From Dendrobates tinctorius (taxonomy: Eukaryota), in contig NW_027361674.1 in assembly GCF_039654945.1 (NCBI RefSeq), positions 14,012,001 through 14,076,000 on the forward strand: a DNA stretch of 64,000 bases, read 5' to 3'. The position numbers were made by a program, and so were the translations under genes. The notes below the pieces were generated by a model that saw nothing but the letters and a program-made list of their open reading frames with translations, was not told the origin of the DNA and ran no database searches. Within the stretch, counting starts at the first letter, position 1, and every line of letters begins with the position of its first letter. Shown here piece after piece: positions 1 to 64,000 of the stretch.

Positions 1-73
1 AGAAATAGAAGTAATAAAGAACTTGTTTAAATGAGTGAGGTCCATACCATCCTATAGGGAGACAGAGAGAGAG

Positions 74-730
74 TGTCAAGAAGGTGTTGAGGCTTTGGGC
101 ACTAACCAGGTCCCTAAAGCTAGGGGTGCCCTGGTCTATCCCTGTCCCCCGGATTACTCCTGAAGGTGGGGATAAAGGTTCTAATTCCTTGCTATGCTCC
201 TATATCTACCCTGGTCTGTCCCCTCCCTCACTCAGGGTAGTGGGAAGCTTAAGTGTATAGGAACACCCTAACCAGACAAACAAGGGAAGACGGCCAGGGA
301 TTAATGAAACTACAAACCATACAAAATGCTCACACCAAACAATAATGTGAGACACATGGGAATTAATGGAAGGAGACAAAAATAGGAGAGAATGAGGATG
401 TGCATACAGACAAAACTCTAAGCAACAATCTCTTGAACAATCTCCAAACACCAATAACAACCACAACTACATCTCCAACTCCAGAACCAGGCAGTAAGAA
501 CTAACACTGGCAATCACTAAGTGCCAGAGGAGAACATATATAGCAGAGGGGAGTGGACAACACTGAACAGCTGAGACAATCCAAGTAGGAAAGCTACAGG
601 AGCTTCAACTAATAAGTTTAACCCTTGCACTGCTTGCTTGCACAATGGTGAAGTACTACTAACCAGTAGTATATGAAACCAGATGGCATGGTCTTCTGGC
701 CCCTTTCTATCTTGGTGAACCCCTGTGACA
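74..730 (-). mobile_element. Solo LTR (Gypsy, probably Tf1/sushi group)
   Basis: TGTCA...TGACA termini; 5-bp TSD GAGAG (69-73, 731-735); TATATA on the minus strand at ~537-542; no internal coding region. Confidence 0.75.
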
Positions 731-1146
731 GAGAGCTTTTCTACTACAGTAATATACAGGTGCTCCTCACAAAATTAGAATATCATCAAAAAGTTAATTT
801 ATTTCAGTTCTTCCATACAAAAAGTGAAACTCGTATTATATAGAATCATTACAAACAGAGTGAACTACTTCAAGTATGTATTTCCGTTAATGTTGATGAT
901 TATGGCTTACAGCCAATGAAAACCCAAAAGTCATTATCCCAGTAAAATAGAATATTTTATAACACCTGCTTGAAAAATTATTTTAAAATCCAAAATGTTG
1001 GCCTACTGAAATGTATGTTCAGTAAATGCACTCAGTACTTGGTCGGGGCTCCTTTGGCATCAATTACTGCATCAATGCGGCATGGTATGGAGGCGATCAA
1101 CCTGTGGCACTGCTGAGGTGTTATGGAAGCCCAGGTTGCTTTGATA

Positions 1147-1350
1147 AAAATAGCAAGAGAGAAAGATTGGGAGCTTAAATCTCTAATTCACAACAAATCA
1201 TGGTGATATAATAAATAGATCCCGAGTTAGATTGAAAGTACAAAAACCTTTATTAATAGTTAAATAACCAGGACAAGTACAAATAATTCTGACCATATGT
1301 TACAAAAATAATGATAAAATCAGGCGGGTAATAAGACAACCACAAGGCAG
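1147..1350. mobile_element. ~204-bp A-rich insertion inside the Tc1 element
   Basis: Flanked by the 15-bp direct repeat CAGGTTGCTTTGATA (1132-1146, 1351-1365). Confidence 0.65.
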
Positions 1351-1920
1351 CAGGTTGCTTTGATAGCAGCCTTCAGCTCATCTGCATTGTTGGGTCTGGT
1401 GTGTCTCATCTTCCTCTTGACAATACCCCATAGATTCTCTAGGGGGTTAAGGTCAGGCGAGTTTGCTGGCCATTCAAGCACAGTGATACTGTTGTTTTTA
1501 AACCAGATATTGGTACTTTTGGCAGTGTGGACAGGTGCCAAGTCCTGCTGCACAATGAAATTTCCATCTCCAAAAAGCTTGTCGGCAGAGGGAACCATGA
1601 AGTGTTCTAAAATTTCCTGGTAGAGGGCTGCGCTGTCTTTGGTCTTGATAAAACACAGTGGACCTAAACCAGCAGATGACATGGCTCCCCAAACCATCAC
1701 TGATTGTGGAAACTTCACACTAGACCTTAAGCAGCTTGGATTGTGGCCTCTCCACTCTTCCACCAGGGTCTGGGACCTTGATTTCTAAATGAAATACAAA
1801 ATTTACTTTTATCTGAAAACAACACCTTGGACCACTGAGCAACAGTCCAGTTCTTTTTCTCCGGTTTCTGCGGTTAATCCCGGTTGCTTGCATCTTTTCT
1901 ATCACACTTTTTCCTTCCAC
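1351..1920 (-). pseudogene. Tc1 transposase remnant (DD34E region)
   Basis: ORF 1320..1763 has VMVWGAMS, QQDLAPVH and WPANSPDLNPLENLW; frameshifted relative to upstream fragments. Confidence 0.9.
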
Positions 1921-2088
1921 TCAACTTTTCATTAATATGCTTGTATACAGCACTCTGAACAGCCAGCTTCTTTAGCAATGACCTTTTGTGGCTACCCCTC
2001 CATATGGAGTGTGTCAGTGACCGCCTTCTGGACATCTGTCAAGTCAGCAGTCTTCCCCATGATTGTGGAGCCTACTGAAACAGACTAA

Positions 2089-2410
2089 AGGCCCTTTTAC
2101 ATTTAGCGATGCACCAGCGATCCGACCAGCGATCCGACCCGGTCAGGATTGCTGGTGCATCGCTAAATGATCGCTAGTGAGCTTTCACACAGAAAGCTCT
2201 CACAGCACTGCAGCAGCGACGCAGCGCACGATACTCACCTTTCACACTCAGCGATCCAGACGTCCTCCCGCCCACATCCAGCGTCGCTCGTCTCACACAG
2301 CAGGAAGCCCAGCAGGAAGCAGACGACGAGAAATGGAGCCGCCCGATCTCGCGCGATCAGCGATGGACAGCGGGGGAGCCGGTCGGAGGCAAGTATCACA
2401 CATAGCGAAG
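2089..2410. mobile_element. Harbinger-type MITE fragment (same family as 25445-25840 and 43792-44377)
   Basis: Shared AGCGATGCACCAGCGATCC...AGGATCGCTGG motifs and a similar internal block. Confidence 0.6.
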
Positions 2411-3919
2411 AGTAACTCTTGGCCAACAGATACTGGTGGCATATGGACAGGCTGCACTTACCTTATGACCCATGTTAGACCTCTGCTAACTAGAATGACT
2501 CTCTACTTGGATGATTACGGGAATCCTGCGGATTTTGTTCAATGGATCCCCTCCAACCTCTACAATACGCTGGTTTGAGCGCCAAATACAAAATGGGGAT
2601 CTTCAAAGAGGACAATTGCTTTAAACTCCTATATAAGCTAGAAAACATGCTACAAATACTTAGTATGTAATATTTATTTGCACAATTTCTCTTCTACAAT
2701 TCTTTGCATGATCCTGTAGCTTTATTTAGTATTTTGCTGGGAACAAACCACATACTAACTATTGGAAGAGATTGTTCTTCATTTCATGGTCTTGTAAAAC
2801 ATGTGGCTAATCTCACAATGTAACCTGAGGACATTCTCCAAGTCCAGTCCCATGAAAGAGCGTGACCGATGATGTCATGGGACCCTTGTCTGAATCTGAG
2901 AGCATAAAGGAAAAGCTCAACAGGAAAGCCAGTTGTATGTAGTTTATTTTATATTATCGCTCACTCTTAAAAAGAGGCACCCCAAACTTATACACTGCAT
3001 ACAAAGCAAAGTGAGTAGGGCAGAAGTCCTTAATGTTGGGCAGGTCCACTAAAAATATTCCCCAAAATCCCCCAATTCTGCACTATGATTAGTTAGGTTG
3101 TTTTGTAGATAAAGGATTTGTCTGAAGTAGACCCTAATATCCCATAAGGGAGTTATATGAGGTGATCCCTTATGCTGAACCAATACCTATTAGTCAGGTA
3201 GAAGAGCCGATATATAAAGCGTCTCACTCCGAGTGTCCCGGCAAGTCCATGATTACTAGAACAACTGATTCATTTCTATAATAATTGTGTAATACTCAAT
3301 ATCGCCTGCGGGGGTGTTGTAGAGAAATTCAAGAGTTTTGCCCGTTTACACAATATCATTGGAAATCTTGTGCTCCGTTTACTGTCAGGACACCTTTAAA
3401 GAAAAACATTGTGTAAGGTTAACGTCTCTTTCAGTTTAATATATTTTTCTAGGCCCCTCTCGTTCTTGTTGCTTTTCTGCTGATCAGACTGAATGGGGTG
3501 AAGGCCAGGTTTTCCTGCAGCTGTTACATTAAACACTTTTGCTGGGAAAGCGCTTGCCACACTTCGAGAGAGATTCTTTCATGCTATAGAAAAATATATA
3601 AGTTCTGTGGCAAACATGTCTGGAGGTCCTGAGAGACCTTCTTGGCTTAGAATTCATGGAGTCAGGTATGTGCTTGTGCTCATGAGTGCTGTGTGATAGC
3701 TGTCAATCATCCAGATGTGGAATACATCACTTCAGAATAGCTTATTCATCAGGAACTTGCGATGGGTCGCTGCGGTCATGCACCGACGTAATAATTACCG
3801 TCTCAGCAATGATCGCCATGATTAACTCTATAAGTATATTCCTGGCTAATAAGACAATGTTAGTTTTTCTTTTCTGAGAGGGTGAAAACGCTAGAAACTT
3901 GTTCACAGATCAATATGTA

Positions 3920-4960
<1,041 letters not shown>

Positions 4961-5423
4961 AAGTCCTTTAGCCAAATGTTAGTATTGATTGTGTCAAATC
5001 TGGAGTCTCCTTTGGTCCTCTGATGGGTCAGTCAAATTTGGATACGCTAGTCAAAAATTGAAGTAGTTTTAAGGGACTTTTGATATGGATTACTGAACTT
5101 TACTCTATTGGATCATTGGCGACCAACTCCCAGCACCTTCTAGATTAGCTAATAGAACTTGACACAGGTCAGTATATTTGTGCAGTGACTTTTCCTGGTA
5201 CTACAGCTGTAGCCCCTTCAATCAGTTGAATGATGGGGGTGCCGGGAGTCAGACTCCTATTAATGTGATAAGGGTTTTTCTATCCAAAACATTAGACGGC
5301 TGTTGGCTGAACAATGCTTTGGCTGATCATATGGCCGACAACCATCGCAGCCATCTCTCCTGTACATAGGAGAGCTTGTTTGGCCGAGTGTTCCTGTGAG
5401 AAAGCCGTCGGGTGAGACGTATG

Positions 5424-5828
5424 TGTAAGCAGGTAGCAGGATGCAGTGACACAGGAGGCAGAGCAAGGGTTAACAAGATGTAACAATTTAATATAACAAG
5501 GTGTTCACTCCTCGCAGGTAGGTTAATGGTTAAAGGAGGGATAATAGGGATAACAGATGTAAGGCAATAACAGTCCAATGACGGAAATTATCGTGTCCTG
5601 TATGCTCCTCTGCAGCAGATGATCCCGCAGGGGGGTTGTAGAACTGGCAGTGGCCAGGTGATAACCTCAGAGGGGTCCTTCAAACGATGATTCGTCTTCT
5701 GGTGGCAGCGGTCGGTCAAGAGGTCGGTTCAGCTCTTCATTTATTCCCCCAGGCAACAAGGGAGGCAGTCTCAACAGTTCTGGACCCAGCTTGGTACAGG
5801 TATCCACAGTCCAGTCTTCCACCATACT
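5424..5828 (-). repeat. Element A 3' LTR (internally deleted)
   Basis: Aligns to 19359-20109 with a ~350-bp gap; minus-strand polypurine tract adjacent at ~5829-5840. Confidence 0.8.
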
Positions 5829-5839
5829 CTCCCCCTCTC

Positions 5840-7976
5840 CATAAGCTCGCCATTCCACGGGCGAGCGTTCTTGCAGCAGGCCTTGACACTCCTCCATCTC
5901 TCGAATGATCCGCTGCCAAGTAAATTGGTCTTGTTCATAATGGTTGGAAGGTATTCCAGCTGTTGTTCGTTCTGTGCGGCGTATGTCAGATTGGGCAGTT
6001 GAGGACGGGGATGCGTCCGGGTTCGGTGGAGCAACCATATCGGGAGTTTCAGGTTCTTGCACTTCCCCTGCGCCAGTGGGTAACGGACTGTCCAGATCTG
6101 AAGGTAAGGCAGGTTCTTCTTCAATACAATCGAAGGTCACTGGAGTGGATACCTTGGGAACACTTGGCGCTCTTCCTTCTCTTTCAGGATCTCATGACAG
6201 GCAAGGACATAACATGCTTCGATGAACTACTCGGGTAGGGTAGGGGCCCCTTCTTCTCCCTCAGGCTGGACTTCATAGTCGGGTCCATCAGTTCCAATTC
6301 GGCGTTTCACCCGGTACGGAGTTTGCTCCCATTAATACTCTAACTCGCCTCGAGGTCGCTTGTCTCGCACCAATAATCGGTCCCCAGCCTTGAGAGCTGT
6401 CCCTTGCAGGGGTGTCATCTCATGGTGCTCAAGTTCACGAAACCTGGTCTGTACTAGTCGAGGCAGAGTCTGCAAGCGATGTCAATGTTCACGGACCCAG
6501 GTGTACACCGCCGTACATGGGTAGTCCTCCTCTGGGTCCATCTCCAGCTTGGCAATCTCTCGTCCCTTTCGGCCGAACAGCAGGGTGTATGGCGTGTATC
6601 AAGTTGTACTGTGCACTCGGTTGTTGTACACCCAGACCAACTCAGCTACATACTCATGCCAACGGACTTTTGTGTCTTCCTCCAACGTTCTCAACATCCG
6701 AATCAACATCCGGTTGAAACATTCACAGGCTCCATTCCACTGTGGATGGTAAGCTGTCATCCTGGACTTTTCAATCCGATACAGGTGGTAAAGCTCTTCT
6801 ATCACTCGACCCTAAAAGCAGGCACCTTGATCAGAATGGATCCTTTTTGGGCATCCATACACCTGGATGAAATCTCGACAGATGGCCTGTGCAGCTGACT
6901 CAGCTGTCTGATCCCAGGTTGGGGTCACTACAGCGAACTTATTGAAATGATTGGTCATCACAAGAAAATGTTAATATCTAAGATCAGCAGAACCCACGGT
7001 CAAGTAGTTGATCATAAGCAGTTCCAAGGGAGCGGAGGTCACAATGGTCTGCATTGGAACTCTCTGTTCTGGAGGTTTAGCCAATTCATAGCTTCGACAC
7101 TGTTAACAGGACTCTTCCACTGCAGTCTTCAACCGGCGATGAGGGACCAGCTTCTGCAACAATGGAAATGTCTTCTCTAGGCCGAAGTGATCCCCTCTTA
7201 CATGACCTTCTATGGTCACCTCATTGATCAGTTTTTCGGGGAGCACCACTTGCCAGGTGATGCCCAATTCTCAGACCAACTGCACCTTCCGATACAGCAA
7301 ACCATCTTCCAGTTGAAGCCTCTCCTATTGTTGGAGAATCTACAGCATCCCTCAGGGTAGGGCATCTTGCTCACTCTGGCTGGGGAGTTGTTTTAGGACC
7401 ACCCATTGTCTCAACTGAGCAAGTTCCCTGTCTTCCTGCTGAAGCCACACCCAGCCATCTCGAGATCATCCCAACAGGTGTTTTCCCAACGCCTCTTCGA
7501 CCTGTTCCTGAGTCGCCGCCAACGTTCTGCCGAGGTTCTGGAACCCAGGGATCTATTCTGCCTCCAACTCTTCATCTTGGTCCCGGCCAGGTTCGCTTGT
7601 GAGTCACTCTGGACCGGGCGTTGGCATGTGTATTCTCAGCTCCTTTTCCGTATGCGGTTTTGTATTGATATTTTGCCATACAGGCCACCCATTGTTGCTT
7701 CAAAGCCCCCAGTTTCACATTTTCTAGGTGGGCTAGAGTTTTGTTGTCAGTGCGTACCAAGACTTTGGATCCCGACAGATACTCGGCAAACTTCTCATCG
7801 CCCACACTAACGCCAGTAACTCCAGCTTAGAAGAACTATAGTTGTCCGGGTTCCATTCTGAGTCGTGGAGAGATCGGCTCACTCATTCCTTTCTGTCCTG
7901 TATCTGGGACAATACATCCCCTAATCCCTGAAGACTTCCATCGGTATGAAGGATGAAAGGTTGAGAGAAGTCGGCA
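5840..7976 (-). pseudogene. Element A RNase H and integrase remnants
   Basis: AYADFSQPFILHTDGSLQGLG; KFAEYLSGSKVLVRTDNK; MTAYHPQWNGACECFNRMLIRML; multiple stops and frameshifts. Confidence 0.85.
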
Positions 7977-7981
7977 TAGGC

Positions 7982-8769
7982 TGTTGTGAGTTCATTTTCC
8001 CCTTCACTACGGAGGCCCGAGGAACTCCCTCTTCTGGTAAAGAAAGGCAGTGAGCCTGATTATCAAACACCTGAGGCTGATGATGATGACTGGCTGAGTG
8101 GAGTTACTGACTGGATATAAGGCTGCCGACGCCCTTCTGCCCTGCGGGTGATTTCTCTGTGGGATCCTTGGAGACCAGTCTGAATTCCTGCTCCTCTAAA
8201 GCTAAGTTTGCTGCTCGGCTTTTTGCATTTGTGCTTTGACTTTGTTTTGCTTTGTTTTTCTGTATTTCTGCCATTCCCTGCTGGGGTGTGCTGAATTCCT
8301 TTAGCTCTGTCTTCTGAAAATACCTGAGTGCTGATTTAGTTTTTGAAGCCTAGCTGCTTCAGGGCCTTTTTCATATCAGCTTGTTGGCTTATGTCTTTGA
8401 TAGGGTTTTGGCAGATTGCAGACAGCAGCCTTCCTGTCCTTTCCTATCTAGGTAGTTTTGGGCCCCGGCTTTGCTCAGTCTATCTTTCTTTCTGTGTTAG
8501 CGTTTTCATCTTGCTTCACCGTCATTATATGTTGGGGGCTGCCTATTGCTTTGGGGTCTGCTCTGGGGCAGTTTAGATTTCCCCTTTCTTTCTTTAGGCC
8601 TATTTAATTCTCCGGCTGTGGTCTAGGGCATCGTAGGAACCCCCCACGGCTACTGCTAGTTGTGTTGATAGGTTCAGGGGTCTGCAATCTGATAGTTGCC
8701 AACTTCTCTGGTTTTCTGGACTTAGCTTGTATTTCTGTTTTTGCCTCCTACGGTGACTCTATCATAACA
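7982..8769 (+). repeat. Element B 5' LTR
   Basis: 788 bp; TATAA at 8116-8120; direct repeat of 15437-16232. Confidence 0.95.
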
Positions 8770-8780
8770 GAATCACCCGC
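8770..8780 (+). promoter_or_regulatory. Self-priming primer-binding site of element B
   Basis: GAATCACCCGC lacks the TGG tRNA signature and is complementary to GCGGGTGATTT (8144-8154), 28 nt after the TATA start. Confidence 0.8.
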
Positions 8781-8908
8781 CATACCGCAGATCCTAGGGT
8801 ACTCAATAGCAGGAAAGAATTGTAAAAAAAAAAAAAAAAAAAAAAAAGTGTGTATATTTTTTTCCTCTATATCTCTGAGGCCGTAGGGGGAATTTTTTTT
8901 TTCTCTCA

Positions 8909-10915
8909 ATGGAGATAAAGCAATTGTCTGATCGTGTGGAGCAGCTCGCTGCGGAAGTGCGGGGAATTTCCGCCTACCTTGCTCATTCACATGCTGCTGA
9001 ACCAAAGATTCCTACACCTGATGTATTTTTTGGGGATCGGTCTAAATTTTTGAATTTCAAAAATAATTGTAAATTATTTTTTGCCTTGAAGCCTAACTCC
9101 TCAGGGAGCTCCGCGCAGCAGGTTAAAATTGTCATCTCTTTGCTGCGTGGCGATCCCCAGGATTGGGCGTTTTCTTTGAAACCAGATGATCCTATTCTGA
9201 CTAATGTGAACGCATTTTTTCAGGCCTTGGGGTTGTTGTATGACGAACCTAATGCCATTGATCAGGCTGAAAAGACCCTGCTGGCATTGAACCAGGGTCG
9301 TGATTCTGCAGAATTGTACTGTCAAAAATTCCGAAAGTGGGCAGTACTTACTACCTGGAATGATAATGCCTTGGCTGCTCTCTTTCGGAAGGGGTTGTCA
9401 GAAGCCGTAAAAGATACTATGGTGGGATTTCCTGTTCCCTCTGGTCTTGACGATTCTATGTCATTAGCCATTCAGGTTGATCGGCGTTTGCGCGAACGCA
9501 AAGCTGCACGAGAGGTGTTGCCACCTGTTGAACAAATGTCTGAACCTATGCAATGTGATAGAGTTTTTTCCAGAGAGCAGCGTCAGGAGTTCAGAAGGCG
9601 TAATAAGTTGTGTTTTTTCTGTGGAGATGCCTCGCATATTATTTCTGTCTGTCCTAAACTAGAGAAACGCTTTGCACACACGTTTTCTGTTGGAGGTGTT
9701 CAACCTAAGTTTCTTCTGGCTATTACTCTGATCTGCTCCCTGTCCACATTTTCTGCTAAGGCTTTTGTGGATTCGGGAGCAGCCCTAAACCTAATGGACT
9801 TGGATTTTGCTAAACGTTGTGGATTTCCGATGACACCTCTGCAGACGCCTATCCCTTTGAGGGGGATTGATGCTACTCCTTTGGCTAAAAATAAACCTCA
9901 GTTTTGGACCCAGGTGGTAATGCGGGTCGCCCCAGACCATCAAGAAAATTGCAGATTTTTGGTGTTGCATAATCTGCATGATACTATTGTTCTGGGGTTT
10001 CCCTGGTTACAAATTCATAATCCAGTTTTGGATTGGAAATCTGTGTCTGTGGTGAGTTGGGGTTGTCGGTGTGCCTTTAGTGAGGCTCCGGTGTTTTCCA
10101 CCTCTCCTCAGTCGCATGATGTTCCTGATTATTTGGCGGACTTTTATGATGTATTTAGTGAGAATGAGTCTGCGTCTCTGCCTCCTCATAGGAGTTATGA
10201 CTGTGCAATTGAACTGAGCCCGGGGTGTAAATTTCCCAAGGGTCGGCTCTTCAATTTATCTGTACCCGAGCACGAGGCAATGCGATCCTATATTAAGGAG
10301 GCGTTGGAGAAGGGTCATATTAGACCATCCTCGTCACCCTTAGGTGCCGGTTTTTTTTTTGTAGCCAAAAAGGATGGATCATTAAGACTTTGTATTGATT
10401 ATCGTGCCCTCAACAAAATTACTGTTAAATATCAGTATCCGTTACCCCTGATTTCTGATCTATTCTCCAGAGTTAAAGGTGCTTGCTGGTTTACCAAGCT
10501 TGACCTCAGGGGGGCGTATAATCTTATTCGCATTAAGCATGGGGATGAATGGAAGACGGCGTTTAATACTCCGGAGGGACATTTTGAGTACCTGGTGATG
10601 CCTTTTGGGCTCACTAATGCCCCTTCTGTCTTCCAGTGCTTCATGAACGATATTTTCCGAGATTTTGTCGATAAATTTTTGATTATCTATCTGGATGATA
10701 TTTTGATCTTCTCCAAGGATTGGGATTCTCATGTGGAACATATTCGGACTGTGTTCCGGATCTTGAGGGAGAATTCCCTGTATGTCAAAGGATCTAAATG
10801 CCTTTTTGGAGTACAGAGGATTTCTTTATGGGATTTATTTTGTCCCCGTCAACTATTGAAATGGACCCGGCCAAGGTACAGGCCATTTACGACTGGGTTC
10901 AGCCCACTTCTTTGA
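8909..10915 (+). CDS. Element B Gag-protease-RT polyprotein, N-terminal part (frameshift at ~10825)
   Basis: Zinc knuckle [14 protein letters not shown]; protease FVDSGA; [13 protein letters not shown] and YLDD. Confidence 0.92.
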
Positions 10916-11319
10916 AGGCCCTCCAGAAGTTTTTGGGTTTTGCTAATTTTTATCGGAAATTTATAGCAAAATTTTCTAGTATTGCCAAGCCATTGACTGA
11001 TTTGACTAAGAAGGGTGCTGATGTGTTAAATTGGTCTCCGGAGGCTGTTTCTTCCTTTCAGGAGCTGAAGCGAAGATTCACCTCCGCCCCGGTTTTGCGG
11101 CAACCTGATGTCTCACTTCCATTCCAGGTAGAGGTGGATGCTTCTGAGATTGGTGCAGGAGCTGTTTTGTCCCAAAAGGATCCTGTAACATCTAAAATGA
11201 ATCCCTGTGCTTTCTTTTCCCGAAAGTTCTCTCCATCTGAACGTAACTATGATGTGGGGAATAGGGAACTGTTGGCCATGAAATGGGCATTTGAGGAGTG
11301 GAGACATTGGTTGGAGGGA
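10828..11319 (+). CDS. Element B RT C-terminus and RNase H (interrupted by element C)
   Basis: [50 protein letters not shown]. Confidence 0.88.
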
Positions 11320-11479
11320 TGTCACGTCCGCCATGTCTGCCATGTCTGTTTGTCTCAAGAACTCCTGGAGCGATGTGCATGCGCATGTTTTGTCTGCTGT
11401 CCTGCATGTTCGCTAGAGCTGTGTGCAGACTCACCTCATGTCTGAGCTGCAGGATCCCTGCGTTTCTGCTCTGCCTTCT

Positions 11480-11720
11480 GTGATCTTCTCGTCATGTCTG
11501 GAGTCCTTGATCATGTGATGTTTCTTAAGATCCTGCACTGTCTGGTTCTGCAATCATCTCGTCATGTCTAGAATCCCGGATCATGTGTTCTTCCTAGGAT
11601 CCTGCACTGGTTGGTTCGGTGATCATCTCGTCATGTCTGAAACCCTGATCATGTGACGTTTCCTAAGATCCTGCACTGTCTGGTTCTGCTATCATCTCGT
11701 CATGTCTAGAATCCCGGAAG
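11480..11720 (+). repeat. ~60-bp tandem repeat (about 4 copies) in the U3-like part of element C
   Basis: Recurring ATCATCTCGTCATGTCT...GATCATGTG and GATCCTGCACTG...TGGTTC. Confidence 0.8.
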
Positions 11721-12501
11721 TGCTCCCCTGGTCCTGACCTGGAGGAGGAGGTGCTATGCCCTATATCAGGCCGCCTCTTCCTATGCTCAGGGCCTGATTA
11801 TTGTGTTGCTTCCCTGCAAGGCTTTGGGTCTGTGGGGTTGCTCCCTCTATTCTGTGCCCTTGCACTTTGCTCTGTAGTGCGTCTCTGCACACGCTCCGTG
11901 CTCGTATTCCGCCTCTTGTCTTGTGCCATGTCTTGTGTTGTCTCTCGTGCCATGTTTGTCTTTGCCTTGCTTTGCCTTGTAGTCCTTCTGCTGTTCTTTG
12001 TCTTAGTCTGTTTTGCTATGTCTCGCCTTAGCTATGCTTTGACTTGTAGTCCTTCCTTTGTTCTCTGCCTCGCCTGTTTTGCCATGTCTTGCTTTTGCTA
12101 TGCTTTGACTTGTAGTCCTCCCTGTGTTCTCTGCCTTGCTATTCCTTGCTTTGTGTTCCTCCCTATGGTCTCAGTCTTTGCTTGCTCTGCCTCGCTCTCT
12201 CCTATGGTGCTCTGTAGTGCTCCCTGGCACACGCACCATTTCTCCTCTCCTTAGTGCTCGTTTCTTTGTCTAGTCCCAAGGTCTTCCCTTGGCCCGGCTC
12301 TGGGCTTCTGCCTACGCTCCGCTGCTAGACTCTGTCCTCGCTCTGACCTGGCTCTGTTTCTGCTTGTGTTCCTTGCCTTGTTCCCTGCCTTGTCCTTGCA
12401 TTGAACCCCGGCGTGGGTTCCCCTTGGCCGTCTCCTGTGCCGTGGTAAGTGCCACGTGTTTGTGTACAGCCGTGTGTACTGGCCAGTGTGGCGTGCCCCC
12501 T

Positions 12502-13230
12502 GCGTGGCTCCTAGCACGCAGCCCTTCCTTGTGCCCTGGCGTGGCTCCTAGCACGCACCCTGCCTTGAACCCTGGCGTGGCTCCTAGCACGCACCCTGCC
12601 TTGAACCCTGGCGTGGCTCCTAGCACGCACCCTGCCCTGAACCTGGCGTGGCTCCTAGCACGAAGGTTCCTTTGCCCCCTCCTGTGCCTTAGTCGTGCCT
12701 CGTGCTGGCGTTACAGCCGTGTGCATTGGCCAGTGAGGTGTGCGTCCCTGCGTAGCTCCTAGCACGCAGCCCTGCTCTGAACCCTGGCGTGTCTCTACAC
12801 GCACTCTGTCTTGTGCCTTGGCGTGTCTCTACACGCACTCTGTCTTGTACCTTGGCGTGTCTCTACACGCACTCTGTCTTGTACCTTGGCGTGTCTCTAC
12901 ACGCACTCTGTCTTGTACCTTGAACCTTGGCGTGTCTCTACACGCACTCTGTCTTATACCTTGTACCTTGGCGTGTCTCTACACGCACTGTCTTATTCTA
13001 TGCTTTGGCGTGGCTACACACGCACCCTGTCTCGTTTGCGAACCTTGGCGTGTCCCCTACACACGCACCTCGCTTTGAACCCTGGCGTGTCCCCTACACA
13101 CGCACCTTGCCTTGCACCTAGTCTTGAACCCTGGCGTGTCCCCTACACACGCACCTAGCCTTGGACCCTGGCGTGTCCCCTACACACGCACCTAGCCTTG
13201 GACCTTGGCGTGTTCCCTAAACACGCACCC
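12502..13230 (+). repeat. Array of 18 mostly 34-40-bp units, each with a GCGTG-loop-CACGC inverted repeat
   Basis: Units counted by eye; 16 have an intact stem; three loop classes occur in blocks. Confidence 0.9.
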
Positions 13231-13793
13231 TGCTTGGATATCTGTCGTGCCTCCTTGCCTGAACCCTGGTTTGCCTGCCGGATGCCCGGAACCTGCCGAC
13301 CGTTGCCAGAGGTCCGGAACCAGATGACTGCGGCCTGATGTCCGGAGCTGACGTCCGCAGCCTGATCCCTGGACCCTGTCGGTTTGCCAGCAGTCCGGAG
13401 TCCGATGCCATCATGCCATTACCTGTGCCTAGGCGTGCCATCTGGCACGTACCATGTTATGGACCTTGGCGTGCCCACGCGCGCACCTTGCACGTTTTGC
13501 TTGTTTTCCCTGTATGTGATCTTGTGTTATTCTAATGAAGATACCTTGCACCTACGTCTAGTCTCGTCTTGCTTCCTGCTCGTCCTTGTCGTCAGACACT
13601 CGTCTAGTGTCCCCTGAGCCGGCCGTCTGGTCCCAGCAGTCGTGGTGGCTCACCCCCTTGGTCTTGCCCCTGACACTCCCTGTATAGGGGGTGGATTCTC
13701 ACAAGGTCAGCTCGCCCTCGGTGGGTGGGTGCCACGACCCAGAGGGTCCACTCAAAAAATGGGCTCAGCAGGAGCTGAGTCCGTCACAAGGGA

Positions 13794-15575
13794 GCTAAGC
13801 ATCAAGTCGTGGTCCTCACTGACCACAAGAATTTGATTTACCTAGAGTCGGCTAAGCGCTCGAACCCTAGACAGGCTAGGTGGGCCTTGTTTTTTACACG
13901 TTTTGATTTTGTCGTTTCTTTTCTTCCTGGAACGAAGAATGTCAAGGCAGACGCCCTCTCTAGGAGCTTCTTTGCTGATTCTCCTGTGGTGACCAAGCCT
14001 GCTACCATCTTAGGCGAAGGGGTAGTTCTTTCTGCCATCTCGCCCGATTTGAGACGTGCTCTGGAAGAGTTCCAGGAGGACAAACCTGAGCGTTGTCCCA
14101 GTGGAAAGTTGTATGTTCCTGACCAGTGGAAGAAGAGAGTGATGTCTGAAGTTCATTGCTCTGCTTTGGCTGGTCATCCAGGTATTTTTGGTACTAGAGA
14201 TCTGGTGAGTCGGTTTTTTTGGTGGCCCTCCTTGTCTCGTGATGTCAGGAATTTTGTGCAGTCCTGTGGGACGTGCTCCCGGTCTAAATCGTGTTCTCGC
14301 TCTAGTGGGTTGTTGATGCCTTTGCCTGTCCCCAAGAGGCCATGGACCCATATTTCAATGGATTTCATCTCTGATATGCCTGTCTCTCAAAGGATGAGTG
14401 TTATTTGGGTGATTTGTGATAGGTTCTCTAAGATGGTTCATCTTGTACCACTCCCTAAGTTGCCGTCTTCCTCTGAGTTGGTGCCCCTGTTTTTACAACA
14501 GGTGGTTCGTTTGTACGGGATTCCTGAGAACATTGTATCTGACAGAGGAGTCCAGTTTGTGTCTAGATTTTGGAGAACTTTCTGTTCCAGGCTGGGAATT
14601 CAGTTGTCCTTCTCCTCTGCTTTTCACCCTCAGACCAATGGGCAGACAGAGAGAACAAACCAGACCTTGGAGTCATATTTGAGATGTTTTATTTCTGCTG
14701 ATCAGGATGATTGGGTTTCATTTTTGCCCTTGGCCGAATTTGCTTTAAATAATAGAGCTAGTTCTGCCACTTTGATGTCACCTTTTTTTTGTAACTTTGG
14801 GTTTCATCCTCGATTTTCTTCAGGGCAGGTGGAGCCCTCTGCCTGCCCAGGTGTTGACACTGTGGTGGAGAGAATGCACCAGATCTGGGACCAAGTGGTG
14901 GATAAGTTATCTCTCTCCCAGGAAAAGGCCCAGCGGTTTTCCAACCGACATAGGACCATTGGTCCCCAGTTTAAGGTTGGTGATATGGTGTGGTTATCAT
15001 CAAAAAATATTGCTATGAAGGTGGCTTCTCCTAAGTTTAAGCCTAGATTTATTGGACCTTACAAGATTGTGGAGATTATTAATCCGGTCTCTTTTCGTTT
15101 GGCTCTTCCTGTCACATTTAAAATCCATAATGTGTTCCATAAATCTTTGTTGAAGAGGTTTGTTGAACCTGTTGTTCCGGGGGTGGCACCTCCAGACCCT
15201 GTATTGGTTGAAGGTAACATGGAATATGAGGTAGAGAAAGTACTGGATTCCCGTCTGGCTAGACGGAGACTCCAGTATTTGGTTAAGTGGAAGGGTTATG
15301 GTCAGGAGGATAATTCCTGGGTCTCTGCCTCTGATATTCATGCCAAAAGATTGGTGCGTGCCTTTCATTGGGCTCACCCTGATCGCCCTGGTGGCGTGGT
15401 TGAGGGTTCGGTGACGCCTCCTCAAGGGGGAGGTACTGTTGTGAGTTCATTTTCCCCTTCACTACGGAGGCCCGAGGAACTCCCTCTTCTGGTAAAGAAA
15501 GGTAGTGAGCCTGATTATCAAACACCTGAGGCTGATGATGATGACTGGCTGAGTGGAGTTACTGACTGGATATAA
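13794..15575 (+). CDS. Element B RNase H end, integrase and chromodomain
   Basis: VLTDHKNL; HHCC (HCSALAGHPG...CGTC); ISMDF / VSDRG / GQTERTN; chromodomain YEVEKVLDSR...YLVKWKGYG; ORF runs into the 3' LTR. Confidence 0.93.
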   Translation, partial: AKHQVVVLTDHKNLIYLESAKRSNPRQARWALFFTRFDFVVSFLPGTKNVKADALSRSFFADSPVVTKPATILGEGVVLSAISPDLRRALEEFQEDKPERCPSGKLYVPDQWKKRVMSEVHCSALAGHPGIFGTRDLVSRFFWWPSLSRDVRNFVQSCGTCSRSKSCSRSSGLLMPLPVPKRPWTHISMDFISDMPVSQRMSVIWVICDRFSKMVHLVPLPKLPSSSELVPLFLQQVVRLYGIPENIVSDRGVQFVSRFWRTFCSRLGIQLSFSSAFHPQTNGQTERTNQTLESYLRCFISADQDDWVSFLPLAEFALNNRASSATLMSPFFCNFGFHPRFSSGQVEPSACPGVDTVVERMHQIWDQVVDKLSLSQEKAQRFSNRHRTIGPQFKVGDMVWLSSKNIAMKVASPKFKPRFIGPYKIVEIINPVSFRLALPVTFKIHNVFHKSLLKRFVEPVVPGVAPPDPVLVEGNMEYEVEKVLDSRLARRRLQYLVKWKGYGQEDNSWVSASDIHAKRLVRAFHWAHPDRPGGVVEGSVTPPQGGGTVVSSFSPSLRRPEELPLLVKKGSEPDYQTPEADDDDWLSGVTDWI

Positions 15576-16232
15576 GGCTGCTGACGCCCTTCTGCCCTGC
15601 GGGTGATTTCTCTGTGGGATCCTTGGAGACCAGTCTGAATTCCTGCTCCTCTAAAGCTAAGTTTGCTGCTCGGCTTTTTGCATTTGTGCTTTGACTTTGT
15701 TTTGCTTTGTTTTTCTGTATTTCTGCCATTCCCTGCTGGGGTGTGCTGAATTCCTTTAGCTCTGTCTTCTGAAAATACCTGAGTGCTGATTTAGTTTTTG
15801 AAGCCTAGCTGCTTCAGGGCCTTTTTCATATCAGCTTGTTGGCTTATGTCTTTGATAGGGTTTTGGCAGATTGCAGACAGCAGCCTTCCTGTCCTTTCCT
15901 ATCTAGGTAGTTTTGGGCCCCGGCTTTGCTCAGTCTATCTTTCTTTCTGTGTTAGTGTTTTCATCTTGCTTCACCGTCATTATATGTTGGGGGTTGCCTA
16001 TTGCTTTAGGGTCTGCTCTGGGGCAGTTTAGATTTCCCCTTTCTTTCTTTAGGCCTATTTAATTCTCCGGCTGTGATCGAGGGGTCTAGGGCATCGTAGG
16101 AACCCCCCACGGCTACTGCTAGTTGTGTTGATAGGTTCAGGGGTCTGCAATCTGATAGTTGCCAACTTCTCTGGTTTTCTGGACTTAGCTTGTATTTCTG
16201 TTTTTGCCTCCTACGGTGACTCTATCATAACA
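15437..16232 (+). repeat. Element B 3' LTR
   Basis: 796 bp; differs from the 5' LTR by 5 substitutions and one 8-bp indel (by eye). Confidence 0.95.
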
Positions 16233-16237
16233 TAGGC

Positions 16238-19200
16238 CAGTATGGGTGTCTCAGTCAGGGCCATCTTCAGGGCTCGACAGGCTTCTTCCTGGCTATTCCC
16301 CCACTTGATGGTCTGATTCTTCACACCAGACAGCACTCCTTTCAACAACTCCAGCAGTGGAGTGACAATGTGAGTGAAGTCTTTCACAAACTGTTGATAG
16401 TAAGCCCCAGAAAGGCCCGCACGTTCTTCACTGTTCTTGGAGTGGGCCAATCCTGTACTGCCGCTATCTTCTCACATGCAGGTCTTACTCTCTCAGCAGA
16501 CACAACATGTCCGATGTACTCAATTTGCTGGCGGAAAAGGTGGCACTTCTGAGGCTTCACTTTCAGGCCGTGCTTCTGTAGCCGACTCAACACCTGCTCC
16601 AGCCATCGGAGATGTTCCTCAAAAGTGCCTGCATAGGCAATGATGTCTTCCAGATAAATGAGGTTAGATTCAAAGTTCAGTCTCCCAAACACTGTTCTAT
16701 CAGCCGCTGAAAGGATCCAGGTGTGTTGGTAAGACCAAAGGGCATCCGGTTTAATTTGAACAACCTCATAGGCAGCATGAACGCTGTCTTCGGCTGGTTT
16801 TGCTTAGCTTTGGGCACTTGTTAATATCCACTGGCCAGATCTAATGATGAGAAGTACTTAGCTTTTCCTCAGGCCGAAAACAACTCCTCAATTCTCGGTA
16901 AGGGATAAGAGTCCCAAACTGTACAGGCAGGGTTCCGCCCTTTTTCTGAACTAGAATGATAGGGGCTGCCCACAGGATCTAACTCTCCCATATGACCGCA
17001 CTTTGCTACATGTGCGCCAACATTTCTTTCATCTCCTGGTACATTTGCGGCGGGATCTGTCGACAACGTTCCCGAACTGGTGCGGCATTTCCTGTGTGCA
17101 CCCGAAATCATTGTCATGACGGGCAAAGACATCTTGGTACAGCCCCAGCATAGCTTCCACTTGTTGCACTTGTTGCACTTGCTGCGACGAGTCCCGTCAA
17201 TTCAGTCCGCATCTGTTCCAGGATCCGACGTACTTCTCTCATGATACTGGATGAAGGCTCTGATGAAATGGTGAGGGTTACAGTCCAGGGGTCTCCTTGT
17301 TTCACCGCTAACTGAACGGCCTCTGGTGGTGTCAGTTCCACCGGCATAACCAGTACTTGGGCTACTTCACTCTTGGCTGAGAGCGTGAGATCTTTCTATC
17401 TTAAAGGGGTTGTCCGGGCTTTTCACATAATCTCAGTGCATATCTGGGCTGCAGAATGCTGACAATAAGTAATTTACCTTCTGTGGCCAGTTTTCAGGGT
17501 TTCTAAGATATCAGCTCTTGTTTGTAAGAAAAACGTCCAGGGGGTGTGTGTTCTGGCATTGAAATGAGAACTGGTCGTTTCCTCCTACTCTACTAAAAAC
17601 ATGTCATCTGTAGCAACAACCCCACCCTCCATAGCAACAGGCCCTCTCCGACCACATGAAGAAGCCTATCCCTCCTCACACAGTAACAAATCCTCCCCCT
17701 CTAGCAGCCTCAGTGCAGAGAGCAGGACTACCCAGCTGCTCCTCCCCCAGACACACGTTGAACAGTGATCTATGGAAAGTGAAACTAGTGAGGAGGAAAC
17801 GACCAGTTTTAATGTCCGAGCAACGAAGAGTCCTGAAGGCAGTTGATCTAACAGGGTGTGCTCTATCTGGACTTTCACTCCTTCAAGGGGTGTACAGGCT
17901 TGCAAGGGCAATGTGAGCACAGTCTGGCCAGGCGGTAAAATGAGCTTGGCAGCGGCTGGAACGACCACTTTTCACAGGACTTTTCCTTCTCTCGATGTTT
18001 CTTGAGCCTGGGCTACCCGTATTAGTTGCTGGAACACCTTTCTTTGGGGGGTGAGAGGGCTACATCGATTGAGAAAAGCATCTGGGACTCATTGACTAGG
18101 ATGGTCCCGAGTTCCTTCAGCACATTCATCCCTAGCGTCACTGTAGGGCCATTGCCAGGGTCTCCAGCGGTCAGCACTACTCTTTTTCGGCCCACATTTT
18201 TGCCACACACGGTAATTCGCATCCAGACCACCCCTGTGACCGGGATGGATAATTGGTTGGCCGCTGTCAGCTTGAACATTGGGCCCCATTCAGGCTGCAT
18301 TGCCCCAGAAAAGTGACGTCTGAAATAAGTTTCTGGCATGGTAGTCACTTGGGAACAGGTATCAACTAAGCAACGGACTGCTCGACCATCCATTTCAGCC
18401 CATACAAGGGGGCACAGGGAAACTAAATTTGCAGGACTTCCTTCTCTCTTTCTTGGCTGCTCAGGCTCCGGGTAGCATCCCCCAGCCACGGAACTCACTA
18501 ATTTAACGGTCGACGGGCAAGTGGTCTCCCTCGCCGTGCGCATCCTCGAGCAATATGTCTAGTTTCTCCGCACCTAAAACAAATCGTCTGTCTCTCTGTG
18601 CAAGATTGTTCCGTTTCCTGATGGGGCTCGGGTTCGGTTCTGCCTCCGGAGGGGCTTGGGATCACTATGGGTTTCCTTCTTAAGTCGGACCACTCTTCCT
18701 GCATGTCCTGGATTTCCTTCTGGATTTCTCTCACTCAACCTGGTTCAGCTGAGGACAGAGCGGATACCTCCTTGCTCCGGACCTTCTTCACCGAGGCTGC
18801 CATCCCTAGCTCTTGCTCTCGCGCACTCAATTCAGCACTCCCGCAGGGCTTGAGTAAGCAGCGCATCCCTATGACATGCCATTAGTTGGTCCCTAAAAAT
18901 TACATTAGGGGGCCCCACACCCACATCATCCCGCTTAATGATCGTGGCGTGGATCTCCTACAGTGTGTTCATGTATTGGGTCACACACTCTCCCCTTTGC
19001 TAATCAAGCACATTCACAATTCACCGATATCCATGGGATCCTCATGCATCTCCTCCAAGATCTTTAACACTTTAGTAAAGGTATTCTGCTCGTATGGGGG
19101 TCGGAACATGACAGAACACCTGGCTTCCCCATCTATGGCCATCACAGCAATCTCTGCCTGCATAGCAGGGGTCATGGGGTGCATCCTTAGCCTGCCTCTA

Positions 19201-19340
19201 ACTCGCTTGGACCAGTTCCATAACAGTGAATTGCTCCCTGTAAACTTTGGGAGATTGCTGAGCATGGCCACCAGCGGTAAGCTGGCCCTTGGAACTCCCA
19301 CGGTCACTTGGTCTGCTACCTCGGTGCTTGTGGACTGCAT
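16238..19340 (-). pseudogene. Element A gag, protease and RT remnants
   Basis: Knuckle CFRCGETRHIARGC; protease LVDTCSQVT; DSYPLPRIEE; IYLEDII; KCHLFRQQIEYIGHVVS. Confidence 0.88.
17405..17808. mobile_element. Kolobok/T2-type MITE fragment inside element A
   Basis: TTAA-AGGGGTTGTCC terminus; internal inverted repeat AACTGGTCGTTTCCTCCT / AGGAGGAAACGACCAGTT; right TIR absent. Confidence 0.6.
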
Positions 19341-19356
19341 CCTGCCGACTACGCCA
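19339..19356 (-). promoter_or_regulatory. Primer-binding site complementary to the tRNA-Ser 3' end
   Basis: TGGCGTAGTCGGCAGGAT, 2 nt from the LTR; matches vertebrate tRNA-Ser ...ATCCTGCCGACTACG-CCA as recalled. Confidence 0.88.
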
Positions 19357-19358
19357 AG

Positions 19359-20109
19359 TGTAAGCAGGTAGCGAGATGCAGTGACAGACAGGAGGCAGAG
19401 TAAGGGTTAACAAAATGTAACAATTTAATATAATAAGGTGTTCACTCCTCACAGGGAGGTTAATGGTTAAAGGAGGGATAATAGGGATAACAGATGTAAG
19501 GCAATAACTGTCCGATTGAAGAAATTATCGTGTCCTGTATGATCCTCTGCAGCAGATGATCCCGCAGGGGGATTGTAGAACCGGCAGCGGCCGGGTGATA
19601 ACCTCAGAGGGGGTCCTTCAAACGTTGATCCGTCTTCTGGCGGCAACAATCTGTCTCCGGTACCTTCCGCTGAGCCCCTAGTCCATATGCACGTGTGGCC
19701 GAAGCAAACAAGGCCGCAGCTTTATCCAAGTCCCATGTGAATCGGTCAATGTTCTCTGGCAAGGAAGGCCGCCGGTATATGTCCGGTACCCGCCCTTCTC
19801 TACTCTGCACGTGCACAGTACTCACAGTCATCTTGGTCTCTCACAGTCACTCTGGTAGTACTGGGAGCCGGCAGGCACAGACAGTCGCAGCGCTGGTGCT
19901 CGAGGGACGGAGCACACTGCTAGGCCTGCCACGCAGTACTTGTTCTCGCCAAACTGCCTGCGGCTGCACGCGCTTTGCTTTTTAAGGTGCTCCTCCTACC
20001 TGGGTCAAGAGGTCGGTCCAGCTCTTCATTTCTTTCCCCAGGCAACAAGCCTCAATGGTTCCGGACCCGGCTCGGTGCAGGTACCCGCGGTCCGGTCTTC
20101 CTCATTACA
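19359..20109 (-). repeat. Element A 5' LTR
   Basis: 751 bp; TGTAA/TTACA ends; adjacent PBS and TSD. Confidence 0.85.
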
Positions 20110-23100
20110 TATGGTCGCAGCTTACCTTCAGGAGAACAATGCCATCAGCAGTCTGAATATGCCCAATCAATATGTCTCGACCATCAGTCAACCAGTGCCC
20201 ACATACGCATTAGACTGTTGTCCCAACCCCTTTGATATTGGAGTGGTTTGGCCCACATTAGTCCAGTGTATATGGGGGTCTTAATGGCACTCCACTAATA
20301 ATAGCAGTCCTCGAAAAAACCATTAATTATTGCAGGATTTTCTTCAGCCCAACGAGTATTTCAAGAAAACTACGTTACATAGCCATACAGCCATATAGAT
20401 ATGCACAATTGTATGGATATAGTGAGTTCTATTACGTGTTGGCGTTTATATGGACATCATGGTGCCATCCTCTTGGCCTACAAACGTTCTTTTCCTCCAT
20501 GGAGCAGAGTTGGCTATGGCCAACATAAGGCCGCATTATTACAGCTGACTACCTTTAGTCACAGTAAGATATTTTTAACAGCCCGAACGCCAAATCGGGC
20601 TGTAACATAACTCAAATTAAAAAACGATTTTCAAGTTTCTGTAAACTTTCCCAACTGGAGAAAGAAAGACAGTCCTAATACCATGAGTAATTAGTTTAGG
20701 TGACAACACCAGGCTTTAAGAACCACAAAAATTTGAGGTTTGACCACTAAATAGCTTCACTTTCCGTAATGGGAAACGAGTCCGCTTATTAAGGTTGTCA
20801 CGGTACGAACATTCAGAATGGTGGTCGCCTCTTTTAGGATAATTTAACATTAATTCAGGAGCATTTTCACGTCAATATATTATTATATATGCGGTAATAC
20901 TCGCAAATCCAAGCCTGACCGGTCAGCGGATCCACACGAAAACCTTCATTGATGCAAATAATGTTTTTAGGATACACTGACAATTTTTTTTTCTTCTTAA
21001 AAAAATGGACCTTTTCCATCAGTGCGCTGTGACTGATTTTTATCCATTTTTGCTTCATGTGTCCCTTTTGACCAATAGTGCAGTATCCGGATAGAGCATG
21101 ATTCATTATGACGTGGTCAAGAGGAATACTGGGGTTTAGGTGTGGATTTCTGGTTTTCCACTTTTAGACAACCCTTCTCCTCCGGCTACAATTTTTTTTA
21201 TAAACTAAATATGCTCATTCAGACAGCCATTTCTCTCACGTACAAGAAAAACAGACTGATTATTTTGACCAGGTTTTGATCAGAGCTGGTCTGAGTGTCA
21301 GCAATTTTTTTTCCACCTTCTCCTATGTGACAGTCCGCGAAAATCGCACCACACTTCAAGTGCCGTCTGCTTTTTTTCTTGCACACGTAGACTTGCATTA
21401 CCGATTCTGATCTGATGCTTTGACGTGTCATTCGTGAAAATCATAGATTGCAGTCATGCATGAAAAGCAAGCGATGATGAAAACAGACATGAGCAGCAGA
21501 GGAGTAAACTCAGTGCAGGACCTGGGGAGGGTGAGTAAGGCTTTTTTTTTTTTAAAACAAACTGTAGAAGAGGGACAGAGCGGTTTCTTAAACTGGAAAA
21601 CCTCCTTGAGGGTCCATATAAATCGCATCACCATGCCATATTATCACCCAGTAAATACTCATCCAAGTGTCTCTATGTAAAATAGGTGGCACGCCGCAGA
21701 ACAGTATGGCGTCATAGTATACGCAGTGGCCAATAGCTGGATGGAAGCTGATCGTCCACATTTCTATTTACACACTTATTGGGTTTGATCAGAGGGATAC
21801 GATTATTGATGGCATTATCAATATAGGAAAAGGCCTGTAAACACTAAAAGTTTCCAGCACCCTACTCTCACTCTTTGAGAACATATACAGGACCCTTGTG
21901 TACAGTACTTCTCTATATATATGACAAATAATATACATTGCAGATTCTGTACCACTGCCATATCTTACTTCAGCGTAGGAGGAAAAAGTTCAACTTTCGG
22001 GAGAAGTCAACAGAAAACAAATATTCGCAGCATGAATACATTATACAGCGATTACCACCATGACGGTGCTCTCACCCACGCTGCCCATTACATTTCATTA
22101 CACGGGTGTAACGGGTCAACCCAAGAAAAAAAAAAAATGTTACACAGTTTTGAATGGCCGTCATTCAGAAAATATATTTTCTACAACAACTTATTCATTG
22201 TCCTGAAGACCAAAATCTCAGACCCAAAGTAGCCAACAAAAGACCATGCATAAATTATGGTATGTTTCTATCCCAAAGAATAAGTCTTGATGTTCTCTCT
22301 TGGTTTCTCCAATATTTCACTTACTGTATTAACACTTATCCAGAGCTGTGACCAACTGTAGTCACCCATTATAGAAGCTGAGGAGATGGTTATTTAGTCA
22401 CTCCGTTACCCACCAGCTTACAGTTCCTCGAGTTCCAGGATTAGACTTGTCCTTCAGAGGATTGTCTTTGTTGGGTCAAGAAATTGTCTAAAGCAAAAGA
22501 TTAATAAGATGATGGCTTCAGTAGGTGTCAGTGGCACTGACCTCTCTGATCCCTCTTTTTTCCTTATCGATGGAGTCCTTTTGCTTGGAACAACTCAATG
22601 AGATAAAGGAGAGACAAATATACCATAGTAACGGAAAACATGTTTTAAGGCACCACAATTCATGACAAAAATGATTTTGAAAAATTCAGCATCAAAGAAA
22701 GGGAACTTTAGTAGAAATAGGCTTTCCAAAGTAGACCAAAGTCCTAAAAATGAATCCAAACCAGTTACTAATAATTACATATACTGCTTCATATTGGATC
22801 ATATGGTTTAGCCATCGGAAGGGAGCCTGGGGCATCTGCAGTCCATATGGCACTCCATAAAGTAGTGTGCGTGTGTGTGTATTCTACATGGTTTTAAATA
22901 AAATTTTCATGACTCTAGGAGAGTATATACAGATGAAAATTAGAGAAATAGGCATGTTCACTGTGGTCAAATGGACTCGAAAAGAACATGTTAAGTGCTA
23001 TAAATATTACATTTTTATTTACCTGGTGTAATTACCGCTGTTCCCCTGAATCCAGGGCTGTTTTTCTTTTGTTCCTGCACCTCTCCATTCCTGAGATATG

Positions 23101-23378
23101 GCTCTTTCCTCTTTGTATGAAATTTTATTCTTGTTTGCCAAGGGGGAGTGAGTGTGGAAGAAGATGCCCGCAGAGAGAGTTGATGACCACGCCCCCTTGG
23201 TTAAAAAGACTAGAGTTCCGTATAAGTAAGAAAGGAAAATATCTCAGGAACGGAGCGGGGCAGGAACAAAAGAAAGACAAGATTCAGGGGAACAGCGGCA
23301 TTTATACTGGGTAAAAAAAAAAATTAAATTTTTTATAGCAAGTGACAGGTTTTCTTTAAAGCTTGTAAAGAGCTGTAA

Positions 23379-23723
23379 GGCCGGGGTCACACTGGCGAGG
23401 AATACGGACGAGTGAAAGGCGTTAAAAGCACGCATTACACACGGACAAATTATTCTCTATGGGTTTGCTCCCAACAGCCGTATATTTCTCGGGCGTATTC
23501 TACGGTCCGTGCCAATCGCAGCATGCTGCGATTGTCAGCGTAATACGCCAATGAAAGTCTATGGGTGCGCTAAAAATACGCATTACACACGGACCACACA
23601 TGTGACTTGCGAGAAATACGCACCCGGTGTCTTTTAGAAAAGCCGGCAATTCAGTGCGCTATACAGTAAACTCACAGTGACAGGTTTAATAAAGAAGCGA
23701 AAGAATAGATATATACACATAGA

Positions 23724-23795
<72 letters not shown>

Positions 23796-24812
23796 GTCAT
23801 TGTGACAAACATATATATGTATTTATATTTCACAGAGTTCTTCATAGCAGAATAGCCGCTAATTAAATTGCCGGCTTCTATCAAATCATTCCCCAACCCG
23901 ACATGAAATGACACATGGTTTACATTCAGTAAAGCATTTCATTTCATGTTTTTTAATATGTCCCTGACTAATAATTAGATGAGCGTTTGTGTGCAAAATT
24001 TGGGAGTTGTAGTTGTTATTTTAAGGGGTTAATTCGTTGTTAAAAAATGTGTGGGCTTCCCATTGCCCTGTAGCGATGGCGAATGGGTTAATCTAACAAA
24101 GGGTTAATGTCACCATTCGATTGTAAGGTGACATTAACCCTTTGTTATATTAACCCATTCGCCACCGCTACAGGGCAATGGGAAGCCCACGCATTTTTTA
24201 ACAATGAATTAACCCCTTAAAATAACAACTACAACTCCCAAATTTTGCACACAAACGCTCATCTAATTATTAGTCAGGGACATATTAAAAAACATGAAAT
24301 GAAATGCTTTACTGAATGTAAACCATGTGTCACTTCATGTCGGGTTGGGGAATGATTTGACAGAAGTCGGCAATTTAATTAGCGGCTATTCTGCTATNNN
24401 NNNNNNNNNNNNNNNNNNNNNNNNNNNNNNNNNNNNNNNNNNNNNNNNNNNNNNNNNNNNNNNNNNNNNNNNNNNNNNNNNNNNNNNNNNNNNNNNNNNN
24501 NNNNNNNNNNNNNNNNNNNNNNNNNNNNNNNNNNNNNNNNNNNNNNNNNNNNNNNNNNNNNNNNNNNNNNNATTATTTCATTTCTGTTATAAACCCTGTC
24601 ATAGGGCTCCATTATATGTCCATTTTGCAAGGCGGCAAGAAAATCTCGCCATACGGATTCCATACGGATTACATACGGATGCTGACATGCGCAAAATACG
24701 CGACCACACCTTGCTTACGGATGACATACGGAGCACTATTTAGGGGTCTTTCATCCGTATTACGCATGTAAAATACTGACCGTATTTTGTGTCGGTTAGT
24801 GTGACCCCGGCC
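23379..24812. mobile_element. PIF/Harbinger non-autonomous element with a giant internal palindrome
   Basis: TIR GGCCGGGGTCACACT / AGTGTGACCCCGGCC; TAA TSD; palindrome 23844-24397; (TA)n at ~23727-23792. Confidence 0.85.
24398..24571. other. Assembly gap (N run)
   Basis: 174 N, at the position of the expected right palindrome arm end and (TA)n tract. Confidence 0.99.
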
Positions 24813-24949
24813 TAATATGGCTGTGTGCAGGAGTCTTTATAAGAGGACTACAAGCCAGTACAAGAGACAGGCATGGTGATATTATTGAAAAGGTAAGTCT
24901 CTAGAGATGATCCAGTGATCTTGGTAACACATTTCACTTCCCCCTATAT

Positions 24950-25129
24950 CAGTGTTCCCCAACTCCAGGCCTCAAGAGCCACCAACGGTTCTTGCTTTCA
25001 GGATTTTCCTTAGTATGGCCCAGGTGATGGAATTATTGCCTGTGCAGGTACAGCAATTAGGCCATACTAAGGAAATCCTGAAAACATGAACCGTTGATGG
25101 CTCTTGAGGCCTGGAGTTGGGGAACACTG
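24950..25129. mobile_element. hAT-type palindromic MITE
   Basis: TIR CAGTGTTCCCCAACTCCAGGCC; 8-bp TSD CCCTATAT. Confidence 0.9.
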
Positions 25130-25444
25130 CCCTATATGATGGAAAAAGTTAATTATGTTTTAAGGGAAACAACTAGATAGGAAGGAAGAAGGAGTAATAT
25201 GGCTGATTAAGACAGGTCCCTCGGGTCAATGATGCTAAGACTCTCACAGCTAAACCCGTGTAACCTAAAGGATCCAGAAAAATTAATTTTCTATTGACGA
25301 TTGACTAAAGGAGTATTCTCCAGTTTTCAAATTATCCCGTATCCGCTGGATTGGTGATAACTTCCCGATCGCTGGGAATCTGACTGCTGGAACCCAATCA
25401 ATCCCAAGATATGAGTGGAGCGGTGGTCACTCCATTATCTCTTA

Positions 25445-25840
25445 AGGTACTGTCACACTTAGCGATGTACCAGTGATCCCGACCAGCGATATGACGCGGT
25501 CAGGATCGCTGGTACATCGCTAAGTGGTCGCTAGTGAGCTGCCACACAGGCAGATCTCACCAGCGACATCGCTGGGGACGGGGGTCGCTACTTACCTGTC
25601 ACACCAGGCGATCCTGCGTCCTCCCGCCCGGCTCCACGCGTCGCTCGTCCTCACAGCAGGAAGCGCCACAGGAAGCTGACAACGAGAAACGGTCCAGGAC
25701 GTTCTCGCGCGATCAGCGATAACCAGCGGGGGAGCCGGTCGTAGGTAAGTATCACACACAGAGATATCGCTAGCAATATCGCTATAACGTCACTAGTTAC
25801 AGCGATATTGCTAGCGATATCTCTTAGTGTGACATGCCCT
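25445..25840. mobile_element. Harbinger-type MITE nested in an older Kolobok-like MITE (~25306-26047)
   Basis: TGTCACACT / AGTGTGACA subtermini; TTA TSD. Confidence 0.75.
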
Positions 25841-26754
25841 TTAGCGGGAACACCAGAGATTGCACTTGTCTAGTCTTTGGCAATCCTCTAAGAATGAATG
25901 GAGCCGCAGTACAAGTGATCAGCATTCACTCCATTCACGGAGTCTCAGTTCTCGCAATCACTGGGGGACCAACTGCTGGGGCTGATCAGAAAGTTATTCT
26001 CTATCCCATTGATAGTGGATAACTTTCACACTTGAGATAACCCATTTAAACTCTTAATACTAATGTAAAGCACTATTCTGTGGCTACTAAGATGCCATAA
26101 GCCTTCAGCCTTGAGGGGGCGTATGTAGCAATGTGCTCTCCATATAAAATTGGGCCAAGCATTTCCTGGGCACTGCACTGAATGGATGAATACAGAAGAA
26201 TAACTTGTGCAATCTGTTTACAGACTTTGCACTAGTAAGGAATGCTGGGAGATTTCAGCTCTGAAACCTGCAGAACTGTGATCGCTGCTCTGGTTTATAA
26301 TTACAAGCTGTAACTTGAGCAGTGTTCATCTAACCAGAATGGATCTATACTGAACACCTTTTGCAGAGGTCCTGTGAGGCTGCACAATTGCCAGTGGTCT
26401 TATAAAAAGTTGCTCTAGTCTAATCAATATGAATAAAAAAAAAATCAAAGACCCATTTTATTTTCCAAAATATTTTGCATTGGCCGTATACTAGAAGAAA
26501 CATATGGGTAAGAGAAGAAAGAATCAGCAGGCACCTAATATTGTTGATTGGTCGGTGTGAGTTGATGTTCTCTAACCTCCTGCATGTGGTTCCTTGATAC
26601 TAGCGGCACCAGGGATGACATGAGATTGCTACACATTGTCAAAAGCTTCCATGTCCAACAACACAAGGGTAGAACTCGTATCACGTGGTCAGAGCTTTAG
26701 TAAAACATCACATTCCATTACAAAATGTATGTAACAAAGAATATATTGTATTAA

Positions 26755-27170
26755 ATGAAATCTGTCAGCAGGTATAGTTATGTTTGAGAGCAGTATGACG
26801 TAGTGGCAGATAGCCTGATTCCAGCAATGTGTCACTTGCTGGTCTGCATGCTCTCGTTTTGATACAATCACTATTTTCACTGCTGCAGATCTAGCAGGGC
26901 TGGGAATGCTGAGCTGTATGTAACCCCACCCGCACCACTGATTGGCTGCTTCCTGTGAACACTGTCAGCAAGCTGCCAATCAGGGGTGGGGGTGGACCAG
27001 GAAGCACAAGACACCTAGTCCTGTAGTGATAATCTCCTGCTGATAAAATACTGATTCAATTGAAATAGCAACACACAGCACAGTAAGTGAGACATTACGG
27101 AATCAGGGTCTCTGCTACTTTATAGCGCTGTTCTCAGACTACATAGCAAAAACTAGCTGACAGATTCCCT
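26755..27170. mobile_element. Kolobok/T2-type MITE
   Basis: TTAA TSDs; AATCTGTCAGC / GCTGACAGATT TIRs. Confidence 0.8.
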
Positions 27171-27587
27171 TTAAGAAGGAATAAAGCAGACCATATGTAA
27201 GAGATATCTGAAAACTGCCTGAATAACTATGGTATTTGAAATCTGTAGCGTGTGGACAGATTAAAAGGTTGGTCTTTAAGGTATTGATGCAATTATCCTT
27301 TGGTGAGAGACCACTGATGATGTCAGATAAAAAAACCCCCTGACATCTTCACAAGACCACCACCGCACCACGTCTATTAACTTGATCCATTTACTTTTTT
27401 TTCTTAAATTGTTTAAATAAAAGTAGCCAAGAGAAGATGACAAGGGATGAAGTGGTATAAATGGTTGGCAGTAGTCACACTGATTGGACCCCCACTGATA
27501 AGACATTGATGACCTATGACAGTAAAATGGCAGCTCCAGTCCAAAATCTCCAACAGGGCTCCCAACTATCACAGGTCTTTAACAGTC

Positions 27588-27820
27588 TTAGTCATTTGAA
27601 CTCCTAGGCCACTGTTTCCTTCCCCATCTCCATTCCTTGAGATCCACCAACAGGTCTTGTTTTTAGGATTTCCTTAGTATTGCCCAGGTTGTGGAACTCT
27701 GCAGGTGATGCAATTATCACCTGGGCAATACTAAGGAAACCCTGAAAACATGACCTGTTGGTGGATCTCAAGGAATGGAGACGGGGAAGGAAACAGTGGC
27801 CTAGGAGTTCAAAAGACTAA
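27588..27820. repeat. ~100-bp-arm palindrome built on a hAT MITE core
   Basis: Near-perfect inverted repeat; core matches the 24950-25129 family. Confidence 0.85.
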
Positions 27821-28386
27821 AATACTGGGGAACATGGTCTTAGACTTTGGGTCCAGGTGTAACTGCACCCATTAGAGTTAACTACGTGATGGCGGCAATA
27901 TTGATCCTGAGAAATCCTACAAGAAACTTTCAATCACCTATCCACAAGTTGTAGGACAAATACAGTATAGGATCAGTGAGGGCTTTCAGAATCACTAGAT
28001 CAGGAGACCCGAGTTTCTCTTTTTGGAAAGCATTGAATGGAGTGGCAAAATCAACTGTGTGACTACAACTCCATTCAAACTTCTCTGAATTTGGACTTCC
28101 AGTGATTGATCCAAGATTCTCAGTAATCATATGGATGGATGATAACCTTTTCATGAACTGACCCCTTCCAGTCATGAGGCATAATAGTCATTCATACCAG
28201 TAGGGCAAATGGGCATGTTGCCAAATGAGTTATTAAAAAAACACGATGATCTGCGCCATGCAATGAAAATTGGCCATAAAGTTTACAAATATGATTATTG
28301 AGCAGGTAAGATACCCACATTCTCTTAAATTATCTCATGTCGAAGAGAAGGAGATGATTACGAAGGATAAGAGCGCGCTCCCTTAC

Positions 28387-28543
28387 CTGCATAGTGGTCA
28401 AACACCGTTGGCACATACTGCTCAGGGAACGCATCATTGGCATAACTCATCACCAGACAAGTTTTTCCAACCGCACCATCGCCAACCACCACACACTTCA
28501 GCATCCTCTTCCCACTGCTGTCATTTTCGGCTCTTTTATCCAT
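28387..28543 (-). CDS. RHOJ: Rho-family GTPase RhoJ (TCL)-like, coding exon 1
   Basis: [52 protein letters not shown]; P-loop plus the RhoJ/RhoQ-specific MSYANDAFP...FDHYA; good Kozak GACATGG; phase-1 donor G|GTAAG at 28386; charged N-terminal extension favours RHOJ over RHOQ. Confidence 0.85.
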
Positions 28544-28850
28544 GTCCGGATGCTGCGAAACTCCTTTCAGAGCAAAATAGAAACAATTCTTTGATCCAAA
28601 ATCTTTTTTTCTTAGTTTCTCCCAAGAGGCTTGAACTCATAATGCACCCAACATTCTGCTCCAATGTCTTCCAATGATCATACTTGTAGGCTCGGTATTT
28701 TGCATGCAAGTGTTTATGCTACTCATTGCTACAATTCACAGACTTCCCTGACTTTCCCTCATCCTGACACACACAGCTCAGTGTTTGTGCATCACAGGAG
28801 GGGGAATTAGGCGTGTGGACGTCACTTGTCCCTCCAGTAGGCTGACCACA
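28544..28850 (-). promoter_or_regulatory. Putative 5' UTR and proximal promoter of RHOJ
   Basis: Unique non-TE sequence upstream of the ATG with ETS-like GGAA cores and a CRE-like TGACGTCC (~28817-28824); TSS not determinable. Confidence 0.4.
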
Positions 28851-31239
28851 GAAATCAGAGCTTGCTGCTAATCCTCTCCCAGCCTCCACTGTTTCCAGTA
28901 TCTAATATGGAAGGGAGGGCTGGAGGATGGAGATTTTTTTTTCAGAATCTTTCTTTTTGGGCTTACTCGGTGTCAGGAAATCATGAGTTTCCTGCCGAAT
29001 TCCATATTAGGATCAATGGGCTGGAGAACAGTGAGGAACAATGGGAGCTCTGTGTGTGTTTGAACTGTACAGGAACTTTGCCAGCGCTGTGAGTTACAAT
29101 AACACTAGAGGTCCCACTGCAGACTCTGGAGCGAAACTTCCTCCTTCTCCTCCTGGCTGGAGAGACTTAGATGATGTCACTACAGTGCTGTAATCAAACT
29201 ACTACACCAACAAGCACAGCAGGAAAGAAGAATCAGATCTTATTAACCGCTTCGCTTCCAGCCATCAATGCCAATATAACTACCCCCCAATTAGGAGGAA
29301 CTTTACCCATCACAGTGTCTTCCTCAAGGCTGTCAGTCACAACATGCTGTCTGTGTCGCGACACATTAGATGCCGTCTCCAGACTTCTTGGACATCTGTT
29401 TATCTCCGGAGACAATACAACCGCCACTCCAAAATTGGAGATGCTGGATCGATATTTCAAATTTTCTGGGGCTCCCATAGACCCAAAAGCCATTGATGTC
29501 ATTGGGTTCGGCTGACATTTCTCTAATGGGTATGGGGGGCTGGGTTGAGGCAATGATTGTAAATTCGGGCTTCGCTTCCAGGCATCAATGCCTATATAAC
29601 TACCCCAATTTTTGAACAACTTTACCCATCAGAGAGGTCTTCATCTTTTGACTCTCAAGGCCGCTTTTAACAACACATTAAATAGCTGTTGGCCGTCTGT
29701 CAGCCATCTCACCCGGCTGTCCCATACACAAGAGCACTTGTTTGGCCAAATTGCTCTTGTGTTCTCTATATCTGTCAGTGGCTTACCTCTGGGATACAGT
29801 ACAATCGGCAATACAACATCAGGGCTGCCATATACATCATAGAGTCAGCTAAACCCAGTGGCGTAACTACAAAGTTATGGGGCCCGGTGAGAACTTTCAA
29901 ATGGGGACCCCCCATGCCAAAATATTTTCCACCCAAATTTAAATTTTCCCTATTCGTTTCGCACACAATAGTTTTGTTGCAATGTTGTATAGTCTGACCT
30001 AATACTGTCTTGTAATCGCTGAGAAAAATGATTTTATAACTCACATGTTCCTATGCTAATTATGGTGATGTCTTCGGAAGTGCAGACACTCTGGGTGTTC
30101 ATTTCCTCCCTTGCTCCAATTCCAAGCGCACTCCCGAAGTTTGAAATCTGTGTGCTGTTTGCACCTGGTATGACACTGCAGCGCATCATTTCCAATCCTG
30201 TGCAGTGTGGGGGTGTATTGGGTGTACTGGGCGGCTCCGGAGCATGCGCACTGCACATTCTGAATCTGGCGAGTACACCCAATACTCCCAAACAATGCAC
30301 AGGGCCGGAAATGACGCGGACGCATGTCATAGCAGGAAGAAACCGCACACAGATTTCAAACACCGGGAGTGCGCTTAGAATTGGAGCGAGGGAGGACATG
30401 AACGCCCAGAGCTGGGTGCAGAGATGTATCTAGGTTTTCTAGCACCTTGGGCAAGAATTCAGCTTGGCGCCATCCCCCCCAAGCACACATGTGATTTGCA
30501 CACTTAGTCATGTACTGACGAGCTGCTCTCCCTAATGCTCTCAATGATCAGTGAAAAACTGAGAAGAGAAGCTCGTTGTCACAGGACCATAAGAATGAAA
30601 ATCGCATATGAGTGAAGTGTCCATGTGATGACTATTGGAACCTGCAGAGCTGAATCCTGACATTGCAGCTTCTTAATTCTCACAACAAATGCACTGCACA
30701 CTTTTAGGATTCTCACTTTCGATGGACAGTCATGTCAGCACAAGTATGTGATTTATATACTTCTGGCCACATTCTGATTAGACGTGCCCGGCCTCGCTCA
30801 ATTCATTTTCACTGAGTGAGGCCATACATGTCTAGTCAGCATGTGACCGCATGTATGTAAATTACCGGCACGAGAGAATCCTGACAGCGTTCAGTGAGCA
30901 CTGTGAGAATTCAGAAGTCTGCAGTCACTTAGAATGACTGCAAACGCATCATAAACCTGGACAACCCCTTTAATGCTCCTAACATAAATAAAAACATGAG
31001 AATTAGTCAGTATCACAAATAATATTTACATCCAGGTACCTTATAGATGTCATTGTCTCTGGAATCGTTCTACTTCTTTCCTTCATCTCCCAACGATGAG
31101 TTTTCTCATCCACATCTCGTCTCTGCAGACTTCCATCTTCACCGCTCTTTTGCAGAAAATCTCCACATGATGCCATTAAAGATAGTAGTGTCATTATAAT
31201 ACTCCTGAATAAAAAATTGCCCCTCACAGTACTGTCTGC

Positions 31240-33432
31240 ACAAAATATGACCCCTACACTGTCCCTTTTATGGTACATGCTCTTTACACTGACCTCTCCT
31301 TTCCATACTGGCCCCCTCTACACACTGTCCTCTCACACTGTGTCCTCCCTATAGGGCCCAGTTTCTATACTGTACTCTGTCATCACAGTCCCCCTCCTAG
31401 GTATAATGTCCCCTCCTGGCTGTACCCTTACACTGTCTCCCCATGCTACACCCCCACTATTCAGTTTCTATTCTTTGCCTACTCTCTCACTTACTGTCTC
31501 CTCACACTATTCCCCTCCCTCCTTATACTGTCTCTTCTCACATGCCCCCCTCTTCACCATACTGTCTCCTCATATATTTACCCCTTCACTTTCTATACTG
31601 CCTGATCACACAAGCCCCTCACACATACCTCCACTGTGTCTGCACACATTCTATCACCCTCACTCTCCGTACTCTGTCGACATACATTTTTCATATCGCT
31701 ACTAATACAGTGTCCGCATACATTCCCCGTTTGCTCCCCATACTGTCTGCACCCATCCCCACTCACCATACTGTGTCGGCACCCATCCCCCCCATACTGT
31801 TTCCTAATACATGCCCCACATTCCCCCATACTGTTTCCTCATACATGCCCCCCATTTCCCAGTACTGTTTCCTCATACATACCCCATACTGTTTCCTCGT
31901 ACATTTGTAACAAGGAGGCATGGGGGGGTAGTTATGGCCGAGTTATGAGTAAAGGCATAGTCCACAGACAAAGTCCACTGAGCAAACGGTCAGCGAGCAC
32001 CCCTGGCAGTTGTACATAAATAGGACTGACACAGCTTCTTTCAACGTGTTACCCTCCGGCCACATTACTCCAGGCAAGTAAAGTCCAAGAACAAAGCTGC
32101 AGTCCAACAGGGAATAACTTTTAATAAACATTGATGAAGAAGAAAAGAATACAACACTGACTTCCTGTTCTCTCCCTGACACTATCCACGGCCGTACCCA
32201 CAACAGCCATAGTAGTTGAAGTTACGCAGTAATCCACTCGCTGGAATCTGGATGCTTATAGTCCCTTCAGCTGGAGCCCTTCCCTTCTGAGGTCCTGGGG
32301 CCCGTGTTGTGGTCCTTAAGTCCTCTTGAGTCCGGGGCAGCAGATCTTCTCCCCACTGGGAGTCTGGCAATGCCCCGGCTGCTACTACACATTTGCTTAG
32401 GGCTAAGGTGCCTGCTACTGGCCCAGCCCCTAACTTAACCCCTAACTGTCCCTAGCTTAACAGTAGTAATTAAAGGGGAACTCCCCACAATACACAATAC
32501 AGTATATAGTAAACAGGTACAACATATGACGGTACATTGGGGATTCACACATTGCGAACAGCATAGGAATACATAACAAATATTACATTAGCACACTAGA
32601 CATAAACAATACAGTATATGCACACATCAGAAACAGGACAGTGCACATAGGAGAGAGGAGAGCAGACGGGTGGGGGGTTCCTGTCACTGCCTTACACATG
32701 CCATCCATTCCCCCATACTGTTTCCTCGTATATGCCCCCCATTCCCCCATACTGTTTCATCATACATGCCCCCCATTCTCCTCTACTGTTTCCTCATACA
32801 TGCCCCCATTCCCCTGTACTGTTTCCTCATACATGCCCTGCATCTCCCCCTTTGCTTCTCATTTTGTGTCCTCAAATCCCCCCCACATTAAATCCCCCAT
32901 CCCCACTCTAAATCTCCCCACACACATTAAATCCCCCATCCCCACTCCAAATCTCCCCCACACATTAAACACCCCATCCCCCTCCAAATGTTCCCACCCA
33001 CACTAAGCACCTCCATCCCCCTCCAAATCTCCACATACACATAAATCCCCCCATTCGCACTTTACTGTTTCCTCATACATGCCCTGCATCTCCCTCTTTG
33101 CTTTTCATTTTGTGCCCTCAAATCCCCCCCACACAATAAAATCCCCCATCCCCACTCCAAATCTCCCCACACACATTAAATCCCCCATCCCCCTCAAACC
33201 CCCCCCACACATTAAATCCCCCATCCCCACTCCAAATTTCCCCACACACATTAAATCCCCCATCCCCCTCCAAATCTCCCCACACACAATAAATCCCCCC
33301 ATCCCCCTCCAAATCTTCCCACCCACATTAAGATCCTCCCATCCCCTCCAAATCTCTACACACACATAATAAATCCCCCCATTCCCACTCCAAAGCCCCC
33401 CCAAATCTCCATCCACACATTAAATCCCCCCA
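31240..33432. repeat. C-rich minisatellites (~35-bp CCATACTGTTTCCTCATACATGCCC and ~37-bp CACATTAAATCCCCCATCCCC units)
   Basis: Visible degenerate tandem units, interrupted by the solo LTR at 31906-32696. Confidence 0.85.
31906..32696 (-). mobile_element. Solo LTR
   Basis: TGTAA...TTACA termini; imperfect 4-bp TSD CATT/CATG; splits a minisatellite unit; strand tentative. Confidence 0.7.
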
Positions 33433-35870
33433 TGAACTTAATCTTCAGTGTCTTCCGCTCCACTGGAGCACTTACCACCCATATGCCTCTCTGCAGCGCC
33501 GGCCAGAGACGTCAGCAGCATGATCACATGACATGATCACACTGCTGGCGTCGCTCTGACCTGGCGGTCATAGCTTCAATTGTACTTGCGTCTGTAACAT
33601 ACGAGTACAATTGATACCTGGGAGTCAGCACGCTGCAACTTCTCTGTGCTGGCTGTCAGTTTGACAGCTGGCACAGAGAACATCCGACTCCCAGTCCGGG
33701 GAGCGGCAGAATGCAGCCGCAGGGGGAGACACTGCGGACCGCCGCATTAGGTGGCCTGACTGCGCCCCATTGCCGGCTGCGCCCGCGGCACATGCCCTGG
33801 CTGCCACCCCCTAGATATGCCGCTGGCTGGGCAGGCCCCTTAGCACTCCAGACCCCGTCACAGCTGCACCCCTGCAACCTCGGTAGTTACGCCCCTGGCT
33901 AAACCCATGGATATCAATGAGTTCAGCTGAAATTATTCTCATGTGTAAGAGGGGGATGGGTTCAGAGGCAGATATTGGCCCAGCATGGCTTAATCTGCTT
34001 GTCCACATCACAAATTGCGAATATGATCCACAGCAGAAATTATTATATTTTTTTTTTGGAGTGTATGCTACTTATTTCCATGGTGCATTTTTTCCACAGC
34101 CCAGGCAAAACTCTACAATGAAATTTTTACTTATGGCGCAGTCAGACGACTGTAGAAATCATACTGAGGTCGGATTGCAGTGTACGGACTGGCCGGCGGC
34201 TCTCCCGACCCAAACGTGACAGCTGCACAGAAATATATGCAACTGTCACACTTAGTTCAGGAGACCCGCCGGCCAGTCTGTGCATTGCATTCTGATCTCT
34301 GTTCGATTTTTATGGCCATCTGACTGCAGCCTTTGAATGTGATTGTGACTGCAGTAACCTATTTAAATGTATGGGGTGCAAGTTGTCAAATTTGAACTGA
34401 GAGATCAGGTTCTAGTCCGATATGGTGGGAACAGTGTCCTAAAGTACATCAGCTGGAGTGCAGGCTATAGATGGTAAAAAAAACAGTCCAAGTTGTAGTT
34501 GGCTTTTCTTTTACTCAGGGCAAAAGCCTAATTTAGATCTTGTCCAACACCCAAGTATCCCCAGCCAGTGGTTTGTTAGCCAAAGCGAACCATAACTTTT
34601 CCCTTAATGACTGGCAGAGGCCTGGAAAACTTCTTTAGAGAGCCTTGAGATTAGCCCTCATTTATTTTATGATATTTATTGACGTTTACAGATAATCTTT
34701 CCCTCTTGCTGGTTTAGATATCCATACTTTTGGATCACCCTTGGTGTAGTGGAAATCAGCATTGGATGCACTGACTGATCATGCAATAGAGCCATTTCAC
34801 ACCACCATACAGCAGACATGTCTTCTCCTCTGTATTACAGCTTCAAGTCTGCACCCAACTACCAATCTCATGGTCTAAGGCTGGGTTTCCATATTCAACG
34901 ACCATCCAGATCACATCAGCTTCCTTGTGCCTCAACTGATGACAAAACAGATGTCAAAATGGCACCAGTTCTCATTAATCATTTTCGCTTGTTTCTACTG
35001 CAAAACTGAGTGAGAAAAATACAACATGTAGTTTCAGCTCCTTGAATGGTCCAGAGCAACAATCGATGCACCAGATGGATGTGAAAAATCCCATAGCAAA
35101 TCTATGGAATCTGTTCTCGCATCAGCTTCACTCCAACATTTCACTGCCATACTGGAGGGAAAAAAATTACATGTGTCTATAGACCATATTATGAGGGTCT
35201 TGTGGCGTGGCTAAGGGTCGTATAGTCGATGGGAGGTATGTGTCTCAGAGATGGCTTGTCTCTGTAATGAAATCCCAGAGTGTTTCTTTAGTACACATAA
35301 GCCCTAATGGATATCATTATATTTCTAATGTTTTGCAAGGACCTGTGGTGAGGTCAGAATCACATGACTAGTCAGCTGCTGGGTTCGTGGGTGTGGCTAT
35401 ACCTTTATGATGAAAAAACAAAAAAACTGAACTGAAGTAGAATTGAATGACATGCATGATGTAAAAGCATGTTCACATTGGCCATAAAAGCAAGCAAAAC
35501 CAAAGGAAAAAAAAAAAAGGAAAATGATGTAGACTACTTCTGACACAGAGAGCTGTATGTGGGGAGGGATAAGCCTCCTGTGTGTGCTGGGGCTCCAGGA
35601 CCGAGCCTGAAGTAATGGTCATTTGTGCTTTCTTTTGCCTGAGCTAAAGGCTATTTCTTTTGTTTTGTGCTGCTTTATGGGTTATGCCACAATAAACCCT
35701 ATGAACTTTAAAAGGAACGTGCCTCCTGATTGTCTCCCGTTGCACCTGAGCGAGTACAATCCCTACAATTGGTGCTAGACATGCAGGCAGCGTTCCCAGC
35801 AGAGCCTTAAGACTGTTACTGCATGTCCTGGGTCAAGTTTGCAGCAAGCCAGCAAGCATTGCCTGGAAAA

Positions 35871-38800
35871 ATGGAGGACCTGCTGAAACACCTGGTCCAG
35901 TCCCAGGCACAGCAACAGGAGACCAACAGGTTGCTGTTACAGCAGATCCAGCAGGAGCAACGGCAATGACAGCAGATCCATCTTCTGGCAACCGCCATCC
36001 AGGAGGGCAGGACGAGCACCCCAACCCCAGGTCTGGCTGATGACACCCACGTCAGGAAGGCGGTAAGACGCGCATTGCAGAAAATGACCCCTGAGGATGA
36101 TGTTGAGGCCTTCCTGACAGTGTTTGAGAGGGTGGCTGAGGGAAAAACTTCAGCGAGAGCAGTGGGCAGAGGTACTGGCCCCATACCTGACGGGGGAGCC
36201 CCAGAAGGCGTACTATGACTTAGCTTTGCAAGACGCCAAGGAGTATCCCAAACAAAAGCCGAGATTCTCGCACGTTTGGGGATGACAATGACTGTCAGGG
36301 CACAGCAAGTTCACCACTGGGCCTATCACCGGGACAAACCACCTTGCTCCCAAATGTTCGACCTGTTGCACCTGGTCCAGAAATGGCTACAGCCAGAGTC
36401 TTCTACTACTGCACAGATGGTAGAGTGGGTGGTGATGGATCGGTTTGTGCATTCCCTGCCGAGACCCCTACAGACTTGGGTTTCCCAGGGTGATCCCCAG
36501 AATGCCAATGAACTGGTTGGACTGGTCGAGAGATACCAGGGGATGGAAGGCTCCTTGGGGAAGCAGCCCATTCCGTATTGGGGGTTCCAGCAGGGGCGGA
36601 GTCCCAAAAAGGGGTGGGGTGTCCAAGGTCAAAAGGGGCGGGGGAGGCGGTGCCCAAGGTCCCCACGGGTGATATTATTTGCTGGAAGTGCCACTGGCCT
36701 GGACATATAGCTGCCCGTTGTCCCCAGACCACCAAGCAGATGGACTGCAGCATGGGACGCCGTAGTTCATACTGTGCATATCCAGCCTGCAGTGTGAACT
36801 CTCCACCTAACGAGGGGCCACCAAGCGTGTCCCGTGAAGGTGAACGTTCGAGCAGTAATGGCGCTGCTAGACTCCGGGAGCTTGGTGACCCTTGAACGGG
36901 CCACTGTTCCTCTCAACCTACTCCTGGGTAAAAAGGTCGGCGTTCGGTGCATACATGGTGATGCAAAAGACTACCCTATGGCCAGGGTGAATATTGAAAC
37001 GGCGCATGGCACCGAGTCCCATGAAGTTGGCGTTGTTCGGGACTTGTTGCATCCTATAATTATAGGCCGGGATTTCTGTCTATTTTGGGAGCTGTTGGGT
37101 AAGGGTTCTGAGATTGCTAGCAAGAGCAGGGAACCAATGAACCCTAATAAGTTATCGCCACCACCAGAGGCAGACGGGTTCCCTTTTTGTGTCCTTGTGG
37201 GGGATGAGGAGGAAGTGTCCCTTGTATCTGACATTCCGGAGTTGGGGTTGGCCGGTGAGAATTTTGGGACTGCCCAACAAAGGGACCCAACGCTGAGGGA
37301 AGACTTCAACAATGTCACCGTCATTAATGGGGTTGCACAAGAGCCAGGAGCAGACACAAGGTTTCCCTATTTTATGATGAGTGGGGAGTTGTTATACCGG
37401 GTCATGAAAATAAGGGAGGAGTTGGTAGAGCAGTTAATAGTACCAGGCCCCTATACTGTAGACGGAAAGTGTTGGACATGGCCCATTCATACATCTTGGG
37501 GGGACACCTGGGGGTGGAAAAAACGCAGGAACGGGTTGTGCAGAGGTTCTATTGGCCTGGGTATCACCAGGAAATAGTAAACTATTGCAGGTCCTGCCCT
37601 GCATGTCCTTTAACTGCCCCATCTCATTTCCGGAACCCCCTTGTGCCATTGCCCATTACTGAGGTGCCATTTGAGAGAATTGCCATGGACTTGGTCGGTC
37701 CCTTAGATAAATCAGCCCGGGGCCATCAGTATATATTAGTCATCCTGGACTATGCCACACACTATCCTGAGGCAATTCCCCTGAGATATTCCTCCACGAA
37801 GAGAATAGCCCGCGAGTTGGTCCATGTGTTTTCCCGGACGGGTTTGCAGAAGGAGATCCTGACCGACCAGGGGACACCTTTTATGAGCAAGGTGATGAGG
37901 GAGTTGTGCAAGGTTCTGCAAATCTCCCAGTTGAGGATTTCAGTGTACCATACGCAGTCAGATGGCCTTGTTGAGAGGTTTAACAAGACACTGAAGAGCA
38001 TGCTAAGAAAAGCCATAGAGAAAGATGGTAGAGACTGGAATTGTCTCTTACCGTATTTGCTGTTTTCTATCCATGAAGTTCCCCAGGACTCCACAGGGTT
38101 CTCGCCCTTCGAGCTTCTGTACGGCTGACATCGGCGAGGTCTCCTAGATATAGCCAAGGAAACCTGGGAAGCCAAAGTCACGCCCCACAGAAGCGTCATT
38201 GAGCATGTGGCACTGATGCAGCAGAAGGTTGCCAAGGTGATGCCCATTGTTAAAGAACATCTCCGCCAGGCACAAGAGGCTCAGGCCAGGGTCTACAACC
38301 GGTCAGCAAGAGTGAGGCAGGTCAATCCGGGAGACAGAGTTCTCATGCTAATTCCGACGGTGAAGAGTAAGTTCTTGGCCAAGTGGCAAGGGCCATATGA
38401 GGTGGTGGAGAAGCTTGGTGAGGTAAATTATAAAATTCACTAACCTGGTAGATGGAAACCATACCAGGTTTACCATGTCAACCTCATCAAACCGTGGCAA
38501 GATAGAGAGCCAGTGGTAACTCTGTGCTTGCTGGGCAACCTAGAAGGTGAGGTTGGAGCGGTTACCATAGTGGAGACGCTATCAAAGGCCCAGAAAAAGC
38601 AGTGCTGGGAGTTACTCCAGAAAACAGGGACCTGTTTTCAGAGTTGCCGGAGTTCACGAAGGTTGTGGAGCACAAAATTCTGACCGAGCCACATGTGCGG
38701 GTGAACATGAAGCCTTATCGAATTCCCGAGGCCCGTCGAGAAGTAATCTCCAAGGAGGTGCAGCGTATGTTGAAGCTCGGGGTCATTGAGGAATCCAAGA

Positions 38801-38884
38801 GCGGCTGGTCGAGCCCGATTGTCTTGGTCCCAAAACCTGATGGTGAATGGAGGTTCTGCAATGACTACCGGAAGCTGAATGAGA
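35871..38884 (+). pseudogene. Element D gag (SCAN-like, zinc knuckle), protease, integrase and RT N-terminus
   Basis: KWLQPESSTTAQMVEWVVMDRFVHSLP (SCAN-like); CWKCHWPGHIAARC; ALLDSGS; GGHLG...CPAC, IAMDLVGP, LTDQG, GLVERFN; WRFCNDYRKLN; stops and frameshifts. Confidence 0.9.
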
Positions 38885-41800
38885 TGTCATGATCACGTGT
38901 GTCTGGACGCAGATGTTTCCGCATGGCGAACCCATGTGACACACGTGACCCTGGATACACCGCCTCCAGTGGGGCGAATTTAAATAATAAAACGTGCAGG
39001 TGGATACGCCGCCTCCACCTGGCGAATTTAGGTATTACTCGTTATACATACAATAATCAAATAATAAAGGGGGAACCTGGGAAACTTTAACAATGGTGGG
39101 CCCTGCAATAGGGAAAAGGGAATTGGAGACCTCCTGAGCTCCCCTGAGCCAGTGTCCCTGCACTCCTAACGTTCCCTATGCCGGTTTCGCACCGGGCGCC
39201 GCACGCGTACCTCAACGCCCTTGCTCACCCTGACCCTAAACCCTCACTAGGGAATGGGTCGGTGCGGAGACTAATCCCACCACTGCACTAATAACACACA
39301 TGAGGAAAGAGACAATACAGGGGAAACACCACTTAGCTTTGCTCTGTTGCATGCGCTCCTAGCAACAGAGCCCTCCACCTGAGTGCATCTTCTCCTCCAC
39401 CTGGATCCATCACCATAACAGGATCCTTCACCTTAGTGCAGCCTTGGAGCAGAATCCAACACCAGTTGCAGCTGCTTAGAACCAGAGTCCCAAGGATGAG
39501 TTCAGCTGCTGACACGAAGTCGAGCATGCTTGAATCCAGCTCAGCGGCCAAGTCCCACATGGTGAGTGCCACTCTCCATAGTCGCCACTCCACCAGCCCA
39601 TGCAGACACTTCCCGCTGACACCATCACTGCGACTCCACCACGCCATGCCAGCCCTTCGTCCAGACACCATAGCTGCAACACGTCCCCCCTGGCTAAGCT
39701 GCGCAGGACTCCTCACCAGCTCCATCCTTCATCCAGGCTCTCCCAAAACAGAGTGAACACAACTCACAATATCACAGGCAGTGATTGCACACCTCTAGCA
39801 CACCTTTATAGGGTGTCACCCCTAATACCTAATTAAGTGCACAAAAACCCAAAGTGCAATACCAAAACCACCACCGGGGACAGTCAAGACACCTTGGAAC
39901 TTTCCAAAGTAAAAAAAAGTTCACCCAGTGATTTAAAACTGTCAGATCACTTCAGATCATGACACTACCCCCTCCTTAATGAGGGGCCTCTGGACCCTCA
40001 AGACCACCCCTCATTAGGGAAACACCTACAGCGGGGATGCCCAGACCCTGAGTTCACCCCACCATTACCTGACACTTCAGGTTTATGACAAACGCACCGC
40101 TGGTATTGGCAATACATGTTCATTTTGGAGGCACCACTCATCTCCACAGCGCCGACCTGGGGAACGAGATTATGTATGTGTATGTATGCTAAGAGCTGAT
40201 CAGACTCCACAACACATTTCCAAGATGTTTTTTGGTGGGACCCATACATGCTCGTTCACACACAGGTCCGGACCTGAACGTTTATTCCACACATACATTT
40301 GTCATTTTTTTGGTGAACTCACTCTGGACTTGACAACAAAGGCGTCCCCCTGTGTCACCACACTCACACCCCCACTATTCACCAAGGGATCACCACCCTC
40401 CAACCCTCTTCACCATGAGGTCTGCGCCCCCCAGGGTTGGTTTAATGGCGAGGGTTGAGATTTGTCCCTACTCCCCCGCAGCACACCAGCTGCTCACACC
40501 AGGAGGAGAAGGAACGCATATGGAGGAAATATACACTCACTGGCCGCCTCCACACGGCCAGGAGGGGCGGCCTCCACGGTGGTATTTGAAGATTCGGCGC
40601 AAACCCCGTGGACTCTACATCAGTCTGCTCATCACTGGAACGCACCCCTTCACCTCGGGGAACACCAAGCAGCTCCGTGGGGCACCATTCCTCCCACCTG
40701 CCTGGGTACGCCCACGTGCACGAGCAAGTCCCGCTCCCCAGCAGCGACTCCAGGGGCTTTTGCCAGACCCGCAATTTGCCAAAGCCGCCATTTTTTTTTT
40801 CTCTGGTTATCCGAGCAGAGGCCCCAGACCGCGACAACCGCCGCTGCAGCGGCTCCAAACACCTTGCCGCTCCCCACTCACCCCAGTGAGGCCCGGCAGC
40901 AACAACTCAGCGGTCTCCACACGGCCAAAGCGCACCAGAAAAAAAAACTGTATGGCCTGTGATAATGTCATGGTCACGTGTGTCAGGACGCAGATGATGC
41001 CGCAAGGCGAACCCATAACACACGTGACCCTGGATACACCGCCTCCAGTGGGGCGCATTTAAATAATAAAAACGTGCAGGTGGATACGCCGCCTCCACCT
41101 GGCGAATTTAGGTATTACACGTTATACATACAATATCTGGAAACACCGCCTCCAGTAAGGCGCATTTAAATAATAAAGGGGGGAACCTGGGTAACTTTAA
41201 CAATGGTGGGCCCTGCAATAGGGAAAAGGGAATTGGAGACCTCCTGAGCTCCCCTGAGCCAGTGTCCCTGCACTCCTAACGTTCCCTATGCCGGTTTCGC
41301 ACCGGGCGCCGCACACGTACCTCAACGCCCTTGCTCACCCTGACCCTAAACCCTCACTAGGGAATGGGTCGGTGCGAAGACTAATCCCACCACTGCACTA
41401 ATAACACACATGAGGAAAGAGACAATACAGGGGAAACACCACTTAGCTTTGCTCTGTTGCGTGCGCTCCTAGCAACAGAGCCCTCCACCTGAGTGCATCT
41501 TCTCCTCCACCTGGATCCATCACCATAACAGGATCCTTCACCTTAGTGCAGCCTTGGAGCAGAGTCCAACACCAGTTGCAGCTGCTTAGAACCAGAGTCC
41601 CAAGGATGAGTTCAGCTGCTGACACGAAGTCGAGCATGCTTGAGTCCAGCTCAGCGGCCAAGTCCCACATGGTGAGTGCCACTCTCCATAGTCGCCACTC
41701 CACCAGCCCATGCAGACACTTCCCGCTGACACCATCACTGCGACTCCACCACGCCATGCCAGCCCTTCATCCAGACACCATAGCTGCAACACGTCCCCCC

Positions 41801-42067
41801 TGGCTAAGCTGCGCAGGACTCATCACCAGCTCCATCCAGGCTCTCCCAAAACAGAGTGAACACAACTCACAATATCACAGGCAGTGATTGCACACCTCTA
41901 GCACACCTTTATAGGGTGTCACCCCTAATACCTAATTAAGTGCACAAAAACCCAAAGTGCAATACCAAAACCACCACCGGGGACAGTCAAGACACCTTGG
42001 AACTTTCCAAAGTAAAAAAAAGTTCACCCAGTGATTTAAAACTGTCAGATCACTTCAGATCATGACA
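38885..42067 (-). mobile_element. Element E: non-autonomous LTR retroelement (1.1-kb LTRs, 1.0-kb non-coding interior) inserted in the RT of element D
   Basis: LTRs 38885-39964 and 40966-42067 (TGTCATG...CATGACA); minus-strand PPT AAGGAGGGGGTAG at 39965-39977; imperfect TSD GAGA/GAGG; splits KLNE|VSKFDAYPMP. Confidence 0.92.
40955..40964 (-). promoter_or_regulatory. Self-priming PBS of element E
   Basis: TATCACAGGC is complementary to the predicted transcript start GCCTGTGATA (41882-41873), 31 nt after TATAAA (41913-41908). Confidence 0.78.
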
Positions 42068-43140
42068 GAGGTCTCCAAGTTTGACGCATATCCCATGCCA
42101 CGCGTAGATGAGCTCATCGAGAGACTTGGACCTGCCAGGTACATAACCACCAAGGAGAAGACTGCATTTTCTACACCAGATGGGTGCTTCCAGTATGTCC
42201 GGATGCCGTTTGGCCTGCAGGGAGCTCCGGCGACCTTCCAGAGGGCTATGGATAGAATCCTTATGCCTCAAAAGCTATACGCTGCCACGTACCTGGATGA
42301 TATCGTCATCTTTACCCCGGACTGGGAGACTCACCTGGAAAAGGTCCAAGCAGTGTTTGATACTCTAAGGGAGGCGGGGTTTACGATAAACCCAAAAAAG
42401 TGTGCCTTGGGTAAAGGAGAAGCCAAGTACCTGAGATATGTAGTGGGGCGTGGCGAGATCAAACCCCAAATCAATAAAGTGGAGGCAATTCAAACATAGC
42501 CGATACCTCTGTCCAAAACGCAGGTTTGAGTCTTCATGGATTGTGGGATATTACAGTAGGTTCATCCCAAACTTCACCATGATGGCTGCGCCTCTAACTG
42601 ATCTGCTTAAGGGGACAAAATCTGTAATGGTCAAATGGTGCAAAGAGGCAGAGTCAGCCTTCCAAGAAATGAAAGGGGCTCTAGGTAAGCAACCCGTTCT
42701 GGTGGCCCCAGACTTTAAAAAAGAGTGTATCCTTCAGACAGATGCCTCAGATGTCGGGGTAGGTGCAGTCCTCACCCAGGAGATACATAGGGAGGAGCAT
42801 CCTGTCCTCTACCTGAGTAGGAAGCTATCTTCATGCGAAAAGAATTACTCAGTCGTAGAGAAGAAGTGTTTGGTCATAAAGTGGGCAGTGGATACGTTAC
42901 GGTACTATCTGGTGGGATGTAAGTTTAGATTAATATCCGACCATGCCTCACTCAGATGGATGAGGGAAACAAAGGGTAAGAATGCTAGGGTCACCCGCTG
43001 GTTCTTAGCCCTGCAAGACTTCAGCTTCCATGTAGAACATAGGGCCGGGAAGCTACATGGTAATGCCGATGTCCTCTCAAGAATCCCTTGTCTAGTAGGG
43101 GAAAGTGCCAAGCCCCATGGCTTTAGGCAGAGGGGGAGGT
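42068..43140 (+). pseudogene. Element D RT and RNase H
   Basis: FDAYPMPRVDELIE; MPFGLQGAPATFQR; YLDD; LQTDASDVGVGAVL; NYSVVEKKCL; HGNADVLSR. Confidence 0.9.
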
Positions 43141-43791
43141 ATGTGGCGTGGCTAAGGGTCGTATAGTCGATGGGAGGTATGTGTCTCAGAGATGGCTTGT
43201 CTCTGTAATGTAAGCCCAGAGTGTTTCTTTAGTACACATAAGCCCTAATGGATATTATTATATTTCTAATGTTTTGCAAGGACCTGTGGTGAGGTCACAA
43301 TCACATGACTAGTCAGCTGCTGGGTTCGTGGGTGTAGCTATACCTGTATGATGTAGACTACTCCTGAAACAGAGAGCTGTATGTGGGGAGGGATAAGCCT
43401 CCTGTGTGTGCTGGGGCTCCAGGACCGAGCCTGAAGTAATGGACATTTGTGCTTTCTTTTGCCTGAGCTAAAGGCTATTTCTTTTGTTTTGTGCTGCTTT
43501 ATGGGTTATGCCGCAATAAACCCTATGAACTTTAAAAGGAACGTACCTCCTGAGTGTCTCCCGTTGCACCTGAGTACAATCCCTACAGTCTATAGGCCAT
43601 ATGTGAGGAACGAATTAGTAATATATCACTGAGCCACAACCATGTTAAAATGTAACTTTTAATAAACACTCAATAAAACGTAAACATACAGAAAACAATC
43701 AAGGTTGCATAAAAGCAAGTGGTATAGTAAATACAACCACTAAGATACTGGAAAAATTATAAAATTAGTAGGATACTAATACTGTCTCTAA

Positions 43792-44377
43792 GGGCCCCGT
43801 CACACATAGCGACGCACCAGCGATCCCGACAATGATATTACCTTGTCAGGATCGCTGGTGTGTCGCTATATGATTGCTGGTGAGCTGCCAAACAGGCAGC
43901 TTCACCAGCGATCAGCACCATCGACACATGGGTAACAAGCGACGCACGGCGCTTAGTTACCCACTGTGTACCTTAGTTACCAGCGCGCTGGTGCAGGGAG
44001 CTGGTAACCAAGGTACACATCGGGTTTCTAAGCGGCGCGCGGCACTTAGAAACCCGATGTGTACCTTGGTTACCAGCTCCCTGCACCAGCGCGCTGGTAA
44101 CTGAGGTTAGAAACCAAATGTTTACCTTAGTTACCAGCGGCAGCTCGCTGATCGCTGGTCTCCCGCCTGTCATGCAGCGATGCGTGCTGGCCAGCGGGAG
44201 ACCAGCGATCAAAAAAATGTCCTGGCCATTCTAGGACGATGAGCGATACCCGGCAGGGGGGCCGGTCGCTGAGAAGTGTCACACACAGCGATCTCGCTGG
44301 TGAGATTGCTGTTGCGTCACAAAACTTGTGACTCAGCAGCGATCTCGCTAGCGAGATCGCTATGTGTGACGGGGGCT
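43792..44377. mobile_element. Harbinger-type MITE with an internal perfect hairpin
   Basis: CCCCGTCACACATAGCGA / TCGCTATGTGTGACGGGG TIRs; TAA TSD; hairpin at ~43975-44102. Confidence 0.88.
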
Positions 44378-45564
44378 TAAAGCTGCATTTAGACAGGGAG
44401 GTTTTTGCCCACATCGAGTGCAGATTGATGATTTAACAAGTTAATCAGCAATCCTTCACATGGGGATGTCTCAGACATATCTTTTACCAGTTTGAGCATG
44501 TTAAACTGGCCACATCATAGAATAATAGCTGCAGAGCTGAATAAAACATTTTTTTTTAATTTTCCATCTCTATTGGAGAGACATTAGCTTTTAAAGTTTA
44601 TACTCTATTTTTTAATAAGTCACACAAGGCATTCTTCTCTGGGGGCGTGTACTTCTTCCCTTTTATGACATTGGCCAATCATAGGTGTCATGCAGGGGAG
44701 AAAAGAACACACCCCAACAGTCAGAAGATCATGCTGTCTCCTGTAAGAAATGTAATGACAGACAGTCTTCCTCTCCTCTGTGATCTATGCAGCTACTTCT
44801 GAGTGTCATTACAAATACTTCCAGTAAATATCTCATGGCAGTCAGGGTAGAGGGGTAGTACAGTAACTTAAAAGGGCTCTCTAATAATGTAATAAAATGG
44901 CACAAATCACCTAATTTAAAAAGCAGCTGGTCCTAGTCACGTTTCCGGATGGGCTGCAGTCTGAAGAAACATTGCTTCCGAGACCTGTGTCTCAACTGAC
45001 TGACACGCTGGTAGGCACAGATGTACAATTAAAATGTGGGTAGAAGGGGTCAAATGACAACTGTCACCAAAGATATGGTATGAATCAAGTTACACTTGCT
45101 GGCTTTGTGTCTTAAATAAGTTTTTGCTCCCCCTTTCTGTACAATATTGCTCCTGTAGATATACAGGGTATGAGGATGACATTTCTGCTCATTGCCTTCA
45201 TAATAATTGGAGGTTTTCTAATTAAATTCACACAAGTAAAATCTGCAATTGTAATCTTATAAAAAACTTTACAGATAACAGAAGACAGAAAATGTCACTG
45301 GTTTGTAAATGGAGAGTATGGTGTCCTCCATATGACCTATGGGAAATTCCTGATTAAGGTGTGTAGTGGGGTGGTCATCAGTCACACGGAATACACAGGA
45401 AAAAAATTCACTCCATATTCTTTTCTGTGTAAATTTCATCTAATAAATTGCAATGCTATCACTTTAATAACTAATTCTATGTAATTTTTGGAGGCAGGTT
45501 ATTGTCTTCCATCTGGGAGCTCTCACGCCTCAATTGATATCTACAGGGAAGCTGCTATATATAC

Positions 45565-46020
45565 TGTGGTGTAGTAACCACTGAGTCCGCTAGGGGGCGC
45601 TGTGTGGATGTCCCAGGAGAAAGGATGAATGGCAGAATACTGAATGGCCGTTATGTATCTCAAAGTGGGTGGCTTTGGGATGGATACTTATGTGTTGATC
45701 AGCAGTGATACTGCTGAGGTGTTGTTTCAATGTGTAAGGGAGAAGTCTCCAGGTAACTAGAGAGATGGGCTGGCCTGGTTACCTACAAATCCACCCAGGG
45801 GGTGTGTTTAAATCACTATTATAAGGAGTGTGTAAAGGCTTGAAGGACTTGTGATGAGGTCAGAGTCATGTGACCCGGTGGGCGTGGGTATGGACCATAT
45901 AATGTGGCCAGGGTAGGTCACATGGGGGTGAATGCTGGGTCCTGGTTGGTCCAGTGTGGAAGGTCCTGCTGAGATGGGGCTTCCTGCCTGACAGCACGTG
46001 TGGACGCTGTGTTTAATGGC
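45565..46020 (+). mobile_element. Probable degenerate LTR fragment
   Basis: TGT start, CCGCTAGGGGGCGC and a TATA-like TATAA at ~45898 resemble an LTR U3; no 3' end or TSD found. Confidence 0.35.
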
Positions 46021-46177
46021 TGCAAGTGCCTGAGAGTTCCCTGGAGGGAATGAATGTCTGCAGTATGGAGAAGCAGCCATGAGAGAACCCTGACTGGGTG
46101 AGATATAACTGTGAGGCTGAAAAGCATGAAAAGCCTGTGTATTGGACATTGCTAACAGAGTGAAGCTCTGTCATGGA

Positions 46178-46381
46178 CACAGTGAAGTCATGACACAGGC
46201 ATAATGCCCACAGTGAAGTCACAACACCAATACAATGCCCACAGTGAAGTCATGACACAGGCATAATGCCCACAGTGAAGTCACAGCACTAGTACAATGC
46301 CCACAGTGAAGTAATGACACAGGGATAATGCCCACAGTGAAGTCACATCACTAGTACAATGCCCACAGTGAAGTCATGACA
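46178..46381. repeat. 31-bp minisatellite with alternating A/B units
   Basis: CACAGTGAAGTCATGACACAGGCATAATGCC alternates with CACAGTGAAGTCACA.CAC.A.TACAATGCC. Confidence 0.9.
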
Positions 46382-47029
46382 GTCACACAGTTATAGTCCC
46401 CACAGTGGAGGAACAGCTCAAGAATATTGCATATTACATTACAATAAACGACAATGCACAAGTACAATGTGTGAATAAGGCCCTCCCCTAGGTCTCCTTG
46501 GGATCTACATTACAATTTCATTGCTCCCTTTAACATCATGCAGACATATTCTTACCTTGTGTGGTGGGAGCCCTCTTAATGGACTCCATAACAGTTTGTA
46601 GCATAGGTGATCCCTCTTGAGGTTCCCTTATAACAGTAGATCATTGCAGATCAACGAAAATCAAACAGATCAACTCCCTTTTTTTCAGTCACATGTCGTG
46701 CTGCAGAAACTTATTGGTTGCTGTCGTTTTAGGAGTAAAAATAAATGCTTTAGACATGTTACACCCATGCGAGGCCCAGAGTATCGGTGGCACAGCTGTT
46801 GAACATTGCAGAATTATCAGAACAGATCACTGAGAACAATTTGCAAAGACTAAACAATTGTACAACCCTCTATCTGAAGTCCCTGACTGAGTCACGTAGG
46901 CCACGCTTAGGGCCAGGTTACTCCATGCAAACCTCAAGATAGCATTGGGTGAAAATGGAATTATATTAATTTTCCCAGCCACGTCTTATTCTTCCGAGCC
47001 CTTCCCTTACCACCAAGGCTTCACACTTA

Positions 47030-47411
47030 GGCTATGTGCCCACGCTAGCGTTTTTAAACGCTCAGGAATCACATCCCCTTTCCCAGAAAACGCGCTTCTT
47101 TTTCCGCGCGATTCTTGCGTGGTTTTTGCCAAAAAGTTGCGCGTTTTTGACGCGTTTTTTGACACGCGTTTTCTGGGAACATTGGGGGAATGCTAAGAAT
47201 GCTAAAAATGCTCAGCTATGCGGAAATTAATGAGCATGCTGTGTTTTTAGCCGCTAAGCGATTCCTGAGCGGTTAAAAACGCATGCATTGGCACAAAAAG
47301 CCAAAAAAGCATGCAAATTAATTTGAAGCATCTTTTAAGCATTTCTGCAGCATCTGAGCCGGCACAAACACTGCGGAAACACTTAAAAAAACGCAACGTG
47401 GGCACACAACC
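47030..47411. mobile_element. Harbinger-type MITE
   Basis: GGCTATGTGCCCACG / CGTGGGCACACAACC TIRs; TTA TSD. Confidence 0.8.
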
Positions 47412-47779
47412 TTAAAAGCACTGCTTCTCTGTACCTAGGTCCTGTCTTTTAGATCCTTATATTTCTTTCTTGATGCTTCTAGGGGCAAGCCTACAATATC
47501 CCATCTTTCAGAAGCTTATATTTGAACACTGTTGCGCCGGGACTGGGGCAGAAACAATCGTCAGACCCCTCACCTCAACGTCCAGCGGCATGATGAGGTC
47601 AACATGCTGCTACGTCATCACACTGCTGCCGGCACCGGGGCCGCACAGGCAGAGGAGACATCGGGCACTGGTAAGCGCTCCATAGAGGATATCAAGATGA
47701 AATATCATTTTATTTTGGATGAGGGACCAAGGGAGGGAAGGGTTGTGTTACTGCAAGATCACAATGTGATAATTTGGGA

Positions 47780-48040
47780 CATTATGTACTGACAGTAGTT
47801 TTGGTGCTGCATTCATGTAATGATGGTGATTGTGGCCCTGCATTCATGTACTGACAGTGCTTTTAGCACTGCATTCATGTACTGACGGTGTGTATGGTGT
47901 TGAATTAATATACTGACAGTATTTCGGGCACTGCATTCATGTATTGATGGTGGTTCTGAGACTGCATTCATGCAGTGATGTTGGTTCTGCATTCATGTGC
48001 TGACAGTTCTTCTGATCTTGTACACATGTAGTGATCCATA
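47780..48040. repeat. Degenerate ~31-bp minisatellite
   Basis: Recurring TGCATTCATGTACTGA. Confidence 0.75.
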
Positions 48041-49638
48041 ACGTGTTTCACGGCAATGTTAAAATCTTAAGATTTGAGATTCTGAGGAGTATTTGGCAAA
48101 TTTCTGCTCCAAAATATTCAGTATAAGTTAGCATATGTTCAAACTAATTTTTTTTCTTTTTTTTTTTTAGCAGAAACTGAGCAGAAACTCTCCAAATCCA
48201 GAGATGTATTAATGCACTGATGGTGGGTTTGGTGATATATTCATGTAACTACCGTTTTAAAATTTTTTTGCAGGCCTTGGGATTAGTTCAGTATGGGGCA
48301 TTGTGGTCCTTGGACTGAAAAAGGTTGTGTTCTCCTGTCTTAAGGTAACAAGTTCCCCTTGTCTTATTGAATATGAGTTTAACCTTGGAAAGGGTGTGCA
48401 AGGATGGTGTGTCCCTTTAAGCAGTATTAATATTGTAACTCTTGATGGACAGATTAGTTTCCTCACTCAGAGATGACAAAACTAATGCAGCATAAAACCA
48501 GCAATGTTTAAAAAAGTTTTTACATACTGAAAGGCAATGAGCTTGATGGTTACAAAGGCTCTACAAATGGCACCAACTTGTACTTGTAACAGTCTTCTAG
48601 CAATCACTTCAGCAGCACTTCCTTCACTCTGGAACAAAAACTCCCATGTCTCTCGCAATGCAGTCAGCTCACAGTCTCGGTGCTCATTTTGTGCAGCCTA
48701 CTCTGTTACTGCATTACAGCACTTCACACACAGGCAGTAATGTCACTCCTCCTTGTCTCCTCCCAGACTGACATTATCACCACAGCAGACTCCTCCAAAG
48801 CAATCAGCACTCAGGCCGACAGCCAGTACATTTAGGACCTGATTCATTATTGTTTTTAAGCCTATTTTTTCTAGTTTTGTGTGTTTTCTGGGCGTTTTTA
48901 GTTTGCCCCTTACTCATCTATTAATTTGCGCCTTTTTTTAAAGTCACTTTATGAGGGGCTTTATTTTTAGTAGACGAGATTTAGGCTTTTCAAATGCTTG
49001 CCCCAATTAATAATTTGCAACCTGTCAAAAAATCTCAACATTTTTGTGCGAATATTCTCAAGTCTCCCCCCTGGAATAATTTTACATATGTCGTTATTTT
49101 TCTTGCACAATTTTAAGCTAAAAAGTCACCAAAAAAAGAAAGACAAAATGACCATTTTTTTTTTACATGGGGTAAAAGTCATTAACCACGTGCACCATTT
49201 TGAAATATATGGTGCAGAAAACAGCAATGAATACGAGTAGTGATGAGCAAGCGTGCTGGGATAAGGTGTTATCTAAGCATGCTCTGGTGCTAACCGAGTG
49301 TGTTCGGCGTGCTCGAATAGAACTAGTCCCCGTGGCTGCATATCTTGTGGCTGTTAGGCAATACCTGCATGTGTTGCGGCTGCCTGACAAACAGAACACT
49401 TGGGTAACATGCAAGACCTAAAAAAATGCAAATGAAGAAACAGGGTCATAGTCTATCCTGTTTTTGGAGAAGCCCGCGCAGAACACTGCAAACAACCCTT
49501 CTCTATGACCAGTCTCCCCAATACCCCAGTATCCGTATCGGAATGGGGTTAATTCTGTAGAATGTTCACGAATTTCCAGAAATCCCATTTCGAAGAATAG
49601 GAGAGTTGTAAAGGCATCGGCTACAAAACTGCCATATG

Positions 49639-52600
49639 TAATAATATCATAATAATAAATTTTATTTCTATAGCGCTGACATATTCCGCAGCACTTTACA
49701 TTTCAGAGGGGACTTGTACAGACAATATACATTACAGCATAACAATAATCACATAGATCATAACAGATACCAAGAGGAATGAGGGCCCTGCTCGCAAGCT
49801 TACAATCTATGAGGAAAAAAGGGGAGACACAAAAGGTGGGTGGTAACAGTTGACCTGATTGTGTGGACCAGCCATAATGGTAAGTGTGTAACAGTACGGA
49901 TGCAGAGGGCTAATGGATGCATAAAGCATGTGGGAACATGATGCGGGGAACCTGGTTATGGTAAAAAACGTTAGGCTGTGCCACATAGGGATAGATTAGG
50001 TTAATGTGTTGAGGCGGTAGGCCAGTCTGAATAAATGCGTTTTCAGGGCACGCTTAAAATTGTGGGGATTGGGGACTAATCATATTGACCTGGGAAGTGC
50101 ATTCCAAAGAATTGGCGCAGCACGTGTATAGTCTTGAAGAGAGGAGTGGGAGGTTCTGATTATTGAGGATGCTAACCTCAGGTCATCAGCAGAACGGAGG
50201 GCGCGAGTAGGATGGTATACTGAAACAAGGGAGGAGATGTAGGGTGGAGCTGAGCAATGAAGAGCTTTGTGGGTGAGGGTAATAAGTTTGTACTGGATTC
50301 TGGAGTGGATGGGTAGCCAGTGTAATGACTGGCACAAGGTAGAGGCATCGGTGTAACGATTGGCGAGGAATATGATCCTGGCAGCTGCATTCAAGACAGA
50401 TTGGAGGGGGGAGAGTTTGGTAAGAGGAAGACCGATTAGAAGGGAGTTACAATAGTCGAGACGAGAATGAATAAGAGAAACAGTCAGAGTTTTTGCAGAA
50501 TCAAAAGTAAGAAAAGGTCGAATTCTAGAAATGTTTTTGAGGTGCAGATAACAAGAGCGAGCCAGTGATCGGATGTGGGGGACAAAGGAAAGCTCAGAGT
50601 CAAGTATGACCCCAAGACAGCGGGCATGTTGCTGGGGAGTAATAGTAGAACCACACACGGAAATGGCAATGTCGGGTATAGGTACATTAGTAGCGGGAGG
50701 AAACACAAGGAGTTCAGTCTTTGACAGGTTCAGTTTCAGATATAGTGAGGACATGATGTTAGACACAGCGTTTAGACAATTGCCAGTGTTTTCTAGAAAG
50801 GCTGGCATGATGTCTGGAGAAGAAGCATATAATTGGGTGTCGTCCGCATAGAGATGCTACTGGAAACCAAATCTACTGATTGTTTGACCAATAGGGGCAG
50901 TATACAAAGAGAAGAGGAGGGGTCCTAGGACTGATCCTTGAGGAACCCCAACAGTAAGGGGAAGATGAGAGGAGGAGGAGCCAGCAAAATATACAGTAAA
51001 GGAGCGGTCAGAGAGATAGGAGGAGAACCAGGAGAGAACGGTGTCCTTGAGGCCAATGGAACGGAGCATAGCGAGGAGGAGCTGATGATCCACAGTGTCG
51101 AATGCTGCAGAGTGATCCAAGAGAATTAGCATGGAGTAATGACCATTTGATTTAACTGTTAGTAGATCATTAGAGACTTTAGTGAGGGCAGTGTCAGTAG
51201 AATGTAAAGAGCGGAAACCGGATTGGAGAGGGTCGAGAAGAGAGTTTTCTGAGAGATAGCGGATAAGACGGGAGTGGACCAGGCGTTCCAGGAGTTTAGA
51301 GATGAAGGGAAGATTAGAAACAGGTCTATAGTTAGCGGCACAGTTTTGAGGGATGTTTTTTTAAGTAGTGGATGTATGATGGCATGCTTAAATGAGGAGG
51401 GAAAGATACCAGAAGAGAGAGAGAGGTTAAATATTTTAGTTAGGTGAGGGGTGACAGCAGGGCAAAGGGTCTGGAGTAGATGTGACGGAAATAGGTCACT
51501 GGTGCAAGTGGTTGGGCGGGAAGATGCAAGGAGCCTGCTTACTTCTTCTTCTGTGACTGGTTCAAAGTCAGAGAGTGAGCTAGATGCAGTGGGGGAGGGA
51601 GGACAGTGCATGGTATGAGGTGACTGGGAGATAATTTCCTGTCGGATCTGGTCAATTTTTTCTTTGAAGTAATTGGCCAGATCGTCAGCTCGAAGCTCCG
51701 TGGTAGAGGCCTGTACTCTTGGGCTGAGTAGAGAATGAAAAGTGTCAAAGAGACGTTTAGGGTTATTGGACAGTGAAGTGATGAGGGTGTTGAAATAGGT
51801 TTGTTTTGAGAGGTGAAGGGCAGTGTTGTATGTTTGAAGCATAAACTTATAATGGATGAAATCTTCGGGTAGGCTGGATTTTCTCCACAGACATTCGGCG
51901 CACCTGGAGCACCGCTGCAGGAAACGTGTTTGCAGGGTGTGCCAGGGTTGTCACCGTCTGTGTTGTGGTGTTCTATGAATAGGAGGAGCAAATTCATCCA
52001 GGGCACTTTGAAGTGTTACATTGTAATGCTTCAATGCAGAATCAGGACATGAAAAGGAGGAGATAGGGGCCAATGAAGACTGCAAGTTCTTCATACATAA
52101 GTTTCTGGGTGTTAATGGCCTGTATGTTTCTATAAATATGGACAGTGGGGGTGACCTGAGAAGCCTGGCAGTTCTTGATAGAGAATGAAAGAAGGTTGTG
52201 GTCAGAGAGCGGGAGAGGGGAGTTTGCAAAATCATCCACTGCACAAAGCCGAGAGAAGACCAAGTCGAGGGAGTTCCCGTCTTCATGCATTGGAGAATTA
52301 GTAAGCTGCAAAAGGCCAAACGAGGAGGTTAGAGATAAAAGGTGAGTAGCAGATGGGGAGAGGGGAAGAGCAATGGGGATGTTGAAATCGCCCATGATGA
52401 GGGTAGGGATGTCACAGGAGAGAAAATGTGGAAGCCAAGTGGCAAAATGATCCAGGAACTGATGGGAGGGGCCGGGAGGACGATATACCACCGCCACTCG
52501 CATGGAGAAGGGGGTGTAAAGTCTGATGGCATGGACCTCAAAAGAAGGAAAGACAAGTGAGGGTACTTGAGGGATAACCTGAAAGGTACATTTTGATGAT

Positions 52601-53270
52601 AGGAGCAGACCAACGCCTCCACCTGCTCTATTGTCTGATCTTAGGGTATGAGAGAATTGTAGTCCCCCGTATGAAAGAGCAGCAGCAGCGGTAGTGTCTG
52701 ACTGCTGGATCCAGGTTTCAGTAAGAGCCAGGAGGTTAAGAGAATTAGAAAGGAAAAAGTCATGAGTGAAGGTGAGTTTATTACACACTGAGCGAGAATT
52801 CCAAAGGGCACAATTAAGAGAGACAGATGGCAGGCAGGGAATATTAATAAGATTAGAGGGGTTTCTAAGTTTAGCAGTTGGGGGGTTTGACTTTCTATAA
52901 CATGGGGGACCAGGGTTTGGAGCAATGTCTCCTGCGACTAGGAGAAGGAGGATAGAAAGAGTGAGCAGATGGTTAAGTGATTTGTGAGAGCGTCTCTTAT
53001 GTTGAATGGTGGGACTGAATGGATCTGTGCAATTTAGCAATGTGAAAAGAGCGTGAGTGCTATACATAGGAGAGGAAAGGAGTGAGGGGCCAATATGGAC
53101 GGAGTGTAGACGGAGTGTAGAGAGTTAATACCAGGGCGGTGGATGTGTGTAAATGCAGCGGCCAGGATATAAATTATACAAATATTTGGGGTTGCCCAAG
53201 TGTACAGGGAAGAGATTTATTTATTTGTTTTACCTGTCTCCTGCCCTGTCTAACTGCCATGTTATAACTG
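49639..53270 (-). mobile_element. L2/CR1-group LINE with a decayed but near-complete ORF2
   Basis: 3' end TGTAAAGTGCTGCGGAATATG...GCGCTATAGAAATAAA plus (ATT)n tail; APE and RT fragments. Confidence 0.92.
50080..53067 (-). pseudogene. LINE ORF2 (2A-like peptide, AP endonuclease, reverse transcriptase)
   Basis: WNSRSV; ALTETWI; VYRPP; MGDFN; LSDHN; AAFDTVDH; [13 protein letters not shown]; YADD; SRLDYCNSLL; several frameshifts. Confidence 0.92.
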
Positions 53271-53899
53271 CCAGCGTACTTAGATACATGTACTTTGATT
53301 ACATGTACATAAATGCCACCCCTGCATAAAATATGCATATGTGAACTGCATATGTGAACTGACCCGAAGTCTGCAGATCCAGCTCTAGAGGTAACCCATG
53401 GATTTCATCTATTTACAGCTCATCACTCAAGTTTTATACAAACTGCAGCAATTGTGTCTTTAATTATTAAGAGCATTCTGGAAAGTGATACATCAGGTGA
53501 CATCATTAAAACACAATTTGTGCAGCACATCTGTGGGATATGTTAGTGCGGCACTGAATCACCAAGCCAAGTATGAAATCACCCAACAGACAGTTCTGGA
53601 GCCGCCAGATGTTCCTTCATGGAGAGCCGATTTCATGATTTGGACAGAAAAAAAAATAAAAAAAAAATGCAGCTGTCATGTATATTTTCACAACGTTTAA
53701 AGGGCTGAATGATTAACCATTTTATAATTTCATTCTGGATTTTTTTAAACCAGATAGTCCATTTAAAAGAAAAAATATATATATAAGATGTCACTGTTTA
53801 CGCTAATGAGTGGCCCAATTTAAAGGGGTAGTGCAAAATTAGAAAAAGGGTTGCTGTTTTTGCTCACTCAGCGCCATCCTTCCCCATAATTACAGCTTA

Positions 53900-54308
53900 G
53901 GCCTGTTTCATGTTTTATAACGGGGTTCGGGATTAAATTTCATGAAAGGACATTCTTCCGGACATGCTCAGTAAAAAAAGGCGGATCCCGTCAAATAGCG
54001 GTTGGTAACGGATCCGTCGCCCATAGGCGTCAATTATAACGCATGGTGGTCGGCGAGCAATCTGTTGCTATCCGCTGTTTTAACGCAGACAAAAAACGTT
54101 TCATTGTCTGTCCACCCCAGACAGCGGACGCCAAAATTATGACGGAGCCATCAAAAAACGGATGCAACTGATGACCGCCCGTCAAAATCCGTCACTAATG
54201 TAAGTCTATGGGAAAAAAAACGGATCCGCCAAAAAAAAGGGGGATCCGTTTTTTCTGCAAAACGGCGGATTTTGACTGACATCAAAAAATTGAAGTGTGA
54301 AACAGGCT
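53900..54308. mobile_element. Harbinger-type MITE
   Basis: GCCTGTTTCA / TGAAACAGGC TIRs; TTA TSD; repeated CGGATCC motifs. Confidence 0.7.
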
Positions 54309-55080
54309 TTAGCCAAAATCATTTAAATAAGGACAAGCTGCAATACTCTAAATAGCCTGTGAACAAGAGTGGCGCTGTAGTAATGACAAAAATGTGTTTT
54401 TTTTTCTTTCAGTGGTCTGCATGGAAAAAAAAGTCGCATTATACAGTCGCACTATACACTCCGTTTTATGGACCAGACTAATGCAATCTGAGGCAGCTAC
54501 GGCCCCCGACCGCAACGCAGGTGAGCTACGGAATATGCAGCCAACAACATCTGCAATTTGTGGTAGTGAGTGAGTTTCATCCGTGTGTGGTCTGACTTTC
54601 ATCAGTTGTTTTTTCTCTACCTTCTCCTAACTAGCAGTCCATTAAAACTGGGACAGCACATGGATGGTATCCGAGTGCAATCCGATTTTTTTCACTGACC
54701 CATAGACTTGCATTGCCGATTTTGATCTGACACTCGAATCAATATCAGACATGTCTCCGCAATATTGCGCAGACTGCAAAAAAATCATGTAAATGACCCC
54801 ATAAAACTCATACCCAGTGTAGACAGGCAATGAAAAATATGGATAGAACTCGAACACAGAAAAACGGACGTCTGAGTTAGCCTTTAATTGTACCTTTGCT
54901 TATTACTTTTTTTTTTTTTTGGTGTTGTAAAAACACCGTATACATGACATTATGCGTACACGCGCAATATTAAGTGAGATCCAATGGGCAAGTGATATCA
55001 TAATGCAATTTAGTGCAAACACACAAACGCTCTGCACAGTTTCCAGCCTTTTTATGTCATCAAAACCGTTCCCCTTGTAA

Positions 55081-55302
55081 GGCTGGAGTCACACACAACG
55101 AATAATAAATCAGTCCCATTTTAACGGTCCGAAATCGCACAAAGGTATCTTAACCAGTGATGCGTTTTTGAAGCGATTTTTCTTCATTGATGCGATTTTA
55201 ATCGCATGTAAGGATCCGTTTGACATCCGTGAAAATGGACATATAATGGAGCCCAATGACAGGTTTCCCCACACAAACTAATTAATAGTTCTAGACACTA
55301 TA

Positions 55303-55335
<33 letters not shown>

Positions 55336-55905
55336 TTTATACATGTCATAGAGACACATTTATACATATATTTGACATTCATACAGTTCATCATAGCAGA
55401 ATAGCCGCAGAAACATTTGCCGGCTTTTGTATAATTATGCTCCTGCCCGACATGAAATGTCACATGGTTTACATATAGTTAACCATTTCATTTCATGATT
55501 TTTTTGTAATGTCTATCACTATTAATTAGATGAGTGTTTGTGGGTAAAATTATGGAGTTGTAGGGGTTAATTTAAGGGGTTAATTCGTTGTATTAAATTG
55601 CAGGGACTCCTGCTGACGTCACTGAGGCTGCAGGGAGTCCCCGTAATTTAATACAACGAACTAACCCCTTAAATTAACCCCTACAACTCCATAATTTTAC
55701 CCACAAACACTCATCTAATTAATAGTGATAGACATTACAAAAAAATCATGAAATGAAATGGTTAACTATATGTAAACCATGTGACATTTCATGTCGGGCA
55801 GGAGCATAATTATACAAAAGCCGGCAAATGTTTCTGCGGCTATTCTGCTATGATGAACTGTATGAATGTCAAATATATGTATAAATGTGTCTCTATGACA
55901 TGTAT

Positions 55906-55946
<41 letters not shown>

Positions 55947-56300
55947 TGTGTCTAGATATAATCATTCTTTCTTTATTTAACCGGTCTCTGTGATTTTACT
56001 GTATTGGAATAAAGAATTGCCGGCTTTTGCTAAAGGACACCGGGTGCGATTTAATCGCAACTCACACATCTAGTCCGTTTTTAGTCCCATTTTTTCTCGC
56101 CCCCATAGACTTGCATTGTCGAATCCGATCCGAAAATCGGTGACGATCGCAGCATGCTGCGATTGTCTCGGTAAGAAGATCGGATGCGATAAAAAATCGC
56201 ATGATGGGAGCTGCCCCATAGAATAACATGGGTTCGAATGCAATGCGATTTTTTTATCGCATTGCATTCGTCCGTTTTATTCGCCAGTGTGACCCCGGCC
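55081..56300. mobile_element. Harbinger non-autonomous element with a giant palindrome (relative of 23379-24812, opposite orientation)
   Basis: GGCTGGAGTCACAC / GTGTGACCCCGGCC; TAA TSD; palindrome ~55290-55956 gives mirror-image ORFs on both strands. Confidence 0.87.
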
Positions 56301-56303
56301 TAA

Positions 56304-56487
56304 GGCCGGGATCACACATGCGAGAAACACGGCCTAGTCTCGCATGTTAATACCCGGCACTCAGGAGCGGAGCGTGTGGCTGCATGTATTGCTATGAGGC
56401 CGCATGCTCCGCTCCCGAGTGCAGGCAGCTGTGCCGGGTATTAACATGCGAGACACGGCCATGTTTCTCGCATGTGTGATCCCGGTC
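56304..56487. mobile_element. Short palindromic Harbinger MITE
   Basis: CCGGGATCACACATGCGAGAAACA TIR; TAA TSD shared with the preceding element. Confidence 0.88.
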
Positions 56488-56867
56488 TAAGAAGTTGAAT
56501 TACAAGTAAATGAGAAAGTTTCCGAAGTTTCCATCAAGCCCTATTCACATGCCACGTAGTTATACCAAGTATCTGACCTTCCTTTTTTTATCTACCACAC
56601 CTGTTCTGCTTTAGTACTTTTCTGGTGTGTCCGCATATCTACTACAGGAACATGCTGCTTATCTTTTCCTGTGCCTTGCAGATATTATAGTAGGCAGCAT
56701 AAGCATTGAGTTTCCTGACAGAAGCTCTGATACACAGATTGCTCCATTGTTCCATCCGTTATCTCACATTCAGTGTAAAGGAAAGAAATCGGGAAATAAT
56801 CGGGTCAGATGTGTTTGCATCAACACTTCCCTCTATCGCCAGTTAAATGCAATGCTTTTATATAGAT

Positions 56868-57962
56868 CAGTGTGGGTCGCCCGCCAGGGCTGTGGGGTAC
56901 TCGGTACCGAGCCGGTATCTTATAGGGAAGTGTCACAGTAGCGGTGACCCGGCCCGTGATTAAAGTTTGAGTGAATGATTCGTGACGCCACCTGTGGTGT
57001 TCGGCAATGAAGGTGTCGCTGCAGACAGATCCTCTGGGACAGACGGTGGGTTGCAGCAATGATGGTGTAGCCCTCCACAGGCAGGGCTGTAGTCCCAGGG
57101 CAGAGTAGATGAAGAGGATAGGTGTTGAGGAAGAGGGTGTAGTGTCTGGCACAGAGATGTAGCAGTGCTGACGGGGTTGTAGGAAGAAGGCAAGGACACA
57201 GCAGGGTGCAGTTTCTTTACCTTTACTTTGCTTGGCAAATGCAGTCCAGGGTCCAGATTACAGATGGCACAGGAGCTGGCTAGCCTGGAAGCAACTTAGG
57301 AATCTCTCTAGGCAGATGGGTTGTGTAGTCTCCTTCCCAGCGCTTAGTTTTAGGTACTTACAGTACTGTGTTACACTGAAGTTCCACTTGCTTATCCTCT
57401 TTAGAACTCCCTTGTATGGCAGACAGCTGTAGCCTTCCTCTTCTGGCTCACACGTCGCTGTTGTGCCTCCAAGTCTTATGTGGGAATATAGCATTTACAC
57501 CTTCCTATTCCTCCGTTTTCTGTGCAGGACCATCAGTGTCCGTACAGCCTTGGATACCAGGCTCCAGATCATGCGCTATAGCTGGGAATGAGCCTGAACT
57601 CTCTGCTCAATCTCCCAGCTCTTCTCCTCACGTCCACACACGTTGCCCTCCTCACACGAACTCCCTCAATTTCCCCTTCTTGGTCCCCAGAGAGCAGCTC
57701 TTCCCCCAGTTTTGGGTTCAGAGCTCCCTCTGCTGGCCAGGAGTGGGAACTGTGTTGTGTGTAGTAGTTAACTACACACAACACAGAGATCCTTTATTGC
57801 TTCCAAGCATGACATCACACTCCCTAGGAGGAAGGCAATGCCATTGTGGCGACCTTACTCCTTGGGGGCACCACAAGTGAAATTATCACCCGAGCAATAC
57901 TACGGAAATCCTGAAAACATGACCTGTTGGTGGGCCTTGAGGACTGGAGTTGGGGAACACTG
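56868..57962. mobile_element. hAT MITE (left arm mostly lost) containing a solo LTR
   Basis: 8-bp TSD ATATAGAT (56860-56867, 57963-57970); right arm matches the 24950-25129 family. Confidence 0.75.
56873..57875 (-). mobile_element. Solo LTR (~1.0 kb)
   Basis: TG...ACCACA termini; 4-bp TSD AGTG; strand tentative. Confidence 0.7.
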
Positions 57963-58005
57963 ATATAGATAACTGAGGTGCAAGATCTGCTCAAATGTCC
58001 TTTAA

Positions 58006-60608
58006 CCCCTTTCTGTCATGTGACGTACTATCCCGTCCATGTGCCCTCGGACTTAATTCCCAAGGACGGGATAGTATGTCACAGCGATCAGCGGCGTCCA
58101 CGTGGTGAGCGCCGCTGATCGCGGCCGGGTGTCAGCTGATATCACAGCTGACACCCGGCACAATGTGTCAGGGGCGGTCACGGACCACCCCCGACACGTT
58201 AACCCCTTGCACACCGCGATCAAACACGATTGCGGTGTACCGGGGGTTAAAGGGAAGCATCGACAGGGAGGGGGCTCCCTCCGTGCTTCCCTGAGTCCCC
58301 CATAGAAGCGCAATGTGCAGCGCTGCTGCGAGGGGCTCCATCCCTGCAGGTCACCGAATCCAAGGTGGCGACGGGGACCTTCGGGGGCCTGCAGGGAGCT
58401 GGCTTCCTCAGTGCCAGTGCCAGTGATCTGTGATGTGACACTAAGCAAAAAATAATGATTTATTATCATACCGCCAAACATAAAGTGCAATAACGCGCGA
58501 TCGAAAAGACGCATAGAAATATCCATGGTACCGCTGAAAACGTCATCTTGTCCCGCAAAAAACGAGCCACCATACAGCATCATCAGCAAAAAAATAAAAA
58601 AGTTATAGCTCGCAGAATAAAGCGATGCAAAAATAATTATTTTTTATATAAAATTGTTTTCATTGCACAAAAGCGCCAAAACATAAAAAAAGGCATAAAT
58701 GAGGTATCACTGTAACCGTACTGACCCGAAGAATAAAAACCGCTTTATCAATTTTACCGCAGACGGAACGGTGTAAACGCACCCCCCAAAAGAAATTCAT
58801 GAAACGCTGTCTTTTTTTATTCTGCGTCCCAAAAATCGGAATAAAAAATGATCAAAAGATGTCACGTGCCCGAAAACGGTACCAATAAAAACGTCAACTC
58901 GTTCCGCAAAGAATAAGACCTCACATGACTTGGTGGGTCAAAATATGGAAAAATTATAGCTCTCAATATGTGGTGATGCAAAAACTATTTTTACAATAAA
59001 AAGCGTCTTTTAGCGTGTGACAGCTGCCAAAAATAAAAACCTGCTATAAATAGTAAATCAAACCCCCCGTTATCACCCCCCTTAGTTAGGGAAAAATAAG
59101 AAAATTAAAAGAAAATTTATTTATTTCCATTTTCCCATTAGGGTTAGGGCCAGGGCTAGGGTTAGGGGTGTGTTGGGGTTAGGGTTGGAGTTAGAATTCA
59201 GGGTTTCCACTGTTTGGGCACATCAGGTGCTCTCCAAACGCAACATGGCATCTGATCTCAATTCCAGCCAATTCTGCGTTGAAAAAGTCAAACGGCACTC
59301 CTTCCCTTCCAAGCTCTGCCATGCACCCAAACAGTGTTTTACCCCCACATATGGGGTATCAGCCTACTCAGGACAAATAGCAAAACAACTTTTAGGGTCC
59401 AATTTCTCCTGTTACTCTTAGGAAAATAAAAAATTGGGGGCAAAAATATCATTTTTGTGGAAAAAAATATGATTTTTTTATTTTCATGCCCGGCGTTATA
59501 AACTGCTGTGATGCACTTGGGGGTTCAAAGTGCTCACCACACATCTAGATAAGTTGCGTGGGGGGTCCGGTTTCCAAAATGGGTTCACTTGTGGGGAGTT
59601 TCAATAGTTTAGGTACATCAGGGGCTCTCCAAAGGCAACATGACACCTGCAGACCATTCCATCAAAGTCTGCATTCCAAAACGTCACTACTTCCTTTCCG
59701 AGCCCTGACGTGTGCCCATACAGTAGTTTTCTCCCACATATGAGGTATCAGCGTACTCAGGACAAATTGGACAACAACTCTTGGGGTCCAATTTCTCCTG
59801 TTACCCTTGGGAAAATAAAAAAATTGGGGACTAAATTATCATGTTTGTGGAAAAAATACGATTTTTTTATTTTCCCAGCCACATATCAGGTATCAGCGTA
59901 CTCAGGACAAACTGCACAATAACTTTTGCAGTCCGATTTCTCCTGTTACCCTTGGTAAAATAAAAAAAATTGAATCTGAAGTATTTTTTTGTGAAAAAAT
60001 GTTAAATGTTCATTTTTTTTAAAAATATTCAAAATATTCCTGTGACGCACCTGAAGGGTTAATAAACTTCTTGAATGTGGTTTTGAGCACCTTAAGGGGT
60101 GCAGTTTTTAGAATGGTGTCACTTTTGGGTATTTTCTATAATATAGACCCCTCAAAGTGGCTTCAAATGTGATGTGGTCCGTAAAAATAAAATGGTGTTG
60201 CAAAAATGAGAAATCGCTGGTCAACTTTTAAGCCTTATAACTTCCTAACAAAAAAAAATTTTGGTTCCAAAATTGTGCTGATGTAAAGTAAACATGTGGG
60301 AAATGTTACTTATTCAGTTTTTTGTGTGCTATATCTCTGTGATTTAAGGGCATAAAAATTCAAAGATGGAAAATTGTGAAATTTTAAAAATTTTCGCCAA
60401 ATTTCCATTTTTTTCACAAATAAACGCAAGTTATTTGAATGAAATTTTACCACTAACATGAAGTACAATATGTCACAAGAAAACAATGTCAGAATCACCA
60501 GGATCTATGGAAGCATTTCAGAGTTATTACCTCATAAAGGGACAGTGGTCAGAATTGTAAAAATTGGCCTGGTCATAAACGTGCAAACCACCCTTGGGGG
60601 TTAAGGGG
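58006..60608. mobile_element. piggyBac-type non-autonomous element 1
   Basis: TTAA-CCCCTT ... AAGGGG-TTAA; internal repeats; telomere-like tract at ~59138-59187. Confidence 0.8.
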
Positions 60609-60612
60609 TTAA

Positions 60613-62376
60613 CCCCTTAGTGACAGAGCCAGTTTGCAGCTTAATGACCAGGCCAATTTTTACAATTCTGACCACTGTCCCTTTATGAGGTTATAACTCT
60701 GGAATGCTTCAATGGATCCCGCTGATTCTGAGACTGTTTTTCGTGACATATTGTACTTCATGTTAGTGGTAAAATTTCTTCGATAAGTCTTGTTTATTTA
60801 TGAAAAAAACGGAAATATGGCGAAAATTTTGAAAATTTTGCAGTTTTAAAACATTAAATTTTTATGCCCGTAAATCAGAGAGATGTGTCACACAAATTTC
60901 TTAATAAATAACATTTCCCACATGTTTACTTTACATCAGCACAATTTTGGAAGCAAAATTTTTTTTTGTTAGGAAGTTATAAGGGTTAAAAGTTGACCAG
61001 CGATTTCTCATTTTTACAACAAAATTTACAAAACCATTTTTTTTAGAGACCACATCATATTTAAAGTCATTTTGAGGGGTGTACATGACAGAAAATACCC
61101 AAAAGTGACAGCATTCTAAAAACTAGACCCCTCAAGGTGCTCAAAGAAGTTTATTAACCCTTTACGTGCTTCACAGGAACTAAAGCAATGTGGAAGAAAA
61201 AAATTAACATTTAACTTTTTTTTGCAAAAAATTTACTTCAGACCCAATTTTTTTTATTTTCACAAGTGTTAAAAGAGAAAATCAACCACAAAATTTGTTG
61301 TACAATTTCTCCTGAATACGCCGATACCCCATATGTGGGGGTAAACCACTTTTTCAGCACACGGCAGAGCTCGCAAGGGATGGAGCGCCGTTTGACTTTT
61401 TCAGCGCAGAATTGGCTGGAATTGAGATCAGATGCCATGTTGCGTTCGGAGAGCCCTTAATGCCTAAACAGTGGAAACCTCCAACAAGTGACCCCATTTT
61501 GGAATCTAGACCCCTTAAGGAACTTATATAGATGTGTGGTGAGCACTTTGAACCTTCAAGTGCTTCACAGAAGTTTATAACGTAGAGCCGTGAAAATAAA
61601 AAAAATATTTTTTTTTTCCACAAAAATGATCTTTTCGCCCCCAAATTTTTATTTTTACAGGGGTAACAGGAGAAATCATACCCCCACAGTTATTGTGTGA
61701 TTTGTCCTGAGTACGCTGATACCCCATATGTGGGGGGGGAACCACTGTTTGGGTGCATGGGAGAGCTTGGAAGGGAAGGAGTGCCATTTTGGAATGCAGA
61801 CTTTGATGGAATGGTCTGAGGGCATCATGTTGCGTTTGCAGAGCCCCTGATGGGCCTAAACAGTGGAAACCCCCCTGACAAGTGACCCCATTTTGGAACT
61901 TAGACCCCCCAAGGAGCTATCTAGATGTGTGGTGAGCACTTTGAACCCCCAAGCGCTTCACAGAAGTTTATAAACGCAGAGCCGTGAAAATAAAAAGTCT
62001 TTTTTATTTCCACAAAAGTGATTTTTTTAGACCCCCAAAGTTGATAAATAGTGGAAACCCCTCAATTCTTGCTCCAACCCTAACCCCAACACACCCCTAA
62101 CCCTAATCCCAACCGTAACCCTAATCTCAATCCTAATCCCTAATCATAATTCTAACCCTAATCCTAGTTCGCCCTAACCCTAGCCCTAGCCCTAACCCTA
62201 GCCTTCACCCTAGCCCTAGCCCTAACCCTAGCCCTAACCCTAACCCTAATGGAAAACTGAAAAAAAAAATATTTTCTTTATTTCGTTATGTTGGCCTAAC
62301 TAAGGGGGTGAGAAACGGGGGGGTTATGTACTATTTTTTTTATTTTGATCACGGCGTATCGGCGGTTGCTAAGGGG
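60613..62376. mobile_element. piggyBac-type non-autonomous element 2 (inverted relative of element 1)
   Basis: CCCCTTAGTGAC / GTTGCTAAGGGG TIRs; TTAA on both sides; (CCCTAA/CCCTAG)n at ~62077-62249. Confidence 0.82.
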
Positions 62377-62380
62377 TTAA

Positions 62381-62647
62381 AGTGTGTCACTTTTGCTTTC
62401 ATTTTTATTTCATAACTCAATAGTACACATGAAAATAAGCAGCTTTGTAATATATCTTATCAGAGAAATCTGCTGCTTTTTCATCCCGGATTAATCTTTC
62501 ACTTCTCGTAAATTGAGAATTTTGAGACTAAAAGATCTGTCCAGGATGAGGAAGTAGCAGATTTCTCTGATAAGATATCTTACAAAGTTGATTATTTTCA
62601 TGTCTACTATTGATTTAGATACTAAAAATTAAGACGACATTTACACT
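62381..62647. mobile_element. Kolobok/T2-type MITE
   Basis: TTAA-AGTGT ... ACACT-TTAA; inverted TATCTTATCAGAGAAATCTGCT blocks. Confidence 0.75.
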
Positions 62648-62651
62648 TTAA

Positions 62652-62850
62652 GGCCACATTCACACATGCAGCATTTGGTCAGTATTTTGCCTCAGTATTT
62701 GGAAGCTAAAATCAGGAGAGGAGCAATCAGAGGAAAAGTATAATAGAAACACGTCACCACTTCTGTATATATCACCCTCTCCTCTTCTGGTTTGGGCTTA
62801 CAAATACTGAGGTAAAATACCGACCAAATACTGAATCTGTGAACATGGCC
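62652..62850. mobile_element. Harbinger-type MITE
   Basis: GGCCACATTCACA / TGTGAACATGGCC; TAA TSD. Confidence 0.8.
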
Positions 62851-64000
62851 TAAGGAACATGTTATAATGGATGAGCCAAGAGATCATCATGAATCCATTC
62901 CACTATGGTGAGCTGTTACACAGGAAATTGTTACTTGAGTTTTTGGCATAGTTGGTCTGGAATTGAGCAATTATTTTTTTCATACAATAGTACATGTCCT
63001 GTATTTATATTGGACATTGGTGAAATTATGGTGGTGGTGGGGGTGACATTGCCTATTGTGATTAGTGGATCCTATGTTAGCATCTGTGTTCCCTCTCACT
63101 GTAACCCTGCCTCTGATGATAATGAATCTGCTGAAAACTCTTCCTGAAAGCATGTATTTTTTTGTTGTTGCCTTTTTTATGTCTTTTTAATGCATTTTGG
63201 AGCTGTAATTGCATCCCACTGAGCAAGTAAGGTGGACATTAGTCAAGTCCAGGAGTGGTTGAGTACAGCTTCTGCTGCTTGACTGTTCTAGGTTAAAGCT
63301 CCGCCCACAGGACTAGAAGGCGGTAATTACCATAAACTGAGCAACTGCAATATAATTGGATTTCACCCACAAACCACAGCCTGTCTGGGACATCAGGGGG
63401 TATGTTACTGGATTAGGGGACTATATCGCAGTGATAAAAGTTCGGAGCTTTAGAATCTGTCACAGGTTCCCTATAGGATATATTTTAGATATGTTCCAAC
63501 AGTAAAACAGTTTTTCCACAGCGGGATGGACCTGTGTGCACATATCCCAAGCGTGCCTGCTGCTCTTTTTTTTAGTCAAAATCAAAAATTGTAAAAACAA
63601 AATGAAAGAACCATGAATAATTGTGGGAAATGTTCTCACTATTAATAGCTTATTAACAGATGATACAAACTTGTTTTTGTTAAAGGGGTGATCAAGCTAT
63701 ACACACTTATGGGTCGTCTATAATGGTGATAGCTATAGGATGTACAGAAAAAGCAGTCCCATGTAAGACCTGTTCCTGATATAAGGGGACAGGTGAGAAT
63801 GTCCTTTTGTTTCATAATAAGACACCGGTATTATAATTGGTACTTGGTAGGTGGGTGCTGAGTCATATATTTTACTCTGGGGTCAAGAAGACACAAGTTT
63901 CAAATCTAGGGCCTCCTACTTATATTCCAGAAATGTCTAATACCCCTTTAAGAGAAGCTGCCGTGTGCTATAAATATATATATATATATATTTTTTACTT

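Follow-up and report, generated by a model that had tools for sequence, protein, structure and literature searches.

A young hairpin minisatellite carried by a solo LTR of unusual length

Why would some 20 short hairpins, nearly invariant in their stems and variable in their loops, stand in tandem within a single LTR? The window analysed here, a stretch of 64,000 nucleotides (64 kb), carries such an array together with an exon of a host gene, and raises the question of which of the two the array belongs to. The array proves real: it is a young hairpin minisatellite carried by a mobile element, within an LTR of unusual length. It most likely belongs to the retrotransposon and not to the host gene, for which it is most likely not a dioxin-receptor switch; the hairpins most likely have a role in the RNA of the element itself or are simply put up with there.

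The array lies in an insert at 11320-13788 (plus strand) that is the solo LTR of an LTR retrotransposon. Its 2469 bp have TG...CA ends, are flanked by matching 5-bp target-site duplications (AGGGA, 11315-11319 and 13789-13793) and contain no internal region, no open frame of known kind and no terminal direct repeat; the "giant LTR" of an earlier reading, made from the letters of the window (the sequence-only reading), is thus borne out. The empty site is present in eight contigs of sequencing run X11, which join 11314 to 13789 across the insert. A miniature non-autonomous element was rejected because the insert lacks terminal repeats. A retrozyme or small-RNA-derived LTR was rejected as well: the solo LTR has no ribozyme, tRNA or 5S motif, Rfam gave no match up to E 1 between window positions 5000 and 20000, and ARAGORN found no tRNA gene. 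The family is high-copy and varied, with 11,364 contigs of one run matching the stretch, most of them less than 99% alike. At least half of the stretch's words occur in 16 of the 24 listed runs, all of organism A, and 9-12% in four runs of organism B. Coverage in run X17 (organism B) falls to a depth of 0.8-27 over the TCTCTA block versus 365-1208 beside it, although missing cover proves nothing; one contig of this run joins 12617 to 13187, with one side short. A- and C-type units are present in a run of a second organism, too.

The solo LTR breaks pol, within RNase H, of a host chromodomain Ty3/Gypsy element (7982-16232, plus strand, target duplication TAGGC). The host LTRs (7982-8769 and 15437-16232, plus strand) differ by five substitutions and one 8-bp gap in 788 bp (0.6% divergence), and the solo LTR is younger than this element because it is inserted in its RNase H. 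Pfam domains of the host run in the order gag-PR-RT-RNase H-integrase with a chromodomain, as in Tf1/sushi chromoviruses. Its integrase matched 16 metagenomic loci at 32-38% identity, too distant for use. The host gag-pol frame changes inside RT at 10798-10915 (ORFs 8879-10915 and 10798-11445), a second break besides the insert. Nesting across 5423-20101 is triple, the solo LTR sitting in the chromodomain element and this in turn in a minus-strand Gypsy element with LTR remnants at 5423-5820 and 19358-20101. Elsewhere, the window holds large near-perfect inverted repeats that resemble miniature DNA transposons (23844-24397, 55290-55956 and 59879-61338). Degenerate TTAGGG/CCCTAA tracts, at 59138 and 62076, stand on either side of the third of these.

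Along its plus strand, the solo LTR comprises a 69-bp tandem repeat of 3.5 copies without a hairpin in the presumed U3 (11476-11715), a TATA-like box (TATAT at 11762) followed 28 nt on by the presumed start and self-primer segment (11762-11800), U-rich tandem repeats of 66 and 41 bp, also without a hairpin (11948-12172), the hairpin array, and a long terminal stem (13639-13738) with a terminal hairpin (13759-13784). No other part of the LTR folds as well as the segment 13639-13784 (z -3.6, last 170 nt), which is also the part most common to related families. The poly(A) words AATAAA, ATTAAA, AGTAAA and AATACA are absent from both strands of the solo LTR, so R and U5 are not separable. The array does lie downstream of the TATA box, as the earlier reading had it; its placement in a transcribed leader depends on the presumed start site. 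From that site to the LTR end, the leader would measure about 2 kb (1999 nt), versus 626 nt in the host element and about 915 nt in the other neighbor.

How such a leader may be primed is suggested by two other elements of the window, in which the first transcribed bases are predicted to pair with bases past the 5′ LTR, the self-priming described for the Tf1/sushi group (PMC6317226, PMC7175516 and PMC4600332). The host primer-binding site (8770-8780, plus strand) is complementary to 8144-8154, 28 nt past the host TATA, at the presumed start site. The host bases past the 5′ LTR find their best duplex in the whole LTR at 8142-8155, and this duplex forms in the minimum-free-energy fold of the leader. 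Likewise, the first 10 leader bases of an element at 38885-42067 (minus strand) fold onto a site past its 5′ LTR. The solo LTR, whose own primer-binding site does not lie in the window, has the same TATA-plus-28 layout and the TGAT word of these elements; because of both it probably belongs to the Tf1/sushi self-priming group, by resemblance only. The self-priming setting behind the earlier proposal, a 5′ end that can reach a primer-binding site, holds up in that sister elements in the window self-prime, and if priming does span a leader of about 2 kb, the first cDNA would be of about that length. The host LTR self-primes without any such array.

The element at 38885-42067 is non-coding, has a 1-kb interior between LTRs of 1.1 kb that are 94.8% alike, lies inside the RT of another Gypsy element and looks like a non-autonomous self-priming element. 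Near their 3′ ends its LTRs carry short hairpin repeats (about 38960-39040 and 41030-41165), two copies in one LTR and three in the other, so that the number differs within one element; the loop is constant and the stem shows a C-G/G-C switch. A likeness of 16/17 between the A unit and 41467-41483, noticed by eye, was not recovered by BLAST and is taken as chance.

A pattern search of the 64-kb window found 16 strict GCGTG-N(6-9)-CACGC units at 12502-13226, and four more units carry one stem change (12646, 12750, 13433 and 13469). With 16 strict and 20 total units, the 18 stem-loops counted previously fall within range, and the loops varying in blocks and the extended stems are likewise present as described. 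Loop types are GCTCCTAG (six units), TCTCTA (six), GCTACA (one), TCCCCTACA (four) and TTCCCTAAA (one), together with CCATCTGG and CCCACG. Block 1 (12484-12663, plus strand) has five units with loop GCTCCTAG at a 36-nt period and folds poorly in context. Block 2 (12732-13233, plus strand) has 13, at periods of 34-41: one A-type, six TCTCTA, one GCTACA, four TCCCCTACA and one TTCCCTAAA. Two diverged units (13433 and 13469, within 13415-13491, plus strand) keep five pairs via G-U wobbles, and C-G pairs lengthen their stems. Stem-less edge units stand at 12411, 12491, 13245 and 13269, and 13245-13410 (plus strand) holds degenerate units, array spacers without the GCGTG/CACGC stem, plus a 28-bp repeat. 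In this repeat, adjoining the array at 13280-13410, a CCGG hairpin and the palindrome TCCGGA, present three times, are self-complementary and might serve as contacts between dimer partners. Outside the array, the window contains no inverted pair of the form RCGTG-N3..12-CACGY, and a two-unit array pattern had no match in metagenome or viral contigs.

Tandem Repeats Finder assigns periods of 36, 34/41 and 37 to the blocks, which implies that the number of units reflects duplication of a few founders; the units descend from about 6-7 types and have been homogenised. As tandem duplicates, the 18-20 units are not independent evidence, and the stem of a single unit is mildly unusual: taking the four main types in turn, 15%, 1%, 3% and 1% of 2000 shuffles attain the 5-7 perfect pairs. 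A coding role was rejected, since none of 128 candidates from a comparison of the translation with a protein collection reached E 0.01, and is unlikely also because unit periods are 34, 36, 37 and 41 (range 34-41).

Are the stems constrained? We ran parsimony on a neighbor-joining tree of the units, with P values that are optimistic since units share descent and have been homogenised. Across 14 core units, a set without the six block-edge or diverged ones, the 10 stem columns underwent no change versus 21 changes in 18 flank columns (binomial P 0.0001); wider sets gave 2 versus 31 changes (16 units) and 4 versus 59 (all 20). All 10 stem columns are invariant versus 7 of 18 flank columns (Fisher P 0.0016), or 8/10 versus 5/18 when two diverged units are included (P 0.016). 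A profile built from the spacers alone hit 23 sites; 15 were known units and a further hit was a known unit read in a shifted register. Few stem-less units were therefore missed inside the blocks, although the stem-less relatives at 12411, 12491, 13245 and 13269 show that the effect of ascertainment, while limited, is real. Among the read variants listed (40 of 275 substitution and 12 of 82 indel entries), eight from other copies fall in the blocks, six in spacers, two in loops and none in a stem (P 0.09). Of the four stem changes, the two in the diverged units leave a sense-strand G-U pair in place, whereas the units at 12646 and 12750 break a core pair. Pairs 6 and 7, the loop-side extensions, switch between T-A and C-G and stay complementary. 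The evidence that the stems are constrained is moderate, weakened by shared descent, and the conserved-stem hairpins of the sequence-only reading hold up to that extent.

The same reading had called the CpGs largely undecayed, and all 40 stem arms do retain theirs. This fits youth: P for retention is about 0.05 at the oldest possible age and higher if the insert is younger, with a host-LTR decay rate taken from only two events. The CpG observed/expected ratio is 0.71; the remainder of the 3′ LTR has 0.66, and pol has 0.60. We therefore rejected CpG protection as proof of function.

Folding predictions lend the array little distinction. Isolated units fold as RNA at -7.8 to -12.4 kcal/mol (one broken unit, -4.7). 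In a 2-kb context, stem probabilities average about 0.5, and 9-14 of 20 units exceed 0.5 depending on the span limit; most A-type units are unfolded, and three or four of these fall below 0.2. Sense-strand windows of 120 nt over the array give z from +1.9 to -2.5, and a 30-nt span limit gives -2.2 for the array on both strands and +1.1 for block 1. By these models, the array folds barely better than shuffled sequence.

The reading that we favor, with a confidence somewhat short of even, is turnover of a hairpin unit driven by reverse transcriptase, with the stems kept on the element's RNA. The starting point would be a 34-37-nt unit with one GC-rich hairpin in the putatively transcribed R/U5 of a very long LTR, which reverse transcriptase would have to copy in each cycle. 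Pausing at hairpins and re-annealing one unit out of register could then add, delete and homogenise units in blocks. The block structure itself establishes a blockwise origin; the enzyme we infer. Template switching by reverse transcriptase deletes and duplicates direct repeats, more so when they bear stem-loops, according to PMC3187697, and such switching would account for the blockwise turnover. Loops would change through slippage in CT/AC and C runs, and spacers through C/T changes. The stem would stay near-invariant, including a preceding TG and a following A, through which pairing can continue past a bulge.

Weak selection acting on the sense RNA most likely holds these stems, for a putative function of the element. 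Retroviral direct repeats with stem-loops were deleted at 5-47% in a study cited by PMC3187697, and persistence of the array therefore suggests a counterforce. The stems may offer Gag or nucleocapsid a double-stranded handle that is repeated and tolerates changes in dose; alternatively, G-rich words of the pyrimidine-rich 2-kb leader may be locked into local folds, sparing self-priming. If the stems are selected, recognition must be via the stem, unlike in the loop-read retroviral hairpins. A fuller version, in which a self-primed leader of about 2 kb presents some 20 sequence-fixed stems with free loops as a multivalent RNA element read by Gag, is unlikely. If it were true, the CGT/ACG core in the terminal stems of three families would be a clade-wide recognition motif, multimerised here. 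The three LTR families of the window do each end in a long stem with CGT:ACG pairing (13639-13738, 8629-8757 and 40972-41034); the folding z of their last 170 nt is -3.6, -0.8 and -2.9, a post hoc comparison of three cases.

Close behind the favored reading ranks a neutral origin, which we hold to be a serious contender while not preferring it: one hairpin-bearing unit would have been amplified by slippage like the other repeats of the LTR, and apparent stem conservation would reflect less mutation of paired bases or arm-to-arm correction by template switching, together with few founders. Four hairpin-free tandem families (69, 66, 41 and 28 bp) lie in the same solo LTR, which thus amplifies repeats regardless of hairpins, and the array arose, like them, by tandem duplication. 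Loop changes such as the insertions at 12939 and 13013 are CT/AC slippage, folding is near shuffle level and equal on both strands, and degenerate edge units exist. Template switching can also perfect imperfect inverted repeats (PMC3820800 and PMC8604942) and is promoted by hairpins (PMC3187697). However, arm correction should sometimes copy a mutation to both arms, and none of the 20 units shows a compensatory change in the five core pairs. The contrast between stem and flank change rates and the presence of the same stem in a second organism also argue against neutrality.

A DNA-level explanation is improbable on our assessment. In it, the array is a cluster for a factor that reads GCGTG, AhR/ARNT or HIF, and would work as an enhancer from a position 3′ of the start site that the LTR itself provides. 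HIF reads RCGTG. The letters fit AhR, with the core GCGTG on both strands and T/G at -2: the more than 30 cores noted earlier in about 750 bp are borne out by 34 GCGTG/CACGC cores in the 730 bp at 12502-13230, and KNGCGTG matches number 33 (17 TNGCGTG on the plus strand and 16 KNGCGTG on the minus strand). The core is also invariant in sequence and not merely in pairing, and minus-strand cores have T at -1, which is favorable according to PMC10682972. However, a double-stranded motif leaves the paired loop-side extensions and the arm spacing of 6-9 nt unexplained. The same paper reports that GCGTG cores mostly lack bound AhR, open chromatin included, and AhR is reported to prefer unmethylated elements (PMC8524661). 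Further against it, the insert is younger than a 0.6%-divergent host element, sits in a triple nest and is one copy of a family to which 11,364 contigs of one run match. Of the AhR proposal, then, the motif matches stand, and its extension to a regulatory cluster fits poorly with a young, high-copy, antisense insert.

Still less probable is compaction as the purpose of the hairpins, by which the 5′ end of the 2-kb leader would reach the primer-binding site, an idea from the sequence-only reading that modeling does not uphold. In the native fold, base 12 and the LTR end are 19 steps apart versus 31.9 ± 8.0 with shuffled arrays, only 1 of 20 being as short, and the leader would be about three times as long as that of the host element. 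Yet of the roughly 759 nt in the blocks, hairpins take up 349 and unpaired spacer 410, so that about 410 unpaired bases are added, and the loop lengthened, even with every hairpin formed. In all 20 shuffles the ends remain 17-48 steps apart and stability does not suffer (-616 ± 8 versus -612 kcal/mol natively), and it is the terminal stem rather than the array that forms the strongest structure. In these models the leader ends come close even without the array, and the hairpins would at most limit its cost.

Last, AhR-type control of the host gene is very nearly dismissed. The first coding exon of this TC10-like gene (28388-28543, minus strand), in which RHOJ and RHOQ are not told apart, probably places the insert in intron 1, antisense and about 15 kb downstream, and ten second-exon motifs found no match in the window.

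The array says little about the host gene. For the element it may say more, as little is known of the RNA signals for packaging and priming in vertebrate Tf1/sushi elements. A family with a fourfold longer LTR and a natural series of hairpin copy numbers would make stem constraint and unit turnover measurable from genome copies alone. Should the array be neutral, it would show clearly how reverse transcription builds up a minisatellite and spreads clusters of GCGTG over a genome.

Among known systems, AhR/ARNT response element clusters share the GCGTG core on both strands and T/G at -2; here, in contrast, the predicted cores are the arms of hairpins in a young mobile element. Retroviral LTR enhancer repeats sit in U3. 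The array resembles such direct repeats in being short and in a copy number that varies by template switching of reverse transcriptase (PMC3187697); it differs from these 50-75-bp enhancer repeats in lying downstream of the TATA box and in that each unit is an inverted repeat. With LTRs of Tf1/sushi (V-clade) chromoviruses, the solo LTR shares TG...CA ends, a 5-bp target duplication, a T-rich body and the TATA-plus-28-nt layout. The Sushi LTR training set of PMC3601003 has a mean of 572 bp versus 2469 bp here, and its model has AATAAA near the 3′ end, whereas the solo LTR has none on either strand. Our search, which subscription papers mostly lay beyond and which included no repeat database, so that the family may be catalogued, turned up no published array of hairpins in an LTR of the Tf1/sushi type. 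Retrozymes and Helenus, Ajax and Cassandra also carry a structured motif within the LTR; the solo LTR differs from them in having no Rfam match up to E 1 and no tRNA gene, and in not being miniature. In retroviral leader hairpins, the loop is usually the conserved, recognised part. The array shares with these packaging, dimer and TAR hairpins the form of short stable hairpins in a 5′ leader, but here the loops vary and are not self-complementary as a class, and it is the stem that is constant.

Follow-up and report, generated by a model that had tools for sequence, protein, structure and literature searches.

A gene-less LTR retroelement in a frog genome

The window analysed here, a stretch of 64,000 nucleotides (64 kb) of Dendrobates tinctorius DNA, contains a real LTR retroelement of 3183 bp (38885-42067, minus strand), which we interpret, with a probability of about 0.72, as a copy of a non-autonomous, non-coding family of the Tf1/sushi lineage (the vertebrate chromoviruses) that was probably born long ago by loss of gag-pol and then spread. 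An earlier interpretation made from the DNA letters alone (the sequence-only reading) had proposed two LTRs of about 1.1 kb around an interior of 1001 bp, together with a polypurine tract (PPT), a TATAAA box and a primer binding site (PBS); we located all of these parts (Table 1): the LTRs measure 1102 and 1080 bp, the interior 1001 bp, the PPT is AAGGAGGGGGTAG, and the TATAAA is the only TATA-like box in the sense strand of the LTR. Aligned to each other, the two LTRs match at 1054 positions, mismatch at 16 and have gaps in 42 columns; together they account for 69% of the length of the element. That reading had also called it a long-LTR retroelement; long LTRs are common in the 64-kb window and are no special trait here. 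Both LTR ends of the element satisfy the Sushi motifs TGTYANR / CNTNACA as tabulated in PMC3601003 (Table 3). Neither AATAAA nor ATTAAA occurs in the sense strand of the 5' LTR (40966-42067) or of the LTR of the neighbouring chromovirus described below, element B (7982-8769); AATAAA is present in the antisense strand of the studied element, within its U5 repeats, and the Sushi LTR model given in PMC3601003 has a clear AATAAA.

Table 1. Features of the retroelement, of the chromovirus used as a control (element B) and of the host element, in window coordinates
Feature	Position	Strand	Details
5' LTR	40966..42067	-	1102 bp; TGTCATG...CATGACA at ends
3' LTR	38885..39964	-	1080 bp; same TGTCATG...CATGACA ends
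Interior	39965..40965	-	1001 bp; non-coding, many-copy
Predicted U3 of 5' LTR	41883..42067	-	185 bp; derived from predicted TSS
TATAAA	41908..41913	-	sole TATA-like box, sense LTR
Predicted self-primer GCCTGTGATA	41873..41882	-	predicted transcript nt 1-10
U5 stem-loop	40972..41029 (arms 40972-40983 / 41018-41029)	-	12 perfect pairs; 6 nt from LTR end
PBS TATCACAGGC	40955..40964	-	1 nt past 5' LTR
Polypurine tract AAGGAGGGGGTAG	39965..39977	-	directly abutting 3' LTR
Candidate 4-bp TSD, left flank GAGA	38881..38884	+	
Candidate 4-bp TSD, right flank GAGG	42068..42071	+	1 mismatch
Probable relic, chromovirus Pol C-terminal tail	39979..40008	-	reads GGLEGPEAPH
Possible relic, start of integrase SH3-like (GPY/F) region	40224..40286	-	
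Element B, chromovirus	7982..16232	+	Gag, protease, RT, RNase H, integrase, SH3, chromodomain
Element B PBS AATCACCCGC	8771-8780	+	LTR, then one G, AATCACCCGC, CATAC
Element B PBS complement	8144-8153	+	29 nt past ATATAA
Gmr1-type Ty3/gypsy host element	35201..43587	+	RT interrupted by the element; 4-bp TSD GTCT

The flanks of this one insertion, GAGA and GAGG, can be read as a target site duplication (TSD) of 4 bp with one mismatch or of 5 bp with two changes. A 5-bp TSD is the general rule for the Tf1/sushi group, and perfect 5-bp TSDs flank both element B (TAGGC) and the probable solo LTR nested in it (AGGGA). The differences between the two LTRs are concentrated within 200 bp at the U5 end, which holds 9 of the 16 substitutions (p 0.0008) and all indel events except one; outside this region the divergence is 0.8% of sites. 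A sister copy that converted this end of the LTR, or recombined with it, is a likely cause of the clustering. The differences at the U5 end (38885-39085 and 40966-41200) include a 30-bp indel, and a short motif there forms three repeats in the 5' LTR and two in the 3' LTR.

The element is inserted in the RT of a Ty3/gypsy element that encodes SCAN, protease, integrase, RT and RNase H domains, in that order, and that we take to be of the Gmr1 type from this order. Integrase precedes RT and RNase H in Gmr1-type elements, as described in PMC3601003.

A predicted self-priming signal

Read on the minus strand, a single T, the PBS TATCACAGGC and CATAC come directly after the 5' LTR. The PBS lacks the TGG start expected of the complement of a tRNA 3' end, and its exact complement, GCCTGTGATA, has a single occurrence in the LTR (41882-41873), 31 nt past the start of the sole TATAAA. 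This unique 10-nt complement agrees with the sequence-only reading, which had described a PBS unrelated to tRNA that pairs 10/10 with the predicted start of the transcript. When the bases of the LTR were shuffled, a PBS complement of at least 10 nt appeared at any place in 16 of 3000 shuffles, and the location of the complement beside the TATA box would lower the chance rate further. When the predicted leader of 977 nt is folded, each of the ten primer:PBS pairs has a probability of 0.95-1.0. Complementarity of the PBS to the 5' end of the element's own RNA, by which the Tf1/sushi group is recognised, is thus present at the sequence level, the transcription start site (TSS) being predicted from TATAAA.

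The 12-bp stem previously suggested for U5 is present as well, with a z-score of -2.9 in the 5' LTR (equally stable shuffles 3/200) and -3.0 in the 3' LTR (2/200), where the stem is retained with altered end pairs. A 'pretzel' structure made up of three duplexes has been described for Tf1 (10.1101/2022.12.06.519325). Its central duplex and the U5 stem are supported in our element; the third duplex can form, with 106 of 300 shuffles doing equally well (90 of 300 for element B). A hairpin before the PPT was no better than shuffles (51/200).

Element B as a control within the window

The same window contains a chromovirus with recognisable coding domains, element B, the integrase end of which has its best relatives in Ranitomeya imitator at about 70-79% identity. 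The PBS of the studied element differs from that of element B at three sites, and each of these changes is mirrored in the element's own predicted primer. A pattern built from both LTR-PBS junctions found two sites in the 64-kb window, namely the two from which it had been built, and none in 100 shuffles. The TGG-type PBS of the Gmr1-type host has no complement within the host LTR. Element B as a real control therefore strengthens the prediction of self-priming. In the full leader fold of element B the primer:PBS pairing probability is about 0.13, and shuffle-tested folds recovered no strong U5 stem in it. Three metagenome and six viral-contig matches to the junction pattern agreed with the element in short words only, encoded no chromovirus Pol and were set aside as chance.

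A loose likeness between the sequence before the PPT and the end of element B had also been claimed. This was real when the PPT was included in the comparison (reached by 0 of 2000 shuffles before the 3' LTR) and weak when it was left out (99 of 2000); a local alignment of the sequences following the two PBSs was, on its own, matched by 134 of 2000 shuffles. Element B was also considered as a direct parent and rejected, as none of its sequence was recovered when the LTR and the interior were compared with the window by blastn. Judged from these comparisons, element B is a relative with a common signal layout and no alignable LTR or interior in common with the studied element, not its parent. 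About 65 bp separate the end of its chromodomain from the LTR, and its pol frame continues through the PPT into the 3' LTR, with a stop at 15575.

The RNase H region of element B carries a 2469-bp insertion (11320-13788, plus strand) with TGT...ACA ends and the perfect AGGGA duplication mentioned above. It contains tandem repeats, has a strong hairpin at its terminus (0/200 shuffles) and probably represents a solo LTR of very great length. Within it, a sequence similar to the primer predicted for the studied element, GGGCCTGATTATTG, comes after a TATA-like site at 11761. Around element B lies a decayed element (about 5423-20101, minus strand) with repeats at 5423-5820 and 19358-20101 that are 79-92% alike, a protease-like frame at 18025-18558, an RT-like frame at 16387-16803 and a tRNA-type TGG after the repeat end near 19358, so that decayed element, element B and solo LTR are nested three deep. 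Elsewhere, the window holds many long near-perfect inverted repeats (for example 23844-24397, 55290-55956 and 59879-61338; reaching 98% across 316 nt), which are probably DNA transposons of the foldback or MITE type, as well as a decayed LINE with endonuclease and RT matches (50083-53124, minus strand) and a Tc1/mariner-type DDE_3 fragment (1323-1784, minus strand).

Coding capacity and possible remnants of pol

The element had been described as having no recognisable gag or pol, and our searches point the same way. No Pfam family was found in its ORFs (six ORFs in one scan and four in another), and blastx against 199 chromovirus-related proteins, of which 29 resemble element B in the Gag-protease region, gave no match at E<=1 (element B as a control: 648 bits). 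Gag similarity was likewise not found in this copy, either in this search or in a comparison with element B. None of 438 candidates proved homologous to a 242-aa antisense frame at E<=0.01, and the Atlas matches of a 154-aa sense frame were all below 0.9. The interior ORFs, lacking homologues and Pfam matches, were thus ruled out as genes. The other mark of the Tf1/sushi group, an RT-integrase phylogeny together with a chromodomain integrase, has no counterpart here, as the element contains possible relics in place of coding domains; it would work like this group and probably derives from it, and is not an autonomous member.

Two short stretches may be such relics. The peptide GGLEGPEAPH, encoded just before the PPT, matches the tail of a chromovirus protein (P0135) at five residues in exact register; a run of five residues was obtained in 4 of 20000 shuffles and six identities in 111 of 20000 (32 distinct tails), in a test that was picked after the match had been noticed. 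The second stretch, at 40224-40286, resembles the start of the SH3-like region of integrase and has the right strand and order for it, but its support is mixed. Its score was reached by 6 of 500 shuffles with a 72-sequence profile, and by 18 of 300 and, with long gaps, 40 of 300; for the best single protein, 3 of 18 shuffles reached the score. Plain hmmsearch detected no pol relic (best E 0.22). If 40224-40286 is a relic, it is old and internally deleted. The profile gave the interior 19.5 bits, compared with means of 54.5 and 21.2 bits for element B DNA randomised to 30% and 40% divergence. Since it detects element B at 30% divergence and gives the interior only 19.5 bits, an intact SH3 region or chromodomain would not be expected in PPT-proximal interior copies that are at least 85% identical. 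Given these faint traces of the pol end in the 3' part of the interior, the element probably derives from an old deletion and has since given rise to a family.

Copies of the element in two organisms

Part of the stretch was present in 20 of 24 sequencing runs, 16 from organism A and four, with small shares, from organism B. Contigs from four of the 24 runs were placed on 39965-42200 at 85% likeness; run X1 is DNA by guess, and X15 and X17 are RNA by guess only. All 30 bins were covered in X1 (9694 contigs) and in X17, from organism B (1005 contigs), and interior bins were covered 13/13 in X1, X6 and X17 and 10/13 in X15. The summed depth of X1 contigs, which is not equal to copy number, ranged from 4,093 to 148,566 over the 13 interior bins (median 51,076), compared with 44,776 for U3, 10,703 for the host flank and 108,600-407,600 for the LTR bins at 41015-41839. 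Single X1 pieces among those listed have depths from 3.7, and the interior is therefore clearly not single-copy. This answers the check for a single-copy interior proposed by the sequence-only reading, with contigs in the numbers given above and from a second organism. The same reading had argued for a dedicated family in place of a one-off deletion; the many-copy, non-coding family stands, and the opposition does not, as an old deletion derivative can also be a family.

The interior and R-U5 are common to the two organisms and much of U3 has changed, the X17 bins at 41840-41989 (two of the three U3 bins) being near-empty with depths of 23 and 59. Interior contigs show recurrent one-base indels at 40238-40239, 40390 and 40408, as is to be expected of non-coding DNA, and none of the 40 variants listed falls in the PBS or the primer. 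In sister contigs from X6 and X15, which have loose ends at 39966, the PPT-LTR junction resembles that of element B. No piece among those listed spans the interior (the longest has 218 nt), and it is from pieces that overlap that we infer equally long sister copies. Some interior bins at the centre and near the PBS have X1 depths below that of U3 (4,093, 8,929 and 23,120), and contigs depart from the element sequence near 40755-40761 (X15 record 14 and joints in X17). Together these suggest that longer or differently filled relatives may exist. Contig depth over the LTR core at 41015-41539 (central part and U5) is far above that of U3, and X15 contigs part from this core at 41206 (255 unlike letters) and at 41460 (166 unlike letters); related LTR families may have the core in common and differ in their ends.

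Proposed origin and replication, and alternative explanations

According to our preferred interpretation, a chromovirus would have lost gag-pol long ago, the eroded end of pol would have stayed before the PPT, and the derivative would have spread as a family. RNA polymerase II would start about 31 nt past TATAAA, at or near 41882, and nucleotides 1-10 of the transcript are predicted to pair with the PBS, leaving the long R-U5 as a loop and the U5 hairpin next to the PBS. A helper chromovirus may then package the RNA, supplying the particle, RT/RNase H and integrase; by analogy with Tf1, the helper RT/RNase H would free the primer by cleavage and copy from it, the PPT would prime the plus strand and the helper integrase would insert the DNA. 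Such a cycle would need neither a tRNA nor any gene encoded by the element.

We consider it unlikely that this copy instead arose recently by simple deletion from an autonomous element bearing the same LTRs, the interior depth being contributed by that element's untranslated regions, 5' and 3'. The dips in depth at the centre and near 40790-40864, the contig divergence near 40755-40761 and the lack of a listed piece spanning the interior would fit such an origin. The complete coverage of the interior in three of four runs speaks against it, as do pieces that cross the lowest bin, namely X17 record 21 (40545-40667) and seven X1 contigs at 40595, the ends of which lie up to 40 letters away; the interior also has no clear coding remnant, and the short distance from chromodomain to LTR in element B leaves no room for a 450-bp 3' UTR in an element of that type. 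Part of the same evidence bears on the idea that the family is non-autonomous but has a longer main form, for example a Gag-only one like Xenopus 1A11 or Xretpos, of which this copy would represent a shorter subfamily. The PBS-proximal interior depth is 2-5 times below that of U3, relatives differ near 40755, and pol-less frog LTR elements with one ORF have been described (PMC4585706), but this copy shows no Gag similarity and its low bins are nonetheless covered and bridged, and we regard this too as improbable.

The insertion step leaves room for another helper, in that chromovirus-like self-priming could be combined with insertion by an integrase making 4-bp TSDs, such as that of Gmr1-type elements, an arrangement compatible with the other explanations that seems to us quite improbable. 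It is suggested by the flanks, which need one change for a 4-bp and two for a 5-bp duplication, and by the duplications of 5 bp for element B and the nested solo LTR and of 4 bp for the Gmr1-type host. However, there is a single insertion to judge from, its imperfect TSD adjoins the most altered LTR end, the 3' end conforms to the Sushi motif but departs from that of rGmr1 at one base, and nesting in a Gmr1-type element is uninformative on the helper. A bolder proposal, which we consider a long shot, extends this to a high-copy vertebrate family of gene-less self-priming satellites in at least two species that would take RT from a chromovirus and insertion from an integrase that makes 4-bp duplications and belongs to a different clade, for example Gmr1, and would thus be a two-helper parasite. 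Least of all do we expect the PBS complementarity to be incidental or to serve another purpose, with a tRNA fragment or another small RNA acting as primer. The full pretzel gains no support from shuffles and the TSS is a prediction, which would suit such a primer; the position of the complement at TATA+31, its low chance rate, the mirrored changes relative to element B and a PBS that does not start with TGG all argue for self-priming.

Comparison with known systems

In Tf1, nucleotides 1-11 of the RNA pair with the PBS and are cut off as the primer (PMC7175516), and self-priming is described as a feature of the Tf1/sushi group in fungi, vertebrates and mosses (10.1101/2022.12.06.519325; PMC6317226). 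Self-priming in this group and the existence of gene-less LTR elements, which the sequence-only reading had taken as known, are thus both borne out by the literature. Like the studied element, Tf1/sushi chromoviruses (Tf1, Tf2, Tj1, Tosmo1-3 and sushi-ichi) have a PBS just past the 5' LTR that pairs with the 5' end of the RNA and not with a tRNA, and they have the same LTR end motifs. Unlike them, the element has no Gag, Pol or chromodomain, its pairing comprises 10 nt, the third duplex of the pretzel is unsupported, about 917 nt separate primer and PBS, and its flanks read as a 4-bp TSD with one mismatch.

Gene-less LTR elements cover a continuous range of sizes in which TRIMs are below 1 kb, LARDs above 4 kb and elements of 1.5-4 kb unnamed; many non-autonomous LTR families retain domain remnants, and they have been described mostly in plants (PMC13570524). 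The studied element resembles them in having two LTRs, a PBS and a PPT, no coding capacity and many copies, and differs in its length of 3.2 kb, between both size classes, and in the large share taken up by its LTRs. It belongs to the non-autonomous LTR class, with a size that is neither that of a TRIM nor that of a LARD in the strict sense.

Among animal examples, bivalve TRIMs are further gene-less LTR elements (PMC6934838), and the Helenus elements of fish are gene-less, probably moved by Gypsy elements and, in animals, flanked by 4-bp TSDs (PMC10886601). Helenus thus resembles our element as a gene-less vertebrate LTR element; it differs in having a tRNA-like sequence in the LTR and vertebrate families primed by tRNA 3' ends, the PBS of our element being self-complementary. 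ARAGORN found no tRNA genes in the 64-kb window, and Rfam gave one weak unrelated match at E<=1 (19.6 bits against a cut-off of 50), so with these two programs no LTR sequence derived from tRNA, 5S RNA or ribozymes, the trait of Helenus, Cassandra, Ajax and retrozymes, was found. Mouse VL30 is of retroviral origin, tRNA-primed and carried by retroviral helpers and, unlike our element, is not chromoviral. Like it, VL30 is a non-coding vertebrate LTR element with intact replication signals (PMC4859993). In frogs, Xenopus 1A11, Xretpos and lambda-olt 2-1 lack pol, 1A11 encoding a 71-kDa Gag-like protein and Xretpos having an ORF (PMC4585706); compared by description only, all three are like our element frog LTR elements without pol, and our element differs from 1A11 and Xretpos in having no ORF with homologues. 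A full-text literature search, with Repbase, Dfam and Butler et al. 2001 outside its scope, found no gene-less self-priming LTR family in a vertebrate in the texts it reached, and the parts of PMC2836005 and PMC5753468 consulted contained nothing on Gmr1 TSDs or gene-less self-priming elements. The element combines two known traits, self-priming (here predicted) and gene loss, in a vertebrate, and is not a new kind of system.

Implications

The self-priming mechanism was worked out in yeast with Tf1 and has been extended to vertebrates mainly from sequence inspection. If our interpretation is true, a gene-less passenger of chromoviruses is abundant in the frog genome and forms a sizeable repeat family that protein-based annotation misses. 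Its many copies would then amount to a natural mutagenesis of the vertebrate self-priming signal, in which mirrored changes in the PBS and the 5' end of the transcript could test the mechanism, and the family would reveal the cis signals required by a chromovirus helper.
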